DNA of 64,000 nt. Origin: an uncultured Solirubrobacteraceae bacterium (lineage in GTDB: Bacteria > Actinomycetota > Thermoleophilia > Solirubrobacterales > Solirubrobacteraceae). The notes beneath the pieces are model-generated. The model was not told the origin of the DNA and ran no database searches. It worked only from the letters and a program-made list of their open reading frames with translations. Both the position numbers and the translations under genes were made by a program. This document shows positions 1 to 64,000 of the stretch, piece after piece. Every line of letters starts with the position of its first letter. Within the stretch, counting starts at the first letter, position 1. Where the stretch lies: assembly GCA_963793935.1 (NCBI GenBank), contig CAWCBZ010000005.1:75139-139138 (forward strand). Direction: 5' to 3'.

Positions 1-142
1 AACCGTTTCGGTTCCCGAAACGAACACATGGCCGACGCCACTGGCGACTTTTTCAAGCGTGTTGACTGGCGACCACAAGCCGCTGATTTTCTCGAATCAT
101 ACGCCTCCACAGAACTTTTGTCCGGCAGCGCAACGGCTTCAC

Positions 143-1045
143 TCACCCATCAGGTCCCTCCACTTGCTCCAGCAGGCGCGCCGCCCACCGCGAATGGCGG
201 CGCCGAAGCTCACCTTCATCCAGATCACCCCGCCCAAGCGGCGCGTAATTGGGCCCCCACGTGACAACCCCATCGTGCGAGCGCGCGACCGCCCAGCTGT
301 CCCACAGAACGATGTCTGCGACGGTCGCGCCAATCGCGCTTTCATAGGCTGAGAGGAACACATCGGCCACGCGCTCGTCGAACAGCAGAACGAGATCGAG
401 ACGACACCAGCCCAGGTCAAAGCCGCTTGGACCCCGCGCGCCGCCCGACCAATCCACGATGCCCGTGAGCCTGTCGTCCCGCCAGACGACGTTGCCCGAC
501 CAGTAGTCACAGTGGCACAGCACCATCGCCGACGCGGTGATCTGCGCCCAGCGAGAGCGGACCGCATCAGCCAGCGAGCCACCCAACGCGTCGCGAGAAC
601 CTCCGCTGTGACCAAGCACGCTCGGCAAGCCCGTCAGCCGCTCGTTCGGCACCGCATGCACAACCGCCAGCGCACGAGCGAGCTCGTCGGTCCATTTCTC
701 GACATCGGTCGGCGTGATGTTCGCGTGCCCGTCCAGCCGACTGATCAACGACGTCGGACGATCTGACCACCGAGCGTTCGAGTCGCCGCCGAGCAGCACG
801 GGAGCCAGGCCGCCCAGCCCGTCGAGCGCCCGCAGCACGCGCTGTTCGCTCGCGCACGCCTCGTCGCCCACCGGAAACTCGCGGATGATCACGCTGTGCG
901 CGGGATTCTCGGTGTCGACTCGCCACGTGCTCGCGTGCTGGCCGCCGTCGAGCCGCGTGACGGTCCGAATCGCGGCCGACCGCCCGGCTATGCGGCGCAC
1001 TTCCTCGAGTGCTCCCGATGAGGGCAGAGTCTCGGGTTGGGGCAT
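143..1045 (-). CDS. Aminoglycoside/choline-kinase-type phosphotransferase (APH family)
   Basis: 300-aa ORF. Brenner-like catalytic motif HCDYWSGNVVW and a D..G region typical of APH/phosphotransferase enzyme family. Consistent third-position GC bias. Confidence 0.65.
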   Translation of the reverse strand: MPQPETLPSSGALEEVRRIAGRSAAIRTVTRLDGGQHASTWRVDTENPAHSVIIREFPVGDEACASEQRVLRALDGLGGLAPVLLGGDSNARWSDRPTSLISRLDGHANITPTDVEKWTDELARALAVVHAVPNERLTGLPSVLGHSGGSRDALGGSLADAVRSRWAQITASAMVLCHCDYWSGNVVWRDDRLTGIVDWSGGARGPSGFDLGWCRLDLVLLFDERVADVFLSAYESAIGATVADIVLWDSWAVARSHDGVVTWGPNYAPLGRGDLDEGELRRRHSRWAARLLEQVEGPDG

Positions 1046-1160
1046 AGTTGAAACCCTACGCCCGCACTAAGCCATCGCGCCTTGGCTGTCGATAGCTAGA
1101 CAGTCGGTTCCGCCGCGGCCGTGTGTCTCCAGGCCGAAAGCCGCGCAACGCCCGACGTTA

Positions 1161-2039
1161 ATGCCGATCACACGCTCAACGCTCGCACTCTCCCTGACAG
1201 CCGCGGTGGCGATGCTCGCCGCATGCGGCAGCTCGACGACCTTGCCGCACAGCGCTTCGGCGACCCCGCCGGTCACCGCCAAACCGATTACCGTCGCGGC
1301 TCCCGCCTCCAAGCCGGCGTCACACCATGAGCGGCCACATGCGCAGTTCGCGAACTTCGCCAAGGCCGTCAACCTTCGCCCCGAAGATGTGCCGGGTTTC
1401 AGCGCCACGCCGAGGAAAGCTCATAGTGGCCGTGCGCGCAACGCCGCGCTCGAAGCCAACGCTCCCTACCGGCGTTGCTTTCAGGTCGCCAACGAAGTCA
1501 AGCCGCTCGTCAAGCTCACCTCCCGCCGCTTCAAGGCAGGCAGCGCTCTGCACCTGCAGCAGGTGAGCTCGAGTGTCGAAGTCGAGCCATCGCTTGTGAT
1601 TGCAAGCCGCGAACTGGCCGAAGCCAGGAGGGCACTTCACAGCCACTCCGCGAGAAAGTGCTTCGCTCGCGAATTCGACGCCCAGGGCACGCGAGCACGA
1701 CCGATTCACGTCGGCGGGGGAACGGTGCGAGTACTCGTCGGCAACCTGCGTCTCGTGCCATTCTCGGTGTCCGCCGCGACGCACGGCACCGGCGGCGGCT
1801 TCGGCTTCAGCCTCAGCGCGCGCGTCACCTACCTCGCACGCGTGCATGGACATCGGTTCACGCACCGCACCTCGATCGAGTTCGACACGCTCGGCTTCCT
1901 CGTCGGCCGCGCCGGCGTCAAGCTGGACACGGAGACGCTCGGCAGCTCGTTTCCGCCGCAGCTCGAGGCGAGTCTGCTCTCGCGGCTCGTCTCACGCGCC
2001 ATCGCCGCCGGGCAGGCAAGTCCCGCCGTCATGCGCTAG
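1161..2039 (+). CDS. Hypothetical lipoprotein
   Basis: N-terminus MPITRSTLALSLTAAVAMLAACGSS is a lipobox-type signal peptide. No recognisable domain. Overlapping opposite-strand ORFs are judged to be GC artefacts. Confidence 0.45.
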   Translation: MPITRSTLALSLTAAVAMLAACGSSTTLPHSASATPPVTAKPITVAAPASKPASHHERPHAQFANFAKAVNLRPEDVPGFSATPRKAHSGRARNAALEANAPYRRCFQVANEVKPLVKLTSRRFKAGSALHLQQVSSSVEVEPSLVIASRELAEARRALHSHSARKCFAREFDAQGTRARPIHVGGGTVRVLVGNLRLVPFSVSAATHGTGGGFGFSLSARVTYLARVHGHRFTHRTSIEFDTLGFLVGRAGVKLDTETLGSSFPPQLEASLLSRLVSRAIAAGQASPAVMR

Positions 2040-2150
2040 CCCACCCCAACCAGTCACCGGCGCCTGCCGCGGCCGATGCGCAGCGAGCGGCCGAGGTGCG
2101 CTAGATATGACGGCGTGAGCGACGAGGCCAACACGTTCTCCGCCGAGGGC

Positions 2151-3065
2151 ATGGAGACGGTCGTGATCGCGTCTTCCGACGACGCCCTGCAGGCGACGTT
2201 CGTGCCGGCCGCCGGAATGCTGTGCGGCTCGCTGCGCTTCCACGGCGAGCAGCTGCTCGCACAGCGCCGCGGCGTGCGCGCATATGCGGAGCGCGGATCG
2301 ACGATGGGCATCCCCCTGCTGCATCCCTGGGCCAATCGCCTGGCGGGCTTTGACTATGAGACGCCCGATCGTCCCGTGGAGCTTGATGCCCAGTCCCCGC
2401 TGATCGCCCACGATCAGAACGGCCTGCCGATTCACGGCGTCATCGCCGGCCTGCTGCACTGGCAGCTGCTCGAGCCGCCCGAGGAGCCCTCGAAGAGCCG
2501 GCTGCGCGCGCGCATGGACTGGGATCGCTCCGAGCTGCTTGCCGTGTTCCCCTTCCCGCACACGCTCGAACTCGACGCCGCCGTCACCGATTCGACGCTG
2601 ACGTTCGAAGCGACATTGCGTCCGTCCGCGCTGGCGGCCGTTCCGGTTTCGTTCGGATATCACCCCTATCTCATGATTCCCGGCGTCCAACGCGCCGACT
2701 GGCAGGTGCGCCTGCCCGCGGCGAGGCGGCTGCTGCTCGACGATCGAATGATCCCGACGGGCGACGGCGAAGCGACAAGCGCGCGGCGTCTGGCGCTCGC
2801 CGACAGCGGCTGGGACGACGCCTATGCCGATCTGCCGCCGACGCCGCAATTCTCGATCTCCGGCCAGGGTCGCACAGTCGCCCTGGAGTTCCTCCGCGGC
2901 TATGACTTCGCCCAGGTCTTCGCGCAGCCAGGGCAGAGCTTCGTCTGCTTCGAGCCGATGACCGCGCCAACCAACGCGCTCGTCAGCGGCGATCGCCTGC
3001 GGCTTGTCGAGCCCGGCGGGGAGTTTCGTGCTGCCTTCAGCGTGTCGATCGCCGCTTGGCGGTAG
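2151..3065 (+). CDS. Aldose 1-epimerase (galactose mutarotase-like) family protein
   Basis: Motifs HPYL, FVCFEPMT, HGVIAG and the overall length fit the aldose-1-epimerase family. Start placed at METVVIAS; an upstream in-frame M at 2076 is possible. Confidence 0.65.
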   Translation: METVVIASSDDALQATFVPAAGMLCGSLRFHGEQLLAQRRGVRAYAERGSTMGIPLLHPWANRLAGFDYETPDRPVELDAQSPLIAHDQNGLPIHGVIAGLLHWQLLEPPEEPSKSRLRARMDWDRSELLAVFPFPHTLELDAAVTDSTLTFEATLRPSALAAVPVSFGYHPYLMIPGVQRADWQVRLPAARRLLLDDRMIPTGDGEATSARRLALADSGWDDAYADLPPTPQFSISGQGRTVALEFLRGYDFAQVFAQPGQSFVCFEPMTAPTNALVSGDRLRLVEPGGEFRAAFSVSIAAWR

Positions 3066-3074
3066 CTTGATCGG

Positions 3075-3995
3075 ATGAGCTCCGCTTGGCCCGCGATTTC
3101 CTATGAGCAGTGGAGCGCCACCTGCGACACGCTGCACGCGCACACGCAGGTGCTGGGCAAACTCTCGGCGAGCCTCGCGCCCGCGCAGCCGGAGCTGCAG
3201 CACGCCGCGCTGCGTCTGAGCGCGCGCGGATGGGAGACGCTCCCGCTGCCGGCTCCAGACGGCTCCGGCGCGTTCGTCGTCGTGCTCGACCTGCACAAAC
3301 ACGCAGCCCGTGTGGAGCACGTCGATGGTCGCTCGGTCGACGTTCCGCTGACGCCCGACCGCGCGGTCGGCGAGGTCACGCGCGAGCTGCTCGACGCGGT
3401 TCGCAGCCTGGCCGGCCCGGTGGAGATCAGCCTGGTCCCGCAGGAGGTCGACTGGACTTCACCGCTGGACCAGGACGTCGAGCACGCCTCCTATGAGCCC
3501 GAGCAGGTCGAGCGCTACTTCGCGGCGGCGACCCGCGCCGCGCTCGTGCTCGCCGAGTTCCGTGCCCCCTATCGCGGACGTTCGACGCCGGTGAACGCGT
3601 GGTGGGGGTCCTTCGACCTCAGCGTCAGCCTGTTCTCGGGCAAGCGCGCCGAGCCGCCTTCGCAGGACTTCATCATGCGCAACGCGATGGATGCCGAAGA
3701 GATCGCGGTCGGCTGGTGGCCCGGCGACGCCAAATACGGACGGGCCGCCTTCTACGCCTATGCCCATCCCGCGCCCGACGGCTTTTCAGAGGCGACGCTC
3801 GCGCCGGCCGCCGCACGCTGGGACGAGGCGCTCGGCGAGTTCGTGCTCGATTGGGACGACATGCGAACGAGCGCAAGCCCTCATCTGGACGCGCTGGCGT
3901 TCGCGCGCTCGGCCTTTCAGCATGCCTGTGCCGTGTGCAGATGGGACGAGCGGCTTTCGGCGAGCGCCGAAGGCAGCCCGCCTCCGGTCATCTGA
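3075..3995 (+). CDS. DUF5996 family protein
   Basis: N-terminus MSSAWPAISYEQWSATCDTLHAHTQVLGKL matches the conserved WP..Y..W..T..TLH..TQ..GK start of DUF5996 proteins. 306 aa. Confidence 0.5.
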   Translation: MSSAWPAISYEQWSATCDTLHAHTQVLGKLSASLAPAQPELQHAALRLSARGWETLPLPAPDGSGAFVVVLDLHKHAARVEHVDGRSVDVPLTPDRAVGEVTRELLDAVRSLAGPVEISLVPQEVDWTSPLDQDVEHASYEPEQVERYFAAATRAALVLAEFRAPYRGRSTPVNAWWGSFDLSVSLFSGKRAEPPSQDFIMRNAMDAEEIAVGWWPGDAKYGRAAFYAYAHPAPDGFSEATLAPAAARWDEALGEFVLDWDDMRTSASPHLDALAFARSAFQHACAVCRWDERLSASAEGSPPPVI

Positions 3996-4006
3996 GCCAA
4001 ACGATC

Positions 4007-4954
4007 TCAGCCGCGCTGCTCGGTCAGCGAGCCGTACGTGTCGGGCCGCCGCGTACGCAGAAACGGGAACAGCTCCAGCCAGTCCTCGCGCTGGTCGAGG
4101 TCGAGGTCGGCGACCAGCACGGCCGGCTCGTCGCGCGGCGCCTGCACGAGCTTTCTGCCGTACGGATCGCAGATGAACGAAGAGCCGTAGAAGGTAAGCG
4201 GCGGCTCGTCGCCGATGCGGTTGACCGCCACCATGAAAACGCCGTTGGCGATCGCGTTGCCGACGATCACGCGCTCCCACAGCGGCTCGGTGTCGAAGTC
4301 TGGGTGGTCGGGCTCGGAGCCGATCGCCGTGGGATAGACGATCACGTCGGCGCCGCGCAGGCTGTACGCGCGCGCGACCTCGGGAAACCACTGGTCCCAG
4401 CACGTCGGCAGGCCGAGCCGAGCCTCGCCGAGTGCCACCACGGGGTATGGCTCGCCATCGGCCGGGCCAGGTCGGAAGTAGCGATCCTCGTGGTAGCCCT
4501 CCGTCACGGGAATGTGCAGCTTGCGCGTGCGCGCGACGAGCGCGCCGTCGGGCGCGACGACGATCGCCGTGTTGAAGCCCAAGCCGTCGGCTCCTTCGGC
4601 TCGCTCATACAGCGACGCGTGCACGTGAATGCCTGTCTCGTGCGCCATGCGGGCAGCGAACTCGTACGTCGGCCCGCCCGGCAGCTGCTCGGGCTCGACG
4701 CCGAGGCTCTCGGGCCCCGCGGCATCGACGGCGAAGTAACGACTGAGCGTCAGCTCCTGCAGGCAGACCAGCTGCGCCCCCGCGTGCGCCGCCTGCTCGA
4801 TGCCCTTTGCGAGCGCCTGCTGATGCTCGTCGGGGTCGGCGTGCCAGCGCTGTTGCACCGCCGCGACGCGAAACTGCGGGCGGTGAGCCGGGCGCGTGCG
4901 CGCCGGCGAATCCAGCGGCCCGGCGGCCACGATCAGTTGGATCTTCTCGGCCAC
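4007..4954 (-). CDS. aguB: N-carbamoylputrescine amidase (carbon-nitrogen hydrolase family)
   Basis: CN-hydrolase signature: E...K...C triad context (AAVQ, CWDQWFPE, VIVYPTAIG). Divergently adjacent to agmatine deiminase. Confidence 0.75.
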   Translation of the reverse strand: MAEKIQLIVAAGPLDSPARTRPAHRPQFRVAAVQQRWHADPDEHQQALAKGIEQAAHAGAQLVCLQELTLSRYFAVDAAGPESLGVEPEQLPGGPTYEFAARMAHETGIHVHASLYERAEGADGLGFNTAIVVAPDGALVARTRKLHIPVTEGYHEDRYFRPGPADGEPYPVVALGEARLGLPTCWDQWFPEVARAYSLRGADVIVYPTAIGSEPDHPDFDTEPLWERVIVGNAIANGVFMVAVNRIGDEPPLTFYGSSFICDPYGRKLVQAPRDEPAVLVADLDLDQREDWLELFPFLRTRRPDTYGSLTEQRG

Positions 4955-5029
4955 TGCAGTGACTGTAGGTGCTTGCGCCGATTCGCCGTCGCCGCGCGGT
5001 CACGCGCCGGAGCACCGTCCACGCTTGGC

Positions 5030-6148
5030 ATGCTGTGGCCGATGAGCACGACACTCACTTCCACGCCGGCTGCCGACGGCTACCACATGCCTGGAGAGTT
5101 CGAGCCTCACGCCGGCTGCTGGATGGCGTGGCCTGAGCGACCCGACAACTGGCGCGACGGCGCCGCACCCGCACAGCACGCCTATGCACAGGTCGCCGAG
5201 GCGATCAACGCCGTCGAGCCGGTGACCATGGTGGTCTCCGACGTCCAGTACGAGCGCTGCCGCGCGTCGCTCGCGGACTCCATTCGCGTCGTGGAGATGT
5301 CGACCGACGATGCCTGGATGCGCGATACCGGACCGACGTTCGTGATCGACTCGGCAGGCTCCCGCCGCGGCGTCGATTGGCGCTTCAACGCGTGGGGCGG
5401 CTCGCAAGGCGGGCTGTACTCCACCTGGGATCGCGACGAGCGTGTCGCGCGCAAGGTGCTGGAGATCGAACGCACCGACCGCTATCGCGCGCCGATCGTG
5501 CTCGAGGGAGGCGCCGTGCACGTCGACGGCGAGGGCACGGTGATGACGACCGAACGGTGTCTGCTCAACGCCAACCGCAACCCTGAGCTCTCACGCGAGC
5601 AGATCGAGCGGACCCTGTTCGACCATCTCGGCGCGAGCAAGGTGATCTGGCTGGGCGACGGCGTGTTCAACGACGAGACCGACGGCCACGTCGACAATCT
5701 CGCCTGCTTTGCGCGCCCCGGCGTCGTGCTGCTCAGCTACAGCGACGACGAGACCGATCCCCAGCACGCGATCTCACGCGACGCCGAGCAACGCCTGCAA
5801 GCAGCCACCGACGCGCGCGGACGTTCGTTGGAGGTGATCAGACTGCCCTCGCCCGGTCCAATCGCGATCGGCGAGCACGAGGCCGCGGGGGTGCTGCCGG
5901 CGCAGGGAAGCATGCCGCGCCGCGCAGGCGACCGGCTGGCGGCCTCCTACGTCAACTTCTACCCGGCCAACTCGCGCGTCGTCTTCCCTCTGCTCGACGA
6001 GCGCCAAGACGATCAGGCCGCAGAGATCCTCGCGCGCTGCTTTGCCGACCGCGAGGTCGTCGGGGTGCCCGCGCGCGAGATCCTGCTGGGCGGCGGCAAC
6101 ATCCACTGCATCACCCAGCACGTGCCGTCGACCGTCGCCTCCAGCTAG
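5030..6148 (+). CDS. aguA: Agmatine deiminase
   Basis: MPGEFEPHAGCWMAWPER, AWMRDTGPTFV and C-terminal GGGNIHCITQQ(H)VP are hallmark agmatine deiminase / porphyromonas-type peptidylarginine deiminase motifs. The listed 849-aa ORF is a GC-driven upstream extension; the true start is at M 5030 or 5042. Confidence 0.8.
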   Translation: MLWPMSTTLTSTPAADGYHMPGEFEPHAGCWMAWPERPDNWRDGAAPAQHAYAQVAEAINAVEPVTMVVSDVQYERCRASLADSIRVVEMSTDDAWMRDTGPTFVIDSAGSRRGVDWRFNAWGGSQGGLYSTWDRDERVARKVLEIERTDRYRAPIVLEGGAVHVDGEGTVMTTERCLLNANRNPELSREQIERTLFDHLGASKVIWLGDGVFNDETDGHVDNLACFARPGVVLLSYSDDETDPQHAISRDAEQRLQAATDARGRSLEVIRLPSPGPIAIGEHEAAGVLPAQGSMPRRAGDRLAASYVNFYPANSRVVFPLLDERQDDQAAEILARCFADREVVGVPAREILLGGGNIHCITQHVPSTVASS

Positions 6149-7653
6149 CTCGCCGCCTCGACCCGATCCTCGACCGACGCGTCGCGATCTGAGGACCGCG
6201 CGGAGAAGTGGCGGAGCTCCAGCACGATGCGAGCACCGCCCTCGGCCGATTCTTCGGCCCTCACGCTCCCGCCGTGCGCGTCGGCGATCGCGCGTACGAT
6301 CGCCAGCCCGAGCCCGGCTCCGCCAGTCGCGCGGTCGCGCGCGGCGTCGGTCCGTTGGAAGCGGTCGAAGACATGCTCGCGCTGGTCTGCGCGAATCCCC
6401 GGGCCGTCGTCCTCGACGACGAAACGCAGCCGGCCATCGCGGCCGACCTCGACGCGCATGCGCACGAGGCCGTGCTCGGCGGTCGTGTGCTCGATCGCAT
6501 TGGCGACGAGGTTGCGCAGAGCCTGCGTCAGTCGATCGGGGTCCGCGCGCAGCGTTCCCGAGGGAATTGGACCGAGCTCGAAACGCCGGCTCGCGAGCAG
6601 CATCACGCCGTCCCACAGCTCGCTCACGTAAGCCGGCAGGGCGATCGGCTCGACGCGCAGGAACTCCCGCTGTTCGCTGCGCGCCAGCAGCAGCAGGTCG
6701 TCCACCAGTCGGCCGATGCGTCCGATCTCGGCCTGCACCAGGCGCTCGACGCGGCGGACTTCCTCGGCGGACGGGTTGGCCTGGCGGGCCAGCACCTCGA
6801 GCTGACCGGCGACCACGGTCAGCGGAGTGCGCAGCTCGTGCGAGGCATCGGCGACGAAGGCGCGTTGCGCCGCGAACGCCTCGGTGAGTCGATCGAGCAT
6901 GTTGTTGAAGGACTCCGCGAGCACCTCGATCTCCGTTCCCTGCCCACCGGGATCTTCGATGCGCGGGTGCAGGTCACCCGCATCGACGCGCGCGGCGACC
7001 GAAGCCATGCGACGCAGCGGACGCGTCAGGCGGCTGCCGATCAGATAGGCGCCGAGCAGGGCGCCGGCGAGCGCGAGGATGCCGGCGAGGATGAACGCGC
7101 GCGCGACGCCCGCCTGCGCGTTGGCGACCGTCGCAAGCGGCTCGCCGGCCCCGACCGTGACGGTGCGCCCGCCGGGCAGGCGCACCGCGCGCTTGAGCAG
7201 CCGCAGGTCGCCAACGTCAGGAAGCGTGACCGTGCTGTAGCCGACCTGCGCGCTGAGCAGGCTCTGCGACAGCTTGTTCTCTTCGGCCTGGCGGGCGAAC
7301 GACTCTCCGTTGTCGGGCGCCGCCTGGCTGAACAGCTCGGGGCGGTTGGTGCTCGTGCGAGCGCCGGGCGTGAGCGTGAACAGCAGCCTCGAGGTGGCCG
7401 CGAACGGCTGGCTGCTCACGTAGCGGTCGGATGCGCCAACGATCTGCTTGGGCGTTTGCGGTCGCGCGAGCTGCAGGCTGCGCCCGAGCTCGCCGGCGTC
7501 GCCGCGGAGCTCGCTGTCGACCTGGGCGCGCAGCTTCACGCCGGTCCCGTGATAGACGGCCAGGAAGCTGATGCCCGTACAGACCAGCAGCACGAGCACG
7601 ACCCACGCCGCCAGCCGCCAGCGCAGCCCGCCGCGGGCAAGCAAGCCGCGCAT
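6145..7653 (-). CDS. Two-component sensor histidine kinase
   Basis: Two TM segments, a HAMP-like region, H-box HELRTPLTVVAGQLEVL, and N/G boxes of HATPase_c. Its start overlaps the response regulator stop by ATGA. Confidence 0.8.
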   Translation of the reverse strand: MRGLLARGGLRWRLAAWVVLVLLVCTGISFLAVYHGTGVKLRAQVDSELRGDAGELGRSLQLARPQTPKQIVGASDRYVSSQPFAATSRLLFTLTPGARTSTNRPELFSQAAPDNGESFARQAEENKLSQSLLSAQVGYSTVTLPDVGDLRLLKRAVRLPGGRTVTVGAGEPLATVANAQAGVARAFILAGILALAGALLGAYLIGSRLTRPLRRMASVAARVDAGDLHPRIEDPGGQGTEIEVLAESFNNMLDRLTEAFAAQRAFVADASHELRTPLTVVAGQLEVLARQANPSAEEVRRVERLVQAEIGRIGRLVDDLLLLARSEQREFLRVEPIALPAYVSELWDGVMLLASRRFELGPIPSGTLRADPDRLTQALRNLVANAIEHTTAEHGLVRMRVEVGRDGRLRFVVEDDGPGIRADQREHVFDRFQRTDAARDRATGGAGLGLAIVRAIADAHGGSVRAEESAEGGARIVLELRHFSARSSDRDASVEDRVEAAS

Positions 7654-8414
7654 CAGTCCGCTCGGGTGGCCCCCGCGCCGCCGAGGCGGTAGCCGACCGC
7701 GCGAACCGTCGCGATCGGAGCAGGGTTGCCGGGCCGCGCGAGCTTACGCCGCAGATAACCGACGTACACGTCCACCACGTTGGTCGTGGGATCGTGCTCG
7801 TAGCCCCACACCGCGCTGAGGATCTCCTCGCGCGAAAGCGTCTGGCCCTGGTGGCGCATCAGGTGGGCCAGCAGCTCGAACTCTGTCGTGGACAGGGCGA
7901 TCTCGCCGTCGGCTCGATGCACCTGGCGCGTCAGCAGGTTCAGCTCGATGTCCTCCGCGCAGAGCACCGCCTGCGAGGCCTGCGCGACGACGCGCAGCTG
8001 CGCGCGCAGCCGCGCGACGAGCTCGGTCAGCGAGAACGGCTTGACCAGGTAGTCGACAGCGCCGCTTTCCAGACCCTGAACGCGGTCCTCCACCTCGCCG
8101 CGCGCGCTGAGCACGAGCACAGGCAGCGTTGGCGAGGCGCGGCGAACCGAGGCGAGGATCTCCAGCCCCGGACGGCCGGGCAGCATCAGGTCGAGCACGA
8201 TCGCGTCAAAGCGCCCCGAGAGCGCCAGGCGCTCGCCCTCCACGCCGTCGAGACAGGCCTCGACGGAGAACCCCTCATCCGCGAGCCCGCGGCGAAGGAA
8301 ATCGACGATACCCGGCTCGTCCTCGATCAGCAGCACGCGGTCGGGCGCAATCGCCCGCTCGTTCGCGGCAGCTGCGAGCGGATCGCGCCCCAGTGCGCGC
8401 GCGGTCGTGGTCAT
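7653..8414 (-). CDS. OmpR-family response regulator
   Basis: Receiver domain (VLLIEDEP..., D..LDLMLPG, K) plus C-terminal winged-helix (Trans_reg_C: VWGY...VDVYVGYLRRKL). The real start is probably downstream of the listed M. Confidence 0.8.
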   Translation of the reverse strand: MTTTARALGRDPLAAAANERAIAPDRVLLIEDEPGIVDFLRRGLADEGFSVEACLDGVEGERLALSGRFDAIVLDLMLPGRPGLEILASVRRASPTLPVLVLSARGEVEDRVQGLESGAVDYLVKPFSLTELVARLRAQLRVVAQASQAVLCAEDIELNLLTRQVHRADGEIALSTTEFELLAHLMRHQGQTLSREEILSAVWGYEHDPTTNVVDVYVGYLRRKLARPGNPAPIATVRAVGYRLGGAGATRAD

Positions 8415-8522
8415 CGCTCAAGAATAGGGCGTGGTGGTGCCTGGAGTTCGCACTCGTGCAGGCGCTCTGCGCGTCGCCGCTGCGGCGACACTGCGAGCGC
8501 TCCCGTCGCCGAACCCGCTCAC

Positions 8523-8978
8523 TCAGGCGTCGCCGTCGAGCAGGAAGATCTCAGCCGCCACATCAGGATCCATGTGGTTGGCGCTCATGAACGCCGCCAC
8601 CTTCCTCCCCGAGATCCCTTCGACCCCCGCGACCAGGTCGTCGCGCATCGTCTGCTGGTAAGCGAAGCGCGTGCTGCGCACCACCTCTTCCCTGCCGTCG
8701 CGGACGAGGCTGCGTTCGCCCTTGGTCAGCGTGTCGCGCATGATCACCGTGATCAGGTCGTCCTCGATGTGCGTTCGCGCCTTCGTCGGACCGCGCCCCG
8801 TGTAGTCGCTGGTCAGCTTCACGACCAGGTTCGATATTGCCGCAGCCTGCTCGCCTCGCGCGGCGTGGTCGATCTCAGTGCTGGACACTGTGAGCCTTCC
8901 CTCGCCCCCTCTGAGAATGGGCGAGGCGCATGAAGAAGGAGACGGATGAAATCCGTGCGCACCGCCCGCGGCCCGCAT
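8523..8978 (-). CDS. DUF2294-like small protein
   Basis: The core ISNLVVKLTSDYTGRGPTKARTHIEDDLITVIMRDTLTKGERSLV resembles DUF2294. The true start is likely an internal GTG near 8890 (VSSTEID). Confidence 0.45.
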   Translation of the reverse strand: MRAAGGAHGFHPSPSSCASPILRGGEGRLTVSSTEIDHAARGEQAAAISNLVVKLTSDYTGRGPTKARTHIEDDLITVIMRDTLTKGERSLVRDGREEVVRSTRFAYQQTMRDDLVAGVEGISGRKVAAFMSANHMDPDVAAEIFLLDGDA

Positions 8979-9045
8979 GCCGTTATGGGTTACTCCATCG
9001 TCTACCCGGCCACGACTCGCGTGTTCACAGCATAGACCCCGCCGA

Positions 9046-9720
9046 TCATTCGACCAGCAGCGTCGCTTTCATACCTTTGGCCTCGTGGCCGGGAAGCGTG
9101 CAGAACAGCGTGTACGAGCCCGGCCGCATTTCCAGTTCGAGGGTGCTCACGCCTTTGGACGGAGTGTTCGCAAACGCAGTCGTCGGCGGCCCTTCGCCGG
9201 TTTCGAGGTCCAGGTTGTGTTCATCCTGGCCGTCGTTGACGAACTGCAGCACGACCTTGCCGGCGGGCACGTTCGTGCGCGACAGCGAGAAGCTGTACTC
9301 CACGGCGCTGACCTGCACGTGCGGGACCGACGGAGGTTCGACCGGCGCGGGAGGTTCGGCTTCGCCGACCGGCCCGGTGGCAGGCGCGCTCGGCGACGCG
9401 TTCGGCGGCGGGGCGGGGGTCGGCTGAGGCGGGCCTTCGCCGACGATCGTACCGGCGAGCGGCGTTACGAGCGTGGCCGGCGACAGCGGCGCGGGCGGAT
9501 GCGCGACGGCGCCGTGGCGCCTGGAGCGACAACGGCGTGAGCGGCGAGCATGCGAGCTTCGTCGAGCGCGGCTTGCGCACCGCCGATGCGCCGCGGTCGA
9601 TCGCTCGGCGCGCAGGTCGCGATGCGGCGCCTCACCCCAGCCGGACGCCGCGGCGGCGCCGACGGCCCACACGCAGCACATCGTGAGCACGAGCAGAACG
9701 GCTCGCAGGCGCGCGCTCAA
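9046..9720 (-). CDS. Secreted cupredoxin (blue-copper) domain protein
   Basis: C-terminal cupredoxin signature (GSYTLFCTLPGHEAKGMKATLLVE: Cys-x-x-His-x-x-x-Met copper ligands). A Pro-rich linker precedes it. Signal peptide at ARLRAVLLVLTMCCVWAVGAAAA. Start called at TTG 9720, which overlaps the stop of the upstream DUF1501 gene by 4 nt. Confidence 0.6.
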   Translation of the reverse strand: MSARLRAVLLVLTMCCVWAVGAAAASGWGEAPHRDLRAERSTAAHRRCASRARRSSHARRSRRCRSRRHGAVAHPPAPLSPATLVTPLAGTIVGEGPPQPTPAPPPNASPSAPATGPVGEAEPPAPVEPPSVPHVQVSAVEYSFSLSRTNVPAGKVVLQFVNDGQDEHNLDLETGEGPPTTAFANTPSKGVSTLELEMRPGSYTLFCTLPGHEAKGMKATLLVE

Positions 9721-11132
9721 GCGATCAACTCGGGGATCGTTCCGTACGGGCTCGAGCCGGCTTGGCCACTGCCCGCGCCGGGAATCACCAGTCCGGCCTC
9801 GGTCTGAAACCACTGAGCCAGCAGCGCCGCGTACATCGCGCGGAAGTCCGACGTGTTGAGCAGGTTTTCGTTGGCGTCGAGTTTGCTCAGACCGGGAAAC
9901 TCGCCGACCATTTCGCCCTTGACGCGCGAGCCGATGAGAAAGGCCACGCCGGCGGCGCCGTGATCGGTGCCCGAGCCGTTTTCGCGCGGACGGCGGCCGA
10001 ACTCCGACCACAGCTGCACGAGCACGCGTTTGTCCAGCCCGCGCGCTTCCAGATCGCGCTGAAAGGCCACCACCGATTCGATCGTCTGCCCGAGGTTCGT
10101 GCTCAGCGTGTCGACCTCGTCGGAGTGCGTGTCATAGGAGCCGACTGCGCTCAGCGAGACGCATTTGATCGGCAGCGCTTCGTCGTCGAGCATCGCCGCC
10201 AGCGCCGCCAGACGCTGCGGGAACTCGCCGCCGCTGGTCGGGTAGGACACCGGCGAGGTGAAACCGGGTTTTCCTTCGTGTTCGCCGAACGGCGCGATCT
10301 GGTTGCGGATCACGTTCGTGTTCAGCGATGCCGCACGTGCCTGTGCGAAGGCCGGCGAGGGAGCGCCCAGCGCGCCGAGAGCGCCGAACGCGTCGAGCGT
10401 CGGCGAGGTCAGCGGTTCGCCCAGGCCGTATGCCCAGAAGTCGTAGTCCGAGGGAGATGACACGGCCGCGACGGGCACGCGCGTGGTGGCCAGCGCCGGC
10501 GCCAGCGAGTAATCCAGCGACAGCCCCTGCAGCGGGTTGCCGGGGTCTCCGGCGACATCGAGGTAGCGGCCCATCCAGCCCGAGCGCGTCTGCGCGTTCA
10601 GTTCGCCGACCTCCCAGTAGTGGCGGCTGGTGAAGTGGCTCTCGTCGGGCGGGTCGTAGCCGATCGCCGGGAACACCGTGACCTTGCCCTCGCCGTGCAG
10701 CTGCGCCAATCCGGCCGCCTGCGGGTGCCACATCAGCGCTTCGTCCTCGGCGAACTCGACGCCTTCGCCTTCGGCGCGCGCGAGCGTCGGTCGCAGTTCG
10801 TGGTACTTGGCTTCGCGCACCGGAGCGAGCACCGACAGCGCATCCCAGCCGCCTTCCATGAAGATCGATACGAGCACCGGCTGATCCGGCGGCGCGGCCG
10901 CGGCGGCTTGGGCGATGCCCTCCTCGAAGTGCTGCGGCGAGAGCGCCGAGGCGCCGTACACCGCGAGCAGCGCGCCGGCCGAGCGCAGCAAAAACGAGCG
11001 CCGGTCCATGCCGCTGCCGGCCGGCAACGGCTGGCCCGGCTCGATCGAGGGAAGCCCGCGTCCCGCGCGCGCGACACCCGCGCGCAGCAGCTGAGCGCGA
11101 GTGAAGTCGTTGCAGGAGCAGCTCGCGGCCAC
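9717..11132 (-). CDS. DUF1501 family protein (Tat-signal, sulfatase-like fold)
   Basis: Twin-arginine motif MDRRSFLLRSAGALLAV preceded by the conserved CSCNDFTRAQLLR N-terminal segment seen in DUF1501 proteins. C-terminal HGG/DHG motifs. GTG start at 11132 lies 2 nt after the DUF1800 stop. Confidence 0.75.
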   Translation of the reverse strand: MAASCSCNDFTRAQLLRAGVARAGRGLPSIEPGQPLPAGSGMDRRSFLLRSAGALLAVYGASALSPQHFEEGIAQAAAAAPPDQPVLVSIFMEGGWDALSVLAPVREAKYHELRPTLARAEGEGVEFAEDEALMWHPQAAGLAQLHGEGKVTVFPAIGYDPPDESHFTSRHYWEVGELNAQTRSGWMGRYLDVAGDPGNPLQGLSLDYSLAPALATTRVPVAAVSSPSDYDFWAYGLGEPLTSPTLDAFGALGALGAPSPAFAQARAASLNTNVIRNQIAPFGEHEGKPGFTSPVSYPTSGGEFPQRLAALAAMLDDEALPIKCVSLSAVGSYDTHSDEVDTLSTNLGQTIESVVAFQRDLEARGLDKRVLVQLWSEFGRRPRENGSGTDHGAAGVAFLIGSRVKGEMVGEFPGLSKLDANENLLNTSDFRAMYAALLAQWFQTEAGLVIPGAGSGQAGSSPYGTIPELIA

Positions 11133-11134
11133 GG

Positions 11135-12769
11135 TCAGCTCACCTGCAGGTCGGGTGAGGTTGCGATCAGCATGCGCAGGGCGTTCTGGCGCATCGCCCG
11201 GTAGGGGCTCTTTTGCCATTTGGCCGTGACCAGGCCCTGCAGGCAGGACTGTGCGAAGACTTCGATCGAGGCCAGCGTTTCACCCGACAGCGCAGGGTTG
11301 CCCCAGTAGGCCAGCGCGGCTGCAAGAGCGGCGGCCGGTTCCTCGGTTTCGCTGTACTTCGCTTCGCCCGCGCCGGGCCACGGGTTGGGGTAGGTCTTGG
11401 CCGTTACGTAGCTCGCCAGTTCCCAGCGTGCCTTGGCCGTGGACGTGTCGAGCCAGCGCGTGAAGTCCCACCCGGACACGTTGGGCGGGTAGAACAGCTG
11501 CTGGCCAGCGCCGCTGCACAGCCATGACCATGCTGTCGTGTCGATCGGCCGGCCGATCGCGCGCAGCAGTCCGGCGTTGTAGACGACCGGCGGCGTGACC
11601 AGCTCCGGCCCTTCGAGGAAGTCCGGGTGCGCGAGAATCGCCTCGACGACCGGCCGGATCTGATGGCCCGAGCCGAGATACAGGCCCTGCAGCGACGCCA
11701 GCGTCTGCTCTGACGGCGGCGTCGGCACGAAGTATCCCCACAGCTTGGCGACGAAGAACGAGGCGTGCAGCGGGTGTCCCAGGCACAGGTTGACGGCGTC
11801 TTCCCACCCCCACTTGCCCGTCTGTCCGAAGATCGTCTTGTTCGCGTTGTCGTGGCGCGAGGCGACGTAGCGAAAGTTCTGCAGGCCGTTGCTTTCGGTC
11901 CAATCGGCGGTCCAGCCGGTGAGCGCGCGAGCCATTTCGCGTACGTCGTCCTCGGTGTAGGCGCCGCGGTCGGCGCCCAACGAGAACAGCTCCATCATCT
12001 CGCGCGCGTAGTTCTCGTTGGGGTCCCAGCGGTCGTTGTAGATCCCGTCGAGGAACACCAGCATCGCCGGGTCGACCGTGACGGCCATGAACAGGTCGTG
12101 AAAGCTGCCCAGCGCGTGTTCGCGAAACAGCGCGTTCTGATCGAGCATGCGCTGCTGGCTGTTGACCTTCTCGTTGGAGTTGGCAAACCAGTCGTGCCAG
12201 ATGAACGTCATCCGCTCGACCAGCTGCTGGTCGGAGCGCACCATGCGGTCCAGCCACCAGCAGTGATCCTCGCCCCACGCGTCGGCGGGAGCCAACGCCC
12301 TGCCTTCATCGTCGGTCGGCGCCGGGCCGTGCAGCACGGCGGCGCCGTTGGGGCGCGTGAGCGCCTGCACGGCCGCTTCGACCGGCTGGCCCGCGAGCGA
12401 CTCCGCCTGCCCGGGCGTCGGACCGAAGCCCGCCCGCCACAACAGCCGGCGAGCCTGCGCGGCCGTCAGCTGGGCGGTGACCGCCGGCGGCGCCACGGTC
12501 GAGGGCGAGGGCGGGTTGGCGGGGATCGGCGGCGGCGCCGGGGCTCCCGGCAGTCCCGCGGCGCTGGGCGCGGTCGCGGCTGCGGTTGGCTGGACGTGGG
12601 CGGCGGTCTTCTTGTGGTGCTTGCGGCGGCGGCGATGCCTGCGGTGGTGGTGCTTGCCGGGCTTCGACGTCTTGCCGTGTTTGGCCCGCGAGTCGCCGGC
12701 GGCGGCCTTGTTCCTGGCCGATCGCGCCCGCTCGCCCGAGCCGTTTCCCGCGCTCGGTCCCGAGCTCAT
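11135..12769 (-). CDS. DUF1800 family protein
   Basis: The long conserved core (LLWRAGFG, FIWHDWFANSN, ELFSLG, HDxxxKT) fits DUF1800, which is canonically paired with DUF1501. The listed N-terminus carries an unusual His/Arg/Lys-rich stretch, so the start is uncertain. Confidence 0.75.
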   Translation of the reverse strand: MSSGPSAGNGSGERARSARNKAAAGDSRAKHGKTSKPGKHHHRRHRRRRKHHKKTAAHVQPTAAATAPSAAGLPGAPAPPPIPANPPSPSTVAPPAVTAQLTAAQARRLLWRAGFGPTPGQAESLAGQPVEAAVQALTRPNGAAVLHGPAPTDDEGRALAPADAWGEDHCWWLDRMVRSDQQLVERMTFIWHDWFANSNEKVNSQQRMLDQNALFREHALGSFHDLFMAVTVDPAMLVFLDGIYNDRWDPNENYAREMMELFSLGADRGAYTEDDVREMARALTGWTADWTESNGLQNFRYVASRHDNANKTIFGQTGKWGWEDAVNLCLGHPLHASFFVAKLWGYFVPTPPSEQTLASLQGLYLGSGHQIRPVVEAILAHPDFLEGPELVTPPVVYNAGLLRAIGRPIDTTAWSWLCSGAGQQLFYPPNVSGWDFTRWLDTSTAKARWELASYVTAKTYPNPWPGAGEAKYSETEEPAAALAAALAYWGNPALSGETLASIEVFAQSCLQGLVTAKWQKSPYRAMRQNALRMLIATSPDLQVS

Positions 12770-12943
12770 GCGTCGTCCTGCGAGCCTTGCGCCCGCACGA
12801 CGCGTCCCCCGATGGCCACCGTGCCTCCCATCCGCCCGAGCCTGGCAGACGGCGGCGCCCGCGCGGCCGTCTGTGGGCGAGGTTCGACGTTTGTACGACG
12901 CGCGGCGCGCCCGCTGCCGGCGATCGTTGTCGAGCGCGCCGAA

Positions 12944-12977
12944 CGGCCGCCCACAGCCTCGATCGGCTGCGGGCGGC
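12944..12977 (-). terminator. GC-rich stem-loop downstream of SGNH hydrolase gene
   Basis: 14-bp inverted repeat ggccgcccacagcc / ggctgcgggcggcc (1 mismatch) around loop tcgatc, about 25 nt after the stop at 13002. No U-tract. Confidence 0.35.
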
Positions 12978-13001
12978 CAGCCGCGCTCAGCGCGCTACGA
13001 C

Positions 13002-13778
13002 TTAGATGACGGCTTTGACGAGCGTCGTGAACTCGCCCTGCCCGCTCACGTTCGGGTGATAGCTTTCTTCGAGCGGGTTGGACTGGCCGTTGAGCCACTC
13101 AGAGGTTGAGCACACCTCGTGTGCTTCGAACGGCACGGTCGGATTGACAAAGGTGAATTTCATCGCTTCCGCGCGCGCCTTGATCGCGGCATCGAGTTTT
13201 TCGGCCGTTTCGTTGAGTTTCTTCTCGTTGCCCGACGTCAGCAGGTTGACGTTGCAGGTCTTGCCTTCTTTGGTGAACAGCTTGGGATAGCCGAGCACGA
13301 CGACTTTCGCGGTGGTCGCTTTGGCGCGGATGTCTTTGTAGGTCGTTTCGAGCAGAGCCGGCAGTTTGTTGGCGATGAAGCCGTTTGCTTCGCTGATCGC
13401 CGAGCCGCAGGTGATGAAGTACAGCGCGCAGTTGACGATGACGTTGGAGAAGCCCGCATCGTTGCCGCCGATCGTGATCGTCACGAGCGCGGTCGAGCTG
13501 CTGAGCGTGCCGAGCTGTTTGCTGTTGACGTCGGTCGTCTTGGCGCCGCTGCATGCCTGGAAGCTCAGCGTGTAGCCGTTGGCGGCGGCGACCAGCGGAC
13601 CGTAGGCTTTCGGGCTGCGCTTGCAGCTGCCCGATTCTTCATAGAACACGCGTGTTCCCACGCCCGACGAGTAGGAGTCGCCCAAGGCGACGTACTGCGA
13701 GGCGGCGGCCGAAGCGGCCGGTACGAGCACTGCTGCGAGGACGGCGACGACGCCGACCCAGCGCGCTTGCTTTCTCAT
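13002..13778 (-). CDS. Secreted SGNH/GDSL-family hydrolase (lipase/esterase)
   Basis: Signal peptide, then block I GDSYSSG, block III GGND and block V HPN. Noticeably more A-ending codons (aaa, gaa) than neighbours. Confidence 0.75.
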   Translation of the reverse strand: MRKQARWVGVVAVLAAVLVPAASAAASQYVALGDSYSSGVGTRVFYEESGSCKRSPKAYGPLVAAANGYTLSFQACSGAKTTDVNSKQLGTLSSSTALVTITIGGNDAGFSNVIVNCALYFITCGSAISEANGFIANKLPALLETTYKDIRAKATTAKVVVLGYPKLFTKEGKTCNVNLLTSGNEKKLNETAEKLDAAIKARAEAMKFTFVNPTVPFEAHEVCSTSEWLNGQSNPLEESYHPNVSGQGEFTTLVKAVI

Positions 13779-13943
13779 CTCACTCCCCCTGTTCGCGATG
13801 CTTTTGTGTGCGCCCAGGGACGCTCAGCGCGCCGCATCGCGCGCATGCCGATCCCCAACGGCGCGGACGAGCGCAACCTATCCGCGCCGCCAGACGGCCG
13901 TCAAGCACGCGTCGGCGTGCGGCGCCCACATATGTTCTGACGC

Positions 13944-14396
13944 GTGAGCGAGCTCTACTTCGCCTATGCCAACAACATGGCGTCTGAGACGATGCAGCGG
14001 CTGTGTCCGGGACATCGCTTCGCCGGGGTCGCCGAGCTGCGAAATCACCGGCTCGCCTTCACGCGCCGCTCGATCCGCAGCGGCACGGGCGTCGCCGACA
14101 TCGTGCGCGCCGACGGTCAGAGCGTGTGGGGCGTGCTCTACGAGCTCGATGCGGCGATGCTCGCGGTGCTCGACGAAAAAGAGGGAAACGGCTGGGCCTA
14201 CCGGCGCGATCTCGTGTCGCTGACGGGCGCGCGCGGAGAGGACTTGGTGGCGCTGGCCTACTCGGTGATCGCCAGGGAGCCCGCCGAAGTGCGCCCGTCG
14301 CCGGAGTACCTGCGCGGCGTGCTCGAGGCGGCGCGCGAGCGCCTGCTGCCCGACCCCTACATCGCTGCGTTGGCCGCGATGTGGGAGCCGCTATAG
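13944..14396 (+). CDS. Gamma-glutamylcyclotransferase (AIG2/GGCT-like) family protein
   Basis: N-terminal YFAYANNM (compare YFAYGSNM) and E-containing core typical of the GGCT fold. 150 aa. Confidence 0.6.
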   Translation: MSELYFAYANNMASETMQRLCPGHRFAGVAELRNHRLAFTRRSIRSGTGVADIVRADGQSVWGVLYELDAAMLAVLDEKEGNGWAYRRDLVSLTGARGEDLVALAYSVIAREPAEVRPSPEYLRGVLEAARERLLPDPYIAALAAMWEPL

Positions 14397-14438
14397 GATC
14401 GACGCCTCCGATCGCCGCACAGGCGCCGAGCACTGGCC

Positions 14439-16628
14439 GTGTCCACGTCAACTCTCCGAACGACCGAAGCAGGCCCGCCGCGACGCGGGCGCACGGCCGC
14501 CAGCATCGCACTGGCGATTCTCGCCACGCTCATTGTGGTCCTCGGCGGGACCTGCCTCTACGTGCGCCAGCAACTGCTCGACTCGCACGCCTTCGCCAAT
14601 CGCACCGTTTCAGCGTTCGCGCGCGAGCCGGTGCGTCGGGTCGTGGCGCGCGAGATCGTCGTGCAGGCGATCGACAAGAGCTCGCCCGATCTGATCGCCG
14701 CGCGGCCCGTGATCACATCGGTCGTCGAGACGGCTGTGGCGACGCGCCAGTTTCGTTCGCTGATGCACACCGTCGCCGAACAGGCCCACCGGCTGCTCTT
14801 TCAGCGCGGCGGGAACGTTGCGTTCAGCATCGCCGATGCGGGCACGGTGGTCATCTCGGCGCTGCGCACGCTCGCGCCGAAGATCGCCGCGAAGATCCCG
14901 CCCAACCTCGACGTGCGGCTGCTGGATCTGCGCCGCCGGAGCTTCGCCGTGCGCGCGCTGCGCTACGCCGACGACATCCGCACACTCGGCGTCGTGCTGC
15001 CGTTCGTGGCGCTCGCGCTGTTCGCGCTGGCGGTGGCCGTCGCGCCGCGCCGGCGACTGGCGATCACCCGCTGCGCGGTCGCGCTGGCCGTCGCCGCGCT
15101 GGCGGTGTTCGTAGACCTCGCGCTGCTGCGCCACACCACGCTGTCGAACCTGTTCGGCGCCGAAGAGCTCACCAACGCCGACGTGCGCGCGGCCGCCGGA
15201 GCGCTGTGGGACTCCTACATCGGCGGGCTGTCCACGTGGGCTCTGTTGGTCGCCGCCGCCGGCGCCGTGCTCGCGGCGGCGGCCGCCAACGTGCTGCGCC
15301 CCTACGCGGCGGTCGAGAGCTTCTCGCGCATCCGCCGCCGCGCCTGGCCGCCGAGAACGCGCGGCGGCCGCGTCGTCATCGGCCTCGCCGCACTCGTCGG
15401 CGGCGCTCTGCTGATCTCCTGGCCGACGCTGGCGCTCGATGTCGTGGTCGTGCTGGGCGGCCTGCTGCTTTTGTACTTCGGGGCGGGCGAGCTGCTTTCG
15501 GCGGTCGGCGTCGCCGGCGAGGACGAACGCATCACGCTGGGGCGCAGCCGCGTCGGAGCGCTCGCCGCAACGGCGAGTCTGGGCGTGTTGATCGGCGGCG
15601 CGGCGATCGCGCTCGCCGGCGCCGGGCCGTCCGCCTCGCGCCCGCCGACGCTCGCCCATCTGACCTGCAACGGCTACGCCCAGCTGTGCGATCGGCGCAT
15701 CGATCAGGTCGCCTTCGCGGGCGTGCACAATGCGATGTCCGCGGCGGACTCGCCGGGTTGGCTGATCGCCAACCAGGCGCACGGCATCGCACGACAGCTC
15801 GACGACGGCATCAGGGCCTTCAAGATCTCCACGCACTACGGCATCGGCTCGAAGCCCGGTCACGTGCGCACCGACATCACGGCCGAGGGAGCACGCGCCA
15901 ACCGCGTGTCGGAGAAGCTCAGCAATGAAGCGCGCACGGCGCTTCAGCGCTTCAGCGGCTCGCTCGGCTTCGGCTCGGCCAAGGGCAAGCCGGCGGTCTG
16001 GCTGTGCCACACGCTCTGCGAGTTGGGCGCCACGAGCATGGCCAGCTTCCTCGGCACGGTCGCGAAGTTCCTCAAGGAGAACCCCGACCAGGTGTTGATC
16101 TTCTTCGATGAGGACTACGTCTCCGAACGCTCGCTGCAGGATGAATTCAAGCGCGCCGGGCTGTTCAGCCATCTCGCCGTGCTGCGCGAGGGCCAGCAGC
16201 TGCCGACGCTCGGCGAGCTGGTGCGCTCGCAGCACAACTTGCTGGTGTTCACGCAGGAGCCGGTCAGCGGGCGCTACCCGTGGAACATGTACGGCTTCAA
16301 GTTCATCCAGGACACGCCGCTGGGCGCGGTCAAGCCCAAGCAGTTCACCTGCCGGCTCAATCGTGGCCTGCCGGCCAATCCGCTGCTGATGATGAACGAC
16401 TGGGCCGACGTGTTCCCGCCACGGCGCAGCCCCAACCTGCCGCTGACAAAGCGTGCGTTCATCCTGCACCGCGCGCGCCAGTGCGAGTCAGAACGCCGCC
16501 ACATTCCCAACCTGATCCTCACCGATTTCTACAACAGCGGCGACGTCGTCGGAGCCGCGCGAGTGCTCAACGGCCTCGGCGATCTCAAGCCCGCGCCGAT
16601 CGTGTCGCTCGAGCGTCTAGGCGGCTGA
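14439..16628 (+). CDS. Polytopic membrane protein with C-terminal PLC-like phosphodiesterase domain
   Basis: About 8 predicted TM helices in the N-terminal 400 aa. The C-terminal approx. 300 aa has FAGVHNAMS and a second His in ISTHYG, resembling PI-PLC X-box catalytic motifs. Confidence 0.45.
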   Translation: MSTSTLRTTEAGPPRRGRTAASIALAILATLIVVLGGTCLYVRQQLLDSHAFANRTVSAFAREPVRRVVAREIVVQAIDKSSPDLIAARPVITSVVETAVATRQFRSLMHTVAEQAHRLLFQRGGNVAFSIADAGTVVISALRTLAPKIAAKIPPNLDVRLLDLRRRSFAVRALRYADDIRTLGVVLPFVALALFALAVAVAPRRRLAITRCAVALAVAALAVFVDLALLRHTTLSNLFGAEELTNADVRAAAGALWDSYIGGLSTWALLVAAAGAVLAAAAANVLRPYAAVESFSRIRRRAWPPRTRGGRVVIGLAALVGGALLISWPTLALDVVVVLGGLLLLYFGAGELLSAVGVAGEDERITLGRSRVGALAATASLGVLIGGAAIALAGAGPSASRPPTLAHLTCNGYAQLCDRRIDQVAFAGVHNAMSAADSPGWLIANQAHGIARQLDDGIRAFKISTHYGIGSKPGHVRTDITAEGARANRVSEKLSNEARTALQRFSGSLGFGSAKGKPAVWLCHTLCELGATSMASFLGTVAKFLKENPDQVLIFFDEDYVSERSLQDEFKRAGLFSHLAVLREGQQLPTLGELVRSQHNLLVFTQEPVSGRYPWNMYGFKFIQDTPLGAVKPKQFTCRLNRGLPANPLLMMNDWADVFPPRRSPNLPLTKRAFILHRARQCESERRHIPNLILTDFYNSGDVVGAARVLNGLGDLKPAPIVSLERLGG

Positions 16629-16655
16629 GCGCGTCGCGCCGGCTGATTCACCGCG

Positions 16656-17174
16656 ATGCGTGAGCTGCGCCACATCGACCCGCACAAGCGACGCGGGCGC
16701 CTCTATTACACGGTCGCGAGGCTGTCGGCGACGAAGTTCGGCGCCTGGTTCTCAGTGCATATCGCGTGGAAGCTCGACCCTTTTCTGCTGAAGCTCACGG
16801 GCGGGCGCTTGAGCACGGCGGGTCCGCTGGCCGTGGCGCTGCTGGAGTCGCGCGGCGCGCGCAGCGGCCGACCGCGGCGCAACGCGACGCTGTACTTCCA
16901 CGACGGCGACCGCGTGACGATCGTCGCGTCAAAGCGCGGGTTGCCTGAGCACCCAGGCTGGTATTACAACCTGCGCGAGAACCCGGACGTCGTGTACGGA
17001 GGTCTTCCGTTTCGTGCCGAGCTCGTGCAGGACGAGAGCGAGCGCGGACGACTCTGGGAACTGGCCGACCGTGTCTTTCCCGAGTACGCGGACTATCGCG
17101 AGCGCGCGGCCAAGGCCGGCCGGGTCATTCCGATCTTCCAGCTGACGCGCCGCGGCGATGCCGATCGGACATAG
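16656..17174 (+). CDS. Deazaflavin (F420)-dependent nitroreductase-family oxidoreductase
   Basis: The PGWYYNLRENP motif and approx. 170-aa size are characteristic of the Ddn/DUF385 family. Confidence 0.65.
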   Translation: MRELRHIDPHKRRGRLYYTVARLSATKFGAWFSVHIAWKLDPFLLKLTGGRLSTAGPLAVALLESRGARSGRPRRNATLYFHDGDRVTIVASKRGLPEHPGWYYNLRENPDVVYGGLPFRAELVQDESERGRLWELADRVFPEYADYRERAAKAGRVIPIFQLTRRGDADRT

Positions 17175-17183
17175 GATCACGCC

Positions 17184-17729
17184 ATGCCCGACCGCCTCTA
17201 CTTCACCGAGTCCGACGCGGCCAACGAGCTGATCGCGCAGGACGCGATGGCGCTGCTGATCGGCTTCGCGCTGGATCAGCAGGTCTCCGTGCAGAAGGCG
17301 TTCTCCGGCCCACTCGCGCTGCGCGAGCGCCTCGGCTCGCTCGACGCGAGGAAGCTCGCGGCGGCGGACCTCGAGCCGTTGTTTCGTGAGAAACCGGCGA
17401 TCCACCGTTTTCCCGGCGCGATGGCCAAGCGCGTGCACGAGCTCGCGGTGCACGTGATCGACAACTACGACGGCGACGCCGCGCGTGTGTGGAACGACGC
17501 GTCAGACGGCGACGCGTTGCGCGCGAACATCGCGGCGCTGCCGGGCTTCGGCGAGATGAAGATCAAGTCGCTCGGCGCGGTGCTGGCCAAGCGCTACAAG
17601 CTGAAGTCGGCCAAGGCGCTGGTGCCGTCCCACCCCACGCTCGGCGACGTCGACTCTGCGCAGGCGCTGGTCGACTATCAGGCGGCCAAGCGCGCGCACA
17701 AGGCCGAGTGGTCGAAGGCGCGGCTGTGA
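17184..17729 (+). CDS. HhH-GPD-type base-excision DNA repair protein
   Basis: N-terminal ...FTESDAANELIAQDAMALLIGFALDQQVSVQKAFSGPLALRERLG matches the short actinobacterial HhH-GPD family. Confidence 0.55.
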   Translation: MPDRLYFTESDAANELIAQDAMALLIGFALDQQVSVQKAFSGPLALRERLGSLDARKLAAADLEPLFREKPAIHRFPGAMAKRVHELAVHVIDNYDGDAARVWNDASDGDALRANIAALPGFGEMKIKSLGAVLAKRYKLKSAKALVPSHPTLGDVDSAQALVDYQAAKRAHKAEWSKARL

Positions 17730-17739
17730 CGGACGCGCG

Positions 17740-18351
17740 CTAGCTTCGCGGCGCGAGCGCCACGCGCGAGAGCTGCGGGTAGGTGGCGCGATAGCCGCGC
17801 CGGCGCGCCAGCGGGGCGATCGCGCCGAAGACGACGCGCTGAACCGCCGGCGGCGGCTTGCGCAACACCATCACGTCGCTGAACTCCTGCGCGAACAGCG
17901 CAAGCTGCAGGGGGTGCGGCAAGCCCTTGGCGTTGGTGTGTCCCAGGCGCGCGAGCCCGAACAGCGTCTCGATCATGTGGGCGAAGCGCTCGCCCGGCGT
18001 GACCTCCACGCGCACGCGCGCGTCGCGGTCAGCGGCGTTCCACCAGTCGTGCCACACGCCCGGCTCGATGACGGCCGTCTCGCCCTCGCGCAGCGTGGTC
18101 GTCTGCCCATCCCGCTTGACGGTCAGCTCACCCTCGAGCACGGTGAAGCGCTCGACCAGCGCTGGATGGAGGTGCTCGCCGACCACCCGCGCCCCCACGA
18201 GAGCGTTCAGCTCGGCGACCGCGCGTCCCTCGGGATTCGTGTGGGGAGGCTCGAGCAGTATCGCCCGCTCGCGCGTGACCGGGTTCTCCCAGACCTCACC
18301 GATCTCAATCGGCCTCAGGTCAGGCGGGGCGTCCGGGTCAGGGTGCGACAC
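17740..18351 (-). CDS. Cupin domain protein
   Basis: Two-His cupin motif region (GEHLHP ... VWHDWWN) in a 203-aa protein. Confidence 0.55.
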   Translation of the reverse strand: MSHPDPDAPPDLRPIEIGEVWENPVTRERAILLEPPHTNPEGRAVAELNALVGARVVGEHLHPALVERFTVLEGELTVKRDGQTTTLREGETAVIEPGVWHDWWNAADRDARVRVEVTPGERFAHMIETLFGLARLGHTNAKGLPHPLQLALFAQEFSDVMVLRKPPPAVQRVVFGAIAPLARRRGYRATYPQLSRVALAPRS

Positions 18352-18378
18352 GCGCCGCGGAGTGTACGCCGCGAACGA

Positions 18379-19911
18379 CTAGTGAGAAGGCAGTCCGGCG
18401 CCCGGCCCAGTGGCGGCGTCGGGGCTCGTGTCGATGCCCAGGTAGGAGTATTCGCCGCTGAAGCGGTCGCGCTTTGTCGGGATCATGCCCGGGCACCCTT
18501 CGCGCATGTCCTCGCAGTCGAATGCCTGCCCGTTGCGCAGGTGGATGTCCATGCGTGAGAGGTAGTAGAAGGAGAACGCGTTGCCGTCGTGGTTGGCGTC
18601 GACCGCGGCCTCGGCCGGGTCTTCGCGCCAGCGCTCGCTGAGCAGCCGTTTGTCGGCGGAGCCCTGGTGCTTGACGTACTTGTCAAACCACGCCGACGTG
18701 TACCAGGCGATCTCATCCGGCCCGCGCAGCGACGCGCCGAACGCCTGGTTGGGAATGAAGCTGAAGTCCAGGTGCGAGCCGCCGCGGATGATGATCTCGC
18801 CGCTGTCCACGCCGGCGTCGCTGTAGGCGTGTGACTCGGTCGACTTGGCGTTGGGGTCGGGTAGGCCCGTGTTGGGAAGCGGCGGCAGCCCGTAGTCGGC
18901 TGACATGCCGAGAGCGGGCTTGGTGATCGGCACGGTCGTGCGCGCGGCGGGGTCTGCGGGGCAGGGCTTCTCGCCGATCGAGCTCATCGGCGGCGCGCCG
19001 CCCTGCTGGCTTGGCACCGAGCCGGCTTCGGGTCCGGGGCCGCCGAGGTTGTCCCACGCGACGACGGCCTTCACACGCGGATCCCACTGGGCGATGTAGG
19101 AGACGCCCGCGGCGCCGTAGGAGTGTCCGGCGAGGCCGATCTGCGACGGCTTGAGCAGCTTCCAGTACGGGTTGTAGGCCGCGTCGAGGCCCTGCGACAC
19201 GCGTTCGTTCTGCTTGGCGGCATGGCTCGTGCCCGTTTCGCAGCTGGGCACGGGCACATATGGGTGCTTGGCCGTGGAGAGGAAGAAGTTCAGCGCATCC
19301 TCGGTGCCGTCGTAGAACGGGCGTCCATCGGATTGCGCCGGCACGCCCTCCTGTTCGTCGGGCGCCTGGCCGAGCGTGTCGCTCTGGCCCTGTCCCTGTG
19401 GATCGAAGGTGAGCACGACATAGCCGTCCTTGGCGAGCGTCTGCGCGGCATACCAATACATCTGTTCGTCGGCCTGCACCGAGCCATTGGTGATCACGAC
19501 GCCTGGGCGTTTCTTCGGTCCGCCGACGGTCGCCCACACGCGCCCGGACAGCGTGGCGCCGTTTCGCGCCGTGAACAGCACCGGGTCGGAGATGCCGTAG
19601 CCGTTCTTGACCCAGTCGTTCAGGCGGATGTCGCCGGCGCAGCCGTTGCCGCGGTTCCAGCAGAGGTTGTTGGTGAAGAAGCGTCCTGGGTCCGCGGCCT
19701 GCGTGGCGAGCGCTTCGGACAGGCTGGTGGCGCTGTCGGCGGTCAGCTGTGCTTGGTATTCGGGCGTGTCGTAGATCGCCTGGCGCTGCTGCGTGATCGA
19801 GAAGTTCTGCGCCTCGACCGTGGGTTCGAAGGTCGTCGGCGGCGCGGCCTGACTTGCGGCGGGCAGGGCGAGCAGGACGGCGACCGCCGCGATCTGCAGC
19901 TTCGCCCCCAT
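18379..19911 (-). CDS. Secreted alpha/beta-hydrolase (esterase/lipase-like)
   Basis: Signal peptide MGAKLQIAAVAVLLALPAASQA, nucleophile elbow GHSYGA, large size. Start placed at M17 of the listed ORF. Confidence 0.65.
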   Translation of the reverse strand: MGAKLQIAAVAVLLALPAASQAAPPTTFEPTVEAQNFSITQQRQAIYDTPEYQAQLTADSATSLSEALATQAADPGRFFTNNLCWNRGNGCAGDIRLNDWVKNGYGISDPVLFTARNGATLSGRVWATVGGPKKRPGVVITNGSVQADEQMYWYAAQTLAKDGYVVLTFDPQGQGQSDTLGQAPDEQEGVPAQSDGRPFYDGTEDALNFFLSTAKHPYVPVPSCETGTSHAAKQNERVSQGLDAAYNPYWKLLKPSQIGLAGHSYGAAGVSYIAQWDPRVKAVVAWDNLGGPGPEAGSVPSQQGGAPPMSSIGEKPCPADPAARTTVPITKPALGMSADYGLPPLPNTGLPDPNAKSTESHAYSDAGVDSGEIIIRGGSHLDFSFIPNQAFGASLRGPDEIAWYTSAWFDKYVKHQGSADKRLLSERWREDPAEAAVDANHDGNAFSFYYLSRMDIHLRNGQAFDCEDMREGCPGMIPTKRDRFSGEYSYLGIDTSPDAATGPGAGLPSH

Positions 19912-20021
19912 CAAGTGCTTACCTCTCCCGCGCACGGAATGCTGCTTACCCAGCGGCACGGATCTCTAATCGCGCTCTCCGTGCGCCGGCGAGGCGAGGT
20001 GCGCTTGGGTGGTCTCCGCGA

Positions 20022-21113
20022 CTAGGCGAGCGCGCCGAGCGTCGGATCGCCCGCCGCCAGGTCGGCCGGCCGCGACGGCGGGGCCTCGGCGCGACGGGCT
20101 GCCGCGCGCCCGCGACGGCGCGGGCGCCACACGCGCAGATACTGCGCGGCGACGTAGGAGCCGAGCACGAGCGCCAGCGCGATCGCCTGCCCGATGAAGG
20201 TCTCCCAGTTGTTGAACAGCGAGAACCACGTGCCCATCCAGGCCGGGATGCTCAGGCCGTGGATTTCGCTCGTGCCGATCCAGCCGGCGAGCTGCATCTC
20301 GTTGACCTGCTCGCCGACGGACACGACGAGCACGAACAGCAGCATCACGCCGGTAATCACGAGCAATCGCTTGTAGGGCAGTCGCTGGTGCAGCGCGAAC
20401 GTGAGCACGCCCGCGGCGGCCGTGAACAGCGCGCCGATCGCCACGCCCTCGAGCACCACGCTCGAGCCGTACAGCTCGCGCAGGTTCTGCAGGAAGATCA
20501 CGATCTCGAAGCCCTCGCGATAGACCGAGGTGAAGCCCAGCAGCGCGAGGCCGAGCAGCATGCGTCGCTGGTTGGTCTCGGGGTCGGCCGCGAGCAGGCT
20601 GCGACGTCGCTTGTGGTGGCTGGAGATCCAGCCGGTCCAGTAGACCTTGTGAAAGAACCAGTTCATCACGATCAGCAGCACGATCAGCGCGGGCAGGCCG
20701 GTCGCCGCCTGCACGTCGAACTCGCCGCCGTGGAACTGCCCGATCAACCAGATCACGGCGAACCAGGTGGCGATCGAGGCGACGATCGCGCCGGCGCCGC
20801 CGGCCGCGACGGGACGCCTGTAGAGCTTGTTGGCGCCGAGGAAGCTCGCCGTCACCGCGGCGAGCACGAGGATCGTCTCCAGGCCCTCGCGAAAGACCAG
20901 GATGGCGCTGTTGACGACAACGGTCGTGTGGCTGAGGCTGCGCCCCGGCGGCAGATCGGTGGGGTTGGCGGTGCCACCGGAGGCGTGCCAACCGAGCACC
21001 ACAGCGGTCACGGAGATCGCCAGCACGAGCAGCGTCCAGACGTAGAAGCTCGCGCGCTCGTGCAGGCGCTTGGACGCTGCGGCGGTGTCGGCTGCGGGCA
21101 CGGTCTCGGCCAT
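20022..21113 (-). CDS. FTR1-family high-affinity iron permease
   Basis: Two REGLE motifs (VFREGLETILV and VYREGFEIVIF) in a 7-TM protein. Confidence 0.8.
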   Translation of the reverse strand: MAETVPAADTAAASKRLHERASFYVWTLLVLAISVTAVVLGWHASGGTANPTDLPPGRSLSHTTVVVNSAILVFREGLETILVLAAVTASFLGANKLYRRPVAAGGAGAIVASIATWFAVIWLIGQFHGGEFDVQAATGLPALIVLLIVMNWFFHKVYWTGWISSHHKRRRSLLAADPETNQRRMLLGLALLGFTSVYREGFEIVIFLQNLRELYGSSVVLEGVAIGALFTAAAGVLTFALHQRLPYKRLLVITGVMLLFVLVVSVGEQVNEMQLAGWIGTSEIHGLSIPAWMGTWFSLFNNWETFIGQAIALALVLGSYVAAQYLRVWRPRRRGRAAARRAEAPPSRPADLAAGDPTLGALA

Positions 21114-21132
21114 CGCGCGCCACGCTATCAGA

Positions 21133-21162
21133 TTAGGGTTCCCTAATATTAGGGGACCCTAA
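21133..21162. promoter_or_regulatory. Tandem near-palindromic operator (TTAGGGTTCCCTAA TA TTAGGGGACCCTAA) in FTR1 5' region
   Basis: A 30-bp AT-rich dyad sits 20-50 bp upstream of the FTR1 start in an otherwise GC-rich genome. Each 14-mer has TTAGGG/CCCTAA arms. Confidence 0.5.
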
Positions 21163-21237
21163 GACGCTTTCCTTGCAGCTCCTGGCGCGCGTCGCGGGGC
21201 TGGCGCGCGCTCGTCGCCGCCCAGCTGTGTGTGGCGC

Positions 21238-21519
21238 TCAGCGCTGCTCGGCCGGACCGTCGCAGCCGTAGAGGTGCTCGCGCAACTGGTCGCACACCTC
21301 GGCCGACAGGCGCTCTGAGGTCTCCAGCGACTCGATCAGCGTCTCGGCCACGCGCACCTGGCGCTCGCTCTCGGGCTCGCCGAACAGCAGCGCGTCGGCC
21401 GCTTCGAGCAGCTGTTCGCGCTCGCCGGCGTGAAGCTTGGCGGCGCCCTGGCGGTCCATCAGCTCGACCAGCGACGTGTAGTGCGCGCCGCGCGTGGTCA
21501 TCGTCTCTGCGGTCATCAT
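21238..21519 (-). CDS. Hypothetical small acidic protein
   Basis: 93-aa ORF from MMTAETM with consistent codon bias. No known domain. The upstream part of the listed ORF is rejected as an extension. Confidence 0.35.
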   Translation of the reverse strand: MMTAETMTTRGAHYTSLVELMDRQGAAKLHAGEREQLLEAADALLFGEPESERQVRVAETLIESLETSERLSAEVCDQLREHLYGCDGPAEQR

Positions 21520-21550
21520 CGTCGCGCCCACGTTAGCGCCCCGCGCGCGC

Positions 21551-22339
21551 TCAGCAGGGTTCGAACCTCTTGCCGTTGAGGCTGAGCGCGAAGCGCACGC
21601 CCATGATGCCGGCGGCGCGGTCAGGCGCGCAGAACTGGCTCGTGCGCTTGCGGTACTCGGCATTGATCACCGGCTCGCCTGCCGCGAGGTAGGGCTGGAA
21701 GTCCGCGCATTCTTCGTACTGGTTGCACTGCTCTGTGAGCGCGCCGTCGAAGTAGGCGTGCAGCTGCGGCGTCTGTTCGCCGTCGTTCTTCTGCAGCGCG
21801 GCCATGCTCAGCGAGTGCACGTCTTCGGCGATCCACTCGTTGTAGGCGAGCTGCTGCTGCGGCGTGATCGCAAAGCCGCTTTTGTTGGAGAAGGCTTCGA
21901 TGTTGTCCGGCTCGACCGCGTCAAAGCCCTTTTCGCGGCACATCGCAAAGCGCTTGGCCATGATCGGCTCGATCGTCGAGAGCTTGCGAATGTCCAGCCA
22001 TTTCTCGCCGGGCCAGCCGTTTGAGCGTCCCAGCAAGGACTTCGGGAAGGCCGAGTAGTCGGGACGGAAGTTCTCGGCGGTGCCGGCGTCGATGTAGCAG
22101 ATCACGTGCTTGCCCTGCGCATGCAGCGCGGCGACCTCGCTGGCTTCGTTTTCGAACCCGTCGATGTCGTAGGCGGCGACCTGGTGTGCGTTTGAGACGC
22201 TGCCCTGCAGCTGCCAGAACCACGTCAGCTGCTGCGGCGGCTTCCACCAGCTCGGCGCGGCGCCGGCCGACGCGGCGGCGAGCGCGAACAAAAGCGCCAC
22301 GGCCACCACGGCGAGCGAGCGAGCGCTAGGCCGCGGCAT
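21551..22339 (-). CDS. Secreted glycoside hydrolase family 114 (endo-alpha-1,4-polygalactosaminidase-like)
   Basis: Signal peptide MPRPSARSLAVVAVALLFALAAASAGA. GH114 hallmarks are HVICYIDAGTAE and DAVEPDNIEAF. Confidence 0.65.
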   Translation of the reverse strand: MPRPSARSLAVVAVALLFALAAASAGAAPSWWKPPQQLTWFWQLQGSVSNAHQVAAYDIDGFENEASEVAALHAQGKHVICYIDAGTAENFRPDYSAFPKSLLGRSNGWPGEKWLDIRKLSTIEPIMAKRFAMCREKGFDAVEPDNIEAFSNKSGFAITPQQQLAYNEWIAEDVHSLSMAALQKNDGEQTPQLHAYFDGALTEQCNQYEECADFQPYLAAGEPVINAEYRKRTSQFCAPDRAAGIMGVRFALSLNGKRFEPC

Positions 22340-23297
22340 TGTCCTCGCGCCGCGACGGCGGCGAGCGCCGCGCGAGTATCGAGCCCCAGTCGCCGTCGGC
22401 GATCGCGCCGGGGCGCGTGTCGCGCATGAACTCGCGCAGCAGCCCGGACAAGCCGTCGGGGTCTTCCAGGTGCGGGAAGTGCGCGGCGCTCGGCAGCGTG
22501 GCGAAGCGGCTGTCGGGAATCGCCTCGTGCGCGGCGCGGCCGTGCGCAAGCGGAATCGTGTTGTCGCGCTCGCCCCACACGATCAGCGTCGGCAGCGCCT
22601 CCAGCAGATACAGCCGATCGGTCGCGCTGACGCGCTGGCCATGCACGTCGATGACCGCGCGCAGCGTGTGCAGGAAGGCCTGGCGCGCGCCGGCGCTCTG
22701 CAGCGGGCGCAGCGCTCGCGCGGCGGCCTGCAGGTAGACACCGGCGCCGACACCGCGCTCGCGCAGGCGCGCGCCGCCGGCTGCCAGCGCCTCGATCAGA
22801 CGCGGGCGGATCGTCAGCGCGAGCAGCGGCGAGACGCCGGGCAGCGCGGCGGTGCGCAGCGACGGCGTGACGTCGCGCCCCAGGCCGCCGCTGGAGATCA
22901 GGGCGAGGCGCTCGACGCGCTGGGGGAACTGGTAGAAGAACTGCATCGCCACGCCGCCGCCGAGCGAGTGCCCGACGATCGTCGCGCGGTCGATGCCGAT
23001 CGCCGCTAGCAGGTCGCGGATGCTGGCCGCGTGCGCGCCGAGCGAGTAGTCGCCGCGCGGCGCGGCGGAGTCGCCGTGGCCGATCAGATCCGGCGCGACG
23101 ACGGTGTACTCGCCGGCGAGGTTGAGCGCGACCTGGCGCCAGTGGCTGGAGGAGTTGAGCATGCCGTGGATCAGCACGATCGGCGGACCGCTGCCGGCGA
23201 CGCGGTAGATCACGCGGCGCCCGTGCAGCTCGATCTGCCACTCGTCGAACTGCGCCGGCAGCGGCGTCACGGCTGCCGGCGATCGGCCCTGACGCAT
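22326..23297 (-). CDS. Alpha/beta hydrolase fold protein
   Basis: HG oxyanion (IVLIHGM) and nucleophile elbow GHSLGG. Approx. 320 aa. Confidence 0.7.
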   Translation of the reverse strand: MRQGRSPAAVTPLPAQFDEWQIELHGRRVIYRVAGSGPPIVLIHGMLNSSSHWRQVALNLAGEYTVVAPDLIGHGDSAAPRGDYSLGAHAASIRDLLAAIGIDRATIVGHSLGGGVAMQFFYQFPQRVERLALISSGGLGRDVTPSLRTAALPGVSPLLALTIRPRLIEALAAGGARLRERGVGAGVYLQAAARALRPLQSAGARQAFLHTLRAVIDVHGQRVSATDRLYLLEALPTLIVWGERDNTIPLAHGRAAHEAIPDSRFATLPSAAHFPHLEDPDGLSGLLREFMRDTRPGAIADGDWGSILARRSPPSRREDNAAA

Positions 23298-23423
23298 CGC
23301 GCGCCAGCCGCGTCCCTCGCGATCGCCCTTGCCCTCTTTCGATCTCAGCGCGGCACCTCGCGGCTCACCCTACCAAGGCCCTCCGAGGCCCAGACGAGCG
23401 CGCCGGCGCGGCGGCGCCGCGGC

Positions 23424-24394
23424 TCACGCGGTCAACCAGCGCTTGGGGTTCTGCACGAAGATCGTGTCGAACGAGGCGTCGTCCATCGCGCCGGCCTCGC
23501 GCAGCGCCGGCACGACCTCGTCGAACACGAGCGTCATCGACCAGTTGCGGATCGCGCCCTGGCTTTCGAACACCTCGGCGGCCTCGGGCGGGAAGTAGTC
23601 GATCGTCGCGCAGAAGTCCTGAGAGATCATGCAGCCGCTCGGCGTGGCCGCGGCGCAGCAGCTCGATCGCCGTCGCGTTGCGCTTGTCGATCGGCAGGAA
23701 CATGTCCAGGCCGTAGCGGTCGAGCCCGACGTAGACGCCCTTGTCGATCAGACCCTGGATGTAGTCGACGTCGTCGGTGTCGCCGCAGTGGGCGATGACG
23801 ACCTTCGCGAGGTCGACGCCCTCCTCGGCGAAGATCTCGACCTGGCGCGGGCCGGTGCAGCGACGGCCGGCCGGGAGTGGGCCATGATCGGCGCGCCGGT
23901 CTGCACGCTCGCGCGCGCGACCGCGCGGTGGATCTTCTCGACGTTCGCGTTGACGCCCGGCCGCGTCGGCGGCGCACTTGAGGAACGCCGCCTTGATGTC
24001 GGTGCCCTGGATGCCCGTTTCGGATGTCGTCGACGAAGTGGTCGGCGATCACGTCCTCGTGCGGTTGACGAAGTAGTGCGGCAGGTAGTCGTAGGTGTAG
24101 ATGCCGGTGCAGGCGACGACGTGCACGCCGGTCTCGTCGGCGACGCGTCTTCCATGAAGCGTCACGTCGCGCCCGAGGAACATCGCGGTCGGGTCGACGA
24201 TCGTCTGGATGCCGTGCTCCTTGGCGCGGCCGAGCGCCTCGAGCAGCGCGGTCGTCGTGCTCGGCCGCCTCGTCGTAGCGGCCGGGCCACGCTCGGCGAC
24301 CGGCCTCGTCGCGGAAGCGCAGGTGCTCGTGCGCGAGCGTCAGCCCCAGCTCGTCGGCCTCGACGGGGCCCTGCACGGTCTGCACGTCGGACAT
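23424..24394 (-). pseudogene. Phosphotriesterase-related protein (PTER/PHP family), multiply frameshifted
   Basis: The N-terminus MSDVQTVQGPVEADELGLTLAHEHL (frame a), internal NVEKIHRAVARASVQTGAPIMAHS (frame b) and the C-terminus ...DDASFDTIFVQNPKRWLTA (frame c) are all recognisable, but they lie in three different frames with nonsense in between. Confidence 0.6.
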
Positions 24395-24417
24395 GCCATC
24401 CCTCCCGTCGGTTTGTC

Positions 24418-25988
24418 TAGCGCAGCGGCTCGCCCCAGTCGGTCTCTTCGCGCAGCTGCGCCTTGAGCACCTTGCCCGCCGGGGTTGCGCGGCAGCGGCT
24501 CGTCGCGCAGCGCGACGTACTGCGGAACCTTGAAGTCGGCGATCCGCTCGCGCGGCAGTGCGCGATGACGGCGGCCGACGTCGAGCTCGGCGCCGGGCGC
24601 GGGCACGATCACCGCGCCGACCTTCTCGCCCATCATCTCGTCGGGCACGCCGATCACCGCGGCCTCGCCCACGCCCGGCGCGCCGGCCAGCGCCGTTCTC
24701 GACCTCGATCGCAGTACACGTTCTCGCCGCCGCGGTTGATCATGTCCTTCTTGCGATCGACGATGTAGAGCAGGCCGTCGTCGTCGATACGCGCGAGGTC
24801 GCCGGTGTGCAGCCAGCCGTCGACGAACGTCTCGGCCGTCGCCTCGGGCTTGTTCCAGTAGCCCTGCACGACGTTCGGGCCGCGGACCAGCAGCTCGCCG
24901 ACGCCGCGTCTCGGGTCGGGCTCGATCGATCGCCAGGTCGACGACCGGCATCGCGAAGCCGACCGAGTCGGCGTGCTCGGCGGCCGTCCTCGTGCGGGCA
25001 GGAACGACGGTCAGCGAGGACGACTCGGTCAGTCCGAAGCCGTTGCCGACGCGCGCGTTGGGAAACGCGTCCTTGAGCTCGTGCACGAGCTCGCGGCGAT
25101 CGGCGCGCCGCCGTAGCTGACCCAGCGCACGCCGCTGAGCGTCGAGCCTCGGCGAACCGCGGGTGGCGCGTGCAGCGCGTGGTAGATCGCCGGCACGGAC
25201 GACGAGCTGGTTGACGCCATGCTCGCCGACGGCGGCGAGGAAGCCGTCGAGGTCGAGCGGGCTGGACAGGATCTCGACGCGCCCGCCGCCACTCGAGCAT
25301 CGGCAGCAGCTGGCTGTTGCAGCCGGTGACGTGGAACAGCGGCACGGAGACCAGCGTCGCCAGCGCGGCGAGCTCTCGAGCGCGGTCGACGTTGAGCACG
25401 CGAAAGCACGTTCTCGGAGTTGGTGAGGAAGTTGGCGTGCGAGGTCATCGCGCCCTTGGGAAAGCCGGTCGTGCCGCTGGTGTAGAAGATCGCCGCGAGG
25501 TCGTCGGGCGCGAGGTCGTCGACGACGATCGGCTCGCCGTCGGGAAGCGGCGCGTCGGGCACGAAGGTGAACGCGGCGCCGGAGTCGTCGACGACGATAG
25601 CTGACCTCGTCGTCGGTGAAGCGCGTGTTGACCGGCACGACGACCGCGCCGAGCGAGCTGGACAGCCGAAGAACGCGAGCACCCAGTCGGCGCCGTTGCC
25701 CAGGCGGATGGCCACGCGATCGCCGCGCTGCGATGCCGGCGTCGCGCAGGCCGCCGGCGACGCGCGCCGCGCCGATCCCACAGCTCGCCGTAGGTCAGCG
25801 AGCGCCCACCGCCGACCTCGACGATCGCCGTGGCGTCGGCGGTCGCGCTCGACGCTGGCGCGCAGCATGTGCACGAGCGAGGCGGGACGATCGCTGTAGC
25901 GCGCACGACCATCGGGGTCTCTGCGCACGCCGCTCTCGTCGAACGGATTGCGCCCGCGCGGGGCCGGCTCGACGCTCGTCGCCTCCAT
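24418..25988 (-). pseudogene. AMP-dependent synthetase/ligase (acyl-CoA synthetase), multiply frameshifted
   Basis: AMP-binding motif [64 protein letters not shown] and the terminal GKVLKAQLRE are all present. They are spread over at least 5 reading frames. Confidence 0.65.
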
Positions 25989-26092
25989 CACCGCCAGCTT
26001 ACTTCTTGATCGATATATGCCTATCGGCCTCGTGTCGCGCCAGTTGAGACGGACGCGCACGCCGGACGTCCGGGCTGCCGCGCGATAGCCGA

Positions 26093-27274
26093 CTAAAGCT
26101 GTTTTGTGTCCGTTGGCAAACCAAGCAGCAGGCGGCCGCCAAGCTCCCAGGTGGCCGGCGCGACCATCATGTGCTGCGTGGCCACGTGCACGTCGCGAAA
26201 GCGCCGCTGCAGCATGCTCGAGTCATAGATCGACGTGCCGCCGCCGGCGTGGTACATCGCGGTGACGACCTCGGCGGCGACCTCGGTGGCGTGACTGGCG
26301 GCGAGGCGCAGGCCGAGCCGGTGCTGCTGGGCCATCTCGCCTCCGCGCTCGGCGGCGCTCCAGGCCGCGTCTGCTTCGCCGAGCACGAGCGCGCGCGCGG
26401 CGCGCAGCGACGCCTCGGCGCGCGCGACCTGCGCCTGCACGGTGGCGCGTTCGGCGAGCGTCTTTCGCCCGGCGGCGGGCGTCTTCGCGCCGGCCAGCGA
26501 CGCGAGGTCCTCGATCGCGCCGCGCGCGATGCCCAGCGCGACGGAGGCGATGCCGATCGCCAGCAGGCCGAACAACGGGAACGAGTACAGCGCGCCGGGG
26601 TGCAGCGGCCGATCGGTGAACAGCGACAGCACGCGCGCCTCGGGCACCGTCTGCGCGACGGCCGTCATGTCGTGGCTGCCGGTGCCGCGCAGGCCGGACA
26701 CCGACCACGTGTCGATCACCTCGACAGCGTCGATCGGCATCAGCGCCAGGCGCACGTCGGGGCTGCCGTCGTCGAGCAGCGCGGGCTCCTCGCCGTGGTG
26801 CACGACGACGCCGCCGAGCACCCAGTCGCAATGCGTGACGCCGCTGACAAACGACCAGCGGCCGTCGACGACGAACGCGCCGTCGCGCCGCTCGGCGCGC
26901 CCGCGCGGCGCGAACACGCCGCCGGTGACAGAGCGTCCGCCGGCGTAGATGGTTTCGGCCTCGCGCTCGGGCAGGTACGCGCCGAGCAGGCTGCTGGTCG
27001 AGGCGACCATCGCGCACCAGCCGGTGGCGGCATCGGCGCGCGCGAGCTCCTCCAGCGCGCGCACCATCTCCGTTGGGCGCGCCTCGACGCCGCCGAGCGC
27101 ACGCGGCAGACACATGCTCAGCAGGCCGGCGTCGAGCAGCTCATCGACGAGCTCGCGCGGCAGCGCGCGCTGCCGCTCGATGCGCTCGCCGTGCTCGCCG
27201 GCTCGCGGCGCGATTCGCCGCGCCGCTGCGAGCGGCGACTCCGTCGTGCCGATGGTCTCGGTTTCGATCGCCAT
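26093..27274 (-). CDS. Acyl-CoA dehydrogenase family protein (possibly flavin-dependent monooxygenase oxygenase component)
   Basis: ACAD N, middle (WSFVSG) and C-terminal helical domains recognisable over 393 aa. Confidence 0.7.
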   Translation of the reverse strand: MAIETETIGTTESPLAAARRIAPRAGEHGERIERQRALPRELVDELLDAGLLSMCLPRALGGVEARPTEMVRALEELARADAATGWCAMVASTSSLLGAYLPEREAETIYAGGRSVTGGVFAPRGRAERRDGAFVVDGRWSFVSGVTHCDWVLGGVVVHHGEEPALLDDGSPDVRLALMPIDAVEVIDTWSVSGLRGTGSHDMTAVAQTVPEARVLSLFTDRPLHPGALYSFPLFGLLAIGIASVALGIARGAIEDLASLAGAKTPAAGRKTLAERATVQAQVARAEASLRAARALVLGEADAAWSAAERGGEMAQQHRLGLRLAASHATEVAAEVVTAMYHAGGGTSIYDSSMLQRRFRDVHVATQHMMVAPATWELGGRLLLGLPTDTKQL

Positions 27275-27388
27275 GTTCCAAACGCGACGCTGACTGCCGA
27301 CTAGCGGGCGAGACTACCGGCTCGCGCGTTCGCGCGACGGGCGAGCGCGCCTGCGCGATCGCCCGATCGACTGGCATGATCGACGGCG

Positions 27389-28150
27389 ATGCTGTTCGAA
27401 GATCGCTCGCGCGCGGAGTCCTTCGGCGCGATCGCCGAGCTGTATGACCGCGTGCGCCCGAGCTACCCCGCCGCACTGGTCGACGCCTTGCTCGAAGGCG
27501 AGTGCCACGACGTGCTGGACGTCGGTTGCGGCACGGGCATCGTCGCGGCGCTGCTGGCCGAGCGCGGCTGCGACGTGCTGGGCGTGGAGGTCGACGAGCG
27601 CATGGCCGAAGTGGCGCGCGCACGAGGCATCGTCGTCGAGGTGGCGCCGTTCGAGCGCTGGGACGCGCGCGGGCGCACGTTTGACCTGCTCGTCGCCGGG
27701 CAGGCGTGGCATTGGATCGATCCGATCGCCGGCGCGCAGAGGGCCGCGACGCTGCTGCGGCCGGCAGGACAGCTGCGGCTGTTCTGGAACTTCGGCTCGC
27801 CGCCGCGCGAGCTGGCCGAGCTGTTCGCGCCGATCTACGCGCGCCTGGCGCCGGGCGTGGAGAGCTACTCGGTGCTGCTGGGCGGCAGCGATGCGCGCGC
27901 CGACACGGCCGTCGCGGGCATCGCCGAGTCGGGCGGCTTCGATGCGCCGCAGCTGCGCACGTTCGCCTGGAGCCGGCGCCATGACACGGCGCAGTGGCTG
28001 GAGATCCTGCAGACGCACTCCGACCACCAGGCGCTGGAGCCGGTCCGCCGCGCGGAGCTGCTCGCGGAGATCGGCGCCGCGGTCGACTCGATCGGCGGAA
28101 CCTTCGACATGCCCTACGAGGCGGTGCTCGTCAGCGCGCGACGGCGCTGA
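27389..28150 (+). CDS. Class I SAM-dependent methyltransferase
   Basis: Motif I VLDVGCGTG, motif II acidic residue, approx. 250 aa. Confidence 0.75.
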   Translation: MLFEDRSRAESFGAIAELYDRVRPSYPAALVDALLEGECHDVLDVGCGTGIVAALLAERGCDVLGVEVDERMAEVARARGIVVEVAPFERWDARGRTFDLLVAGQAWHWIDPIAGAQRAATLLRPAGQLRLFWNFGSPPRELAELFAPIYARLAPGVESYSVLLGGSDARADTAVAGIAESGGFDAPQLRTFAWSRRHDTAQWLEILQTHSDHQALEPVRRAELLAEIGAAVDSIGGTFDMPYEAVLVSARRR

Positions 28151-28207
28151 CGGCGCGCGGCTCCCGCCGGCAGCGCGTACGCGTGACGACGACGCGCCGG
28201 CGCCGGC

Positions 28208-28810
28208 TCACGGCGACAGCCGCGTCAGCGACCAGGCATCGCCGTCGCGCTGGTAGAGCAGGCGGTCGTGCATGCGGTCGGGCGCTTGCGACCAGAACTC
28301 GATCGCCTGCGGCTCGACACGGATGGCTCCCCAGTCGGGCGGGCATGCGGGCGCGGTCTCCATCGTTTCGAGCAGGTGCGCGTGGCGCGCGCGCAGCGGC
28401 TGCAGGTCGTCGATCGGCTCGCCCTGGCGCGAGACGACGGTCTGCAGCTGGTGTGACACGTCTCGCTCGGCGAACAGCTGCTCGGCCAGCGCGCGCTCGG
28501 CGAGCACGGCGTCGCCGGCGACGTGCACCTGGCGTCCGAGCGAGGGCCAGTGAAACAGCAGCGACACGTGCGGGTTGCGCTCGATCTCGCGCGCCTTGCG
28601 CGTCCACAGCGCGGAGGTGAACACGAGCGCGTCGGCCTCGAGGCGCTTGAGCGAGACGGTGCGCGCAGTGGGGCGAGCGTCGTCGCCGACGGTCACGAAC
28701 GCCGCCGACTGGGCCTCCGCCAAGCGCGCCTCGCGCGCGTCGGCGAGCCACGCGTCGAGCAGCGCAAGCGGCTCGCGCGGGTCGGCGTGGACGTTCTCGC
28801 GCGCGCTCAC
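28208..28810 (-). CDS. pdxH: Pyridoxamine 5'-phosphate oxidase
   Basis: C-terminal IEFWSQAPDRMHDRLLYQRDGDAWSLTRLSP is the PdxH signature tail. FMN-binding split-barrel core present. GTG start overlaps the upstream cupin stop (GTGA). Confidence 0.7.
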   Translation of the reverse strand: MSARENVHADPREPLALLDAWLADAREARLAEAQSAAFVTVGDDARPTARTVSLKRLEADALVFTSALWTRKAREIERNPHVSLLFHWPSLGRQVHVAGDAVLAERALAEQLFAERDVSHQLQTVVSRQGEPIDDLQPLRARHAHLLETMETAPACPPDWGAIRVEPQAIEFWSQAPDRMHDRLLYQRDGDAWSLTRLSP

Positions 28811-29169
28811 TCGGTCAGGCAGGTGTCCTCGTCGGAGTACGCCGGCGAGCATGCGCAGACGACGCGCAGCGGCTCGTCGCCGGCGTTGAACAGCTTGTGC
28901 CGAGCGCCCGGCGGGATCAGCGCACAGTCGCCCAGCTCGATCGTGCGCTCCTCGCCGTCGATGACCAGGCGGCCGCGGCCGGCGCTGACGAGGTACAGCT
29001 CCTCGGTCGTGCGGTGGTAGTGCTCGGTCGTGGCGCCGCCGACGGGAACGGTCGCCTCGGCGAGGCTCTGGTTGCAGGCGGGCATCGCCACTTTGCCGGC
29101 CCACTCGCGAATCTGCGAGCCGTCGAGCGTCTGGAAGGGCTCGATGTCGGCGTAGGAACGAACGTACAT
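28807..29169 (-). CDS. Cupin domain protein
   Basis: 120 aa. G(x)5HxH..E and G..P...H cupin motifs (VPVGGATTEHYHRTTEELYLV ... IPPGARHKLFN). Confidence 0.65.
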   Translation of the reverse strand: MYVRSYADIEPFQTLDGSQIREWAGKVAMPACNQSLAEATVPVGGATTEHYHRTTEELYLVSAGRGRLVIDGEERTIELGDCALIPPGARHKLFNAGDEPLRVVCACSPAYSDEDTCLTE

Positions 29170-29174
29170 GCGCC

Positions 29175-29693
29175 TCAGCTCCCCGGCAGGTTCTCGGGCA
29201 TCGGCACGTCCTGCGGCGAGCGCCCGGGGCCGCCTTCGTCCCAGGACTGCCAGGCGTGGCCGTCGCGCCCGACGTGCTCGCCAGCGCCGCCAAGAGCCAG
29301 CAACGCGAGACGCTCGGCGCCGGCGTTGACGAGCTGGCGGCGAACGCCGCGCGGGACGCGCGCCGCCTGTCGCGGGCCGAGCACGTGCTCGACGCGCTCG
29401 ACGACCAGCGTCAGCTCGCCCTCCAGCACGATGTAGACCTCTTCCTGCTTGTCGTGGGAGTGGATGCGCGCGCGCTCGCGCGGCGCGAAAAGCAGCAGGT
29501 TGATGCCAAACGACTCGACGCCCAGTTCGCGTCGCAGAGTCTGAAAGCGCTCGCCGTGCGCGTAGTCCAGCGTGGCGAACGTGACGTCGGCCTCGGCCAT
29601 CGCGCCAGCATATGCCGAGACCGTCGCAAGCGTCGAATCGTTCTCGCGTCCAGGCGCGACCGGAGCGTCATAGCGCGCGGTTATGGTCAGCAT
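29175..29693 (-). CDS. Cupin domain protein
   Basis: Cupin motifs (RIHSHDKQEEVYIVLEGELTL ... VPRGVRRQLVNAG). Start set at internal MLTITARY to avoid overlap into the MFS gene. Confidence 0.55.
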   Translation of the reverse strand: MLTITARYDAPVAPGRENDSTLATVSAYAGAMAEADVTFATLDYAHGERFQTLRRELGVESFGINLLLFAPRERARIHSHDKQEEVYIVLEGELTLVVERVEHVLGPRQAARVPRGVRRQLVNAGAERLALLALGGAGEHVGRDGHAWQSWDEGGPGRSPQDVPMPENLPGS

Positions 29694-31275
29694 CAGCGTG
29701 GCGTCGACGACTTCAGCGGCGGCGGCGAGCACCGAGCCGCCGATCGATCGCAAGACCGCACTGGCGCTCGTGGCGATGGGCGTGGCGGTGTTCATCATCG
29801 CCAACGACTTCACGGCGCTGGCGGTCGCGCTGCCGGCGATCGAGAAGCAGTTCGACACCGACGTCGGCACGGTGCAGTGGGTGATCAACGCCTACGCGTT
29901 GACGTTCGGCGTGCTGATCGTCATCGGCGGGCGCCTCGCGGACATCTTCGGGCGCAAGCGCATCTTCATCATCGGCGCAGGCGTGTTCGCCGGCTTTTCG
30001 GTGCTCGGCGGCGCGGCGCAGAGCACCGCCTGGCTGATCGCCTGCCGCGCGCTGATGGGCATCGGCGGCGCGATGATGTGGCCGGCGATTCTCGGCATGA
30101 CCTTCGCGGCGTTGCCGCAAAGCCGCGCCGGGCTCGCCGGCGGGCTGATTCTCGGCGCTGCGGGCATCGGCAATGCGGTCGGGCCGATGTTCGGCGGTGT
30201 GCTCACCGACGCGCTGAGCTGGCGCTGGATCTTCTTCGTCAACGTGCCGATCGCCGCCTTCGGCGTGTTGGCGACATGGCTGGCGATCCACCAGACCGAG
30301 CCCGAACCGGCTGACAGACGAATCGACTACGCCGGCGTGGCGACGCTCTCGCTGGGGCTCGTGTCGCTGCTGGTGGCGCTCGACCAGGTGACCGACTGGG
30401 GCTGGGGCGACGCGCGAATCATCGTGCTGCTGGTGCTGTGCGCGGCGATGCTGGTCGGCTTCGGCTTCGTCGAGCGGCGCATGGACGAGGGAGCGCTGAT
30501 CCCGCGCGACGTGATCGCCAACCGCGACTTCAGCACGGCCTGCCTGGCGGTGCTGCTGATGTCGGCGGTGTTCTTCGCATCGCTACTGTACCTGCCGCAG
30601 TTCATGCAGAAGATCCTCGGCTACTCGCCGCTGAAGTCGGGCGTCGGGCTGGTGCCGATGATGGGCATGTTCGCGCTGACGTCGTTCATAGCCGGGCCGC
30701 TGTACGGAAAACTTGGCGCGAAGCTGATCGTGTCGCTCGGCTGCGCGGCGATCTCCGTGGGCATTCTGCTGCTGTCGCTCGTCGGCCACGACTCCGGCTA
30801 CGGCGGCCTGGTCGCCGGCATGCTCGTGCTGGGCGTCGGCATCGGCCTGTTCTACTCGTCGATCACGACCGCCAGCGTGACCGCGCTGGACCCCGCGCGC
30901 GCCGGTCTGGCCGGAGGGATCGTGTACATGTTCCAGATCGCCGGCGGCTCGGTCGGGCTGGGGCTGAACACGACGATCTTCACGTCAAGCTCCAAGAGCG
31001 ATCTCAACAGCCACCTGAGCACGCTCGGCGCGAAGGTCTCCGAAACGCAGTCCGATCTCGTGCACGGCATTCTCGCCGGCACCGCTTCGGGCAAGCAGGT
31101 GCTGGGGCAGTTCTCCTCGGGCGTGGCGCAGCGCCTGTCCTCGCTGGTGCGCGACGCGTTCGTGGCGGGCCTGCACACGGCCTTTCGCCTGGACACGGCG
31201 CTGGCGATCTGCGCGCTGCTGGTGGCCGTGCTGTTCATCGGCGGCTCGCCGCGCAGGCAGGCGCAGTCCAGCTGA
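29683..31275 (+). CDS. MFS transporter (DHA2-like, 14 TMS)
   Basis: 14 hydrophobic segments, MFS motif A-like G(R/K) loops, 530 aa. The true start may be a few codons downstream. Confidence 0.8.
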   Translation: MVSISVASTTSAAAASTEPPIDRKTALALVAMGVAVFIIANDFTALAVALPAIEKQFDTDVGTVQWVINAYALTFGVLIVIGGRLADIFGRKRIFIIGAGVFAGFSVLGGAAQSTAWLIACRALMGIGGAMMWPAILGMTFAALPQSRAGLAGGLILGAAGIGNAVGPMFGGVLTDALSWRWIFFVNVPIAAFGVLATWLAIHQTEPEPADRRIDYAGVATLSLGLVSLLVALDQVTDWGWGDARIIVLLVLCAAMLVGFGFVERRMDEGALIPRDVIANRDFSTACLAVLLMSAVFFASLLYLPQFMQKILGYSPLKSGVGLVPMMGMFALTSFIAGPLYGKLGAKLIVSLGCAAISVGILLLSLVGHDSGYGGLVAGMLVLGVGIGLFYSSITTASVTALDPARAGLAGGIVYMFQIAGGSVGLGLNTTIFTSSSKSDLNSHLSTLGAKVSETQSDLVHGILAGTASGKQVLGQFSSGVAQRLSSLVRDAFVAGLHTAFRLDTALAICALLVAVLFIGGSPRRQAQSS

Positions 31276-31388
31276 GTTCTCGACCCGCCGCCGTTTACGG
31301 CCGTCGGACGTCGAGCAATAGAATCGCTGGGCGCAGCGGTCGCCGCGCGCGACGGTGCATGCGACTCGCAAATCGTTAGGAGAAACGG

Positions 31389-31800
31389 ATGGGATTCGAC
31401 CAGTACCACGAGCCACCGGACGAGCTGCCCGAGCAGACGCGCACGTTCGCGCGCCTGTGCTCGTCGCTGACCGAGGAGGCCGAAGCGATCGGCTGGTACG
31501 AGCAGCGCCTGGCGATCGAGCGCGACCCCGAAGCCAAGGCGGTCATGTCCGACGCGGTCGGCGAGGAGTACAAGCACTTCAGCATGGACCTCGAGTTCCT
31601 TCTGCGGCGCACGCCGAAGTGGCGCGCAGATCGCCCAGGGCGTGCTGTTTCAGCCCGGCGACATCGTCGAGCACGGCGAGGCTGCCGAGGCCGGCGCCGA
31701 CGACGACGGCGACGAGGGCTCAGCCGCGGCGGCGGCACCGGCTCCCGCCGCGGCGGGCGGCTCGCTGAGCATCGGCAGCCTGCTTGGGGAGGGGCTATGA
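31389..31800 (+). CDS. Encapsulated ferritin-like cargo protein (EncFtn/Flp), interrupted by a 1-nt frameshift near 31626
   Basis: N-terminal 80 aa contain EAIGWYEQRLAIERDPEAKAVMSDAVGEEYKHFSMDLEFLLRRTPKW, the EncFtn metal-binding helices. The C-terminal cargo-loading peptide ...GSLSIGSLLGEGL* is encoded in the +1 frame and ends with TGA overlapping the encapsulin ATG (ATGA). Confidence 0.65.
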
Positions 31801-32612
31801 GCCATCTGCTGCGCGAGCACGCGCCGATCACCGACGACGGCTGGAAGCTGATCGACGAGGAGGCGCGCGAGCGCCTGCTGCCGGGGCTGGCCAGCCGGCG
31901 CCTGGTGGACTTCTCCGGGCCGCACGGCTGGGAGCACTCGGCGACGAACCTGGGACGCGTCGAGCGCGCGAACGTGAGCGAGCAGAAAGGCGTCGAGGCC
32001 AACCGCCGTGTCGTGCTGGCGCTGGTCGAGCTGCGCTCGCGCTTCACGGTCTCGCGCGAGGAGCTGCGCGCGGGCGATCGCGGCGCCGAGGACGTCGACT
32101 TCGAGTCGCTCGATGCGGCCGCACAACGCATCGTCGACGCTGAGAACACGGCGGTCTTCCACGCCTGGCCGAAGGCCGGCATCGAGGGCATCACGGCAAG
32201 CTCGCCGCACAAGCCGATCGTGCGCGGCAAGACCTTCGAGGACTACCCGGGCTGCGTCGCGCGTGCGGTCGAGCTGCTGCTGCGCAACGGAATCGCCGGC
32301 CCCTACGGGCTGGCGCTGGGACGCGAGGACTACACCAGCGTGGTGGAAACGGCCGAGCACGGCGGCTACCCGCTGCTGGACCACCTGCGCAACATCATCA
32401 AGGGCCCGATCGTGTGGGCGCCGGGCGTCAGCGGCGCCGTCGTCGTGAGCATGCGCGGCGGCGACTTCGACTTCCAGTCCGGCCAGGACCTGTCGGTCGG
32501 CTACGAGTCCCACGACGCCGACTCTGTGTCGCTGTACATCGAGGAGTCCTACAGCTTCCGCGTGCTGACGCCCGAGGCGGCGGTGGCGATCGCGGCGCCG
32601 AAAGGACGCTAG
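31797..32612 (+). CDS. Family 1 encapsulin nanocompartment shell protein (linocin M18-like)
   Basis: MSHLLREHAPITDDGWKLIDEEA..., GPYGLALGREDYTSV, DHLRNII.GPIVWAP, RGGDFDF.SGQDLSVGYESHD track the HK97-fold encapsulin family along its whole length. 271 aa. Confidence 0.85.
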   Translation: MSHLLREHAPITDDGWKLIDEEARERLLPGLASRRLVDFSGPHGWEHSATNLGRVERANVSEQKGVEANRRVVLALVELRSRFTVSREELRAGDRGAEDVDFESLDAAAQRIVDAENTAVFHAWPKAGIEGITASSPHKPIVRGKTFEDYPGCVARAVELLLRNGIAGPYGLALGREDYTSVVETAEHGGYPLLDHLRNIIKGPIVWAPGVSGAVVVSMRGGDFDFQSGQDLSVGYESHDADSVSLYIEESYSFRVLTPEAAVAIAAPKGR

Positions 32613-33472
32613 GCCTTCGCCGGCAGGCCGCTCGCTACGGGCGACTGCGCGGCGGGTCGCGAGAGCAGCACAGCGCCGATGCTGACGGCTGCGAACGCGA
32701 GGATGCGCACGGCGCCGAGCGCGCCCGAGGGCACGGGCTCTTCCAGCACCAGGGTGCCGGCGAGGATCGGCAGCGCGTTGGTCAGCAGCTTCGCCAGGCC
32801 GGCGACGGTCAGCGCGCCGCCGGCCTGATAGCCGAGCTGCAGCAGGCTCGTGCCGAGCGTGTAGCCGAGGATCAGCGGCACGAGGAAGGCGATCCGCGCG
32901 CCGCCCTGCGTGGCCAGCTTGGTCGAGATGTCGCCGGCGGAGAACAGCAGCCCTCCGGCGATGCCGTTGGCGACGTCGACACCGAACAGCGCGCGACCGA
33001 AGAGGACGATCGCAACCGCGAGCACGCCGGTCGCGCAGATCCACACGATCACCGCGAGCGTCGAGCCGCTGTGCCCTTCACCGCCGCTGCCGTTGACCAG
33101 CGAGACAGCCAGCGCCACGAGGCCGAGCACCGCGAACGCCACGCCCACCCACTGGCGCGAGTCAAGCCGCGGACCGCCCAGGCGCACCGACAGGAACGCG
33201 AGCAGCCCGATCGCGCCCGCGGCGACGCTCTGCACGAGCGCCAGCGGCGCGAGCGCCAAGGCGACCGCGTACAGCGCGAAGCCTCCGCCCTCCATCGCGA
33301 AGCCGAGCAGCCAGCTGCGGTCGGTCAGCAGCAGGCGCAGCGACTGCAGCGGGTGGCGCAGCGTGAGCGCGGGCAGCGCCGCGGCGGCGTCGTGCTCGCG
33401 CAGGTAGGCGAGGCTCGCAAGCGTGGCCGACAGCAGTGCGAGCAGAAACGCGATGGCTGTCGCGACGCGCAT
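32609..33472 (-). CDS. Integral membrane protein (possibly DMT/EamA-like)
   Basis: 9-10 hydrophobic helices over 287 aa. No specific motif recognised. Confidence 0.45.
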   Translation of the reverse strand: MRVATAIAFLLALLSATLASLAYLREHDAAAALPALTLRHPLQSLRLLLTDRSWLLGFAMEGGGFALYAVALALAPLALVQSVAAGAIGLLAFLSVRLGGPRLDSRQWVGVAFAVLGLVALAVSLVNGSGGEGHSGSTLAVIVWICATGVLAVAIVLFGRALFGVDVANGIAGGLLFSAGDISTKLATQGGARIAFLVPLILGYTLGTSLLQLGYQAGGALTVAGLAKLLTNALPILAGTLVLEEPVPSGALGAVRILAFAAVSIGAVLLSRPAAQSPVASGLPAKA

Positions 33473-33515
33473 CTGAGCGCCAACCTACGCCACGGCGCCG
33501 ATGCATCCGGCGCGG

Positions 33516-33773
33516 CTACTGCAGGTATTTCTCGACGGTGCCCGCGTCGCGCTCCTGCGCGTCGTCGGGATCCTCGCCGGCGGCGCGTCGGGCGCGTCGC
33601 TGGCGCAGCAGATCCCAGCAGCGATCGAGCTCGACTGAGACGCGCTCCAGGCGCTCGCGATCGGCGGCGAGCGCCTGCTCGCTGGCGGCGTCGCTCTGCT
33701 CGCCGCCCTGCAGCGCGTGCTCCTCCGCGACGAGCTTCTCGATGTGGCTGAGAATCGACTGGTCGTCCATCAC
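33516..33773 (-). CDS. DUF2630 family protein
   Basis: MMDDQSILSHIEKLVAEEHALQ... matches the conserved start of the small actinobacterial DUF2630 family. Confidence 0.5.
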   Translation of the reverse strand: MMDDQSILSHIEKLVAEEHALQGGEQSDAASEQALAADRERLERVSVELDRCWDLLRQRRARRAAGEDPDDAQERDAGTVEKYLQ

Positions 33774-33797
33774 GCGCAGCCTAGCCGAGCCAGCGCC

Positions 33798-34253
33798 TCA
33801 GCCGGTGTAGACGCGCGCCAGCGACTCGGCGACGCAGACCGGCTTGTCGCCGCCCTCGCGCTCGAAGGTCAGCTCGGTGGCGATCTGCGCGCCGCCGGGG
33901 ATGTCATCGACGGACACGAGCTTGGAGCGCATGCGCACCTTCTGTCCGACCGGCATCGGCGCGGGGAAGCGCACGCGGTTGAGGCCGTAGTTGACGCCGA
34001 AGGCGAAGCCGTCGAATTTGACCATGTCATAGGAGAAGCGCGGAGCGAGCGAGAGCGTGTAGTAGCCGTGGGCGATCGTGCCGCCGAACGGGCTCTGCTT
34101 GGCGCGCTCGGGGTCGATGTGGATCCACTGGTCGTCGCCGGTCACGTCGGCGAACTCGTCGATCTTCTGCTGCGTGACCAGGTGCCAGTCGCTGACGCCC
34201 AGCTCCTTCCCTACATAGCCCTTCACCTCGTCGAGGCCGGTGAGCGTGAGCAT
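33798..34253 (-). CDS. MaoC-family (R)-specific enoyl-CoA hydratase / hotdog-fold dehydratase
   Basis: Hotdog-fold motif DDQWIHIDPERA...GGTIAHGYY. 151 aa. Confidence 0.75.
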   Translation of the reverse strand: MLTLTGLDEVKGYVGKELGVSDWHLVTQQKIDEFADVTGDDQWIHIDPERAKQSPFGGTIAHGYYTLSLAPRFSYDMVKFDGFAFGVNYGLNRVRFPAPMPVGQKVRMRSKLVSVDDIPGGAQIATELTFEREGGDKPVCVAESLARVYTG

Positions 34254-34335
34254 TGGTCGGTCGTCCCCTCTTCGTAGCGCTTGTTTGAGGCCGTCAGCCT
34301 AGCCATCCACGCCGGGCTCCTGCCAAGATGGCGCC

Positions 34336-35061
34336 ATGGCGCGTTTGCGCGACGGGAGCGAGGTGACGATCCGCAAGCTCACGCCGCGCGATGCGCCGGT
34401 GCTCGCCGAGGCCTTCGAGCGGCTCAGTCCGCAGTCGCGCGACCTGCGCTTTCTCAGCGCCAAGCCGCGCCTGTCGTCTAACGATCTGCAGTACCTGACC
34501 GACGTCGACGGTCACCTGCACGAGGCGCTCGGCGCCGTCGACAAGGCGACCGGCAGGGGCGTCGGCGTGGCGCGCTTCGTGCGCTTGGACGCCGACGCGC
34601 CGGTTGCGGAGGTCGCGGTCACGGTCGTCGACGACTGGCAGCGCCGCGGTCTGGGAACGCTGCTGCTCGAGCGCCTGAGCGAGCGTGCGCGCGCCGAGGG
34701 CATCGAGCGCTACACGGCGCTCGTGTCCGGGGAGAACAGGGCCATCGTCGGCCTGCTCGACGCGCTCGGCGCGCGCGTGCTCAGCGCCAACGCCGCTTCG
34801 GGCACGGTCGAATACGAAGTCGAGGTGGCGCCGGTCGGGCTCGGCCACAGCCTGCGCGGGGCGCTTCGCGCGGCGGCCGGCGGGCAGATGACGCTGACGC
34901 GCCGCGCAGCCGAGGCGCTCGGCTCGCTGCTGGACCACGCGGTGCACTGGAGCGACACGGCGGAGGTCGTCGGCGAGGACGAAGACGCCGAGGGCGAGAC
35001 GTCCGCCGACGCCGCACGGCAGCCGGCGGACGAGGCACGCAAGCCTCAGGCCAAGCGCTAG
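34336..35061 (+). CDS. GNAT family N-acetyltransferase
   Basis: Motif A region VDDWQRRGLGTLLLERL (Q/RxxGxG/A), approx. 240 aa with acidic tail. Confidence 0.65.
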   Translation: MARLRDGSEVTIRKLTPRDAPVLAEAFERLSPQSRDLRFLSAKPRLSSNDLQYLTDVDGHLHEALGAVDKATGRGVGVARFVRLDADAPVAEVAVTVVDDWQRRGLGTLLLERLSERARAEGIERYTALVSGENRAIVGLLDALGARVLSANAASGTVEYEVEVAPVGLGHSLRGALRAAAGGQMTLTRRAAEALGSLLDHAVHWSDTAEVVGEDEDAEGETSADAARQPADEARKPQAKR

Positions 35062-35786
35062 CCGCCGGCCTCGACCGCCGACTCGCCGGGCGCGATCTGG
35101 CTGCTGCCGCTGAACAGCGTGCGATGCACGATCGCTCCAAGCAGGCCGCCGGCGAGCGGCGCGACGATGAACAGCCACAGCTGGCTTAGCGCCCAACCGC
35201 CGACGAAGATCGCCGGCCCGATGCTGCGCGCCGGGTTGACCGAGGTGTTTGTGACGGGAATGCCGACCAGGTGGATCAGCGTGAGCACGAGCCCGATCGG
35301 AATGCCGGCGAAGGCGACGTTGGCGATGCGATCGGTCGAAGCGAGCACGGTGAACACGAGAAAGGCCGTGAGCACGATCTCCACGACCAGCGCCGAGCCG
35401 ACGGGAAAGCCGCCGGGCGAGTGCGCGCCATAGCCGTTGGCGCCCAGCCCTTCCATGCGCACGTCATAACCACCTTTGCGACCGGACACGACCGCGAGCA
35501 GAACCGCCGCGGCGGCGATCGCGCCAAGGATCTGCGCGACCCAGTAGCGCAGGGCCTCGCCGAGCTCGACCTTGCCGCTGACGAGCAGACCCATGGTGAC
35601 GGCCGGATTGATGTGACAGCCGGAGATCGGGCCGACGGCGTAGGCCATGGCGAGCAGCGACAGGCCGAAGGCGAAGGCGACGCCGAGATAGCCGATCTTG
35701 TCGCCGGCGATGACCGCAGCGCCGACGCCGCCGAAGACCAGCACGAACGTGCCTATGAACTCTGCGCTTGCTCGCTTTAGGGCCAT
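35058..35786 (-). CDS. aqpZ: Aquaporin Z (MIP family water channel)
   Basis: Two NPA boxes (HINPAVT, NPARSIGPA), ar/R residues, 6 TM. Strong similarity along its length to AqpZ. Confidence 0.85.
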   Translation of the reverse strand: MALKRASAEFIGTFVLVFGGVGAAVIAGDKIGYLGVAFAFGLSLLAMAYAVGPISGCHINPAVTMGLLVSGKVELGEALRYWVAQILGAIAAAAVLLAVVSGRKGGYDVRMEGLGANGYGAHSPGGFPVGSALVVEIVLTAFLVFTVLASTDRIANVAFAGIPIGLVLTLIHLVGIPVTNTSVNPARSIGPAIFVGGWALSQLWLFIVAPLAGGLLGAIVHRTLFSGSSQIAPGESAVEAGG

Positions 35787-35853
35787 TGCAGCGCCTCCTC
35801 TTGGCGGGGTGGTTGCCTGAGCAGGATTCGACTGCTCGGGACCGACTCCTGCC

Positions 35854-35897
35854 GCTGTCAGGGCGCTGTCAGAGTGCTGTCAGGGTGCTGTCGGGCC
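35854..35897. repeat. 4 x 11-bp tandem repeat (GCTGTCAGRGY) upstream of aqpZ
   Basis: Read directly: gctgtcagggc gctgtcagagt gctgtcagggt gctgtcgggcc, 68-111 bp upstream of the aqpZ start codon. Confidence 0.7.
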
Positions 35898-36029
35898 GTC
35901 ATGCGCTTGCTCGCCCGCCCTGCGCTGCTTGCGCTGGCGGTAGAGCGCGAACAGCGCGTTGCCGACGACCATGCCGACGACGAGCAGCATGAAGGCCGAG
36001 AAGACGACGATGCCGACGGTTTCGTTCAT
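35880..36029 (-). CDS. Possible small single-TM protein (49 aa)
   Basis: ATG 16 nt after the YihY stop. MNETVGIVVFSAFMLLVVGMVVGNALFALYRQRKQRRAGEQAHDGPTAP has a hydrophobic helix followed by a basic tail. Below the ORF-track size cutoff. Confidence 0.3.
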   Translation of the reverse strand: MNETVGIVVFSAFMLLVVGMVVGNALFALYRQRKQRRAGEQAHDGPTAP

Positions 36030-36044
36030 GAGCAGCGACCAATG

Positions 36045-36905
36045 CTAAGGGCGACGGCCGGTCGGCGTCTCAGCTGCGCTCGCTCGCGCCGGTCCGGCGC
36101 GTTCGATCGCCGCGCTGACCTCGGCGCCGAGCATCAGCGCGACGTTGGTCAGCCACAGCCACACGAGCAGGATGATCGCTGCGGCGAAGGAGCCGTAGGT
36201 GACGTTGAAGCTCTTGAAGTTGGCGAGGTACGTAGAGAATGCCGCCGAGGCGGCGAGCCACAGCGCCACGCCGACGAGCGCGCCCGGCGCCATCCAGCGA
36301 AAGCCGCGATGGCGCACGTCGGGCGTGACGTAGTAGATGAAGCAGAACACCAGCAGAGCGCTGACCAGCGCGCCCGGCCAGCGCGCGATGCGCCAGACTG
36401 ACGCCGCGCTGGAGCCGAGCACTTCGTCGACGACGTCGCCGCCGGCGAACATCAGCACGATGGTCACGACCACCAGCGCCATCAGCACGAACGTGGAGCC
36501 GATGTCGATGGCCTTGCGCCGCAAGAAGCTGCGCCCGCCGGTGGCGCCGAACACGACGTTGAGCGCGCGCCGCGCTGCCTCGAGGTAGCCGGTCGCGCCA
36601 TACAGCGCCGCGGCGACGGCGAGAATCAGCCCGGCCGTGGCGGTGCCCTTGCTTTTCAGCGCCGCGCGCACGGCCTCATTCAGCGGCGCCAGCGTCACCG
36701 CGGGCACGACTTCGCGCAGGTGCCTCACGATCGCTTCGTAGGTGTCCGGAAACTGGCCGAGCAGGCCGAGCAGCGACACGCCCAGCAGCAGCGTCGGAAA
36801 CAGCGACATCAGCGCGTAATAGGTGAGCGCAGCGGCGTGGTGTGTGCCCTGGTCGTCGTAAAAGGACACGACCGAGCGCTTGGCGACCTGCCAGGTGCGG
36901 TTCAC
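36045..36905 (-). CDS. YihY/BrkB family inner membrane protein
   Basis: Conserved start (AAALTYYALMSLFP), 6 TM, approx. 286 aa. Confidence 0.7.
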   Translation of the reverse strand: MNRTWQVAKRSVVSFYDDQGTHHAAALTYYALMSLFPTLLLGVSLLGLLGQFPDTYEAIVRHLREVVPAVTLAPLNEAVRAALKSKGTATAGLILAVAAALYGATGYLEAARRALNVVFGATGGRSFLRRKAIDIGSTFVLMALVVVTIVLMFAGGDVVDEVLGSSAASVWRIARWPGALVSALLVFCFIYYVTPDVRHRGFRWMAPGALVGVALWLAASAAFSTYLANFKSFNVTYGSFAAAIILLVWLWLTNVALMLGAEVSAAIERAGPARASAAETPTGRRP

Positions 36906-37028
36906 CGCCGCAACCTACCTGCCGGTGACCCCGTGTCACGCTCGCCGGAAGGCCCTGACCGGCAAAGGCACGAGTGGCTCGCATCCGTCCAAGAGCTGAA
37001 GGCTCGTGGGTGCGGGTAGTTAGGTCGG

Positions 37029-37901
37029 GTGACGACGGCACCGGCACAGAGCGTCGCGCCGTCTCGTTGGCCGCGCCCCACCGAGCGATCGCAGCGCTGG
37101 TCGGCTCGCTATGCCTTGGTCGCGTTGATCGTCGGCGCAGTGGCCTCGTCGGTGGTCGTCTGGACGCTCAGATGGATCGGCATCGACGTCCCGCGCGGTG
37201 TCAGCGGCCTGTTCGTGGAGATCGCTCTGCTCTGCACGCTCGTGCCGCTTTACCGCTCGGGCAGGCTGCGACCGGTCGACCTCGGACTGCGCCGCGTGCC
37301 GCCGGCGCGTTCTGTGGGCTATGCCGTTCTCGGCCTGTTCGCGTATGGGTGGTCGAGCCGCCTGTGGAGCTCAGCGGTGCATCCGCCGCCGATCCACGGC
37401 ACCTTCGCCGGCATCGCCGATCAGAGCACGGCCGTGATCGCATTGACGGGCCTGGTCGCCGTGGCCGGCGCTCCGATCGTCGAGGAGGTCTTCTTCCGCG
37501 GCTTTCTCTACCGCAGCCTGCGAAACCGCATGCACATCCTGCCCGCCTGCCTGGTCGTCGGCGCGGTGTTCGGAATCGGCCACACGCAGTACCCGCTGCT
37601 CGTGCGTCCGGTGCTCGCCGGGTTCGGCGTGATCACCTGTCTGATGTACGAGCGCACGGGCTCGCTGCTTCCGGGGATCGCGATGCACTCCTTGATCGAC
37701 TCGAGCGGCTTCGAGTACGCATTGACCGGGCGCGTCAACATCGTCTTCGAGGCCTTCGCGCTGCTCGCGCTGGCGATGCTGCTGCTCGGCTTCTTCAAAA
37801 CGATCGGCCGGGCGCACACGCCGGAATCGCTGCCGAACAAGTCGGGGCTGCAACGGATGCGCGCGCGGCGGGCTCACTCTGAGACAGGCGCTGGAGGCTG
37901 A
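37029..37901 (+). CDS. CPBP family intramembrane glutamic endopeptidase (CAAX protease-like)
   Basis: Motif 1 EEVFFRG, motif 2 FGIGH, motif 3 H in last helix. Polytopic. Confidence 0.7.
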   Translation: MTTAPAQSVAPSRWPRPTERSQRWSARYALVALIVGAVASSVVVWTLRWIGIDVPRGVSGLFVEIALLCTLVPLYRSGRLRPVDLGLRRVPPARSVGYAVLGLFAYGWSSRLWSSAVHPPPIHGTFAGIADQSTAVIALTGLVAVAGAPIVEEVFFRGFLYRSLRNRMHILPACLVVGAVFGIGHTQYPLLVRPVLAGFGVITCLMYERTGSLLPGIAMHSLIDSSGFEYALTGRVNIVFEAFALLALAMLLLGFFKTIGRAHTPESLPNKSGLQRMRARRAHSETGAGG

Positions 37902-38009
37902 GCGACGCGCTTTTGTTGGGAGGCGTAGAGTTCGAGCGACCCGTTTTCACTCGACATCCGGAATAGCTCTTACCGCGGCCGACCGTACCTTGCTGAGAGG
38001 ATTCTGAAA

Positions 38010-38615
38010 ATGCCTTCATCGCCGGCTCCCGCACCTGCACCTCCACCGGCCTTTGCGTGGGATGGGCTCGGCCAGTTCAAGGCAGGAGGCCGATTTCTCG
38101 ATGGCTATCCCTCAGACGTGCGCACCTTCTACTCGCCGGTGGACAACGTCCATCAAGTGCTCGTCTCGCTGCTGGCATCGACGCAGAAGTCGATCGTGCT
38201 GAACATGTACGGCTACGACGACTCAGACCTCAACGACATCATTCTCGAAAAGCTCGAAGACGACCATGTGTATGTGCAGATGAGCCTGGACAAGTCTCAG
38301 GCGAGCGGGAAACGTGAGCGGAGCTTGCTGGCGAAGTGGAAGAACGACGCCGCCGGCAACTCGATCGCGATCGGGCACTCGAGCAAAGGCGCGATCTCGC
38401 ACATGAAGATTCTGATCGTCGATGGCGTTTACACGGTGCGCGGATCGACCAACTGGTCGCTCGGTGGCGAGCAGGATCAGGACAACGAGCTGACGATCCA
38501 CAACAACGCCGTCATCGCCGCCGAGACGCGAGCGGAGCTCGACCGCAATCATGACGAAATGCTCAAGCAGATGGCCAAGGCCAGGTCGACTGGCCCCCCG
38601 GCGGGGAAACAATGA
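38010..38615 (+). CDS. Phospholipase D-like (single HKD) domain protein, Nuc-like
   Basis: HKD motif SHMKILIVDG....GSTNWS. One PLD domain of approx. 170 aa, implying a homodimeric Nuc/BfiI-type fold. Lower GC than flanks. Stop overlaps the next gene's ATG. Confidence 0.65.
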   Translation: MPSSPAPAPAPPPAFAWDGLGQFKAGGRFLDGYPSDVRTFYSPVDNVHQVLVSLLASTQKSIVLNMYGYDDSDLNDIILEKLEDDHVYVQMSLDKSQASGKRERSLLAKWKNDAAGNSIAIGHSSKGAISHMKILIVDGVYTVRGSTNWSLGGEQDQDNELTIHNNAVIAAETRAELDRNHDEMLKQMAKARSTGPPAGKQ

Positions 38616-40098
38616 GCGGCGAGCCTGACCTGTCACTCAAGCGACTGAACGACATCAAGCACATCGTCGTGCTGATGATGGAGAACCGATCCTTCGACCA
38701 GATGCTCGGCTATCTCAAGCGGGACGGAATGCCCGACGTGCGCGGGCTCGACGGCACGGAGTCGAACCCCGACGCGCAAGATACGGAGCACGCGGTGTTC
38801 GAATGGAGCGCCGAAGACACGGTGTTCCACCCCCTGCAAGATCCGACCGGCAAGATCCTCGACCCCTGCCATTCCAAGGGATGCGTCGCCGAGCAGCTGG
38901 CCGATGGCAACCGCGGCTTCATCAAGAACTTCATCGCGACGCGCACGGACAAGGACGGAAACGCGGTGAGCATCCCCGAGGAGTACCACGCCCTGCCGAT
39001 GGGCCACTACGGGTCACAGCACCTTCCGATGTATGACTTCCTCGCGCGCAACTACACCGTCTGCGACGCCTGGCACAGCTCGGTCCCAGGCGACACTTGG
39101 CCGAATCGGCTCTTCGCGCTCGCCGGTCGCGAGGGGCCCAAGGCGCTTGCGCCGCTGATGGAGCGCATCAAGGAGGAGTTCAAACACGAATTGCACCTGC
39201 TGCAGAACGCACCGATCTACGACGTCGCGACCTTTCCCGACACCTGGCTGCCGACCAGTGGCGCTGGTACTCCCATGATCCCGCGACCCTGCGCGCAGCC
39301 GACGATCGCTATCGCCAGTTCGGCGAGCGCGGGAACTTCGCGTTCTTCGACCGACGGGCGGTAAGCATTCTCACGGAACTGCTGGAGAGCCCGATCGTCA
39401 GCCCCGACAGCTTCCTCGACGACGCGGCCAGCGGCAGGCTGCGCGAGGTCTCGTGGATCGATCCCAATTTCATCGACCTGAAAGTCCTCGAGACGGACTC
39501 CAACGACGACCACCCACCCTCGGACGTACGTGCCGGGCAATCGCTGGTCTTGGAGGTCTATGAGGCGCTGAGGAACAGTCGCGATTGGCAGGACACGCTG
39601 CTGGCGATCGTCTATGACGAGCACGGTGGGTTCTACGACCACGTCGCGCCGCCGGCGCTGGGGTTCGAGGACAGCTCCGGTTATCAGACCTTCGGCGTGC
39701 GCGTGCCCGCCCTGCTGGTAGGGCCACGCGTGCCAGCAGGTGTCTGTCACACGCAGTTCGATCACACGAGCCTGATCAAGACGATCTTGCTGCGCTTTGC
39801 CGAGCAGCCCCAGGAGGCGATCGCCCAGATGGGTGCACGCGTCGCGCATGCCGAGCATCTCGGCGTTGTGCTGGGCGACGAGCCGCGTGCGGCGATCCCT
39901 GACAACGAGGACGCTCGCAGCGCGATCAGCGAATGGCGGGCGAGGACCAAGGCGGCGAGGCGAGGCACGCCGCCCGATCAGAACCCGTTGGCGTGGGACG
40001 GGGCCGGCGGCGCCGTCGGCCTGCACGAGTTCCAGGAAGACTTTGCTCGGTTTGCACTTTCGATGCGCAGGGCGGGGCTTCCCTATGGAGAGCCTTGA
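38612..40098 (+). pseudogene. Phosphoesterase family protein (non-haemolytic phospholipase C / acid phosphatase, PF04185-like) with one frameshift near 39250
   Basis: HIVVLMMENRSFDQMLG, PNRLFALAG (frame 1) and then WIDPNFID..DDHPPSDVRAGQ, IVYDEHGGFYDHV, GVRVPALLVGP (frame 2). Total approx. 495 aa, as expected for the family. Confidence 0.65.
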
Positions 40099-40120
40099 TC
40101 CCGCGTAAGCGCTGTCAGCA

Positions 40121-40531
40121 CTAAGCCCCTTTCTTGGGGTCGCCTCCGATCTGCTCAGCGGCTCTCGACGCTGCCTGCTGGGCGTCGTCTTGCTTGTCTC
40201 CGGGAACGAACGCCTGAACAGCGGCGAGCTTGGCGTGCGCTTCACTGGCGTCTTGCGCGAGACCCTTGCTTTGATCGGTGCCGATCTTGATGCCGAGGTA
40301 GGCGCCAACCACAGCCGAGATCACGCCGAAAGCAGCAGTCGTCAACGGGATCATCGTGTTGGCGTCCTTGCCACTGTCGATGAAGGCCATCGTCGAGATC
40401 GCGAGCGCCGTGATCGCGAACACGCCGAACAGCACCGCGACCAGGCCGCCGACGCTTTGGATGCTCTCGGCCGTTGGCAAGACTTTGTTATCTCCCGATC
40501 CGGCCTGGTGCTGCCCCACTTGAGTCGCCAT
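40121..40531 (-). CDS. Hypothetical small membrane protein
   Basis: Two hydrophobic helices flanked by charged regions. No homology recognised. Confidence 0.35.
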   Translation of the reverse strand: MATQVGQHQAGSGDNKVLPTAESIQSVGGLVAVLFGVFAITALAISTMAFIDSGKDANTMIPLTTAAFGVISAVVGAYLGIKIGTDQSKGLAQDASEAHAKLAAVQAFVPGDKQDDAQQAASRAAEQIGGDPKKGA

Positions 40532-40740
40532 CCGAGTCCTCCCTTGCGCGCAGTTTGCGCATATTGGGGAAACGTTCGACTGAGCTTACTCATTCCGACT
40601 GAGCGGCGGATTCTGCCAGCTCGGTATATCGGCTGGTCGGTTTGTGTGAGACGCTGTTAAGCAGTTACCGACACGGCTCGTCGAGTGTCGACTAGGCGGC
40701 GTTCGCTTCTGGGATCTCGACCTGCTCAAGCCATTCCGGC

Positions 40741-40823
40741 CTAGCAAAGCTTCAGGGAGGGCGAAGTGCGCCAGCTTTTGCGTGCGTGCTTGCGCGGCGC
40801 CGACGTCTACTGCGGCACTGAGG
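40741..40823. repeat. Direct repeat copy A (approx. 85 bp, about 88% identical to 41478-41562)
   Basis: ctagcaaagcttcagggagggcgaagtgcgccagc...ggcgccgacgtctactgcggcactgagg recurs 737 bp downstream with a few substitutions/indels. Confidence 0.7.
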
Positions 40824-41090
40824 CAGCGGGCCTGCCGGGGGCGGCTCAAGCGCCACCTCTACTCAGAGAGCAATCCGAGGTCGCGTCTGGGGCACGCAGC
40901 CTCAGTTCAAGTGGTCGCTATCACGGTGCGGGGTCTCCGTCGTCACCATCCGGCTCGTCTCCGATCCGACCATAAGGTCCAATGCGGAACGCTGGATCGT
41001 TGGGTCCACTCGGCGGCCCGCCCCCGCCCCGCGTCATGTAGAAGCCGATGACAACTACCACGACGACCGCTATGCCGATGATCGCGTCTT

Positions 41091-41374
41091 TTATCGCCAC
41101 CAAGTTTTGCGCATCCGTCGGCCGACAGGTTTTTCAGGCACGTTGACGAGGCGCTCGTTGAAGGTCCAGCGCAGGCCTTCAGCCGTGCCGACGTAAAGAC
41201 CCGGCTTGCCGTAGAGCAGGCGCTTGTGTTCGAGCAGGCCGTCGCGAACCAGCAGCGATAGGCAGGCGTAGGCCCAGTTGCGGCCCATGCCAAGCGGAAC
41301 ATCACGTGCTCGGCAGAGGCAGCTCCGATCCGTACCAGCCAGCTGACGATCTGGGCATCGCGGTCTGTTTGCAT
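41091..41374 (-). pseudogene. Remnant of a winged-helix DNA-binding protein gene (two frames)
   Basis: MQTDRDAQIVSWLVRIGAASAEHVMFRL (one frame) followed by ...AYACLSLLVRDGLLEHKRLLYGKPGLYVGTAEGLRW (another frame) together look like a wHTH/MarR-type recognition domain split by a frameshift. Low GC. Confidence 0.3.
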
Positions 41375-41477
41375 GGCGCCTCCTTGCGGCGATCGACTTG
41401 AGTACTTCCGACTAGATGTCGATCAGAGGCAGCTATAGACCCCCTGACAATTTCGAGCTAGCGCAAGCCAACCGCAG

Positions 41478-41562
41478 CTAGCAAGGCTTCAGGGAGGGCG
41501 CGAAGCGCGCCAGCTCTCACGTGCTTGCTTGCTCGGCGCCGACGTCTACTGCGGCACTGAGG
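41478..41562. repeat. Direct repeat copy B
   Basis: ctagcaaggcttcagggagggcgcgaagcgcgccagc...ggcgccgacgtctactgcggcactgagg. Indels break any common reading frame, so likely non-coding. Confidence 0.7.
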
Positions 41563-41665
41563 GGAGCAGAGATGCCGAGCGGGCTCAGGCGCTGCTGCCC
41601 CTAAGAGCTTGCTGTTGGCCCACCATGAGCCAGCGGGGTTGAGCTGAGTGCTTACATAGCCCCCG

Positions 41666-42331
41666 TTAAGGAGCCGTCACGGTGCGCGGACCGTCGCCTT
41701 CCAGCCAGTAAATGCGCCCAGGAACGGCAGCCAACGAGCGATAGTCGATCGTTGCAGAGCTCGCAACGTGCTGAGGATCGCGCGAGCCGGCACGGAGCTC
41801 GAAGACATCGTTGACGGTCGGGGTCGCTTCTGCACCGGCCGTGATCCAAGCCACTGTGCCCTTTGGGGTAAGCACCAGGTTCCTTACCCCGCCCTTGGGC
41901 GATGGAAACTGGCCAGCGGCCGCGCATTCCCGCGATTTTCCCTCCTGAACATTCACTCGGCAAACCTTCCAAACATCGACTGGAGAGGTCCCGCCGATCT
42001 CCAACGCGTAGGCCGCATAACGCCCTGCGACGCTCAAGTGGCTAAGGGTGACTTCAAGGTCGGGCCCCGGCATTTCATCGCCCAAGCGGGTGAATCTTCC
42101 CGATGGCCGCCACAAGGCGAACGTGCTCTGGTAGGGAATTTCCGCGACGTGGCGCTGTCGGGCTTGCACGACGCGCAATTGCTGCGTTTCGGCCAGGGTG
42201 CGACACCGATACTTCCGGCAGGAAGGCGCGACACGGCGCGCACTCGCTGCCGCGAGAGGCCACGCGAGCCCGAGCGGCACCACCAGCGCAACCGCCCCAA
42301 AGCGAAGCATTCGCAGGACGCTATAGCTCAC
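41666..42331 (-). CDS. Secreted hypothetical protein, translationally coupled to upstream giant gene
   Basis: Signal peptide MLRFGAVALVVPLGLAWPLAAASA. Start codon overlaps the stop of 42331-45954. No known domain. Confidence 0.5.
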   Translation of the reverse strand: MSYSVLRMLRFGAVALVVPLGLAWPLAAASARRVAPSCRKYRCRTLAETQQLRVVQARQRHVAEIPYQSTFALWRPSGRFTRLGDEMPGPDLEVTLSHLSVAGRYAAYALEIGGTSPVDVWKVCRVNVQEGKSRECAAAGQFPSPKGGVRNLVLTPKGTVAWITAGAEATPTVNDVFELRAGSRDPQHVASSATIDYRSLAAVPGRIYWLEGDGPRTVTAP

Positions 42332-45300
42332 TACGTCGTCTTGTGTCGATAAACATAAAAGATTGGCCTCGGCATATTACCGGGGTTGAGCAACCCTGAA
42401 TCTTGATGCCCACTCGACTTCGCTTCGCCTCTCATCTCGTAATAGTAGAAGCTAGTGATCTGACGGCTCTGACGCGTCAGCTGGTGCGCGCCATCCTCGA
42501 CATAGGCGTGCATGATCCGCAGTGCGTTCGTGCTGCTTGCAGCCGGCTTATTTACGTATTTGTTTGAGAAAATCACGCCTTGCTCGCTCAGCCAGATGTC
42601 TGGCAGCTTACGAGCTTTGGTCACTTTATCGATCTCCTTGCGGAATGCCTTAAAGCGACTCCACCATTTGCCTGGTTCCTTCCATTCCTTCGTGCCCGCG
42701 CGAAGGCCGTCCGTGTAGGTGTGCCAGGCCCACCGTGCTGCCTGCGGATGGCTCATCCCAAGCAGGTATTTATGGAAATATTTACCGCCCGTGGTCTTCC
42801 CATTGCCCGCTTCGGGCATCTTTGTATCAGAGAAGTCCCCGGCCGCCACGAGGCAGTTGTGGTTTTTCGGCGCACAGAGCGCGTCCAGCACCGCCCAGTA
42901 TTCTCCAGCTAGTTCAGCCTTTGTCAGTTCGCTCGTGGGTTGCGTGGGATTATTGGGCTCATTCCACGCGGTAAATAGGTTGACATTTTTCAAAACCGGG
43001 TTGGTCAAGAATTCAGTGACGGCCGTGGTGTATTCAGCGCGTTCCGGTGGAGTGCTGCAGCTCTTCGTCGCCGATTCCCCGACTTTTGAGTGCGCGATCC
43101 ACGACCCATCGCATCGCTCAAAGGAGATCAGCGGCTGACCGCCGCCTGGAAGTGCGCGGACTTTTTCCACCCATTTTTCGACGTCTTTGAGCTCTTGTTC
43201 TTGTGCCGTACCCCCATGGGTGCCCGCATATACGATGTCAAACGGCACAGTGCGGCGGACACGTTTCACATGAAGGCTTTTGAAAGTACCCTTGCCGAAA
43301 TATTCGAAATGCGTCCCTTCAATGACATGGTTGTTGTCTGAGATGCCGTACTGCGCCGGCGCTAGGTCCGGAATGCTTTTTGCCACCAGCGGCGCGAATG
43401 AGCCTTCTCCTTCTTCTTCTTCTTCTTCTAGGTTCGCTTCGTTTTCCGGTTCTGGATCTTCTTCGCCGCAGTATTCAGTGGGTACATAACACGCTCCTTC
43501 TGCAACTTCTTCCTGGGCTTCGAATTCCGAGGAGCCTTCTTCTGCTTCGTCAGCTGGTTCAGTGTCGCTCGTGATTTCGCCGAGCGCGTTGTAACAGTAC
43601 GTCGTCGATCCGCCTTCTTCGCCCGGTGCGTCCGCCACGACGGTCTGCCCTACATCAGTTTCGGGGTTGCAAGTCGGGCTGGCTGGCGCTTCATAGGCGT
43701 ATGAGGTGATTTCGTCTTCGCTGCCTGGCGTGCTGACCGTGCCATTGACGATGCGCCGCGTAGACGTTACGCGGTCACTTTCGTCGTAGGCGATGATATA
43801 GGTCCCGCTAGGGTCGACGATTTTGTTGAGCAGGTCTTCGCTGGTGTATCCGTATTTCGTTTCGTGGCTTTCTGGACCGGTGACGGTCGTCAAACGCGCC
43901 GAGCCGTCGTACGTATAGTTCCATTCTTCGCCGTGAGCCCCGTTGATTTTCGTCACGTAGCCTGAGAAGGGGTCACGAGTCAGCGTCAGTTCGTTGCCGT
44001 GTGTGTCGCTCAAGCCCGTCAGGTGTTCGTACGCGTATGAGAGAGAGATCGTGTTGCCTTCCCCGCTTGGATCAACGATCTGTTCGGGGAAGCCGTCGTT
44101 GTCATACTTCCAATCGGTTTCAGTTTCTGGGTAGGTGACGGTCCGCGTGCCATTTTCATGTTCGATCAGCGTCGGCGGTTCTTCGCCGGTTGTCGTGAAC
44201 GCTTTGTCTCCCGCGCTTGGCGCCCCATCGGCGGACGGGTTTCGGTCGTAACGGCGATCGGAGCCATCGGGCTGTTGGACGATCGCCGAGCCGTCCCATC
44301 CGGTGTGGTAGAGGATGCCGTCTTCACCTGTGCTCAGCCGCCAAAGGTGCATCGCGCCACCGGCGATCTGATCGTACTGGCTGTTGTAGTAGCGGACCAA
44401 TTCCGTTTCGTAACCTTCGGTTTCGTAGCGCATTTCGGGATCGTTCACAAAGAGGTTGCCGTTGACGACGTTGACGCCCATCGTCGCGCCGTAGCCGATT
44501 GAGTCTTCGATCAGCGTCTGGTCAGGCTGGCTACCGAGATGCGGCTCATAGAGCACTTCGACAAACGGTTCCGGTGTTTCTTCGGGGCTGTCGGTCTGCT
44601 CGAAGGCGTAGTAAGTCGGCGTCGTCTCATTAGCGGCCTTCAGTAGAACCCCGTGATTGGAGCTGGGATTTCTGATCCATTCTTCGACTTGCGGCGTGAA
44701 GCCCCAACTGACAAATTCTCCTTCGTTGGCAGGGCTGACGGTTTGTTGGCCGATGGGCGTCGAGCCAAAGTCGCCGCCGGCGCTGGACCAGGGGGTTTCG
44801 TAGGCCGACTGGTTCCACGTGACATAGTCGGTGAAGTCGTGCGATAGGGCGAAGGCCTGGATATCCAGGGGTTCTTCGCCGACGTGCCAGTCCTCCCATA
44901 GCGCGAGGCGCGAGCGAAGGACGTTGGCGTCCGTCGGAACGCACGTCATATCGAAGTGGGTGACAGTGCGCGCGACGTGTTGGGGCGATTCAGAGTCAGC
45001 GCCAATGAACAGCGGGCCGCCGCATTCCTGAGCGTTGGCCAAGTCTTGACTGATGATCGCGCAGTCTTCGCCTTCGGTGTAATAGACTTCAGGGTCGATC
45101 ACAACCGGAAAGACTCGCTTGGGGCTGCTCAGCCATGCCTTGTCGAGTACTAGAGAGAGAGTTGAGCCGTCGCTGCTCAATGTGTAGTGCACGGGACGGC
45201 TTGATCTAAAGGAACGGTTCGGCGAGGAGTCGGTGACGGTAGGAGGAGCCAGCCAGTACGCCCTCCGCCCCGCCGTGTTCGCGATGTCCACCCTTCCGCT

Positions 45301-45954
45301 GGGACGCAGCGTCGCATGAAGTCCGGGACTCAGAGAGAGCGCGTAGCGATACGTCGTCGGGGCCGCGCGGCTTGCCAAGGAGAGCGTCTCGCGGACGCTG
45401 TCGGGCGACGAGACGTAGGAGACGCTGACGCCCGGCAGAGCGCCGGCATAGGAGCGGCGGCTGCCCACCGCAGAACCTTCTGCCTTGCTGGCGCCTTCCA
45501 GTGCAAAGGAGAAACGCTGGCCGCTCGGCCCAACCTCGATCGGGCCGCTGCCCAGCGAGGCGGGCAGGCTGATCGGAACAGGGGTAGCGGCCGGGTGCCA
45601 CTTGCCGTCGGCCGAGCGTTGAAGGCGGTTTTCGATCGCATGCCAGACACCGTTGACCCGATAGTTGATCGGATGGGAATAGATGTGCTGAGAACGGGTT
45701 CCGTCGGCTAGCTGGTAGGTGTCTGAGGTAGCTGTCCTCAAGCTTGGGATCTCTCGCGGAGCCGCTTCGCCCTGCCGATCGGGGCGGGCTGCCGTCGCCG
45801 TGTTGCCCGAGGCTGGCAGCGCGCCGAAGGCCAGCAAGCCAAGCACCGCGCAGGCGAGCAGGTAAGCGGTCGGATGCAGGCGGCGGTCCGCGGGTCGCTC
45901 GACCTGCCGCCTCAAGCGACACCAACGCGCGCAACTACGCAGCGACGTACGCAT
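42331..45954 (-). CDS. Large secreted Rhs/WapA-like YD-repeat protein with C-terminal clan GH-A glycoside-hydrolase-like domain
   Basis: 1207 aa. N-terminal signal/TM. ENRLQR segment resembling the DNRLRE-domain N-terminus of Gram-positive Rhs proteins. YD repeats (YDRNPSADG, YTYDGSARLTTVTG, YGYTSEDLLNKIVDPSG, IAYDESDRVTS). Acidic (E)6 linker. C-terminal domain has FTAWNEPNN (acid/base) and IWLSEQG (nucleophile) spaced like a GH5-type TIM barrel. Codon usage is A/T-richer than the genome. Confidence 0.65.
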   Translation of the reverse strand: MRTSLRSCARWCRLRRQVERPADRRLHPTAYLLACAVLGLLAFGALPASGNTATAARPDRQGEAAPREIPSLRTATSDTYQLADGTRSQHIYSHPINYRVNGVWHAIENRLQRSADGKWHPAATPVPISLPASLGSGPIEVGPSGQRFSFALEGASKAEGSAVGSRRSYAGALPGVSVSYVSSPDSVRETLSLASRAAPTTYRYALSLSPGLHATLRPSGRVDIANTAGRRAYWLAPPTVTDSSPNRSFRSSRPVHYTLSSDGSTLSLVLDKAWLSSPKRVFPVVIDPEVYYTEGEDCAIISQDLANAQECGGPLFIGADSESPQHVARTVTHFDMTCVPTDANVLRSRLALWEDWHVGEEPLDIQAFALSHDFTDYVTWNQSAYETPWSSAGGDFGSTPIGQQTVSPANEGEFVSWGFTPQVEEWIRNPSSNHGVLLKAANETTPTYYAFEQTDSPEETPEPFVEVLYEPHLGSQPDQTLIEDSIGYGATMGVNVVNGNLFVNDPEMRYETEGYETELVRYYNSQYDQIAGGAMHLWRLSTGEDGILYHTGWDGSAIVQQPDGSDRRYDRNPSADGAPSAGDKAFTTTGEEPPTLIEHENGTRTVTYPETETDWKYDNDGFPEQIVDPSGEGNTISLSYAYEHLTGLSDTHGNELTLTRDPFSGYVTKINGAHGEEWNYTYDGSARLTTVTGPESHETKYGYTSEDLLNKIVDPSGTYIIAYDESDRVTSTRRIVNGTVSTPGSEDEITSYAYEAPASPTCNPETDVGQTVVADAPGEEGGSTTYCYNALGEITSDTEPADEAEEGSSEFEAQEEVAEGACYVPTEYCGEEDPEPENEANLEEEEEEGEGSFAPLVAKSIPDLAPAQYGISDNNHVIEGTHFEYFGKGTFKSLHVKRVRRTVPFDIVYAGTHGGTAQEQELKDVEKWVEKVRALPGGGQPLISFERCDGSWIAHSKVGESATKSCSTPPERAEYTTAVTEFLTNPVLKNVNLFTAWNEPNNPTQPTSELTKAELAGEYWAVLDALCAPKNHNCLVAAGDFSDTKMPEAGNGKTTGGKYFHKYLLGMSHPQAARWAWHTYTDGLRAGTKEWKEPGKWWSRFKAFRKEIDKVTKARKLPDIWLSEQGVIFSNKYVNKPAASSTNALRIMHAYVEDGAHQLTRQSRQITSFYYYEMRGEAKSSGHQDSGLLNPGNMPRPIFYVYRHKTT

Positions 45955-46280
45955 ACCCAGCCTCCCTCATAAGTGCGTGTGGAGCCGCAGCTCCTATGTC
46001 CCCCGGTGCTTCGCGGAGAGCCCTGTCCGAGCTAATGCGCAGGTCTATTGCAGATTCGCTTGCCTGTCAAGACCCAAATAACGGGACGTCGACATTCATA
46101 CGACGCGATGTCGATATTTGGGCTGCGCGCGCCAGGTTGAATGAGCGCGGAGCGGGTACACAGAAGTGGCACCCGGCCGAAGCACGGTCGCGCTAACGCA
46201 ACTGAGAGGCCATACCGGACAGGGCATGAGGCCTCCGGCTCGGCCGGGTGCCAGTGCAAAGCCTAACCGGCACTTCTTGA

Positions 46281-46355
46281 GGGTGAGCGACGGGACTTGA
46301 ACCCGCGACCGCCTGGACCACAACCAGGAGCTCTACCAACTGAGCTACGCCCACC
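46281..46355 (-). tRNA. tRNA-His (GTG)
   Basis: Reverse complement GGTGGGCGTAGCTCAGTTGGTAGAGCTCCTGGTTGTGGTCCAGGCGGTCGCGGGTTCAAGTCCCGTCGCTCACCC folds as a cloverleaf. Anticodon loop TTGTGGT, encoded G-1, T-loop GGTTCAAGTCC. Confidence 0.85.
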
Positions 46356-46383
46356 ACGGGCCCCGCAGTCTAGCGCCGGGCGC

Positions 46384-47124
46384 TCAGCCCCTGCGGGCGA
46401 TCTGCAACGCACCGACCACGCCGTCGCCCCAGCTATCGAGCGCGCGCAGCGCGGCCTCGACGCGATCCTCGGTCACGTCCTGCCAGGCTGTCGCGGCGCC
46501 CGGAGCATCTGCGTCGGCGCCCGGCGCGCCGCCCTCGCGAAGCACGACCAAACCGCGCCCGATCAGCGAGTGCACGGCCGCCTCGCCGAGCGCCAACGAC
46601 TCGGCCGCTGAGGCGTCGCCGAGCCGCTGCGCCGCCATGCGCCACGCCTGCGCCAGCGTGACCGGCGCGCCGTCGACGATGCCCAGCAGCTCCAGCGCGA
46701 GCGAGTCGGCGAGCAGCCGCGGGTCGGCCGCTGCGCCGCCGGTCGGCTGCGCCGCGGTTTCAGCAGCCCTGCCCTCCCCCTCCGCATCCGCGCCGCTCGC
46801 CGCGACGGGCGCATCCGTTGGAGCCGCAGCCTGCGCGCCCGCGCCCGCGCTCGTGCCCTGCCTGACGGCCGCGAGCACGCGCTCGGTGACGTTCTCGCTG
46901 CGCCGCTGCGCGTTGCGCCAGCCGCGGCCCATCGCCAGCTCGGGCATCGACAGCTTGGGGCCCTCGAGCACGGTGATGGTGGCTTCGTTGGAGTTCCACT
47001 TCTGTTCGCCCTCTTCGAACCACTCCTCTTTGACCCACGGCACGAGGATCGCGGCGACCTGCGCTTCGCTCTGGTTGAAGCGGCAGACCGTGTGCGGGAA
47101 CTTGCGCAGCTCGAGGTGATACAC
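46384..47124 (-). CDS. Hypothetical protein
   Basis: 246-aa ORF with good codon bias. N-terminal 80 aa non-repetitive (MYHLELRKFPHTVCRFNQSEAQVAAILVPWVKEEWFEEGEQKW), Ala-rich C-terminal half. No family recognised. Confidence 0.45.
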   Translation of the reverse strand: MYHLELRKFPHTVCRFNQSEAQVAAILVPWVKEEWFEEGEQKWNSNEATITVLEGPKLSMPELAMGRGWRNAQRRSENVTERVLAAVRQGTSAGAGAQAAAPTDAPVAASGADAEGEGRAAETAAQPTGGAAADPRLLADSLALELLGIVDGAPVTLAQAWRMAAQRLGDASAAESLALGEAAVHSLIGRGLVVLREGGAPGADADAPGAATAWQDVTEDRVEAALRALDSWGDGVVGALQIARRG

Positions 47125-47142
47125 GCGCCAAAGGCTCGCACG

Positions 47143-48417
47143 TCAGCGACGTACGGGCACCTGTGCCTGCCGCGCCTGCCGCGCCTGCCAGGCTTCGACC
47201 ATGGCCAGGCGCTGGACGATCGTCGGGTGGTTGTCGAACAGCACGTAGCTCCACGTCGGCGGGTTGGGATTGGCCAGGCTCGTGCGTGCGAGATCGGCAA
47301 ACAGCGCACGTGCCGAGGCGGGATCGCGCGTGGCGCGCAGCGCCGACCAGTCGGCCTCGGCCTCCTGGCGACGCGAGACGATGTTCATCAGCGGCGCGGT
47401 CAGCAGCTGCAGCACGACGAACACGAACAACGCCACCGGCACCGCCTGCGGGCTGGCGAGGCCGCCGCGCGGGCGCGTGAACAATGCGACGAGGCCGGCC
47501 GCCGGCAGCAGGAACAGCGCCAGCCAGCCGACGTCCTTGAGGATGTGCTTGTGCGCGATGTGGCCGAGCTCGTGCGCGACGACCACGCGCACCTCGCCGC
47601 GCGAGAAGCGGCCGTCGAGCAGCGTGTTCCAGAGGATCACGCGCCGCGTCGAGTCAAAGCCGACCGACTCGGCGTTGGGCGCGGTCGTCTCGCGGTCCAC
47701 GCGCTGCACGTCCGCGCGCGTGCCTGCAACGTGCTCGATGCGCGCCAGTTCGCGCACGTCGGCGGCGGTCGTCGGCGCGGTCAGCGGTTCGGTGTTGGGG
47801 ATCAGATAGACGGTCAGAAAGGCCGACAACAGCGCCAGTGCAGCGAACGCCGGCGCGGCGACGGCCCACCACCAGCGCCGCAGCACGCCGGCCAATCCCA
47901 TGGAGATCAAAAGCGCCAGCGAGACGAACAGGAACTTGCCGCCGAGCGAGAGAAAGCTTTCGATGAGCGACGCCACGTAGCCCTGGTGGGAGATGCCGTG
48001 TTTGCGCTGCCACCAAACCGCGGCCAGGCCGAACGGAATCTCGGCGATCCACAGCACGGCGAAGCCGAGCATGCCGAGCATCATTCCCGTGCCGATGCGC
48101 CCGGCGGCGGACTCGCGCATCAGCCGGTGCCCGCAGCGTGCGTACAGCGCGAACACGACCAGCACGGTCAGCGCGCCGAGCAGCGCGTCGATCGCCAGAA
48201 AGCGTTCGTAGGAGGCGCTGCGGCGCAGAAACGCCGCCGAGAAGACATGGTGCGGGTCGACGTGCGCCAGCTGCAGCCCGCTGGGCACGCTCGTGTGCCA
48301 CAGCGCGTGCGCCGCCAGCGCCCACAGCACGGCGAACGCGACCAGGCCCACGAGCACCGCCGAGCTGTGCGCGGGGCGCGCCGCCGCCCGCCGCCAGATC
48401 GCGCGCGCGCCGGCCAA
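47143..48417 (-). CDS. M48-family zinc metallopeptidase (HtpX/Ste24-like), membrane-bound
   Basis: HEXXH motif HELGHIAHKH plus downstream E, multiple TM helices, 424 aa. Confidence 0.75.
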   Translation of the reverse strand: MAGARAIWRRAAARPAHSSAVLVGLVAFAVLWALAAHALWHTSVPSGLQLAHVDPHHVFSAAFLRRSASYERFLAIDALLGALTVLVVFALYARCGHRLMRESAAGRIGTGMMLGMLGFAVLWIAEIPFGLAAVWWQRKHGISHQGYVASLIESFLSLGGKFLFVSLALLISMGLAGVLRRWWWAVAAPAFAALALLSAFLTVYLIPNTEPLTAPTTAADVRELARIEHVAGTRADVQRVDRETTAPNAESVGFDSTRRVILWNTLLDGRFSRGEVRVVVAHELGHIAHKHILKDVGWLALFLLPAAGLVALFTRPRGGLASPQAVPVALFVFVVLQLLTAPLMNIVSRRQEAEADWSALRATRDPASARALFADLARTSLANPNPPTWSYVLFDNHPTIVQRLAMVEAWQARQARQAQVPVRR

Positions 48418-48422
48418 CTGGC

Positions 48423-49781
48423 TCAGGTCAGGCCGACGTCGGGAGCGCCCGGCGCCGCAGGCGCGCCAGGCGCCGCGGAAGCAGGCGCCGCCGGTGCGCC
48501 GAGCGCGGCCGCTGCGCCGGCGCCGTCGGGCGTGTGCGCGAGCACGGGCCCGCTGTAGGGGTAGGCGTCGGTCAGCAGCAGCAGGTAGCCGTGCGTCTGT
48601 GCCTGGTAGCGCAGCGCAAGCGCGCCGGCGTTGCGCAAGCCCAGCGGCATGCGTCCGCGCGCCAGCGAGCTGAACCAGCCGAGCAGCGCGACGACGAAGG
48701 CCAGCACGCCATAGGCGCTCGCGAGGATCAGCGCGGGGATCGCCAGCACGATGCGAAAGCCGGTCTTCCAGCGGTTCTGGCGCTCGCGCGGCGCGACGGC
48801 GATTTCAAAGGGGTAGCTGCCGCGCTTGCCGACGAAGCCCGGAAACGGATTGGCGATCAGGTAGAGAAACGCGTAGACGTGGTTGGCATAGCGCAGGTAC
48901 GCGGCGAGAAAGCGATGCAGCCACTGCGGCGAGCGGCCGGCGAACAGCGTGGCAAACCAGTTGAGCACCGCGCAGACGAGCATCAGGATGCCCCACAGCT
49001 GCAGCCAGATCAGGTGCGGCAGCGCGAGCAGCAGGCGAAAGAACACGGTCAGGCGCGAGCGACGCAGGTCGTCGTCGAGTTCGAGTCGGATCGGGTCCTC
49101 GCGCACGGGCAGGTCGGGCACGGCCGCCAGCGGATCGCTGTCGGGGTAGCGGTCGGTCAGCAGCAGCGCGTAGGACCAGAACTGCGCGCCGTAGCAGAGC
49201 GCGTAGGCGGCGCCGTCGCGCAGCCCGCGCGGCATCGTGCGACGAGCGAGGATCGCGAACCAGCCGAGGACGGCTACGCCGGGCAGCAGGCCGCCGGTGT
49301 AGGAGTAGGAGCGACGGCCGGCGCCGCTGGAGTTGGGGTTGCCGTTGAGCACGACGACGATCAGCAGCGCCGGCAGCAGCAGGATGCCGCGGAACAGGAC
49401 AGTCCACCGATTCTGCGGCGAGGGTGGCGGGATCTCGACGTCGATCGGATAGCCGGGCGTGCCGTCGAAGCTGGGGTAGGGGTTGGCGGCGAGGTGCAGG
49501 TAGGCGTGGAAGTGCGTGGCGTATTTGACGTACGCCGCGAGCGGGCCGTACAGCCAGGCGGGAGGGCGCCCGAGGATCAACGTGGCGAACCAGTTGACGA
49601 CGGCGAGCGCGATCGTGACGATCCCCCACAGCGTGAGCCAGATGAAGAGCGGGATCGAGAGGATCAGGCGGAAGACGACGGTCAGGCGGCTGCGCTGGAG
49701 ATCGTCTGTGATCAGCAGCCGGACGGGATGATGTCCGCCGGGTGCGGGCGACGCGGATGCTGAATGCTCGGACACGTTCAC
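48423..49781 (-). CDS. Tandem DUF4389 domain membrane protein
   Basis: Two internal repeats, each with RSRLTV(V/F)FRL(I/L)L..P..IWL..WGI and NWFATL..GR.P, the DUF4389 signature. Start overlaps the MTase stop by 4 nt. Confidence 0.7.
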   Translation of the reverse strand: MNVSEHSASASPAPGGHHPVRLLITDDLQRSRLTVVFRLILSIPLFIWLTLWGIVTIALAVVNWFATLILGRPPAWLYGPLAAYVKYATHFHAYLHLAANPYPSFDGTPGYPIDVEIPPPSPQNRWTVLFRGILLLPALLIVVVLNGNPNSSGAGRRSYSYTGGLLPGVAVLGWFAILARRTMPRGLRDGAAYALCYGAQFWSYALLLTDRYPDSDPLAAVPDLPVREDPIRLELDDDLRRSRLTVFFRLLLALPHLIWLQLWGILMLVCAVLNWFATLFAGRSPQWLHRFLAAYLRYANHVYAFLYLIANPFPGFVGKRGSYPFEIAVAPRERQNRWKTGFRIVLAIPALILASAYGVLAFVVALLGWFSSLARGRMPLGLRNAGALALRYQAQTHGYLLLLTDAYPYSGPVLAHTPDGAGAAAALGAPAAPASAAPGAPAAPGAPDVGLT

Positions 49782-50719
49782 CTGATCGGCTCGGCCGTGC
49801 GCGCTCTTGACCGTTTGGCTTGCACGCCCGCCGAGACGCCGGCGGCGCTCACGCCAGGGTCGCGGTCCTCCGCGTCAGGACCCTCGACGGCCTGGCCAAG
49901 CCGCTCGCGCATCACGCGCACGGCCTCGGCGTTGGAGTCGATCAGCACGTAGCGCCGCTGAAGCGCGGCGGCCACGGCGCCGAGCGTGCCGCTGCCGGCG
50001 AAGAAGTCCAGACACCAGTCGCCAGGCCGCGTGGAGGCCTGCACGATGCGCCGCAGCACGCCCTCGGGCTTCTGCGTCGGATAGCCGGTCTTCTCGGCGC
50101 CGTTGGTGGGCACGATGGTGTGCCACCAGACGTCCGTCGGCAGCTTGCCGCGCGCGGCCTTCTCTGCGGTGACCAGGCCGGGCGCCATGTAGGGCTCGCG
50201 GTCGACCGCGGCGGAGTCGAAGTGGTAGCGCGACGGGTGCTTGACGTAGACGAGGATCGTGTCGTGCTTGGCCGGCCAGCGGCGCTTGGCGCGCGCGCCG
50301 TAGTCATAGGCCCAGATCAGCTCGTTGAGAAAGCACTCGCGACCGAAGATCTCATCGAGCAGCAGCTTGCAGTGGTGCGCCTCGCGGTAGTCGATGTGGA
50401 AGTACAGCGTGCCGTCCTCGCGCAGCAGCCGGTGCGCCTGCTGCAGGCGCGGCGCGAGAAAGCCGAGGTAGTCGTCGAAGGCGTCGTGATAGGAGGACTC
50501 GGCGAGCAGCCGCGTGCGATAGCGACGTCCCTGAAAGCCGACGCGCTCGCCGTCGTCGTCTCCGGCGACCGCCAGCGTCTTGCGCACCTGCGCGCGGCCG
50601 GTGTTGAACGGCGGGTCGATGTAGATCAGCTGAAACGAACCGTCTGAAAAACGCGGCAGCAGCTCCAGGTTGTCGCCGAGCAGGATCTGATCGATCCGCG
50701 GTGCTTCGGGCGCATGCAC
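49778..50719 (-). CDS. Beta-class DNA methyltransferase (N6-adenine or N4-cytosine)
   Basis: Motif IV IYIDPPFNTG precedes motif I LDFFAGSGTLG, the circular permutation defining beta-class amino-MTases (CcrM/M.PvuII-like). 313 aa. Confidence 0.8.
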   Translation of the reverse strand: MHAPEAPRIDQILLGDNLELLPRFSDGSFQLIYIDPPFNTGRAQVRKTLAVAGDDDGERVGFQGRRYRTRLLAESSYHDAFDDYLGFLAPRLQQAHRLLREDGTLYFHIDYREAHHCKLLLDEIFGRECFLNELIWAYDYGARAKRRWPAKHDTILVYVKHPSRYHFDSAAVDREPYMAPGLVTAEKAARGKLPTDVWWHTIVPTNGAEKTGYPTQKPEGVLRRIVQASTRPGDWCLDFFAGSGTLGAVAAALQRRYVLIDSNAEAVRVMRERLGQAVEGPDAEDRDPGVSAAGVSAGVQAKRSRARTAEPIR

Positions 50720-50818
50720 GCGTTGAGACTACGTCCGACCGCCGATGGAGCGCCCGAGCGACGACGAGATCTCTTTAAAATATTGATTTCACTCGAGCGT
50801 GCGCGCGGCGACGCCCGG

Positions 50819-53281
50819 CTATGGCGCGACGAGCTCGACCCACAGGTAGCTGCGCGCGCAGAGCGCCGCGCGGCTGTCGTTGGGCGCCAGCGTTCGCAAG
50901 CTCCTGGCGGGCGTGTGCGCGGGCGTGAGAAAGGCGTCGTCGAGCACCGCCGCGCCGCCGTTGCCCGGCGCCGCGCTGAAGCCCGCGCGTGTGATCGACA
51001 GGCGGTGTTCGCCGGCGCTCAGGCGCACGGCGATCGGCGTGGCGGTGTCGGGCGCCAGCGAGTTGCCCGCCAGCTGCCCGGAAATCGCACCGATCGCGCT
51101 CCCGTCGACGGCGACGCCGATGCGCGGCATGAACTGACCCTGCAGCCACAGCTGCCAGACGCCGTCATGAGGCACCGAGAAGCCAGCCGTCAGCGTGCCG
51201 GCGCGGCGCATGGCAAAGCCCGCGCGCTCGCGCCCCCAGCCGCGCGGACGTTTGGCGCGTGCGAGCTTCACGCGCGCCAAACCGGGCGCTTCGGCGCCGA
51301 CCGCCGCGAGGCCTTGCGCATGCGCCGAGCGCACCTCACGCTGCACGCGCGCACAGGCGAGCGTTCGCCCGGCGGGCGCCGCGACGTGACGGATCGCCGG
51401 CCTGACGCCACGCCGGCGCGCCCATACCTCGTAGTAGCGGCCCTGCCAGGCCAGCGCGTAGACGGCCGGCGGCGGCGGCGCGCTCGGATCGCGCCGCGTG
51501 ACGATCAGCGCATAGGCCGCCAGCGCCGCCGGCGACGCGCGGTCGAGCAGCACCGGGCGGCCGTAGCCGCCGGCCAGCGAGGCCAGCGTCGGCGGCGGAT
51601 AGACGAAGTCCGGACCGCCCACGTCGAGCTTGCGCAGCGCGTACATGGAGTATTCGTCGAAGTCCGTGAACAGCGTCGGCCCGCGCCCGGCGAAGCGGTC
51701 GCCGATCGACGCTAGCTCTTCATAGCGCTGCGTCGGCGCGATGCTCGAGCTGTGGTACTGCGCGACGTCGGAGGCCAGCACGCCGGCGCTCAGCGCCAGC
51801 GCGAGCAGCACCGCCGGCACGCGCGCCTTGTGCGACGCTCGCGCGCCACGCCGCCGCGGCGGCTGCGCGCGAGCACGCGATCGTCGCTCGCCGCGACTGG
51901 CCGGCCCGAGCAGCGCCGCAACGCCGGCCCAGGCGAGCAGCATGACCACCGAAGACGTCAGCACGAGCGCCTTGGCGTCTACCCACGTGGTCGCCGAGCG
52001 GCTGAGCGCGATCCAGGCGATCAGCATCAGCGCTACCCACGCCAGCAGCGCGTGGCGGCGACTGCGCAGCAGCGCCAGCGCGCCGAGCGCGCAGCAGGCG
52101 ATCACGACGGCGATCAGCGCGACCGTAAGCACCTGCCAGACGCCGCTCGGCGCCTGCTTGTAGCTGCCGTGCAGCCACACGCCGAACACCTGCGTTCCTT
52201 TGAGCGGCGCCGGCAGGTTGCCGGCGTTGCCGGTCGAGGCGATGTTCTGCGCGACGTGCAGCGACGCCGACACGTGCTTCCAGGTCGGCCACGCGGCGAC
52301 CAGCAGCGCGACCGCGCCGGCGGCGACCGTCGCCAGCGTCGCGCGCGTCTGCAGTCGTCCCGCGCGGAGCTCTCCGCCGAGCACTACGAGCAGCACGGCC
52401 GCCGCGGCAAGCGCCCAGGCGCCGAAGCCGACGCCGAGCGCCGACACGCCGGCGGCGAGCACGAGCGCGATCGGCAACGCGCGGCGCGGCGAGTGCGATA
52501 GCCAGCGCCGGTGCAGCACGACCAGCGCGCCGAGCGTGAGAATCATGTCCAGCGAGACGATCTCCTTGACCGAGCCGATCAGCTCGTAGCCGTAGACCAG
52601 CGCCGGCACGCTCGCGCCGAGCGCCGCGAGCGCCGCCCACCGTCCGCGCAGCCCGGCGGCGCTCGCCAACAGCCACGCGGGGCCGCTGCACAGCGCGAGC
52701 ATCAGCGCGACGAACGGTTGAAACGCCCAGATCAGCGGCAATCCGAGCAGCAGCGCGCTGCCGCCGAACAGCGTGTCCGAGCCCGACGGGTAGCCGGTCG
52801 CGTAGTAGTTGGTCAGAAACTGGCCGTAGGAGTTGCGCAGATCCAGATGCGCGTAGTGCTGGCCGTGGTGGATCAGATAGTCGGCGCCGATCATGTGCAC
52901 GGCCGAGTCCGACAGCGCCATGAACGAGGAGAAGCTGGCGCGCCCGCCCAGCAGCACCGGCGCCAGCGCCAGCGCGTAGACGGCCAGCGGCACGCACAGC
53001 AGTCCCAGGCGCGCGCGCGCGAGCGCGACCAACGCGGCGGTGCGCCGGCGCGCGAGCAGCGGACCGGCGAGCGCTGCGGCGAGCAGCAGATAAGGCGTCG
53101 CGCGCGCGAACGGCGATACGTACGTGCTCAGCTGCGACAGGCCGATCAAGGCGCCCGCGCCGACGCTCGGCAGCAGCGCCGCGGGCAGAAAGCCGCCGCT
53201 GCAGCGATCGATCAGCAGGCCGGCGCCGACGCACAGCAGCGCCAGCACCAGCGGGTAGACGAGCACCGTGAGCGCGAACAA
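50819..53281 (-). CDS. Large polytopic membrane protein (possibly GT-C-fold glycosyltransferase)
   Basis: About 14 TM helices in the first approx. 480 aa, then a soluble C-terminal domain. No precise motif recognised. Confidence 0.45.
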   Translation of the reverse strand: MFALTVLVYPLVLALLCVGAGLLIDRCSGGFLPAALLPSVGAGALIGLSQLSTYVSPFARATPYLLLAAALAGPLLARRRTAALVALARARLGLLCVPLAVYALALAPVLLGGRASFSSFMALSDSAVHMIGADYLIHHGQHYAHLDLRNSYGQFLTNYYATGYPSGSDTLFGGSALLLGLPLIWAFQPFVALMLALCSGPAWLLASAAGLRGRWAALAALGASVPALVYGYELIGSVKEIVSLDMILTLGALVVLHRRWLSHSPRRALPIALVLAAGVSALGVGFGAWALAAAAVLLVVLGGELRAGRLQTRATLATVAAGAVALLVAAWPTWKHVSASLHVAQNIASTGNAGNLPAPLKGTQVFGVWLHGSYKQAPSGVWQVLTVALIAVVIACCALGALALLRSRRHALLAWVALMLIAWIALSRSATTWVDAKALVLTSSVVMLLAWAGVAALLGPASRGERRSRARAQPPRRRGARASHKARVPAVLLALALSAGVLASDVAQYHSSSIAPTQRYEELASIGDRFAGRGPTLFTDFDEYSMYALRKLDVGGPDFVYPPPTLASLAGGYGRPVLLDRASPAALAAYALIVTRRDPSAPPPPAVYALAWQGRYYEVWARRRGVRPAIRHVAAPAGRTLACARVQREVRSAHAQGLAAVGAEAPGLARVKLARAKRPRGWGRERAGFAMRRAGTLTAGFSVPHDGVWQLWLQGQFMPRIGVAVDGSAIGAISGQLAGNSLAPDTATPIAVRLSAGEHRLSITRAGFSAAPGNGGAAVLDDAFLTPAHTPARSLRTLAPNDSRAALCARSYLWVELVAP

Positions 53282-53532
53282 GTCGCGAGATCATCTCAGC
53301 GCCCGCGCGCGAGCGGGCTTAAGTACTCGCGGCGCGCCCGGCATCAATGCCAAGCGCGCCGCAAGCTGATCCAGGACCATCCGACGACTCCGGGCAACCC
53401 CGCGCGGGGGTTTGGGGCTGCGTGAAGGAGTCGGCGGATTGGATCCCGTCCCCATTGGGGCCTCTTGCCGGGGTATAGCGAGACCCCGCCTGTTTGCTTA
53501 CCCGGTCCCGCATCGACGAAACGGCCAAATGA

Positions 53533-53606
53533 TGCCCCCGGCTGGACTCGAACCAGCAACCCCCGGCTTAGAAGGCCGGTGCTCTATCCAGTTGAGCTAC
53601 GGGGGC
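53533..53606 (-). tRNA. tRNA-Arg (TCT)
   Basis: Reverse complement GCCCCCGTAGCTCAACTGGATAGAGCACCGGCCTTCTAAGCCGGGGGTTGCTGGTTCGAGTCCAGCCGGGGGCA. Anticodon loop CTTCTAA, T-loop GGTTCGAGTCC. Confidence 0.85.
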
Positions 53607-53712
53607 AAGGCGGTGGCCGGCGGGCCACGTTCGACGCCTGCGCACGCGCGCGCGAATGCATCGTGGCATGAACTTAGGCACGCTTGAGCGGAAACCTGTA
53701 AAAGTTGCACCC

Positions 53713-54543
53713 ATGAGCAGCGAGGAGGAGGACGACGGGCAGGATCTCACGCGCAAGCAGCGCCGCGAGCAGGCGCGCTCGGAGCGCAAAGCGCTGGAGC
53801 AGGCCGAGGCCGCCAACCAGCAGCGGCGCAAGCGCCTGATCCAGCTCGGCTCGGTCGCCGGCGTCGTCGTCGTGATCATCGTCGTGATCGTGGCCGCCAC
53901 GAGTGGTGGCGGCAACAGCACGACGGTCCCGACCACCGGAAACCCCAAGACTGCCCCGCCGGTCAAAAAGGTCATCGCCGAGATCGGCGGCATTCCGCAA
54001 AAAGGAAACGTCCTGGGCAGCGCCAAAGCGCCCGCGACGCTCGTCTACTACGGCGATCTGGAGTGCCCGATCTGCAAGGACTTCACGCTTGGCGCGCTGC
54101 CGACGCTGATCCAGAAGTACGTGCGCGCGGGCAAGCTGCGCATCGAATACCGCAACCTGGAGACGGCGACGCGCGAACCGGAAACGTTCAAGACGCAGCA
54201 GGTCGCGGCGCTGGCGGCGGGCAAGCAGAACAAGGGCTGGTACTACATCGAGCTGTTCTACAACCAGCAGGGCGAAGAGGACAGCGGATACGTGACCGAG
54301 CAGTACCTGCGCACGCTGGCCGAACAGACGCCCGGGCTGAACCTGACCGCATGGACGGCGGCGCGCAACGATCCGGAATTCACGAACACGATCACCAGCG
54401 ACGCGCAGGCCGCCAACACCGCCGGCTTCACCGGCACGCCGTCGTTCCAGATCGGCAAGACCGGCGGCCCGGTGCAGAAGCTCGAATACTCGTCGCTGAC
54501 CGATCCGTCGGGCTTCGAATCGGCGATCGACAAGCTGATCTAG
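53713..54543 (+). CDS. Membrane-anchored DsbA-family thiol:disulfide oxidoreductase
   Basis: Acidic N-terminus, one TM (VAGVVVVIIVVIVAA), thioredoxin active site ECPICK (CxxC). An alternative start is at 53656. Confidence 0.7.
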   Translation: MSSEEEDDGQDLTRKQRREQARSERKALEQAEAANQQRRKRLIQLGSVAGVVVVIIVVIVAATSGGGNSTTVPTTGNPKTAPPVKKVIAEIGGIPQKGNVLGSAKAPATLVYYGDLECPICKDFTLGALPTLIQKYVRAGKLRIEYRNLETATREPETFKTQQVAALAAGKQNKGWYYIELFYNQQGEEDSGYVTEQYLRTLAEQTPGLNLTAWTAARNDPEFTNTITSDAQAANTAGFTGTPSFQIGKTGGPVQKLEYSSLTDPSGFESAIDKLI

Positions 54544-54556
54544 AGCGGGTCGGGCG

Positions 54557-55048
54557 ATGAGCGCGCGCACGCTGAGGATCACGATGATCGTCCTCACGGT
54601 GCTCGGCCTGATCGTCGCGAGCTACCTCACCTACATCCACTACGCCGGAATCAAACCGCTGTGTGGGACGAACGGCGGCGGCTGCGAGATCGTGCAGACG
54701 TCGGTCTACTCCAAGCTGGCGGGCATACCGGTCGCGCTGATCGGGCTGATCGGCTACATCACGATCCTCGGCTCGCTGCTCGTGCCCGAGAGCGAGACGT
54801 CGCGCTTTGCCACCGTCGCCTTCACGGTGATCGGCTTCGGCTTCAGCGCCTATCTGACCTGCCGCGAGCTGTTCTCGATTCATCACATCTGCGAGTACTG
54901 CGTGTCCAGCGCGATCATCGTGACGATCCTCATGTGTCTGTCGATCTGGCGCTTCTTGCGCGGCGACGGCGCGCTGCGAGAGCAGCACCAGGACGCCGAG
55001 CTCGGCCACTCAGAGACCGCGGCGCCGCTCGGCACCGCCGGTCCCTGA
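54557..55048 (+). CDS. Vitamin K epoxide reductase (VKOR) family protein
   Basis: Loop cysteines CGTNGGGC and active-site CEYC in a 4-5 TM protein. Adjacent to DsbA, as in actinobacterial DsbB-less systems. Confidence 0.75.
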   Translation: MSARTLRITMIVLTVLGLIVASYLTYIHYAGIKPLCGTNGGGCEIVQTSVYSKLAGIPVALIGLIGYITILGSLLVPESETSRFATVAFTVIGFGFSAYLTCRELFSIHHICEYCVSSAIIVTILMCLSIWRFLRGDGALREQHQDAELGHSETAAPLGTAGP

Positions 55049-55155
55049 CGGACGCCGACAGCCCGCAAATACGGGCGATCGCACTAGTAAATCCGTCCAA
55101 CAAGGCTTAGAGGCCACGCGCGCGCGTCCGCCTGGGTCGACGTGATTCCCAGACG

Positions 55156-56973
55156 ATGCGATCTCCTCTCTCCAGCCCCCAGGCGCTGCCGGTGGCCAGC
55201 GTGCGCCAGCCGCCGGACGATGCTGCTGTCGTGGGCGGGCCGCAGCTCGGCGCGACGCCGCACTCCGGCGACCCGCGCGTGGCTCGCCTGTTCGAGATGA
55301 CCAGCGACCTGCTGGCGACGATCTCCATGGACGGACGCTTCACGCTGCTGAACTCAGCCTGGGAGCAGTTGCTCGGGTGGACGCTGGAGGAGCTGCGCGC
55401 CCGGCCGATCGCCGACTTCATCCACCCCGAGGACGTCGAGCAGACGCGCGCGCTGCTGCTCGCCGGCCGCGCGCGTCCGGCGCAACTGGAGAACTTCACC
55501 AACCGCTATCGCCACCGCGACGGCTCGTGGCGCTCGCTGCTGTGGAGCGCGCACTGCGACGGCGACATGTGGTACGCCGCGGCCAAGGACGTGACCGACC
55601 GCATGTGGCTGGAGAGCCAGGCGCTGCGCGACCCGCTGACACGTCTGCCCAACAGGCTGCTGCTGATGGATCGCGCGCGACAGGCGCTGGCGCGCATCGC
55701 ACGCAGCGGCGGCGTGGTCGCGCTGCTGTTCGTCGACCTCGACCGCTTCAAGGCGGTCAACGACAACTTCGGCCACGACGTCGGCGACCGCCTGCTGATC
55801 GGCGTGGCGGAGCGACTGGGCGAGATGATGCGCGACAGCGACACCGTGGCGCGCCTGGGCGGCGACGAGTTCGTGATCCTCGGCGAGGAAATCGAGACCG
55901 ACGCCGAAGCGCTGGCGCTGGCCGAGCGCGTGGTGCAGACGCTGAAGCAGCCGTTCGTGGTGGGCGCGGTCGAGGCGACGATGCACGCCAGCGTCGGCGT
56001 CTCGGTGACACACGACACCGACGCCGACCCCGACGCGATGCTGCGCGAGGCCGACATCGCGATGTATCGCGCCAAGCGCGCCGGCGGCCGGCGGCCGGAA
56101 ATGTTCGACGAGAGCCTGCGCAAGGAGATGACGGCGCATCTGGAGATCGGCGAACGCCTGCTGCGTGCGCTGCCGCACGACGAGATGGTGCTCACCTACC
56201 AGCCGATCCTGCCGCTGTCGGGCGGTCGCGCCGTGGGCTGCGAGGCGCTCGTGCGCTGGCTTCCCGACGGCGACGAGGAATCGGCGATCGACGAGCTGCT
56301 GCCGGCGAAGTTCCTGCCCAGCGCCGAGGAGAGCGACCTGATCGTGCAGATCGGCGACTGGGTGCTCAACACCGCCTGCGCCCAGGCGGTCGCCTGGCGC
56401 CGGCAGGGCATCTCCATTCCGATCTCCGTGAACGTGTCCGCGCGCGAGCTCTCAGAGCTCGACCTGGCGGCGCGCGTGCGCAGGGAGCTGACGCGCTTTC
56501 AGCTGCCCGGTCGCGCGCTGTGCCTGGAGGTGACCGAGGAGGCCGTGCTGCGCGATCCCGAGCGCGCGCGCAAGACGCTCGGCGAGGTGCGCGACATGGG
56601 CGTCGCCGTCGCGCTGGACAGCTTCGGCGCGCACGACTCGGCGATCACGCTGCCGCGCAACATGCCGCTGGACATGCTCAAGCTCGACCGCACGCTGATT
56701 CACAACTTCGAGCGCGACCGCGAGACGCGCGCGATGGTCGCGGCGATCGTCGCGCTCGCGCACAAGTCCGGCCTGACGGCGGTCGCCGTGGGCATCGAAA
56801 CCAACCGCCAGCTGGCGCTGGCGCGCGAGCTCGACTGCTCGGTCGGGCAGGGCTTCTTGCTGCACAGACCCGACTCGCCCGAGCGGCTGAGGCTCGCGGG
56901 AGCCGGCGGGACGGTAACGTCCGCGCCATGGCGTCCGCGCGTGCGACTGGGCGAGAGCGGGCGGCGTCGCTGA
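55156..56973 (+). CDS. PAS-GGDEF-EAL signalling protein (diguanylate cyclase/phosphodiesterase)
   Basis: PAS-like N-terminal region, GGDEF site RLGGDEF, EAL site CEALVRW plus downstream DxxFGxxxS. Confidence 0.8.
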   Translation: MRSPLSSPQALPVASVRQPPDDAAVVGGPQLGATPHSGDPRVARLFEMTSDLLATISMDGRFTLLNSAWEQLLGWTLEELRARPIADFIHPEDVEQTRALLLAGRARPAQLENFTNRYRHRDGSWRSLLWSAHCDGDMWYAAAKDVTDRMWLESQALRDPLTRLPNRLLLMDRARQALARIARSGGVVALLFVDLDRFKAVNDNFGHDVGDRLLIGVAERLGEMMRDSDTVARLGGDEFVILGEEIETDAEALALAERVVQTLKQPFVVGAVEATMHASVGVSVTHDTDADPDAMLREADIAMYRAKRAGGRRPEMFDESLRKEMTAHLEIGERLLRALPHDEMVLTYQPILPLSGGRAVGCEALVRWLPDGDEESAIDELLPAKFLPSAEESDLIVQIGDWVLNTACAQAVAWRRQGISIPISVNVSARELSELDLAARVRRELTRFQLPGRALCLEVTEEAVLRDPERARKTLGEVRDMGVAVALDSFGAHDSAITLPRNMPLDMLKLDRTLIHNFERDRETRAMVAAIVALAHKSGLTAVAVGIETNRQLALARELDCSVGQGFLLHRPDSPERLRLAGAGGTVTSAPWRPRVRLGESGRRR

Positions 56974-57638
56974 GCGACGCCGAGCAGGTCGCGCGCCGCA
57001 AGCGCGACGCGGCCTACGCCGCCGCCGAGCTGGTGCAGGACGGCATGCGCGTGGGGCTCGGCACGGGCTCGACGGTGGCCTACCTGTTGCAGGCGCTCGG
57101 CGAGCGCTCGCTGACGCAGGCGCGCTTCGCGGCCACCTCGCCGGCCACCGAACAGGGTGCGCGCTCGCTCGGCCTGAGCGTCGCGACGCTCGACGAGCTC
57201 GGCGAGCTCGACCTGGCGATCGACGGCGCCGACGAGGTCGATCCGCAGTGCTGGCTGATCAAGGGCGGCGGCGCGGCGCACACGCGCGAGAAGATCGTCG
57301 CCGCGGCGGCACGCGAGTTCGTCGTGATCGTCTCGGCGGAGAAGCTCGTCGAGACTCTGTCGGCGCCGGTGCCGCTGGAGCTCGTGCCGTTCGCCGTGGA
57401 GACCACGCTGGCGGCGCTCGGACAGGCCGAGTTGCGTGATGTGCCCAAGAGCCCCGACGGCGGCCTGATCGCCGATTACCTCGGGCCGATCGGCGACGTG
57501 CGCGAGCTGGCGAGCAGGCTCAGCGCGCAGCCAGGCGTCGTCGAGCATGGCCTGTTCGCGCCGGAGATGGTCAGCTCGGTGCTGGCCGCCGACGAGGCCG
57601 GCGTGCAGCGCCGCGCCGGCGCCAAGCCGCCGCGCTAG
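56928..57638 (+). CDS. rpiA: Ribose-5-phosphate isomerase A
   Basis: GLGTGST phosphate-binding loop, DGADEVD and KGGGAAHTREK motifs. 236 aa. Start overlaps the end of the GGDEF-EAL gene. Confidence 0.75.
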   Translation: MASARATGRERAASLSDAEQVARRKRDAAYAAAELVQDGMRVGLGTGSTVAYLLQALGERSLTQARFAATSPATEQGARSLGLSVATLDELGELDLAIDGADEVDPQCWLIKGGGAAHTREKIVAAAAREFVVIVSAEKLVETLSAPVPLELVPFAVETTLAALGQAELRDVPKSPDGGLIADYLGPIGDVRELASRLSAQPGVVEHGLFAPEMVSSVLAADEAGVQRRAGAKPPR

Positions 57639-58183
57639 CGCTGCTGCGGGCGCAGCTCCTGCGTGGAGGGCATGGTGCTGCGCGCGAGCACGCCATCCTC
57701 GCCGATCTCATAGGCGCCCATGCGCGCCAGCGGCGGCGAGTAGACGTGCAGCGTCACCGCCGGATCGCTGCCGCCATGGCGCACGCGGTGGATGTCCGAC
57801 GCCGAGAAGTGAAAGGCCTCGCCGGCGGCGAAGCGGCGCCGGCGTGGGTCGCCGCCGATCGCCAGGCGCTCCTCGCGCACGCTGCCGCCGACGACCGCCA
57901 CGGCGCCGGCGGAGATGTCGTGGTCGTGAAAGCCTGTGTCGTGGTCGTCCATCCAGCAGATCAGCCAGGCGGTGACGTGCTCGTCGCTGAGCAGCTCCTC
58001 ATAGACGCGCTGGCTGGCGTCGTGGCGCACGAAGTCGATCCACAGCTCCGGGCGATCGGCCAGCTCGCGCACGAAAGCCTCGAGCTCGGCGCCAGACAGG
58101 TCGCGCCCGCGCGGTCGCGGCACCGCCGATAGCTCACCGCGGCGCAGCTGCGCCGGCGCGGCGAGCGCCGCCGCGGTGCTCAT
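57635..58183 (-). CDS. Cysteine dioxygenase type I-like cupin
   Basis: Cupin with His cluster (WMDDHDTGFHDHDIS). Size approx. 180 aa from MSTAAALA. The upstream Arg-rich extension is rejected. Confidence 0.5.
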   Translation of the reverse strand: MSTAAALAAPAQLRRGELSAVPRPRGRDLSGAELEAFVRELADRPELWIDFVRHDASQRVYEELLSDEHVTAWLICWMDDHDTGFHDHDISAGAVAVVGGSVREERLAIGGDPRRRRFAAGEAFHFSASDIHRVRHGGSDPAVTLHVYSPPLARMGAYEIGEDGVLARSTMPSTQELRPQQR

Positions 58184-59193
58184 CGCGCCACCGCGCTCCG
58201 GTCGCGCGTGTTCGATCCGCCAGCTACACCGACGCTGCGGGCATCGGCGAGCGCTGCGCCGCCTCGCCGCAGCGCGCGGCGCGCGGCGTCGTCGACGGCG
58301 TTCCAATCGAGCGCGTCGAGCACGTCGTGCTCGGCCGGGTCGGCGACCGGCCGGTCAGAGCCGTAGAGAAGCTGCTCGGAGCCGACCGCGTCGGCGACGC
58401 AGCGAACGGCGCCGGCGCCGTAGGAGGAGGTCTCATAGAAGCTCAGCGGATCGGCCGCCAGGTCGGCGGGGCCGCCGCGCGAGCGCAGCCGCTCGGCGTG
58501 CAGCGGAGCCAGGCCGGCGAGCATCGTGAAGACGACGCGCAGCCTCGGGTGCTCGGGGCGACCCGCGCACAGGAACGCCAACCACGCGGCGTGCATGTCC
58601 GCGACGTAGCGCGTGAGCGCCGACCACCACAGCGGCTCTGCCAGCGACGGCTCGACGCCGGCCGGCGGGCGCTGACGACGTCGCGAAAGACCCGGGCCCG
58701 GATGGATCAGCAGCGGCGCGCCGGCCTGCTCCAGGCGACGCAGCACGGGTTGCAGCCGCGCGAGACCGTCGACGTCGGCGATCGCGCCGGCCGGCAGCGA
58801 CAGGCCGATGCAGCCGCGCCGCAGCGCGCGATCGACGTCTGCCGGGTCCACGCGGTCGAGCGCCAGCGCGCCCCACACGCCAAACGGCTCGCCGAGCGCC
58901 AGCGCGCCCTCGTGGTAGGCCTCGATCAGCGGCTGGGCCTGCTCGCGTGGCAGAGCCTCGATTCCCAGCGGGCTCGACAGGCAGATCAGCGCTCGATCGA
59001 GCCCGTCGTCGTGCACCAGCTGCGCGCGCCGCGCAGGCGTCTCGGAGGAACGCTCGATCACATATGGCCGCTCGCCGCTGGAGAACAGCACCGTCAGGCC
59101 GTGCTCGCGGCGCACGAAAGGAAGCTCGGCGCGCTGCGCCAGCGCCTGCACGAGCGGCTCGGTCCAGAGGTGCTGGTGAACGTCGATCTTCAT
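58180..59193 (-). CDS. Amidohydrolase-2 family protein (ACMSD/metal-dependent hydrolase)
   Basis: N-terminal MKIDVHQHLW (HxH metal site), TIM-barrel amidohydrolase_2 layout. 4-nt overlap with the downstream cupin. Confidence 0.7.
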   Translation of the reverse strand: MKIDVHQHLWTEPLVQALAQRAELPFVRREHGLTVLFSSGERPYVIERSSETPARRAQLVHDDGLDRALICLSSPLGIEALPREQAQPLIEAYHEGALALGEPFGVWGALALDRVDPADVDRALRRGCIGLSLPAGAIADVDGLARLQPVLRRLEQAGAPLLIHPGPGLSRRRQRPPAGVEPSLAEPLWWSALTRYVADMHAAWLAFLCAGRPEHPRLRVVFTMLAGLAPLHAERLRSRGGPADLAADPLSFYETSSYGAGAVRCVADAVGSEQLLYGSDRPVADPAEHDVLDALDWNAVDDAARRALRRGGAALADARSVGVAGGSNTRDRSAVAR

Positions 59194-59397
59194 CGCGGTT
59201 TCCTTCGTGCTCGGCGTCTGCAGCGACGCTATCAGCTAAACACTAGTTTGTCGACCTGATTTATGGACTTTAGCACACCGGCAAGCTAAGTCAGCTCTGC
59301 CGCGTCTTGCGAAACCGCTGCATCGCCGAAAAACCTGCCGAGATTGCCACGCCGCTCCTTCAGTCGGCGCCCGCGCCTGTCGACACCCACTGAAGTC

Positions 59398-60039
59398 ATG
59401 GAAGACCAGTCCTCGACCGCCGCGAACGCGCCGGGTCAGCGTGGCGCGCGCTGGCCTGCTCTGCTACGCCGGCGCCTGGCAGGCAACGGCGGCTTCACCC
59501 TCGTCGAGGTGGTCGTCGCCGCGGCGCTTGCGATCGGCGTGTTCGTCGCGATACTGAGCATGCTGGACAACAGCCAGCGGGTGGAGGCGCGCGACAGCGA
59601 ATGGGCGCTCACCCTGCAGGACGCACGCAGCGGCTTGGCGCGCATCGCGCGTGAAGTACGACAGGCGTCGAAGGTCGAAAAAGCTGAAGCCGGGACGATC
59701 GACTTCTTCGCGCGGATCGGCACGAGCAGCTACCACGTACGCTTGGAATGCGGCGTCGCAGAAAGCGCAACGAGATACAAGTGCGTTCGTTTCGCCGCCG
59801 AAGAAGGCAAAAGCCTGCCGGCCACCGGAACGCGGATCGTCGGCGGAGTCCTCAACGGCAGCGAAGTCTTCAAGTACTTCAAGGATGGCGCGGCCAACAC
59901 GACGGAACCGGACTACGTGACGCTGAAGCTCGAAGTGCCCGCCTCAGGCGCCCTCACGCAGAGCGGCAGCAGCTTCTACAAAAACCGCGTGGTTCTCACC
60001 AACGCGGCATACATGCGCAACCTCAACCCGGAAGGCTGA
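59398..60039 (+). CDS. Type IV pilin-like minor pilin (PilW-like), prepilin N-terminus
   Basis: Prepilin cleavage/methylation motif GG|FTLVEVVVAAALAIGVF after a long basic leader. Approx. 210 aa. Confidence 0.55.
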   Translation: MEDQSSTAANAPGQRGARWPALLRRRLAGNGGFTLVEVVVAAALAIGVFVAILSMLDNSQRVEARDSEWALTLQDARSGLARIAREVRQASKVEKAEAGTIDFFARIGTSSYHVRLECGVAESATRYKCVRFAAEEGKSLPATGTRIVGGVLNGSEVFKYFKDGAANTTEPDYVTLKLEVPASGALTQSGSSFYKNRVVLTNAAYMRNLNPEG

Positions 60040-60041
60040 GG

Positions 60042-60743
60042 ATGAGCTCGCGCAGCTTCTCGGGAGACGTCGGGCGCCTGCATCGCTGCCACTTGGGCGA
60101 AGAGCAAGGGATCATGATCGTCGAGGTGCTCATCGCGGTCCTCGTGCTCGTCGTGGGCATCCTCGGCTTGATCGGAGCGTTCGACAGCTCTCGCAAGCTC
60201 GACCTCCTGTCCGAACGGCGCACGGTCAGCGCCCACCGCGCGCAGCTCGAGGTCGAGCGCCTGCAGGCGATCCCCTACGCGCAGCTCGCGTTGATCTCTG
60301 CCCCCGCCCACTCCAGCGAAACCAAGAGCCCCGACTACTACGTCAACTACTCGAGCCCGGTGAAGTGCTCGAGCCCCAATTGCTATGCCTGGAACCTGGC
60401 GAGCACCGGCGAAGAAGAGCCCTTGGTCATCGCCACCAAAGCCGAAGAATGCCCATCGGCGATCGCCACCGGATGCGGAACGGTCGCGGCGTCGCCAATC
60501 GGTCGCAGCTGCACCTCGGTCGCGGGAGCGTGCGAATGGACCGACGGCACGGTGAGCGGCAAGGTCTACGACTTCATCACCTGGCACAAAGACGGCGTCT
60601 GCGAAAAAGAAGAAGCCGGCAAAAAGCTCTGCTCCAGCGAAAGCTACAAGCGGATCACGGTCGTGGTCACGGTCAACGTGCCGAGCGGCCAAGCACCGAC
60701 GCCGGTCCGCGTCTCGACCCTGATCGCAGAACCGACGTCGTGA
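60042..60743 (+). CDS. Type IV pilin-like minor pilin (PilV-like)
   Basis: QG|IMIVEVLIAVLVLVVGILGLIGAF N-terminal helix. Cys-rich C-terminal half. ATG overlaps the previous stop. Confidence 0.55.
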   Translation: MSSRSFSGDVGRLHRCHLGEEQGIMIVEVLIAVLVLVVGILGLIGAFDSSRKLDLLSERRTVSAHRAQLEVERLQAIPYAQLALISAPAHSSETKSPDYYVNYSSPVKCSSPNCYAWNLASTGEEEPLVIATKAEECPSAIATGCGTVAASPIGRSCTSVAGACEWTDGTVSGKVYDFITWHKDGVCEKEEAGKKLCSSESYKRITVVVTVNVPSGQAPTPVRVSTLIAEPTS

Positions 60744-60757
60744 CCTACGGATTGAGG

Positions 60758-62149
60758 ATGATTTCAATGCGCAACTACTTCCACACAAGTGATCGAGGCG
60801 GCTCGGAGGCCGGCTTTGTCCTGCCGACGGCCGTCATCGTGCTGGTCGTGATCACGGCGCTCACCGGCGCTGCGGTCTCCGTCGCGGTTCGATCGTCGAC
60901 CTCCACGACGCGCGACGACAACACGAAGGCTGCGCTGGAGGCCGCCGAAGCCGGGCTGCAGGTCGCCCAGTACCGCATCAACGCACTGAAGCCGAAAACC
61001 ACGCAGTGCGTCGCCTCCTCCGAAACCAAGACCGTGGAAGCCGAATGCAAGACCACAGCGCCCGAGGCGCTGGGCAACGGCGCATCCTTTCAATACTGGA
61101 CGTCGCTGCCGCTGAAAAACGGCGCGAAATGCGCCGGCGAAGCGGTCGTCGAAAAATCCGGCACGGTTCAGCGCTGCATCACCTCAGAAGGGACGGCCAA
61201 CGGAACCCAGCCGGGCACGCGCCTACAGGCGCGCGTCGAATCCGCGGTCGGCGAAGCGCTGTTCGCGATCCACGGCATTCTCGGTCTCGAAGAAGTCAAG
61301 GTCAGCGGGTCGGTCAAAGCCACCTCGATCGTCGCCAGCAACGGGCTGATCAAGGGAGAAGGCAGCGCGGCCTTCGAAAAGGGCTTTGAAATCTGTCCGC
61401 CAAGCGGCGAATTCAAACCGGCTGCCGGCAGCGAAAGGAACCGATCGGGCGTGACGGTCGGTGGCGTGGGTGGAACGCTGTCCAATCCGCCTTTGGAAGT
61501 CACGCGCACCTCGGGCTGTCCGATCGAAGCGAAACTTCCGAGCGTTCACGCGACCGCGACGGAAAACGAAGACAGTCACATCGGAGGGAGCGACGAATTC
61601 GCCACCGCAGGAAAGTCGGAAAACAAATTCACCGGCTCGCCGACCTACGAACTGACCGCCGCCAGCAACGCCAAGCTCACGCTGCACGGCCCGAAGTACT
61701 ACTTCTGCAAGATCCTGGTCGAACGCAATGGCGAACTGAAAATCGAAAAAGGCGTCAAAACTGAAATCGTCGTGGACTCCCACGAAGACAACCCCAGCTG
61801 CCCGGTCGGCACAGGCACGTTCGCGATCGAAGGCAGCGCCAAACTGGAAAACCCGAACGGAGCCGGCGCGCTGCTGATCATCATGATCGGCAAAGGCCCA
61901 CTGAAGATCACCAACGGAGGCAGCCTGGTCGCGAACATCTACGCGCCCGAAGCGGAAGTGATCCTCAGCGGCAGCGGCACGCTGACGGGCGCGATCGTGG
62001 GCAAGAAGGTCAAGCTCGAAGCGGGCTCCTTCAACTTCAGCGAAGAATCCGAAGCGATCGAAGTCGCGAGCGGCAGCGGCGGCGCCTACGCACGCAAGGG
62101 CTGGCAGCAGTGCACGCCCTCGAGCGAACCGGCGACCGCGATCTGCTGA
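60758..62149 (+). CDS. PilX-like pilus-associated protein with C-terminal repetitive beta-rich domain
   Basis: PilX_N-like helix GFVLPTAVIVLVVITALTGAAVS. Long Gly/Ser/Thr-rich C-terminal domain (..ANIYAPEAEVILSGSGTLTGAIVGKKVKL..). GAGG RBS upstream. Confidence 0.55.
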   Translation: MISMRNYFHTSDRGGSEAGFVLPTAVIVLVVITALTGAAVSVAVRSSTSTTRDDNTKAALEAAEAGLQVAQYRINALKPKTTQCVASSETKTVEAECKTTAPEALGNGASFQYWTSLPLKNGAKCAGEAVVEKSGTVQRCITSEGTANGTQPGTRLQARVESAVGEALFAIHGILGLEEVKVSGSVKATSIVASNGLIKGEGSAAFEKGFEICPPSGEFKPAAGSERNRSGVTVGGVGGTLSNPPLEVTRTSGCPIEAKLPSVHATATENEDSHIGGSDEFATAGKSENKFTGSPTYELTAASNAKLTLHGPKYYFCKILVERNGELKIEKGVKTEIVVDSHEDNPSCPVGTGTFAIEGSAKLENPNGAGALLIIMIGKGPLKITNGGSLVANIYAPEAEVILSGSGTLTGAIVGKKVKLEAGSFNFSEESEAIEVASGSGGAYARKGWQQCTPSSEPATAIC

Positions 62150-62216
62150 GCCCGCCGCGGCCGCCGCCCCCTTCGGTCCGGTCCGCGAAAGCCCGCAAAT
62201 CCGGCCTCTGACGAGC

Positions 62217-62281
62217 GGGGAACCGAGGAGTCGAACCTCGCGTTGCGGTTTTGGAGACCGCCGTGTATCCCGGGAATCCCC
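62217..62281 (-). other. tRNA-Trp(CCA)-like fragment with degenerate D-arm (pseudo-tRNA / att-site remnant)
   Basis: Reverse complement GGGGATTCCCGGGATACACGGCGGTCTCCAAAACCGCAACGCGAGGTTCGACTCCTCGGTTCCCC. It has a perfect anticodon arm (CCA), T-arm (GGTTCGACTCC) and acceptor 3' strand, but only an 11-nt D region. Confidence 0.45.
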
Positions 62282-62404
62282 TTCTTTGATAGGGCAGAGA
62301 TGCAGAGCGCAGTCAATAGGGACCGCTAGAGGGACCGAATCCCCCCGCCCGCAAGTGCTTGGAGCGGCCTCGAACGTGTCGATCGCGGCTGCAATGCTTC
62401 ACCA

Positions 62405-63316
62405 GTGCAGATCCATCGACCGAAAGATCAAGACCCCAAGCGCTGCCGACTATGCGGAGAGGAACGGCCGCTCACCTTTGAGCACATCCCGCCGCGAGCG
62501 GCCTATAACCGCAGTCGAGTCTCGATGCTCGGAATCGAGGCGTGGCTCGCCCACGACGCCGATCCGAGCGGTCCGGCGCCCAGGCGTCGCATCCAGCAGC
62601 GCGGTTCGGGCGCCTACTCACTCTGTGCCGAGTGCAACAATCTGGCCGGTCGCCTCTACGTACCCGAGCTGAGATCCTGGGTGCAGGCCGGCGCGGACGG
62701 ACTCTTCGGCGAGCCGGGGCTCGCGGGCCAGTTCCGCGAGGAGGGGCGCACCGTGTATGCCGAATGGAAGCTCCAGGGGTGTCGCCCTGGGCGCTTTCTC
62801 AAGCAGGTTGTCACGATGCTGCTCGCGATGAGCCCGCCCGCGCTCGGCGATCGCGTCCCTGCGCTACGCAGCTATGCGCGCGATCCCGACAAGCTCGGGC
62901 TGCCGCCCGAGTTGCAGCTCTACCTCGCGCTCTACGCTGGGCCCAACGGTCGCTACGTATCCGGAGCAGCGCAGGCCAGCCTCGGACCCGACAGCGGGAT
63001 CCATCACATCTACGAGCTGGCCGCACCGCCCTTCTCCTACATCCTTAGCATGGACGAGCAGACACCGGTGATCGAGGCGGGCAATATCTCGAACTTCGCC
63101 ACCTGTGGCATTGACCAAACGGCAAACGTCGAGATGCAGTTGATCATCGGATACGGCGAGACGCCGTTTCCGCTGGACTTCCGCTCGCCCGCCGCTCTTA
63201 GGGCGCGCCGCGGCCGAAGCCACGATGGGTGCTTGAGCAGAGGCGCTCCGTCACTTAGCCGGGGAAGATCTCCTCTCGAGTCCAGCACCGGACAGTGTCT
63301 TGGAATTGTCGTTTAG
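62405..63316 (+). CDS. Hypothetical protein with N-terminal HNH/His-Me-finger-like zinc-ribbon motif
   Basis: CRLCGEERPLTFEHIPPRAAYN ... CAECNNLAG reproduces the CxxC-H-N-CxxC spacing of HNH nucleases. The remaining approx. 220 aa are unassigned. Confidence 0.4.
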   Translation: MQIHRPKDQDPKRCRLCGEERPLTFEHIPPRAAYNRSRVSMLGIEAWLAHDADPSGPAPRRRIQQRGSGAYSLCAECNNLAGRLYVPELRSWVQAGADGLFGEPGLAGQFREEGRTVYAEWKLQGCRPGRFLKQVVTMLLAMSPPALGDRVPALRSYARDPDKLGLPPELQLYLALYAGPNGRYVSGAAQASLGPDSGIHHIYELAAPPFSYILSMDEQTPVIEAGNISNFATCGIDQTANVEMQLIIGYGETPFPLDFRSPAALRARRGRSHDGCLSRGAPSLSRGRSPLESSTGQCLGIVV

Positions 63317-63396
63317 ATTCGCGAAGGAATTAAGACACCGCAGGGATAGGCGGGCCAAGTGGTTGTCCTGCACGTGGCGTCATGCTTGCAAATACG

Positions 63397-63963
63397 TCAG
63401 CATCGAGGGATCGTCGGCGTCCAGGTGCCGAAGCCGGGCGTGTCGATGTAGAGGTCGCTGACCCAGGCTCCGCTCGTGAGCTTGTCCCAGACCGAGCTGG
63501 ACACGCCACTGCTTGGGCTGGGTCCGACCGTCTCACCTTCAGTCTGGCAGACGATCTGCACTTCGCTTCCGTCGCCCAGCACTCCGAGACTCGCGTAGCT
63601 GGAGTACCCGGGGCCGGCGCGGAGGTGCAGTCCGCAGGCGCCGTCACGGCAGGTGTTCTCGACAAAATAGACGAAGTAGCTGGGCGTCGGTGTCGGTTCC
63701 GGCTCGGGTGTGGGGCTCGGAGTAGCCCCGTTCGGGATCGTCGGCGTAGTTGCGGTCGAGGGCGTAGCACTCCCTCCTGTATGGGCCGGCAGAACCGTCG
63801 TCAGGCTGATCGTCCCACCCGGGGATGTGGTGAACGAGTCCAAGAGCTTCGATGCCGCGTCCTTAAGTGCTTTTTCTGCGACCGACGCCCCGAGGAACTC
63901 GAGGGAAAGCGGCCCAATCTTCAACTCCGGGCCGAAGCCCGTTTCGAAGATGCATCTGATCAC
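63397..63963 (-). CDS. Hypothetical protein with Pro/Thr-rich linker
   Basis: 188-aa ORF. N-terminal alpha-rich part, PT-rich linker (TPSPTPEPEPTPTPS), Cys-containing C-terminal domain. No family recognised. Confidence 0.35.
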   Translation of the reverse strand: MIRCIFETGFGPELKIGPLSLEFLGASVAEKALKDAASKLLDSFTTSPGGTISLTTVLPAHTGGSATPSTATTPTIPNGATPSPTPEPEPTPTPSYFVYFVENTCRDGACGLHLRAGPGYSSYASLGVLGDGSEVQIVCQTEGETVGPSPSSGVSSSVWDKLTSGAWVSDLYIDTPGFGTWTPTIPRC

Positions 63964-64000
63964 AATCGCGACGCCCGCTAGCGGAGACGCTTGACCGGCC

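Follow-up and report, generated by a model that had tools for sequence, protein, structure and literature searches.

Tandem 14-bp palindromes on the promoter of an FTR1-family permease gene as a candidate IdeR/DtxR-type iron operator in an uncultured Solirubrobacteraceae bacterium

Results

A stand-alone FTR1-family permease gene with two palindromic boxes upstream

Within the 64,000-nucleotide stretch of Solirubrobacteraceae DNA that we analyzed (the window), a minus-strand gene encodes a member of the FTR1/EfeU iron permease family, which we identified by a match to Pfam FTR1 (PF03239; E = 3.8e-10, 40 bits against a cut-off of 25.3) and by the presence of both RExxE motifs (REGLE and REGFE) in its translation. 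Since a score of 40 bits is low compared with the 217 bits obtained for a classical FTR1 protein (locus L133), the gene belongs to a divergent FTR1 subfamily. Its closest homologues are 78-91% identical and are labelled either as Solirubrobacteraceae proteins or as high-affinity iron transporters, and a complete Solirubrobacteraceae metagenome-assembled chromosome (OY970301.1, locus L196) contains an orthologue that is 92% identical, with the same small ORF upstream and the same promoter as the window. The gene, its predicted promoter element and the two boxes under study are as follows.

20022..21113, minus strand: FTR1-family permease gene, stand-alone, 363 aa (Pfam FTR1 match and translation)
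21122..21130, minus strand: predicted extended -10 element TGATAGCGT (TGnTAnnnT), 2 nt downstream of the proximal box, assigned by consensus
21133..21146, no strand assigned: promoter-proximal 14-bp palindromic box TTAGGGTTCCCTAA (minus-strand reading TTAGGGAACCCTAA), exact match
21147..21148, no strand assigned: 2-bp spacer TA between the boxes, giving a start-to-start offset of 16 bp
21149..21162, no strand assigned: promoter-distal 14-bp palindromic box TTAGGGGACCCTAA (minus-strand reading TTAGGGTCCCCTAA), exact match

On its own strand the permease gene is preceded by a small ORF that matches no Pfam family and by a GH114 glycosidase gene, and downstream is an alpha/beta hydrolase gene; with these flanks, the locus is not an EfeUOB-type operon. 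Neighborhood clustering of 80 related metagenomic loci identified no conserved neighbor of the FTR1 gene, and no EfeO, EfeB or P19 partner adjoining it. The permease gene and its upstream region thus act as a self-contained unit, the neighbors varying across these 80 loci. We also considered a regulator encoded beside FTR1, and set this candidate aside when the same 80 loci contained no recurrent divergent regulator gene.

Read directly on the plus strand, positions 21133-21162 are TTAGGGTTCCCTAA-TA-TTAGGGGACCCTAA. Each box is individually palindromic, and the two boxes are in addition mutual inverted repeats, with arms of 15 nt that are 93% complementary and zero gap between the arms. Searching the window with TTAGGGNNCCCTAA and allowing up to two mismatches returned two matches, both of them the boxes, against a chance expectation of 0.18; two matches were reached in 0 of 100 shuffles. 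The looser pattern TTAGGNNNNCCTAA, allowing up to one mismatch, again found just the two boxes within the 64 kb. An earlier note on this DNA had described tandem near-palindromic boxes at 21133-21162, lying 20-50 bp upstream of the FTR1 start, and both points are borne out, in that the sequence is exact, the boxes are the sole matches in the window, and the ATG is that of the minus-strand ORF at 20022-21113. The same note had called this the most AT-rich 30-mer nearby, which holds only in part: the 30-mer is AT-rich (43% GC, compared with 68.5% for the window) but is not the most extreme, as the lowest-GC 30-mer within 2 kb on either side begins at 21122 (37% GC) and covers the predicted -10 element and the proximal box. 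The actual local AT-rich trough is 21122-21162.

Position of the boxes relative to the predicted promoter

The boxes are located on the predicted promoter of an iron-homeostasis-type gene, 2 nt upstream of a conserved extended -10 element. The predicted -10 hexamer is separated by 8 nt from the ATG at 21113, and we predict an FTR1 mRNA with little or no leader. Relative to the ATG, the proximal box would span approximately -33 to -20 and the distal box approximately -49 to -36, so placed that they would occupy the -35/spacer region. A two-hexamer sigma-70 promoter scan found no promoter, as is expected for a promoter without a -35 element, and we predict the promoter of the window from the consensus and from the conservation of the aligned extended -10. 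An anchored alignment of 71 related loci demonstrated that TGnTAnnnT begins 2-9 nt past the proximal box in 51 of the 71, and exactly 4 nt past it in 37. For one subgroup of relatives, the -10 hexamer seems to be part of the box (TTAGGGTACCCTAA). Whichever arrangement applies, the box is predicted to overlap elements of the core promoter, a geometry typical of repressors.

This geometry bears on the direction of regulation. IdeR activates transcription at bfrA/bfrB, and the center of the distal box lies roughly at -42, which resembles a class II activator site, so that a regulator that activates, or that both activates and represses, has to be weighed. Activation by a DtxR-family protein has also been described for TroR, at dpsA (PMC10783522). 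We nevertheless consider this reading very improbable, because in more than half of the orthologous promoters the proximal box is present alone, between the -35 position and the extended -10, a position that fits occlusion of RNA polymerase, and because both the target gene and the other genes flanked by boxes encode uptake functions, for which repression by DtxR-family proteins is known.

Conservation of the boxes in orthologous promoters

We analyzed the conservation of the boxes in 71 related metagenomic loci that include 150 bp or more of upstream sequence, in which the FTR1 orthologues are 63-87% identical to that of the window. Of the 71 loci, 69 have an exact TTAGGN4CCTAA in the 250 bp preceding the FTR1 orthologue, and 51 have the stricter TTAGGGNNCCCTAA; there was no exact TTAGGN4CCTAA anywhere else in the 531,433 bp of these loci. 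Within the 71-locus set the boxes do not vary in their arms but do so freely at the two central bases, with a G at position 6 in 69 of 91 boxes and a C at position 9 in 68 of 91. Invariant arms with a free center appear to be the signature of a site that is read by a dimeric protein, rather than of an RNA stem, and the element that is conserved across the orthologous promoters has the form of a one-dimer IdeR/DtxR site.

The proximal box is the one kept in nearly all orthologues, while 32 of the 71 loci have an additional box upstream of it. In these tandem loci the boxes abut (gap 0, a 14-bp offset) in 31 of 32 and are separated by 1 bp in the remaining one. The two closest relatives of the window, L003 and L196, have a 1-bp gap, and among the Thermoleophilia genome loci in the matches listed from our cross-genome scan (below), the gap is 0 in 26 of 45. 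The 2-bp gap of the window, with its 16-bp offset, is absent from both the 71 metagenomic loci and these 45 Thermoleophilia loci.

These comparisons also decide whether the palindromes need be a protein site at all. The 30-mer can fold, with a DNA minimum free energy of -8.2 kcal/mol (z = -3.6), and the stop codon of the upstream ORF comes 76 bp before it, as might be so for a terminator of that small ORF, another DNA or RNA hairpin such as a cruciform, or a chance AT-rich palindrome. However, the arms are kept although the central NN is free to vary, and many orthologues possess just one box, which is unable to form a stable hairpin; in addition, the upstream gene varies among loci, and the same motif recurs at unrelated iron genes. 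No T-run follows the palindrome, and the boxes lie upstream of the predicted -10 and would thus be outside the FTR1 transcript. A hairpin or chance origin is thus extremely improbable, and we regard it as effectively refuted already by the comparative data. At the RNA level, we identified no Rfam family in 15 related loci other than an unrelated tRNA and a c-di-AMP riboswitch, and RNAalifold gave no consensus structure for a conserved 5' UTR element of the relatives.

The boxes match a one-dimer IdeR/DtxR site

[quoted passage not shown] In the same study, a two-repeat site bound a single IdeR dimer, its affinity being similar to those of two natural target sites, C10S1 and C10S2, and a redefined 14-bp one-dimer consensus, TTAGGNNNNCCTAA, was proposed (Marcos-Torres et al. 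2021, PMC8464063).

Both boxes in the window are exact matches to TTAGGNNNNCCTAA, i.e., inverted CCTAA/TTAGG pentamers 4 bp apart, at all ten specified positions. A search with the canonical 19-bp IdeR/DtxR box TTAGGTTAGGCTAACCTAA at up to three mismatches found no match in the 64-kb window, and the boxes are therefore one-dimer sites by the 14-bp definition and not members of the canonical 19-bp class. The earlier note had remarked that the arms resemble the ends of IdeR/DtxR boxes, although the center differs. The exact match confirms the resemblance, and the different center (GTTC and GGAC, compared with TTAG/CTAA in the canonical 19-bp box) is explained if each box is a complete one-dimer site, TTAGG-N4-CCTAA, rather than a degenerate 19-bp box. 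Because the center is GNNC, there would be no second, interleaved dimer, and two dimers would therefore bind side by side. The consensus boxes of CsoR, NarL, DosR, FNR, ArsR and Fur were considered and set aside because the IdeR 14-mer matched exactly.

Compared with the canonical 19-bp box TTAGGTTAGSCTAACCTAA of Mycobacterium, Corynebacterium, Streptomyces and Saccharopolyspora, the pentamer half-sites (TTAGG/CCTAA) are identical, as are the 9-bp center-to-center spacing of the half-sites of one dimer and the location in iron-acquisition promoters, and in both cases two dimers are expected per operator (PMC8464063). The difference is in the layout: the canonical box contains four CCTAA repeats, and its two dimers interleave on opposite DNA faces, offset by 5 bp, whereas a box in the window contains two repeats, and a second dimer would bind at a separate box with an offset of 16 bp (14 bp in most relatives). 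The half binding site in the nuo promoter of S. erythraea has the same 14-bp consensus, TTAGGNNNNCCTAA, as each box in the window. That half site is an exception among 19-bp boxes, whereas the Thermoleophilia 14-mer appears to be standard on iron-uptake genes, where it is found singly or as an abutting tandem, with a G at position 6 and a C at position 9 that are typical of the lineage.

Tandem boxes across genomes

Our scan of one genome per species in approximately 185,000 species, using the pattern TTAGGN4CCTAA-N(0-12)-TTAGGN4CCTAA, identified at least 120 loci, compared with a rough chance expectation, at uniform base composition, on the order of ten for the whole collection. Among the 120 matches listed, 119 are intergenic, and most are less than 100 bp from a start codon. 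The largest cluster of flanking genes among the matches listed consists of DtxR/IdeR-family regulators (30 of 152), and these box-flanking regulator genes are found in Acidobacteria, in Chloroflexi/Dehalococcoidia and in several archaeal groups, which suggests autoregulation in those groups. In the Streptomyces and Actinomadura matches listed, the flanking genes include heme oxygenase.

The matches listed include 45 that are labelled Solirubrobacterales or Thermoleophilia. By a tally of Pfam matches and protein clusters, an iron- or metal-uptake gene adjoins the boxes in 32 of these 45 loci, an FTR1-family gene in 13 and another metal-uptake gene in 19, so that the enrichment upstream of metal-uptake genes that the earlier note had proposed to look for was found when the check was run across genomes. 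The other flanking uptake genes are as follows.

Binding proteins and EfeO/EfeB-like components: Peripla_BP_2 siderophore-type binding proteins, imelysin/EfeO-like proteins, Dyp/EfeB peroxidase
Further ferric iron and siderophore functions: Fe3+-type solute-binding proteins, an FbpB-like permease, siderophore-interacting protein (SIP)
Further uptake genes: HtaA heme-binding protein, ZIP, P19-type 'Iron_transport', Fea1, ABM monooxygenase

For example, at locus L137 the boxes occur with a Dyp/EfeB peroxidase gene divergent from FTR1. Locus L198, which is labelled as Actinomycetota only, has a heme oxygenase gene beside the boxes. About a quarter of the Thermoleophilia matches listed have flanks without an evident iron link, or lie at contig ends. 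Iron-independent fumarase is a classic iron-sparing target, and one further listed Thermoleophilia site has a fumarase C gene on one side and an rpsD paralogue on the other.

Among the matches listed, a G..C flank of the center is commonest in Thermoleophilia, while C..G and T..A dominate elsewhere, and half-sites with the extra G/C (TTAGGG..CCCTAA) are uncommon outside Thermoleophilia. In the Thermoleophilia matches listed, we found no other family of transcription factors repeatedly beside the boxes. The motif thus appears to mark an iron regulon in Thermoleophilia and to be physically linked to DtxR-family genes in other lineages.

Search for the regulator

We searched for the gene of the regulator using tblastn with Mtb IdeR and B. 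subtilis MntR as queries, which identified no DtxR-family gene in the window and a single match in the Thermoleophilia DNA that we fetched, at positions 5256-5936 of locus L094, a Solirubrobacterales locus. This gene adjoins the FTR1 orthologue and is divergent from an NRAMP/mntH gene. The protein that it encodes has Asp at the position of IdeR Met10 and Glu at that of Cys102, which are manganese-type ligands, and its recognition helix departs from that of IdeR at Pro39 and Gln43. There is no TTAGGN4CCTAA between mntH and the regulator gene, the sole match in the locus being the FTR1 site. Judged by these features, the L094 protein is best read as an MntR, and argues against manganese control of the boxes.

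The L094 locus is accordingly where the metal can be weighed. A manganese-responsive DtxR paralogue, MntR/SirR-like, could bind the boxes, with the FTR1-family permease taking up manganese or mixed metals: in L094 a manganese-type regulator of this family is encoded directly beside an FTR1 orthologue, ZIP transporters are among the box-flanked genes, and similar half-sites are possible among DtxR-family paralogues. We consider manganese control improbable, given that the mntH-regulator intergenic region of L094 lacks TTAGGN4CCTAA, that the recognition helix of the L094 protein differs from that of IdeR at the two residues named, and that iron-specific genes dominate the flanks (heme oxygenase, HtaA, SIP, siderophore- and Fe3+-type binding proteins, EfeO/EfeB-like proteins). 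The earlier note had allowed for either iron or manganese; the iron part of that claim is supported by the neighboring genes, and the manganese part is disfavored by the L094 region without a box.

A Thermoleophilia IdeR was not found by an IdeR search, in a representative library, among the cluster names of 10 candidates, or by a profile search built from six deep-branching candidates. The named regulator matches are from Mycobacteria, Frankiales, Ancrocorticia, Euzebya/Egibacteraceae (Nitriliruptoria), Stomatohabitans and Acidimicrobiia. Examination of the recognition helices of 24 DtxR proteins encoded beside tandem boxes showed that Pro39 is retained and Gln43 is not, which gave no discrimination. 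Our literature search found no paper joining IdeR or DtxR with Thermoleophilia.

With no Thermoleophilia IdeR orthologue found in these searches, the iron-responsive regulator might belong to another family, either CRP/FNR-like or an unknown HTH dimer, with the likeness to an IdeR site being convergent. The 14-bp 5-4-5 palindrome is a shape also typical of FNR-type sites, and the extra G/C of the Thermoleophilia half-sites is uncommon in other taxa. This too we hold to be improbable: the boxes agree with the IdeR one-dimer consensus, which comes from experiments, at each of its ten specified positions, the tandem motif adjoins DtxR-family genes in 30 listed loci from other phyla and Archaea, and no other regulator family recurs beside the boxes among the matches listed.

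Discussion

It is very likely that an iron-sensing repressor of the DtxR/IdeR type docks at the two 14-bp palindromes upstream of the FTR1-family gene. We propose, with a probability of about 0.8, that an iron-loaded DtxR/IdeR-family dimer on each 14-bp box blocks transcription of the FTR1-family permease gene, and that loss of iron releases it. The identity of the binding protein is inferred from the motif, from the content of the regulon and from the literature; the direction of regulation, the transcription start and the occupancy of one dimer per box are likewise our interpretation of the sequence comparisons. The earlier suggestion of an IdeR/DtxR-type operator for high-affinity iron uptake is supported by the conservation of the site in 69 of 71 loci and its absence from the rest of that DNA, by its overlap with the core promoter, and by the genes that border the listed tandem boxes, of the DtxR family in other phyla and for iron uptake in Thermoleophilia.

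In the mechanism we propose, each TTAGG-N4-CCTAA palindrome would be a full site for one dimer of a DtxR/IdeR-family regulator whose gene would be at another genomic location. With enough iron present, the regulator, loaded with metal, would occupy both the proximal and the distal box and, being positioned over the -35/spacer region and upstream of the extended -10, would block RNA polymerase and so keep the permease gene off. When iron is scarce, the apo-regulator would depart and FTR1 would be transcribed, probably as a leaderless mRNA. The two dimers would be side by side at a 16-bp offset, as opposed to the interleaved 5-bp offset of the classical 19-bp box.

Several observations count against this reading. 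The window has no canonical 19-bp box, and the 2-bp spacer is absent from the Thermoleophilia relatives examined. A DtxR-family gene is absent from the window, and our searches found no Thermoleophilia IdeR. The sole DtxR gene seen in a Solirubrobacterales locus (L094) looks to be of the manganese type and is beside mntH. In addition, approximately one quarter of the Thermoleophilia matches listed flank genes without an evident iron link, and the promoter was assigned from the consensus only, the two-hexamer scan having been null.

Two described systems provide a measure of what is familiar and what is not in a repressor of this kind acting at this locus. Fur represses efeUOB in E. coli and ywbLMN in Bacillus subtilis, which are operons with FTR1-type permeases. 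These operons resemble the locus described here in that a permease of the FTR1/EfeU type is shut off by an iron-loaded repressor over the promoter, as we propose for the window. They differ in that the regulator is Fur acting at a Fur box, and in that the permease is co-transcribed with EfeO and EfeB; the permease gene in the window is stand-alone, and in related genomes these boxes also occur at EfeO-like and EfeB-like genes located elsewhere.

A closer parallel in the DNA site itself is the archaeal TroR, a DtxR-family regulator of Haloferax volcanii, for which ChIP-seq gave the motif TTTAGGC-NNN-CCTAAAA (PMC10783522). ChIP-seq and reporter assays demonstrated that TroR mediates iron-dependent repression of uptake and siderophore genes, and at a siderophore promoter with tandem copies of the motif either copy is enough for this repression (PMC10783522). 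The TroR operator has the same 14-bp core as the boxes in the window and two copies per promoter, but it is part of an archaeal TATA/BRE promoter, its copies are approximately 30 bp apart, and position 6 is a C rather than the G found here. The TroR site has been verified experimentally, whereas the boxes in the window are predicted sites.

An iron-loaded DtxR-family repressor on the promoter of an uptake gene is already textbook; the layout of the boxes is new. Compared with the cases described previously, the 14-mer, alone or as an abutting pair, appears to be the standard form across a whole class and not an exception, its half-sites are extended to TTAGGG/CCCTAA, and its most consistent target is, from the comparison of loci, a divergent, partner-less FTR1-family permease. 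We put forward, as a tentative idea that we would not yet favor, that Thermoleophilia, and perhaps Acidimicrobiia, may have abandoned the interleaved 19-bp box for 14-bp one-dimer sites (TTAGGG-NN-CCCTAA), arranged singly or end to end at an offset of 14-16 bp. If this is true, the lineage would offer a natural setting in which to ask whether a single DtxR-family dimer is enough for repression and whether adjacent dimers cooperate, e.g., through the SH3-domain swap discussed previously (PMC8464063). The most consistent target of the boxes would in that case be a divergent FTR1 permease without an adjoining EfeO, EfeB or P19 partner.

Solirubrobacterales and other Thermoleophilia are abundant soil Actinomycetota that are almost uncultured, and our search found no regulatory literature on them. 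The boxes described here provide a concrete candidate regulatory site, and a 14-bp motif, for iron control in Solirubrobacterales/Thermoleophilia. Because selection here preserves the 14-mer and not the 19-bp box, they also give independent comparative support for a 14-bp recognition unit, and iron regulons may be predicted with the motif in metagenome-assembled Thermoleophilia genomes.

Leader and start region of FTR1

Many FTR1 orthologues keep an imperfect inverted repeat in the leader, about 25-30 nt past the -10 element, which takes roughly the form AwAnCCnA-N9-TCGGGwTT, in which CC, A and TCGG do not vary; one instance is ATAACCGAGTGTAAGGGTCGGATTT. The loci that carry the repeat come from related metagenomic DNA or from the genome scan for tandem boxes (L-numbers):

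L015:5950-6018, L004:217-285, L030:2732-2800 and about 30 further FTR1-orthologue loci: leader inverted repeat

This repeat matched no family in Rfam, RNAalifold predicted no structure for it, and its third stem position varies with no compensating change; it may act as an additional protein-binding site or as an RNA element of an unusual kind. It is not present in the window, where the promoter, judging from its sequence, appears to have lost the leader repeat and gained a leaderless state. In the closest relative, L196 (OY970301.1), whose FTR1 is 92% identical, an ATG directly past the -10 element begins a 15-codon ORF (L196:3719-3765, minus strand), the TGA stop of which overlaps the FTR1 ATG (ATGA), and this upstream ORF may be leaderless and coupled to the permease. 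In the window, the counterpart of the upstream ATG shares the reading frame of FTR1.

Directly upstream of the window operator lies a small ORF, which is probably about 93 aa long and probably starts at MMTAET. Its C-terminal ...CDQLREHLYGCD... is kept in L196 and is missing from most other loci. Several repeats also lie around or near the operator, and these may be due to chance in DNA of 70% GC.

21238 to ~21520, minus strand: small ORF, no Pfam match
21114-21122 / 21183-21191: GC-rich inverted repeat, 9 nt, perfect, flanking both sides of the AT-rich operator and promoter
21107-21122 / 21201-21216: GC-rich inverted repeat, 16 nt at 81%, flanking both sides of the AT-rich operator and promoter
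21182 and 21200: direct repeat, 10 nt, CTGGCGCGCG

One related locus carries a c-di-AMP riboswitch upstream of the FTR1 promoter region, which is unrelated to the FTR1 operator finding:

L014:485-634, minus strand: c-di-AMP riboswitch (69.9 bits, E = 2.6e-14)

Boxes in Archaea and Acidimicrobiia

Tandem TTAGGN4CCTAA boxes were found in two archaeal loci, with distant FTR1 homologues (29-30% identity) within a few kb. The Nitrososphaera-type loci have in common a small protein (cluster 8) that flanks the boxes and has no match in Pfam. The boxes of Acidimicrobiia have the same G..C flank as those of the window lineage.

L081:2067-2094: abutting tandem boxes, Thermoproteota
L140:1988-2015: abutting tandem boxes, Nitrososphaeraceae
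L082:5113-5141 and L139:1605-1634: G..C-flanked boxes, TTAGGGTTCCCTAA-G-TTAGGGAACCCTAA, Acidimicrobiaceae

In the IdeR-like proteins of Acidimicrobiia (P0362, P0465-type) the recognition helix reads SAPAVSE versus SGPTVSQ, i.e., Gln43 is replaced by Glu, and this change may correlate with the extended half-site.

Neighboring genes

A divergent gene pair lies directly downstream of the FTR1 orthologue in one Solirubrobacterales locus, where the DtxR-family product has metal ligands of the manganese type and the interval between the two genes contains no TTAGGN4CCTAA box:

L094:3739-5936: NRAMP/mntH and DtxR-family genes

Glycosidase genes recur near the boxes, as GH114 in the window and in another Solirubrobacterales genome, and as GH5 and GH39 flanking the boxes in L127 and L198.

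21551-22549, minus strand: GH114 glycoside hydrolase, two genes upstream of FTR1
L146:435-1406: GH114 gene, 99 bp from tandem boxes

In a further locus, a class II fumarase gene and the gene for a paralogue of ribosomal protein S4 are divergently oriented, with boxes in the interval:

L114:3966-6036: the two divergent genes with tandem boxes (gap 10) between them

Their placement suggests that the same regulator controls an iron-sparing substitution here.

Follow-up and report, generated by a model that had tools for sequence, protein, structure and literature searches.

A family-1 encapsulin operon, in which an EncFtn cargo gene adjoins the shell gene on its 5′ side, was identified in the window, a stretch of 64,000 nucleotides with a G+C content of 68.5% from an uncultured Solirubrobacteraceae bacterium. 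In the assembly, one extra base at 31626/31627 interrupts the cargo gene, and the EncFtn domain is read through into the shell as a single ORF (Table 1). The locus has the make-up of a standard two-gene iron-storage operon of this family: the cargo gene is translationally coupled through ATGA to the gene for a shell protein of 271 aa. Good characterisation exists for EncFtn encapsulin operons, and that of the window belongs to an ordinary type which is already well understood. In this layout the cargo frame equals the shell frame +1, so that an insertion of 3n+1 bases anywhere behind the final shell-frame stop would align the preceding cargo codons with the frame of the shell. As stops are seldom supplied by GC-rich DNA, a fusion ORF would be the result, and the 407-aa ORF is owed solely to the extra base in the assembly. 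This base probably is an error of the consensus or the assembly and not biology.

Table 1. Features of the encapsulin operon and position of the insertion burst in the window.
Feature	Coordinates	Strand	Evidence
Insertion burst in the phosphotriesterase-like and AMP-binding ligase genes, outside the operon	23631..25838	-	Comparison with L048
Shine-Dalgarno-like AGGAG, 6 nt 5′ of the cargo ATG	31378..31382	+	Read from sequence
EncFtn cargo codons 1-79 (M1-R79)	31389..31625	+	PF22277 and TIGR04535 matches; alignment to 33bf_A and 5da5_A
As-sequenced 407-aa read-through ORF (EncFtn N-part, nonsense stretch, shell)	31389..32612	+	
One-extra-base site (G31626 or C31627)	31626..31627	+	DNA of relatives, L048, metagenome contigs
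Out-of-frame read-through stretch, 57 aa with 22 Arg	31626..31796	+	Codon-position GC; differences from relatives
EncFtn cargo codons 80-136 and TGA	31627..31800	+	Translation, composition HMM, third-position substitutions, repaired TIGR04535 match
Cargo-loading (targeting) peptide GGSLSIGSLLGEGL	31756..31797	+	Cargo frame; solved EncFtn chains, relatives, PMC11202242
Shine-Dalgarno-like GGAGG inside the cargo 3′ end, 4 nt 5′ of the shell ATG	31788..31792	+	Read from sequence
Family-1 encapsulin shell gene, 271 aa, intact	31797..32612	+	NF041155 equivalog, PF04454, no indel against L048

The shell protein matched the NF041155 equivalog over the whole profile (1-261/261) with 285.2 bits at a cutoff of 100. 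Residues 137-407 of the 407-aa ORF covered the same positions (1-261/261) with 283 bits, a complete family-1 shell, and PF04454 was matched with 265 bits by the shell and with 263 bits within the long ORF. The nearest solved shells were 9ry4_A0 (E = 4.9e-69) and 7odw_A (E = 9.9e-64), and an HK97 fold and an icosahedral cage are predicted from the similarity to them. By analogy with the characterised homologues, the cage would capture EncFtn decamers via the targeting peptide, and the product may be an iron-oxidising, iron-storing nanocompartment. In Solirubrobacteraceae MAGs, close relatives already carry the annotation of family-1 encapsulins.

The cargo was recognised by PF22277 at residues 5-79 of the 407-aa ORF, with 65.1 bits as sequenced and 70.8 bits after repair (cutoff 27). 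Repair extended the coverage of the TIGR04535 profile from 1-74/114 to 1-113/114 and raised its score from 66.5 to 79.4 bits, which does not reach the curated cutoff of 125; the low score reflects divergence from that subfamily model, not an absent part. Solved EncFtn chains were matched at E = 1.7e-19. Residues 5-135 of the repaired protein align with 33bf_A, a solved 140-aa encapsulated ferritin-like protein, and residues 2-135 with the EncFtn of Haliangium ochraceum (7oe2), its targeting peptide GSLGIGSL included. The residues E30, Y37, E60, and H63 align with E32, Y39, E62, and H65 of the solved chain, and correspond to the Glu, Tyr and Glu-x-x-His of the ferroxidase centre, whose roles are described (PMC11202242). 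All four lie 5′ of the break. Lost behind it are the linker, the targeting peptide and approximately the last 15 of the crystallographically ordered residues (7-96 of the chain in 5da5).

The codons 80-136 comprise the end of the folded domain and an acidic linker of Ala, Gly, and Asp, and are shifted by one base relative to codons 1-79. As assembled, the targeting peptide with its stop (GGSLSIGSLLGEGL∗) is therefore off-frame from the EncFtn domain, and it returns to the same frame once the base at 31626/31627 is removed. In the alignment it corresponds to GSLGIGSLKGE of the solved EncFtn chains, and the published targeting consensus is SLGIGSLK(R) (PMC11202242). Its conservation in homologues, on which the original prediction had relied, was found in the solved chains and in the cargo of more than 40 relatives, which end in GSL[GS]IGSL[RKL]G and whose stop overlaps the shell start as NTGA. 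In the window the cargo TGA (31798-31800) overlaps the shell ATG (31797-31799), forming ATGA at 31797-31800; the read-through ORF follows from this overlap, as had been proposed. The GGAGG in front of the shell ATG may allow shell initiation independently of the upstream frame. The same layout of cargo gene and adjoining family-1 shell gene is found in more than 40 relatives. On the 3′ side, the shell gene (stop TAG at 32610-32612) and a convergent gene for a 287-aa membrane protein (32609..33472, -), whose orthologues have no Pfam match, overlap at their stop codons. The gene order shell, 287-aa protein, DUF2630, and MaoC is kept in four related loci (L048-L051).

Both the operon and a cargo gene broken by a single-base indel had been read from the DNA beforehand. 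The operon is borne out at its coordinates by the PF22277, TIGR04535, and NF041155 matches, and the indel by 19 relatives, by L048 and by four metagenome contigs. The sign of the indel had to be reversed: instead of one missing nucleotide, as was assumed, the window carries one extra. The codon starts of the N-terminal part are 0 mod 3 and those of the C-terminal part 1 mod 3, a shift that calls for a gain of one base (or a loss of two) and not for a loss of one. The 1-mod-3 frame reads ...AQIAQGVLFQPGDIVEHGE...GGSLSIGSLLGEGL∗, and beside the read-through frame the cargo frame can be followed as AQIAQGVLFQPGDIVEHGEAAEAGADDDGDEGSAAAAAPAPAAAGGSLSIGSLLGEGL∗. In the DNA alignment, 19 relatives show TGGCGCG-AGATC or TGGCGCC-AGATC where the window has TGGCGCGCAGATC. 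With the longer context, they read AAGTGGCGCG-AGATC or AAGTGGCGCC-AGATC, encoding K W R E/Q I, at the place of AAGTGGCGCGCAGATC in the window. In a gene-by-gene comparison with L048 over 12 syntenic genes (~9.8 kb), the only indel was a single 1-nt insertion in the window at 31626. Metagenomes were searched with two exact flanks and 0-3 bases allowed between them; four contigs matched both flanks, and all four carry one base (G) where the window has GC.

The break was placed at 31622/31623 by the composition HMM and at 31626 by the alignment with relatives. Removing either G31626 or C31627 restores an EncFtn of 136 aa with the sequence ...KWRQIAQG... or ...KWREIAQG..., and the true junction is KWR[E/Q]IAQG, not KWRA-QIAQG. 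Homopolymer slippage was rejected as the origin of the extra base, for the site (GCGCGCAG) contains no homopolymer and the longest run in the window is at most 6. A link to the neighbouring GATC, possibly through methylation-related base-calling error, was dropped as well, since GATC occurs 572 times in the window and the proximity is thus uninformative.

With the shell protein as query, 43 loci were collected from species-representative genomes, nearly all of them MAGs of Solirubrobacteraceae or Solirubrobacterales. The original prediction had proposed to look for an intact EncFtn in related genomes, and a single-frame EncFtn was found directly 5′ of the shell in 38 of the 43 loci; the cargo genes of L048-L050 are intact as well (130-145 aa). 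Within the genome-locus comparison a broken cargo was seen only in the window and in L042 (MFD04944.bin.1.309), where the EncFtn gene has two frame changes. Altogether the EncFtn is intact and in a single frame in about 45 related loci, and each of those that align over the site has one base at this place. Conspecific sequence was found neither in the genome scan (best shell identity among the 43 loci 94-95%), nor in the protein database (at most 93-94%), nor among metagenome contigs (at most 85% nucleotide identity), and the intact state is therefore established for the relatives, not for the window strain. Exact look-ups of four proteins of the window (the 407-aa ORF, the shell, the MaoC-like protein and the acyl-CoA dehydrogenase) gave no match in the assembly collection.

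The Arg-rich stretch between the two domains (ADRPGRAVSARRHRRARRGCRGRRRRRRRRGLSRGGGTGSRRGGRLAEHRQPAWGGA) is the product of a frame that never evolved as coding, as base composition and substitution pattern both show. Between 31626 and 31796, the three codon positions have GC contents of 0.89/0.86/0.56 when read in the read-through frame, compared to 0.86/0.56/0.88 in the cargo frame. The composition HMM, which uses codon-position G+C and a coding model (~0.72/0.51/0.90) in agreement with the long ORFs of the window, leaves the frame at 31622/31623 and returns to it at 31796/31797. The differences from seven close relatives behind the break cluster at the third positions of the cargo frame, which are the first positions of the read-through frame; counted by cargo-frame codon position, they amount to 2/9/20 against L001 and 3/6/19 against L003. 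These 57 residues are no evolved linker. At this base composition 57 codons free of stops have a chance of 0.30, so that the missing stop needs no further explanation.

The insertion is not the only frame disturbance in the window. The phosphotriesterase-like (PTE-like) and AMP-ligase genes are each split over several frames between 23365 and 26060 (-). As reference L048 was used, a locus on a 1.22-Mb JGI contig which is syntenic with the window at 22.3-35.8 kb and in which both genes are intact (319 and 521 aa). Compared with it, 23631-25838 carries approximately 24 one-base and 5 two-base insertions and 3 frame-changing deletions (binomial p = 2.6e-6), and the insertions are mostly single bases and mostly not extensions of homopolymers. 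The nucleotide identity to L048 in this burst is 82.5%, compared to 72-88% in the 12 intact neighbouring genes, which are free of indels except for the EncFtn one.

Natural decay of the two genes was considered, since the FAA-hydrolase gene found next to them in L048 is missing from the window. It was judged unlikely on account of the ratio of insertions to deletions (about 9:1), the lack of excess substitution and the codon-position signal kept within each piece; gene decay in bacteria is generally deletion-biased. The pattern rather resembles the product of an under-polished long-read consensus. The FAA-hydrolase gene lies between the AMP-ligase and an acyl-CoA dehydrogenase in L048 (3903-4754) and is absent at ~26060-26093 of the window, where the junction abuts the end of the burst; a burst beside a structural difference would fit a stretch that is poorly supported and varies between strains.

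A second isolated frame break was found in a gene for a PF04185 phosphoesterase (phospholipase-C-like) at 38612-40098 (+), which is split near 39251. Profile positions 1-145 are located in the ORF 38612..39364 and positions 223-353 in the ORF 39097..40098, and by frame arithmetic either a 1-nt deletion or a 2-nt insertion is present. The composition HMM flagged further frame switches without nearby stops, of which two, the burst and the PF04185 gene, are real frame breaks. The switches at 12711, 48496, 56896, and 58225 were rejected as frameshifts and correspond to ordinary gene boundaries or low-complexity N-termini. The stretch of ~38000-46400, which resembles an integrated island, has a G+C content of 57-63% compared to about 70% and a weak codon-position signal; its end is marked by a tRNA gene (46282-46354, -). 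Another tRNA gene is located at 53533-53606 (-).

Other proteins with both domains occur in the database. The best 120 matches to the 407-aa ORF were 117 shells of 268-281 aa and three two-domain proteins, namely P0086 (397 aa, L046/L047), P0096 (396 aa, L045), and P0114 (408 aa, L044). The DNA of each of the three has a frame change inside the cargo linker, and their targeting peptides (GESLGIGSLRGDER∗, GSESLGIGGLREATS∗, and GGTSLGITNNKTGAGS∗) lie in the other frame and run up to the shell start, with an NTGA overlap. They are frame-slip read-throughs of the same type as that of the window. Their slips lie later, in the linker, and leave the whole folded EncFtn in place, whereas the window slips at residue 80, inside the folded domain. 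P0096 and P0114 derive from ENA assemblies (ERZ25039578 contig_32968 and ERZ25039555 contig_1456, respectively), in which the slipped EncFtn frames led to 'fusion' calls of 396 and 408 aa. These two and L042 are all long-contig metagenome assemblies. The 397-aa read-through ORF of P0086 (gene 1501-2694) is identical in two independent Logan runs, SRR24974073 and SRR24974057, and its frame change coincides with a perfect 10-nt tandem repeat (GGCCGCCGGC x2). P0086 probably represents a true frameshift allele and no error, and on both grounds real lesions of this type probably exist.

Whether the broken cargo gene reflects a sequencing error or a real lesion had been left as alternatives by the original prediction, and error is now favoured because of the insertion-biased error pattern elsewhere in the same window: like the insertions of the burst, the EncFtn lesion is one inserted base outside a homopolymer, and the suspect region of this assembly holds about 24 changes of this kind. 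A real lesion would be a genuine, very recent mutation in the strain or population, which truncates EncFtn after residue 79, and is considered unlikely. It would take the extra base as the assembly gives it, and it has a precedent in the P0086 allele, shared by two runs and marked by a tandem duplication at the point of its frame change. It also fits the isolated position of the insertion, which is separated from the burst by 5.8 kb and five genes free of indels; this isolation counts against error, as errors would have to be unevenly spread. Spontaneous insertions of a single base are uncommon outside homopolymers, however, and the substitutions show a pattern of purifying selection on the cargo frame. 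No further lesion is found downstream, where the targeting peptide and the ATGA overlap are intact, and because nothing else has decayed the mutation would have to be extremely recent. If it is real, about 15 of the last folded residues and the targeting peptide are lost, the shell is made from its own ribosome-binding site and stays without cargo, and probably some aberrant Arg-rich chain of 407 aa is made in addition, so that the iron-storage compartment is in effect knocked out.

Far less probable is a functional use of the long ORF, either as a bacterial counterpart of the archaeal Flp-fusion, in which covalent tethering replaces loading by the peptide, or by a programmed +1 ribosomal frameshift at CGC-G-CAG which would recover the intact cargo. 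The ferroxidase residues E30, Y37, E60, and H63 do precede the slip, the shell part is complete, an internal start at the shell GGAGG could yield mixed fused and unfused particles, and three more two-domain ORFs are present in the protein database. Against a fusion stand the non-coding composition and the substitution pattern of the join, as well as its length, 57 aa with 22 Arg compared to a linker of 8 aa in P. furiosus (PMC11202242). The three database proteins slip at different positions while their targeting peptides remain in the other frame, and they are independent accidents which form no lineage. Programmed frameshifting was rejected, since none of the ~45 relatives has the frame change, and hence no conserved site exists, and since CGC cannot re-pair on GCG; a slippery motif is also absent, as are a stop and any obviously rare codon behind the site. 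Just as improbable is that the base is real and the strain makes an EncFtn-shell fusion beside unfused shell from the internal GGAGG/ATG, giving mosaic particles with covalently tethered ferroxidase domains. This would be an independent, frameshift-born route to an architecture so far reported only in Archaea, and the P0086 allele in two runs would then hint at recurrence in high-GC Actinomycetota.

Taking the extra base as a probable assembly error, the case bears on the annotation of such operons. In high-GC genomes with an NTGA overlap of cargo and shell, any 3n+1 indel in the cargo tail would create a plausible ORF with PF22277 and PF04454, and such an ORF can wrongly be taken for a Flp-fusion encapsulin of bacteria. 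This holds for all four cases examined, the window and the three database proteins, and caution is advised for two-domain EncFtn-shell calls in MAG catalogues. The assembly of the window needs polishing at 23.6-25.9 kb, at 31626 and at ~39.25 kb before its gene content is read.

The original prediction likened the cargo-shell fusion to a form from some archaea, and Flp-fusion encapsulins have indeed been reported, only from Archaea (PMC8346489; PMC11202242). Like the archaeal Flp-fusions of Pyrococcus furiosus (PF1192/PFC_05175, 5n5e, 2e0z) and Sulfolobus, the window has an EncFtn-type domain N-terminal to the shell in one ORF. The archaeal proteins are fused in frame through a linker of ~8 aa, lack a targeting peptide (PMC11202242) and are kept across lineages, whereas the window has an out-of-frame join of 57 aa which does not evolve as coding and a targeting peptide in the other frame, and its fusion is shared by none of the ~45 related loci. 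The closer counterparts are the EncFtn (FLP-TP) systems of Rhodospirillum rubrum (Rru_A0973) and Haliangium ochraceum (Hoch_3836), represented by the structures 5da5, 7oe2, 9ry4, and 7odw. As in these systems, the cargo is located directly 5′ of a full-length family-1 shell gene and comprises the E/Y/E-x-x-H ferroxidase residues, a disordered acidic linker and a C-terminal GSL(G/S)IGSL. The operon of the window differs from them in the cargo ORF cut by one extra base and in its uncultured Solirubrobacteraceae host; no further difference of kind was found.

Follow-up and report, generated by a model that had tools for sequence, protein, structure and literature searches.

A single-HKD PLD-like gene and an overlapping PF04185 phosphoesterase gene in an uncultured Solirubrobacteraceae bacterium

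Described here is a pair of overlapping genes from an uncultured Solirubrobacteraceae bacterium, the first encoding a single-HKD protein of the PLD superfamily (hereafter PLD) and the second a PF04185-type phosphoesterase (hereafter PLC). On balance, the pair is probably a vertically inherited, co-translated cassette of the Solirubrobacterales coding for two soluble cytoplasmic phosphoesterases that would function in phosphodiester turnover or salvage, with the frameshift in PLC likely arising from a consensus error. The chief value of this analysis is one of correction: the low GC content and the frameshift give the pair the appearance of a foreign, decaying module, and neither mark stands up. 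The interest that is left is modest, and lies in the recurrence, within a soil lineage that has received little study, of a Nuc-like HKD enzyme co-translated with a cytoplasmic PF04185 phosphoesterase, and in the high conservation of the PLD family. Current knowledge is unchallenged by the PLD-PLC pair.

Sequence features of the gene pair

The features of the locus are listed in Table 1, where all positions refer to the window, namely the complete 64-kb stretch of DNA that was analyzed.

Table 1. Coordinates of the features discussed in the text
Feature	Position	Strand	Evidence
Spacer 5' of PLD, 108 nt, relatively AT-rich (GC 0.56)	37902..38009	.	
PLD-superfamily gene, single-HKD, Nuc-like, 201 aa, apparently intact	38010..38615	+	PF13091, HKD motif
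PF04185 phosphoesterase (PLC), N-terminal 208 codons, with ENRSFD and the GDTWPNR nucleophile motif	38612..39235	+	
Frameshift site, one base absent between 39235 and 39236 relative to four intact homologues	39235..39236	+	tblastn, DNA alignment
Premature stop in the original frame, giving a 250-aa truncated product (P0249 of the source record)	39362..39364	+	
PF04185 phosphoesterase (PLC), C-terminal 287 codons, -1 frame, with YDEHGGFYDHV; stop at 40096-40098	39236..40098	+	
6.2-kb low-GC3 insertion from the PLC stop to tRNA-His, missing at the syntenic locus L165	40099..46268	.	synteny breakpoints
tRNA-His (GTG)	46281..46354	-	

A sequence-only reading of this DNA had proposed a PLD-like protein of 201 residues with one HKD motif, and that assignment holds. 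The open reading frame, whose product is identical to P0280 of the source record, matches PF13091 (PLDc_2) over profile positions 1-130 of 132 with an E-value of 2.5e-9 and a score of 37.5 bits, the gathering cut-off being 27. Each chain contains one complete motif of canonical form, H131-x-K133-x4-D138-x6-G145-S146-x-N148, and all six of the named residues are invariant in an alignment of 25 homologues. The Nuc profile (PDB 1BYR) covers residues 37-165 (E = 1.9e-4), with the HKD motifs aligned. Ahead of this stretch lies a conserved N-terminal extension of 36 residues (FxWxxLGxYKAxGRFLDGYP). An AlphaFold2 model, for which the input was a low-diversity alignment of 25 sequences, displayed a pLDDT of 54, too low for the model to be of use. 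The homologues of PLD fall into 2061 clusters, the closest of which are 70-84% identical to it. The family could represent a stand-alone, cytoplasmic, Nuc-like enzyme that is unusually conserved and has no assigned role.

The stop codon of PLD (TGA, 38613-38615) overlaps the start codon of PLC (ATG, 38612-38614) in the sequence caATGAgc, exactly as had been read beforehand. Likewise borne out is the description of PLC as a PF04185-type protein of ~495 residues. The profile match is split, with positions 1-145 found in the 38612-39364 frame and positions 223-353 in the 39097-40098 frame, and the two halves score 83.6 and 122.1 bits, respectively, against a gathering cut-off of 23. The catalytic motifs ENRSFD, T-x-PNR, and DEHGGFYDH are all present in the translations and align to those of NPC4. 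The catalytic core begins 15 residues after the start of the protein, and the N-terminal part is ~76% identical to the intact homologues P0121, P0127, and P0130.

The AT-rich intergenic stretch noted previously in front of PLD is indeed there (Table 1), and presumably holds the promoter and the ribosome-binding site. No sigma-70-like site was found within the spacer, nor did it match an Rfam RNA family, and no conserved upstream motif was visible upon comparison of 14 related loci.

Chromosomal setting

The GC contents of PLD and PLC are 0.60 and 0.63-0.66, respectively. By comparison, the two genes upstream reach 0.68-0.69, and the window as a whole 0.685. The claim that the pair is lower in GC than its flanks is thus correct for the upstream flank only, because the downstream flank, from 40.1 to 46 kb, is lower still at 0.56-0.63. 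Furthermore, the low value is not a mark of foreign DNA. At every one of 85 loci PLD falls below its flanks in GC, yet its GC3 averages 0.90; the GC2 of PLC is 0.42-0.44 at all loci compared. The low GC content of the pair is a family trait that reflects amino acid composition.

Three segments of the window (31.5-35.8, 38.05-40.10, and 46.27-56.1 kb) align with locus L165 at 68-85% identity. The segment carrying PLD and PLC displays ~77% DNA identity, which is the same level as that of the neighboring genes, and the backbone on which it lies is syntenic with both L165 and L003, contigs of other Solirubrobacteraceae. A reading of the pair as island cargo consequently does not survive. In L165 an intact pair is positioned directly beside tRNA-His, 112 nt from the PLC stop, and the tRNA gene therefore marks the ancestral right-hand neighbor of the pair. 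In the window these are separated by the 6.2-kb insertion, where GC3 is 0.68-0.77 versus 0.86-0.91 in the backbone genes. The insertion contains a 136-aa ORF without a family match, a 221-aa ORF, and a 1207-aa DNRLRE/RHS-repeat protein, together with an ORF pair at 40943-41411 that is possibly frame-broken; no integrase was found there. It is this segment that is the recent insertion in the window rather than the pair, for which it is context and not a constituent.

The possibility that the pair is cargo of an island integrated at tRNA-His was also considered and rejected. By synteny the pair belongs to the backbone and the inserted DNA is 40099-46268, and the 3' end of the tRNA has no second copy in the window. 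A 15-of-17 repeat at 37891/46276 is short, imperfect, and of a kind often due to chance. The pair is an old resident of a variable interval that extends from a MIP-channel gene to tRNA-His, and not recent cargo.

Distribution of the pair

A search for syntenic pairs in other genomes revealed five that are intact (L165, L177, L178, L013, and L068) and one remnant, a PLD of 68 aa located 5' of PLC in L170. The possibility that homologues of the two genes never co-occur elsewhere is dispelled by these pairs. PLD and PLC overlap by 4 nt in L177 and L178 and by ATGA in L013, and are separated by a 2-nt gap in L165; the PLC start codon in L068 is ambiguous. Across the pairs, the identities of PLD and PLC drop together (84/76, 80/75, 80/73, 77/75, and 64/57%). 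Literature searches covering PF04185 and nucleases with a single HKD motif yielded no description of such a pair.

The two genes do pair, although not obligately, and they mostly occur apart. PLC is missing from 78 of the 80 species genomes that contain PLD, and four close relatives of PLC (L166, L167, L168, and L171) stand alone or follow other genes. Since most PLDs are without PLC and these close PLCs are without PLD, the partnership is dispensable. The matches listed in the metagenome scan with the PLC profile were relatives at ≤61% identity, and no PLD lay near any of those listed. All-against-all clustering of the ORFs from 80 loci revealed no conserved partner genes for PLD beyond lineage-specific synteny, and in L048 and L063, for example, its neighbors are unrelated regulators and transporters.

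In L166 the place of PLD is taken by a PIN (VapC) gene, to which the close PLC is start/stop-coupled. There is a small chance that the coupled cassette is an uncharacterized two-enzyme system of soil Solirubrobacterales in which the PF04185 protein acts together with a nuclease (the PIN/VapC protein in L166), either in conflict or abortive infection or in the salvage of phosphate from nucleic acid.

The broken reading frame of PLC

With intact homologues as tblastn queries, the frame was observed to switch at position 39235 of the window. In the DNA alignment the homologues read TT[CT] A C[CG] CG and the window reads TTT-CCCGA. This 1-nt deletion, which interrupts the PF04185 reading frame, is absent from every intact PLC homologue aligned. 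A single frameshift had been reported near 39250; its number was right and its position ~15 nt off. A sister-strain Logan contig (L001, 98.6% identical) ends at position 38683 of the window, short of the frameshift.

Programmed -1 frameshifting was examined as an explanation and discarded. The site, ACC TTT CCC GAC, has no slippery heptamer of the form X XXY YYZ, and the intact homologues, with one base more, read straight through.

The frameshift is more likely an error in the assembly consensus than a real mutation. Upon repair of the frame, PLC retains all 136 columns that are invariant in the family and 64 of the 68 that are nearly so, and its identity to the homologues is equal to the left and to the right of the shift. 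There are no further lesions. Elsewhere in the 64 kb, at least six other frame disruptions occur, five of them within ~1.7 kb, and these resemble assembly noise: the EncFtn gene has a 1-nt insertion, the AMP-binding gene is spread over three frames, and the phosphotriesterase gene has both a frameshift and an in-frame stop. Comparable out-of-frame tails are also seen in other PLC fragments from metagenome assemblies (P0242, P0245, P0248, and P0253). The idea of an assembly artefact, raised earlier as an alternative, thus has real support in the other frame-broken conserved genes of the window.

All of these observations count against a second explanation, to which we give perhaps a one-in-three chance at best, namely that the frameshift is real. 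PLC would then be a very young pseudogene with a 250-aa product that lacks the DEHGG metal site, PLD would still be functional, and the locus would be another instance of the partner loss that recurs across this lineage. Indeed, the partners have been split repeatedly, with PLC lost in the syntenic L003 and L015 and PLD reduced to the remnant in L170. The deletion lies outside of any long homopolymer (the surrounding bases are T3|C3), and the neighboring 6.2-kb insertion attests to a recent disturbance of the locus. Note that the in-frame stop of the phosphotriesterase gene is atypical of an indel error, and because of it real pseudogenization may be occurring in this genome. If the frameshift is real, the inactivation of PLC is very recent. 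A consensus error remains the preferred explanation.

Cellular location and possible roles

Neither protein has the hallmarks of export. The N-termini, MPSSPAPAPAPPP... for PLD and MSGEPDLSLKRLNDIKH... for PLC, are without a hydrophobic stretch in the hydropathy analysis and no export signal was identified. The maximum Kyte-Doolittle values over 19 residues are 1.07 and 1.18, respectively, and the hydropathy scan revealed no membrane segment in either protein. Both are therefore predicted to be soluble and cytoplasmic.

The sequence-only reading had suggested a possible role in defense or virulence. Neither is borne out, given that the PADLOC and NCBIfam matches fall far below the curated cut-offs, export signals are absent, and no plasmid or phage copies of PLD were found. 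That PLD and PLC are secreted toxins attacking membrane lipids in virulence or competition, like the mycobacterial or Pseudomonas PLCs, is highly improbable. The PF04185 family does include secreted haemolytic and non-haemolytic PLCs as well as AcpA, and a putative RHS-type toxin is encoded 2 kb downstream. The RHS gene, however, is on the opposite strand within an insertion distinct from the pair. Sec or Tat signals and hydrophobic segments are missing from both proteins, and PLC starts 15 residues before its catalytic core. Moreover, the organism belongs to the soil Solirubrobacterales, here seen in metagenome bins only.

Somewhat less improbable, but still unlikely, is an anti-phage or conflict module in which a DrmC/Nuc-like nuclease is joined by a phosphoesterase as partner or controller within a tRNA-linked defense hotspot. 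PLD shows weak PADLOC matches to DrmC (E = 9e-9) and DpdK (E = 6.5e-4). In some genomes the neighbors of PLD or PLC include an Mrr-type nuclease with a methyltransferase, an integrase, VapBC, or transposases. Several copies adjoin tRNA genes, and the PIN-coupled PLC described above fits such a module as well. The curated cut-offs, on the other hand, are far off (23.2 bits versus 133 for the DrmC model NF038319, and 31 versus 297 for NucT), PLC has no match in the PADLOC defense library, and no known defense system was detected above cut-off for either protein with PADLOC or NCBIfam. The other components of DISARM or Dpd are missing: the PADLOC scan of the neighboring genes yielded neither a Drm helicase nor a DUF1998 protein, its one match being a type II-like methyltransferase ~11 kb away, past tRNA-His. 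PLD is 65-85% identical across the Solirubrobacterales and Streptosporangiales, with ordinary regulatory and transport genes as neighbors, and no copy of it turned up in the plasmid and phage collections searched. Finally, the pair lies on syntenic backbone, outside of inserted DNA.

For the preferred reading, a cassette for phosphodiester turnover or salvage, the following scheme can be envisioned. By analogy with Nuc, PLD would function as a homodimer with one active site built from two HKD motifs, and would cleave phosphodiester bonds via a phospho-histidine intermediate. Because the nearest characterized relatives of PLD (Nuc, NucT, and DrmC) are nucleases, the protein would more probably act on nucleic acid. 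PLC, to judge from its motifs, would be a metallophosphoesterase of the alkaline phosphatase superfamily, with the threonine of TWPNR as its nucleophile and its metal ligands provided by ENRSFD and DEHGGFYDH. Relatives within PF04185 hydrolyze phospholipid head groups (NPC4 and the bacterial PC-PLCs) or a broad range of phosphomonoesters (AcpA). Most economically, the coupled enzymes may break down a phosphodiester-containing polymer or lipid in a stepwise manner, with the phosphate released serving turnover or phosphorus salvage.

Relationship to characterized enzymes

Like PLD, Nuc from pKM101 (PDB 1BYR) and NucT from Helicobacter (PDB 6EHI) are proteins of ~150-200 residues, each chain having a single HKD motif. 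The similarity is weak, with E-values of 1.9e-4 (1BYR) and 0.036 (6EHI), and PLD scores well below the cut-offs of the NucT and Nuc equivalog models, at 31.2 bits versus 297 for NF010492 and 21.4 versus 211 for NF010490. Nuc and NucT are exported. PLD is chromosomal, has no signal sequence, and carries its own 36-residue N-terminal extension, whereas Nuc is encoded on a plasmid. DrmC of DISARM and DpdK of Dpd share with PLD a single PLD-like domain and weak profile matches. Unlike in those systems, DrmA/B/MII/D/E and the dpd genes are not found nearby, and the contexts of PLD in most genomes are not defense-like.

PLC differs from NPC4, PC-PLC, and AcpA in having no signal sequence and in its 1-nt deletion. 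Its two halves score 78.3 and 53 bits with the PC-PLC model TIGR03396 (cut-off 580), and 25.2 and 65.8 bits with TIGR03397, the Burkholderia-type acid phosphatase model that represents the AcpA equivalog (cut-off 363). At ~495 residues it is also shorter than the 688 positions of the PC-PLC model and the 666-744 residues of the bacterial PLC chains in the PDB. PLC shares the PF04185 fold and catalytic motifs with all three, namely PC-PLC, AcpA from Francisella (PDB 2D1G; profile E = 5e-25), and NPC4 (PDB 8HAV; profile E = 1.9e-43), the solved chain of which is similar in length at 494 residues.

The PLD-PLC gene pair

As described from the sequence alone, a PLD-like gene with a single HKD motif (PLD) runs into a PF04185 phosphoesterase gene (PLC) that is carried in two frames; the coordinates of the relevant features are provided in the table. 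The TGA stop codon of PLD overlaps the ATG start codon of PLC (caATGAgc, 38612-38615).

The HKD motif of PLD is canonical (H131-x-K133-x4-D138-x6-G145-S146-x-N148) and invariant among 25 homologues, and the protein has a conserved N-terminal extension. The closest solved structures are those of the Nuc endonuclease (1BYR, E = 1.9e-4, with the alignment spanning the HKD motif) and then NucT, and the matches to NucT, DrmC, and DpdK in NCBIfam and PADLOC are all sub-threshold. The family contains 2061 clusters at 90% identity, and its members are 65-85% identical among Solirubrobacterales, Streptosporangiaceae, Propionibacteriaceae, and Gaiellaceae bins. PLD was not found in the plasmid or phage collections, and in IMG/VR it occurs on only five contigs. 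The nearest solved relatives of PLC are plant NPC4 (8HAV, E = 1.9e-43), bacterial PLCs, and AcpA. It retains the ENRSFD, GDTWPNR, and YDEHGGFYDH motifs and scores far under the PC-PLC and AcpA equivalog cut-offs. PLD and PLC both lack hydrophobic segments and N-termini resembling signal sequences, and a cytoplasmic location is therefore assumed for the two.

Features of the window and of homologous loci (L-numbers)
Feature	Locus and positions	Strand	Remarks
AMP-binding enzyme and phosphotriesterase genes	window 23365-26222	-	adjacent, heavily frame-broken
EncFtn/encapsulin (Linocin_M18) ORF, 407 aa	window 31389-32612		EncFtn open frame continues into encapsulin
PLD ORF, 201 aa	window 38010-38615	+	PF13091 (PLDc_2), 37.5 bits, E = 2.5e-9, above gathering score
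PLC 5' piece	window 38612-39364 (frame)	+	PF04185 profile positions 1-145
PLC 3' piece	window 39097-40098 (frame)	+	PF04185 profile positions 223-353
221-aa ORF	window 41666-42331	-	starts at last base of stop codon of 1207-aa gene
DNRLRE + RHS/YD-repeat protein, 1207 aa	window 42331-45954	-	in 6.2-kb insertion
Methyltransferase + 820-841-aa protein	window 49778-53281; L003 14376-17875; L165 10806-14235		between tRNA-His and tRNA-Arg
PLD-PLC junction	L165		2-nt gap
PLD-PLC junction	L177		4-nt overlap
PLD-PLC junction	L178		4-nt overlap
PLD-PLC junction	L013		ATGA overlap
PLD-PLC pair	L068		PLC start codon ambiguous
68-aa ORF over PLC start	L170 5798-6004		PLD with an internal deletion; residues 3-50 and 179-193 left
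tRNA-proximal sites	L006 10634-11440; L013 12133-12224; L057 10776-10851; L063 11648-11724; L168 7522-7595

Base composition and genomic setting

The low GC content on which the sequence-only reading had relied is real, with values of 0.60 for PLD and 0.63-0.66 for PLC versus 0.68-0.69 for the two genes upstream (0.685 for the whole window), and the AT-rich stretch preceding PLD corresponds to a 108-nt spacer with a GC content of 0.56. The deficit lies, however, in codon positions 1 and 2 (GC2 0.39-0.47; GC3 0.78-0.87), and it is family-wide: PLD homologues are lower in GC than their flanks in all 85 loci (mean 0.616 versus 0.705; mean GC3 0.90), and PLC homologues show a GC2 of 0.42-0.44 everywhere. 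For these reasons the low GC does not point to a foreign origin. The truly atypical DNA is the 6 kb after PLC, where GC3 is 0.68-0.77 as compared to 0.86-0.91 in backbone genes.

The closest homologues all come from Solirubrobacterales or Solirubrobacteraceae metagenome bins. Two loci from Solirubrobacteraceae are collinear with the window, namely L165 (JGI Ga0496115_0000101) and L003 (with L004 and L015 one locus, the same as GCA_036267655.1). The common left block consists of acyl-CoA dehydrogenase, MFS, EncFtn, encapsulin, DUF2630, MaoC, and MIP genes, and the right block of tRNA-His, a methyltransferase, an 820-aa protein, tRNA-Arg, Thioredoxin_4, VKOR, and a PAS-GGDEF-EAL protein. In L165 both PLD and PLC are intact, tRNA-His lies 112 nt past the PLC stop, and the pair (38051-40098 in the window) shows 77% DNA identity, with neighboring backbone genes at 68-85%. 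The window carries an additional 6.2 kb (40099-46268) between the PLC stop and tRNA-His, whereas L003/L015 keep PLD and have TetR and Mrr-type genes in place of PLC. Thus the MIP-to-tRNA-His interval is a variable hotspot in which PLD, together with PLC in two of the three genomes, is an older resident. The reading of the pair as an atypical accessory module, possibly related to defence or virulence, is largely unsupported.

No integrase or duplicated tRNA end was found in the 6.2-kb insertion. Its 1207-aa gene and 221-aa ORF may form a toxin/immunity-like pair, and a 136-aa ORF has no family match. Direct repeats of ~100 nt (40724-40823 and 41461-41562; 80-90% identical, spaced by 737-739 nt) lie on either side of two minus-strand ORFs (40943-41374 and 41091-41288) that overlap in different frames. 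These ORFs lack Pfam or PHROG matches and by eye look like a winged-helix gene whose frame is broken. Compared with L165 there is also a second insertion (47143-49781, about 2.6 kb), which encodes an M48 peptidase along with a DUF4389 protein and is bounded by a 246-aa gene on one side and by the conserved DNA methyltransferase on the other. The latter, a type II-like N6/N4 enzyme (PADLOC MTase_II, 465 bits), adjoins an 820-841-aa protein without a family match, and both are conserved in all three syntenic genomes. In several genomes PLD, PLC, or the pair lies ~50-1100 nt from a tRNA gene (Ala, Ser, Pro, or Gly), and an integrase is also nearby in L002/L006 and L178, which suggests that these genes tend toward the edges of integration hotspots.

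Conservation of the pairing

A search of other genomes revealed PLD-PLC pairs in L165, L177, L178, L013, and L068, and in L170 a remnant showing that the PLD partner decayed in one lineage. Across the pairs, both proteins become less similar to those of the window in step (PLD/PLC identities of 84/76, 80/75, 80/73, 77/75, and 64/57%), which fits an old, co-diverged pairing. The pairing is conserved but facultative. Indeed, PLC is adjacent in only two of 80 species-representative genomes having PLD, and PLD was missing from all 80 PLC loci of lower similarity (≤61% identity) among the matches listed. Four PLCs that are 71-75% identical to that of the window lack PLD (L166, L167, L168, and L171). 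In L166 (7373-9497) the PLC, 75% identical, shares a 4-nt start/stop overlap with a VapB-VapC (PIN) pair, and in L168 it adjoins tRNA-Gly. PLD has no other consistent partner gene. Note that the gene directly upstream of PLC is of nuclease type in both L166 (PIN) and the window (Nuc-like PLD). In L165 (5822-7065, opposite strand) and L177 (4132-5352, same strand), the pair is directly preceded by a tyrosinase gene and by an ORF of 146-150 aa that matches no family.

The frameshift in PLC

The single frameshift placed near 39250 by the sequence-only reading proved to be one missing base, although at 39235/39236. Alignment with three intact homologues by tblastn switches frame exactly at 39235, and a five-sequence DNA alignment shows one base absent between 39235 and 39236 (homologues, GC. 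TT[CT] AC[CG] CG.; window, ACC TTT -CC CGA). Unrepaired, translation stops at 39362-39364, yielding the 250-aa product annotated in the source record (P0249). With the frame restored, PLC retains every one of the 136 invariant family columns and 64 of the 68 near-invariant ones, and its identity to homologues is ~76% on both sides of the break; the lesion is thus an error or very recent. The sole independent contig, from a sister strain (L001, 98.6% identity), stops at 38683.

On balance, the likelier explanation is an artefact of the assembly or its consensus, because other genes in the window are also broken and several PLC fragments in other metagenome assemblies likewise have out-of-frame ends. 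In the gene for EncFtn, an encapsulated ferritin, one nucleotide is inserted near 31629 in comparison with L003 and L165 (GGCGCG[C]AGATC), which throws the C-terminal 57 codons of the gene out of frame; its continuity with encapsulin is due either to faulty assembly or to an accidental fusion of cargo and shell. The AMP-binding enzyme gene has Pfam segments in three frames (about 24.4-26.2 kb), and that of the phosphotriesterase (PF02126) contains an in-frame stop (24049-24051) and one frameshift. The GC3 phase switches about every 200 nt from 23.4 to 25.6 kb, with GC3 at 0.93-0.97 in every fragment, and this stretch looks like local low-quality assembly or young pseudogenes. The phosphotriesterase stop hints at some real decay. 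In 21 other backbone gene comparisons with L165 and L003 (~16 distinct window genes), the alignments remain in a single frame.

Possible function

The conserved start/stop overlap suggests that PLD and PLC are co-expressed. PLD would function as a Nuc-type homodimeric phosphodiesterase via a phospho-histidine intermediate, with nucleic acid the likelier substrate on the basis of its nearest characterised relatives, and the PF04185 protein as a metal-dependent phosphoesterase with a threonine nucleophile. The simplest joint role would be sequential hydrolysis of phosphodiester substrates with release of phosphate, in turnover or salvage. Readings of the pair as a defence system, a secreted toxin, or a case of recoding found little or no support. 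PLD and PLC belong to known enzyme families, their side-by-side arrangement recurs but is dispensable, and the frameshift is probably artefactual.

Follow-up and report, generated by a model that had tools for sequence, protein, structure and literature searches.

A lower-GC tract beside tRNA-His in an uncultured Solirubrobacteraceae bacterium, probably a degraded integrative-element remnant with an effector-type two-gene cassette

The window analyzed here is a 64-kb stretch of DNA from an uncultured Solirubrobacteraceae bacterium (assembly GCA_963793935.1, contig CAWCBZ010000005.1), and all positions given are window coordinates. It contains a lower-GC tract of 8.4 kb (~37,908 to 46,275), called the island below, which abuts the 3' end of a tRNA-His(GTG) gene. 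Moving away from the tRNA, the island holds a structured leader element, a gene for a 1207-aa secreted protein and that of its 221-aa partner, a winged-helix (wHTH) gene remnant with direct repeats, a small membrane ORF, and a pair of PLC-type and PLD-like genes (Table 1). A 6.3-kb contig of a separate assembly (Logan ERR12040023) shows the same arrangement between the tRNA edge and the 3' end of the PLC-type gene.

Table 1. Features of the island and its flanks (window coordinates; a dot marks features with no strand)
Feature	Position	Strand	Remarks
Rce1-like CAAX protease gene, host flank	37029-37901	+	Pfam; GC3 0.86
Decayed distal repeat of tRNA-His 3' end	37891-37907	+	15/17; left island boundary
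201-aa single-HKD PLD-superfamily protein (Nuc/NucT-like)	38010-38615	+	Pfam PLDc_2, 37.5 bits (cutoff 27)
Phosphoesterase-family (phospholipase C/acid phosphatase) gene, probable pseudogene	38612-40098	+	Frameshift at ~39.2-39.25 kb
136-aa predicted membrane protein	40121-40531	-	ORF, GC3 0.77; gene also called in separate assembly
Direct repeat copy A	40714-40853	.	~140 bp, ~80% identical to copy B
wHTH-type pseudogene	41094-41374	-	First ~94 of 232 codons, one frameshift (three-frame translation)
Direct repeat copy B	41450-41592	.	~140 bp; between partner gene and wHTH remnant
221-aa exported partner gene	41666-42331	-	Start overlaps stop of large gene
1207-aa secreted multidomain protein gene	42331-45954	-	
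GC-rich conserved structured element, leader of large gene	46166-46252	-	~210 nt before ATG
tRNA-proximal att-type sequence	46276-46312	+	Last 32 nt of tRNA-His and 5 nt past its 3' end
tRNA-His(GTG)	46281-46354	-	ARAGORN; Rfam tRNA 63.9 bits; proposed integration target
246-aa gene, host flank at 5' side of tRNA-His	46384-47124	-	Synteny kept in L001-L010 and L019
M48 peptidase gene, beyond 246-aa gene	47143-48417		Host flank

The initial annotation had described a lower-GC block reaching up to tRNA-His, and GC content, GC3, and tetranucleotide composition all agreed with it. The GC fraction was 0.604 over 40560-46280 and 0.614 over 37701-46280, compared with 0.698 in the left flank, 0.692 in the right flank, and 0.685 in the whole window; it was lowest, 0.54-0.56, at 42.5-43.5 kb. 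The flanks are thus at about 69-70% GC, not the 70-72% first given for the rest of the window. The sliding-window GC and tetranucleotide analysis suggested as a check showed a significant deviation: measured against the remainder of the window, tetranucleotide distance reached its maximum, z = 6.3, at 41-45 kb and was z = 3-4 for 37-42 kb. GC3 was 0.68-0.84 in six island ORFs and 0.86-0.95 in 22 flanking genes (Mann-Whitney p = 1e-4). The island itself was not uniform. GC3 was 0.75-0.84 in the PLD/PLC block vs. 0.68-0.69 in the YD-repeat cassette and wHTH remnant, and the dinucleotide signature (delta*) gave a z near 0, i.e., host-like, for the former and about 3 for the YD block.

Because tRNA-His lies on the minus strand, its 3' end (46281) faces the tract, and the island is on the correct side of the tRNA for integration at that end, as had been proposed. 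A partial repeat of the tRNA 3' end, to be sought according to the initial annotation at 37.9-40.8 kb, was present at 37891-37907, where CTGGAGGCTGAGCGACG is identical to 46276-46292 at 15 of 17 positions. It is the sole match with two or fewer mismatches on both strands of the 64 kb, where 0.01 would be expected by chance, and it overlaps the stop codon of the CAAX protease gene exactly at the left GC boundary. This repeat moves the start of the island from ~40.56 kb to ~37.9 kb; consequently the PLD/PLC block (38.0-40.1 kb), earlier treated as separate, belongs to the island. Neither a longer repeat of the tRNA end nor an internal copy of it between the sub-blocks was found in the window.

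A search of the called ORFs and of every frame of 40.1-41.7 kb and the leader stretches revealed no integrase or recombinase domain, in agreement with the initial annotation. The island also had no genes for a relaxase, coupling protein, or T4SS, which were seen only near homologues elsewhere. An Rfam scan of 37.0-47.5 kb (E <= 1) matched the tRNA alone, and a promoter and terminator scan gave background levels.

A proposed comparison of synteny showed that gene content after tRNA-His is not conserved. The tRNA and its flank of M48 peptidase and 246-aa genes were common to 11 Solirubrobacteraceae relatives (L001-L010 and L019), all of other species, and the DNA after the tRNA was different in every one. 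In L019 it consisted of one NTF2-like gene; others had an IS, hypothetical genes, or ordinary metabolic genes. Orthologues of the CAAX protease were present in L001 (69%) and L019 (66%). In L001, ~35-38 nt of the tRNA-His 3' end are repeated (~92% identity) beside this same CAAX gene, at the position equivalent to 37891-37907. This repeat is a copy of the tRNA-proximal att-type sequence (L001:17820-17857, 92% over 38 columns), the first 17 nt of which recur as the window repeat. The L001 repeat bounds a 4.9-kb insert of 59-60% GC with a single Rhs gene. The tRNA-proximal leader is 76% identical to that of L001, which indicates that the insertion is older than the split of the two species. We conclude that the tRNA-His site acts as a hotspot, its content changing from one species to the next. 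A tblastx comparison of the island with the relatives' loci was too noisy at such GC and was left aside.

The leader element of the large gene had a predicted RNA folding energy of -58.6 kcal/mol (z = -6.0). Homologous genes in L001, L028, and L035 were preceded by copies of it, and RNAalifold of three sequences gave 30 pairs, 4 of them compensatory. The element had no Rfam match, and exact-pattern scans of metagenome contigs gave no match. A 20-mer match in viral contigs (L038) had unrelated flanks and was judged to be due to chance.

The 3.6-kb gene had been called Rhs/WapA-like, which was only partly correct: it lacks the RHS-associated core and a full YD shell and ends in a predicted glycosidase fold. 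From N to C terminus, the 1207-aa protein consists of a signal peptide (read from the sequence), a DNRLRE domain at aa 314-467 (NCBIfam DNRLRE_dom, 57 bits, cutoff 34), a short YD segment at ~aa 600-770, an acidic linker at ~aa 790-855, and a GH-A-like domain at aa ~850-1207. Pfam RHS_repeat matched once, and sequence matches in the PDB were to Rhs repeats alone (aa 614-736). The RHS repeat-associated core (TIGR03696) was absent from this protein and present in the Rhs protein of L001. The C-terminal domain had no sequence match to any Pfam, NCBIfam, PDB, or CAZy-type family. Its AF2 model, of moderate confidence (pLDDT 72.5, pTM 0.79), predicts a (beta/alpha)8 barrel of clan GH-A, with GH1, GH5, GH39, and GH51 enzymes and the exopolysaccharide hydrolase PslG as structural neighbors. 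The motifs NEP and (T/S)EQG were invariant in 12 homologues, as were Glu999 and Glu1124, whose predicted strand positions fit an acid/base after strand 4 and a nucleophile after strand 7. Features in common with clan GH-A (GH1, GH5, GH39, GH51, PslG) are an Asn-Glu-Pro closing strand 4, a Glu closing strand 7, and a His-x-Tyr motif, all three of them invariant; the domain differs in having no family-level sequence match and in being fused to a YD-repeat carrier. On this model it is probably a retaining GH-A glycosidase.

The 221-aa partner gene is translationally coupled to the large gene through a start/stop overlap, and its earlier description as a coupled secreted partner stands. A homologous partner (39-44% identity) followed all five of the five GH-type homologues, and loci with other C termini had small exported partners unrelated to it. 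The partner had no Pfam, PHROG, or NCBIfam match; its family comprises 198 representative clusters and has no Pfam model. AF2 (pLDDT 88.9) predicted an all-beta, partial-propeller fold, and Foldseek returned partial beta-propellers, the nearest folds being propeller glycosidases and lyases.

Homologues of the large protein form a family that shares the ~800 N-terminal residues, the "carrier," and has at least four kinds of C terminus. Glycosidase-like, protease-motif, and full Rhs-cage C termini all occur on the one carrier, and members of about 1570 aa are complete RHS proteins. DUF6531 was seen in homologues, and CBM96, a carbohydrate-binding module family, gave weak overlapping Pfam matches on their DNRLRE region. 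In most family members examined, the C-terminal head had a lower GC3 (0.46-0.66) than the carrier (0.71-0.89), as expected for exchanged modules. The neighbors of other members included T4SS coupling-protein or FtsK-like genes, toxin-antitoxin pairs, and defense genes, and some members lay directly after tRNA-Lys, tRNA-Pro, or tRNA-Ser; repeats of the tRNA end were not found at these three loci. The GC and GC3 gradient was also seen in family members in unrelated contexts, and several flanks returned to ~0.70 at once. Part of the GC dip is intrinsic to the YD family in all its settings, and its depth therefore overstates the recency of acquisition. Assignment of alternative C termini to S1 proteases (TAGHC and GSSGSP motifs) and of their small partners to I78-type inhibitors was set aside as a motif-level guess with no Pfam confirmation.

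The decayed wHTH gene and the repeats flanking it were present as first described, except that the repeats are ~140 bp rather than 85 bp. The remnant matched a PHROG transcriptional regulator (E = 1.8e-4) and is 59% identical to the N terminus of an intact 232-aa gene (L030:12147-12845), which adjoins a carrier-family member in an element with an integrase, an SSB, and an excisionase-type HTH. The two direct repeats, with the remnant between them, share a 63-nt core at 90% identity. An ~85-nt core of copy B is 88% identical to L030:11496-11581 and 76% identical to L036:3355-3466, and it recurs beside family members in both. The repeats were also considered as RNA, for which the consensus fold was weak (-13 kcal/mol) with no net covariation, and as a small peptide, which the substitution pattern did not support; both were rejected.

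The product of the 136-aa membrane ORF had no Pfam, PHROG, or NCBIfam match. In the PLC-type gene, matches to Pfam PF04185 fell in two frames, the first covering profile positions 1-145 and the second 223-353, and scores for NCBIfam PC_PLC and acid_phos were far below their cutoffs. The 201-aa protein resembles the PLD superfamily (Nuc-like) in having an HKD-motif domain; it gave weak NCBIfam matches to NucT and DrmC and a match to phrog_12711, and tblastn found no match to it in PLSDB plasmids. Both frameshifts (wHTH and PLC) could in principle be assembly errors; the wHTH truncation cannot.

We consider it quite likely that the tract derives from one or more tRNA-His integrative elements, now degraded, and carries an effector-type two-gene cassette. 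One or more elements would have entered the tRNA-His 3' end by site-specific recombination in an ancestor of this Solirubrobacteraceae lineage. The tRNA 3' end would have been copied on integration, and its distal copy would since have decayed to the present 15 of 17 nt; the integrase and any transfer genes would have been lost. Because there is no integrase or excision function, it is the repeat alone that points to this mechanism. The wHTH and PLC-type pseudogenes suggest that the island is no longer mobile. Its earlier characterization as old and immobilized is upheld by the decayed distal repeat, the two pseudogenes (the PLC-type one probable), the lack of an integrase, and the leader shared with L001.

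The tract might instead be a recombination-prone variable region that lies beside a tRNA by chance, never having undergone site-specific integration, with a low GC mainly intrinsic to the YD family (amino-acid content and exchanged C-terminal modules). The gradient seen in family members elsewhere, with flanks at ~0.70 at once, is in keeping with this, as are the missing integrase, the failure to find att repeats at the tRNA-Lys, tRNA-Pro, and tRNA-Ser loci, and the shortness of the window repeat, just 17 nt with two mismatches. However, integrase-mediated insertion classically leaves behind a repeat of the tRNA 3' end, and L001 has one of ~35-38 nt, with its decayed counterpart in the window at the same gene junction. 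Moreover, low GC3 extends to genes outside the YD family (PLD, PLC, membrane, and wHTH), and the wHTH remnant ties the tract to the integrase-bearing element of L030. We therefore regard an origin without integration as very unlikely. A mosaic of at least two independent insertions (tandem accretion) is a real possibility, though a minority one. An older PLD/PLC block would have been joined by the YD-cassette/wHTH block, with the ~140-bp repeats as the scar of a junction or duplication. GC3 and delta* z are not alike in the two sub-blocks, the repeats flank the wHTH remnant and their core recurs beside family members in L030 and L036, and L001 has an Rhs gene alone between its repeats. Against this, no internal tRNA 3'-end copy separates the blocks, and the gap in composition may just as well stem from several donors to a single element or from the intrinsic bias of the YD gene. 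The PLD/PLC block, with its host-like dinucleotides, may differ in history from the YD block. A mosaic is compatible with the integrative-element remnant and refines it.

The surviving cargo of that remnant would be the two-gene cassette. Its first gene is predicted to encode a Sec-exported DNRLRE/YD carrier with an acidic linker and a retaining GH-A glycosidase domain, and its second a translationally coupled, exported, beta-propeller-like protein. Across the family the carrier would stay constant while the C-terminal enzyme head would be swapped together with the downstream partner. The cassette is most likely a polymorphic secreted effector directed against a glycan of competitors' envelopes or matrices; the partner would act within the wall compartment of the producer as its cognate inhibitor or immunity protein. 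It is possible, though rather unlikely, that the large protein is a surface-anchored or secreted polysaccharide-degrading enzyme for nutrition or remodeling of the cell's own matrix, with the partner as a helper (lectin, chaperone, or anchor) instead of an inhibitor. The structural neighbors are ordinary GH1, GH5, GH39, and GH51 enzymes and PslG, the DNRLRE region of homologues has the weak CBM96 matches, and the partner comes closest in fold to propeller glycosidases and lyases rather than to known immunity proteins. Against such a role stand the swapping of glycosidase-like, protease-motif, and Rhs-cage C termini on one carrier, the co-variation of the exported downstream partner with them, and the setting among toxin-antitoxin, defense, and conjugation genes, each of them a signature of polymorphic toxins. 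A broader proposal, that DNRLRE/short-YD carriers of soil Actinomycetota form a class of their own among Sec-exported polymorphic effectors, one without a cage, is more doubtful still. Such a class would have exchangeable heads (GH-A, protease-type motifs, and others) and matched exported inhibitors, and would be spread by tRNA-targeting elements, with the leader RNA at 46166-46252 as a control.

The island resembles known tRNA-linked islands and CIMEs in its tRNA 3'-end site, distal repeat, deviant composition, variable content, and lack of integrase and transfer genes. A CIME is an island without integration and transfer genes that has kept attL and attR (PMC6323972). The L001 version, one Rhs gene between the tRNA and a largely intact ~92% repeat, fits a CIME well. 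In the window, by contrast, the 17-nt distal repeat with two mismatches means that the intact att pair has been lost; its island is therefore a fossil and not a mobilizable CIME. It differs from an ICE or IME in having no integrase, relaxase, coupling protein, or T4SS genes, and a partner ICE for it was not identified.

The WapA protein of Streptococcus suis has a Sec signal, DNRLRE, LysM, DUF6531, an Rhs cage, an RHS-associated core, a C-terminal toxin, and an immunity gene (PMC12704120). The 1207-aa protein is like Rhs/WapA toxins in its Sec-type signal, DNRLRE, YD repeats, and the DUF6531 of its homologues, and the carrier family in its variable, lower-GC C-terminal module and co-varying gene directly downstream. 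The differences are that its YD segment of ~170 aa is too short for a cage, that an acidic linker replaces the autoproteolytic plug and the RHS-associated core is missing, that there is no LysM or sortase context, and that its 360-aa head, predicted to be a folded glycosidase-type enzyme, could not be encapsulated.

We conclude that this is an old, immobilized tRNA-linked island of a well-documented, ordinary kind, whose cargo resembles a polymorphic effector. Current concepts are unchanged by it; its value lies in annotation and in a lead for enzymology. It provides a clean example of the decay of a tRNA-linked island in a poorly studied soil lineage, the Solirubrobacteraceae, represented here by metagenome-assembled genomes only: one species has kept the attachment repeat almost whole, another has just 17 nt of it left, and the intervening cargo has been replaced. 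If the members of the carrier family are competition factors, the principle of polymorphic toxins would extend to large folded glycosidases unable to use the Rhs cage.

In this Solirubrobacteraceae bacterium, base composition set the tract abutting the 3' end of tRNA-His(GTG) apart from its surroundings. Mean GC was 68.5% in the window, 69.8% in the left flank, and 69.2% in the right flank; it fell to 61.4% over 37,701–46,280 and 60.4% over 40,560–46,280, with the lowest values (54–56%) at 42.5–43.5 kb. When 4-kb windows were examined, the strongest tetranucleotide outliers of the 64 kb lay in the tract, with z=6.3 at 41–45 kb and z=3–4 at 37–42 kb, and third-position GC was 0.68–0.84 in six island ORFs vs. 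0.86–0.95 in 22 flanking genes (p=1e-4). The dinucleotide signature deviated only from about 39 kb rightwards. These results confirmed that the tract is a lower-GC block, as the initial annotation had claimed. Because a separate short-read assembly from another run has the same genes in the same order between the tRNA edge and the PLC 3' end, we conclude that the tract is not a contig chimera. A second low-GC (0.62–0.65), tetranucleotide-deviant region (z up to 3.9), coding for hypothetical proteins and one DUF7305 protein, was found at 59,300–64,000; it reaches the window end and could represent a further acquisition. A short drop in GC (0.625 over 1 kb) stands alone at 13,000–13,500.

A search for a direct repeat of the tRNA-His 3' end located the distal boundary. 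The sequence CTTGAGGGTGAGCGACG (46,276–46,292), which consists of the last 12 nt of tRNA-His and 5 nt beyond, is matched at 15 of 17 positions by CTGGAGGCTGAGCGACG at 37,891–37,907. No further site on either strand of the window comes within two mismatches (shuffles gave 0.01). The GC drop coincides precisely with this repeat and with the stop codon of the CAAX protease gene; therefore, the island extends from about 37,908 to 46,275 (8.4 kb). The left limit had initially been placed at about 40.5 kb, with the PLD/PLC block as a separate entity; that block instead lies within the island.

Coordinates of features in the window and at loci of related genomes
Feature	Location	Strand	Description
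Rce1-like CAAX protease gene	window 37029-37901		left flank; stop codon inside 15/17 repeat
Direct repeats flanking wHTH remnant	window 40714-40853, 41450-41592		~140 bp, ~80% identity
wHTH remnant	window 41094-41374		fragment with frameshift at 41.29 kb; 94 residues when repaired
Partner gene	window 41666-42331	minus	221 aa
Large gene	window 42331-45954	minus	1207 aa
Leader element	window 46166-46252	minus	~90 nt, GC-rich
Leader element, other loci	L001:13063-13150, L028:2072-2160, L035:7709-7790
tRNA-His(GTG)	window 46281-46354	minus	ARAGORN, Rfam; 3' end faces tract
DNA past tRNA-His	L019		one gene ~275 aa, NTF2/SnoaL-like (by eye only), then BrkB-MIP
DNA past tRNA-His	L009		rve-type IS (rve-family transposase, 12208-13356) and DUF6036 gene
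DNA past tRNA-His	L002, L006		hypothetical genes
DNA past tRNA-His	L004		aminotransferase and anthranilate-synthase genes
DNA past tRNA-His	L010		transporter
tRNA-Lys preceding carrier-family member	L032:7771-7845
tRNA-Pro preceding carrier-family member	L033:4879-4952
tRNA-Ser preceding carrier-family member	L029:248-339

To retrieve loci of relatives, from one genome per species, we used the M48 peptidase gene, which is the second gene past tRNA-His. The best relatives were 71–81% identical in the M48 peptidase protein, and the search yielded no conspecific genome. The order 820-aa gene, methyltransferase, DUF4389, M48, 246-aa gene, tRNA-His is preserved in eleven relatives; past the tRNA, the DNA differs from relative to relative. 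One of them (L005) has an extra tRNA-Asp gene at the site (12,869–12,942). In L019, MIP and GNAT flank the CAAX-protease gene (14,875–15,729); in the window and in relative L001 (17,833–18,666), the neighbors of this gene are the island and BrkB. This difference indicates that the island-bearing arrangement is accompanied by a local rearrangement. Many conserved genes of the L019 metagenome-assembled genome align piecewise in different frames, suggesting that this assembly has a high indel error rate and that its gene lengths are untrustworthy.

In L001, the closest relative, a 4.9-kb block with 59–60% GC (12,890–17,857) lies past tRNA-His and has a single gene, which encodes a complete, bona fide Rhs protein of 1408 aa; no integrase and no obvious immunity gene were found in this segment. 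The block is closed by a duplicated tRNA-His 3' end (~35–38 nt, ~92% identity; 17,820–17,857), directly followed by the same CAAX protease gene. Accordingly, the 17-mer in the window is the eroded equivalent of an attachment-site repeat that is clear in L001. Window and L001 show 76% identity over the 330 nt that separate tRNA-His from the large-gene start, and the bodies of the large gene and the L001 Rhs gene share only about 24% protein identity. The simplest reading of these sequence comparisons is that a single old insertion, common to both lineages, had its cargo replaced later.

No recombinase domain was found in any called ORF or in any frame of the leader or the gene-poor 40.1–41.7 kb, in agreement with the earlier statement that no integrase is present. 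The tract does contain pseudogenes. The Phosphoesterase (PLC-type) gene is divided over two frames near 39.2–39.25 kb. Once repaired, the wHTH remnant weakly matches a family of phage transcriptional regulators. L030 has an intact 232-aa gene whose N-terminus shows 59% identity to the remnant; this gene is part of an element with SSB, excisionase-type HTH, and tyrosine integrase genes, and a further large-protein family member lies 1.2 kb from it. An ~85-nt core of the direct repeats flanking the remnant was also found beside family members at L030 (11,496–11,581; 88%) and L036 (3355–3466; 76%). Since the proteins of these loci are only 45–59% identical, the core is a non-coding element conserved in these islands; its RNA-structure support is weak, and it may function as a promoter, an operator, or a site of recombination.

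The tract is thus an insert of foreign composition that adjoins the 3' end of a tRNA; its terminal repeat is eroded, its content varies among relatives, and it has no mobility genes. The integration would have been integrase-mediated and old. The island fits the class of tRNA-linked genomic islands, but it lacks an integrase and has a decayed distal repeat; therefore, it is a fossil rather than a cis-mobilizable element (CIME), whereas the L001 version agrees with the CIME definition and is a minimal CIME-like island (PMC6323972). The initial reading of a tRNA-His island is supported, with the left boundary and the description of the main gene corrected.

That gene had been called Rhs/WapA-like, a description that applies only in part. 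Its product has a hydrophobic N-terminal signal, a DNRLRE domain above the NCBIfam cutoff, and one Pfam RHS-repeat match, and thus has the same signal-DNRLRE-YD front end as the WapA toxins of Gram-positive bacteria (PMC12704120). However, it lacks the cage and the RHS-associated core that define Rhs proteins; the core is present in the L001 protein, and PDB sequence matches to Rhs proteins cover residues 614–736 only. A linker with 33% Asp+Glu precedes the head, the exchanged C-terminal domain. The last 358 residues had no sequence-family match; among 12 homologues the head has invariant WNEP, WAWH.Y, and W(L)(T/S)EQG motifs, and in the predicted GH-A-like fold Glu999 and Glu1124 occupy the acid/base and nucleophile positions of retaining GH-A enzymes.

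A protein search found 46 relatives, all sharing residues about 1–800 (the carrier). The glycosidase-like head occurs in 11 of them, and about a dozen others carry another head (~400 aa) that features TAGHC and GSSGSP motifs; a protease-like assignment from these motifs was not confirmed by Pfam. The remaining heads are short and unrelated, and 14 relatives are full RHS proteins of ~1570 aa. In most members examined, third-position GC declines from 0.71–0.89 in the carrier to 0.46–0.66 in the head, a pattern familiar from Rhs "tips"; part of the GC dip in the window is therefore intrinsic to the gene family and provides no clock for the island. Neighbors of the family elsewhere include T4SS coupling-protein or FtsK-like genes, toxin-antitoxin pairs, and SIR2/TIR defense genes. 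The proximity of tRNA genes (tRNA-Lys 156 nt upstream, tRNA-Pro at ~1 kb, tRNA-Ser at ~8 kb) suggests that the family is commonly carried by tRNA-targeting elements; no tRNA-end repeats were detectable at these three loci.

Four family genes have the leader element roughly 200–290 nt 5' of the start codon. Its predicted fold is very stable (−58.6 kcal/mol, z=−6.0), with four compensatory pairs in a three-sequence alignment; Rfam gave no hit. The element could function either in RNA, as a leader, or as a DNA site.

The immediate downstream gene follows the head type. All five glycosidase-type loci examined (window, L026, L028, L034, and L035) encode a homologous exported partner (39–44% identity); two protease-motif loci have a different small lipoprotein in common, and a third has yet another. 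The window partner belongs to an unnamed family with ~198 representative clusters; a high-confidence model (pLDDT 88.9) predicts that it folds as an all-beta partial propeller. The tract thus holds a conserved two-gene cassette whose head, as modeled, has a GH-A fold. It is possible that the cassette serves nutrition or matrix remodeling, with the partner as a helper. In the reading that we favor, the cassette would encode an effector exported through Sec, with a glycosidase head directed at an envelope or other extracellular glycan, and the co-varying exported partner would be the inhibitor or immunity protein of that effector.
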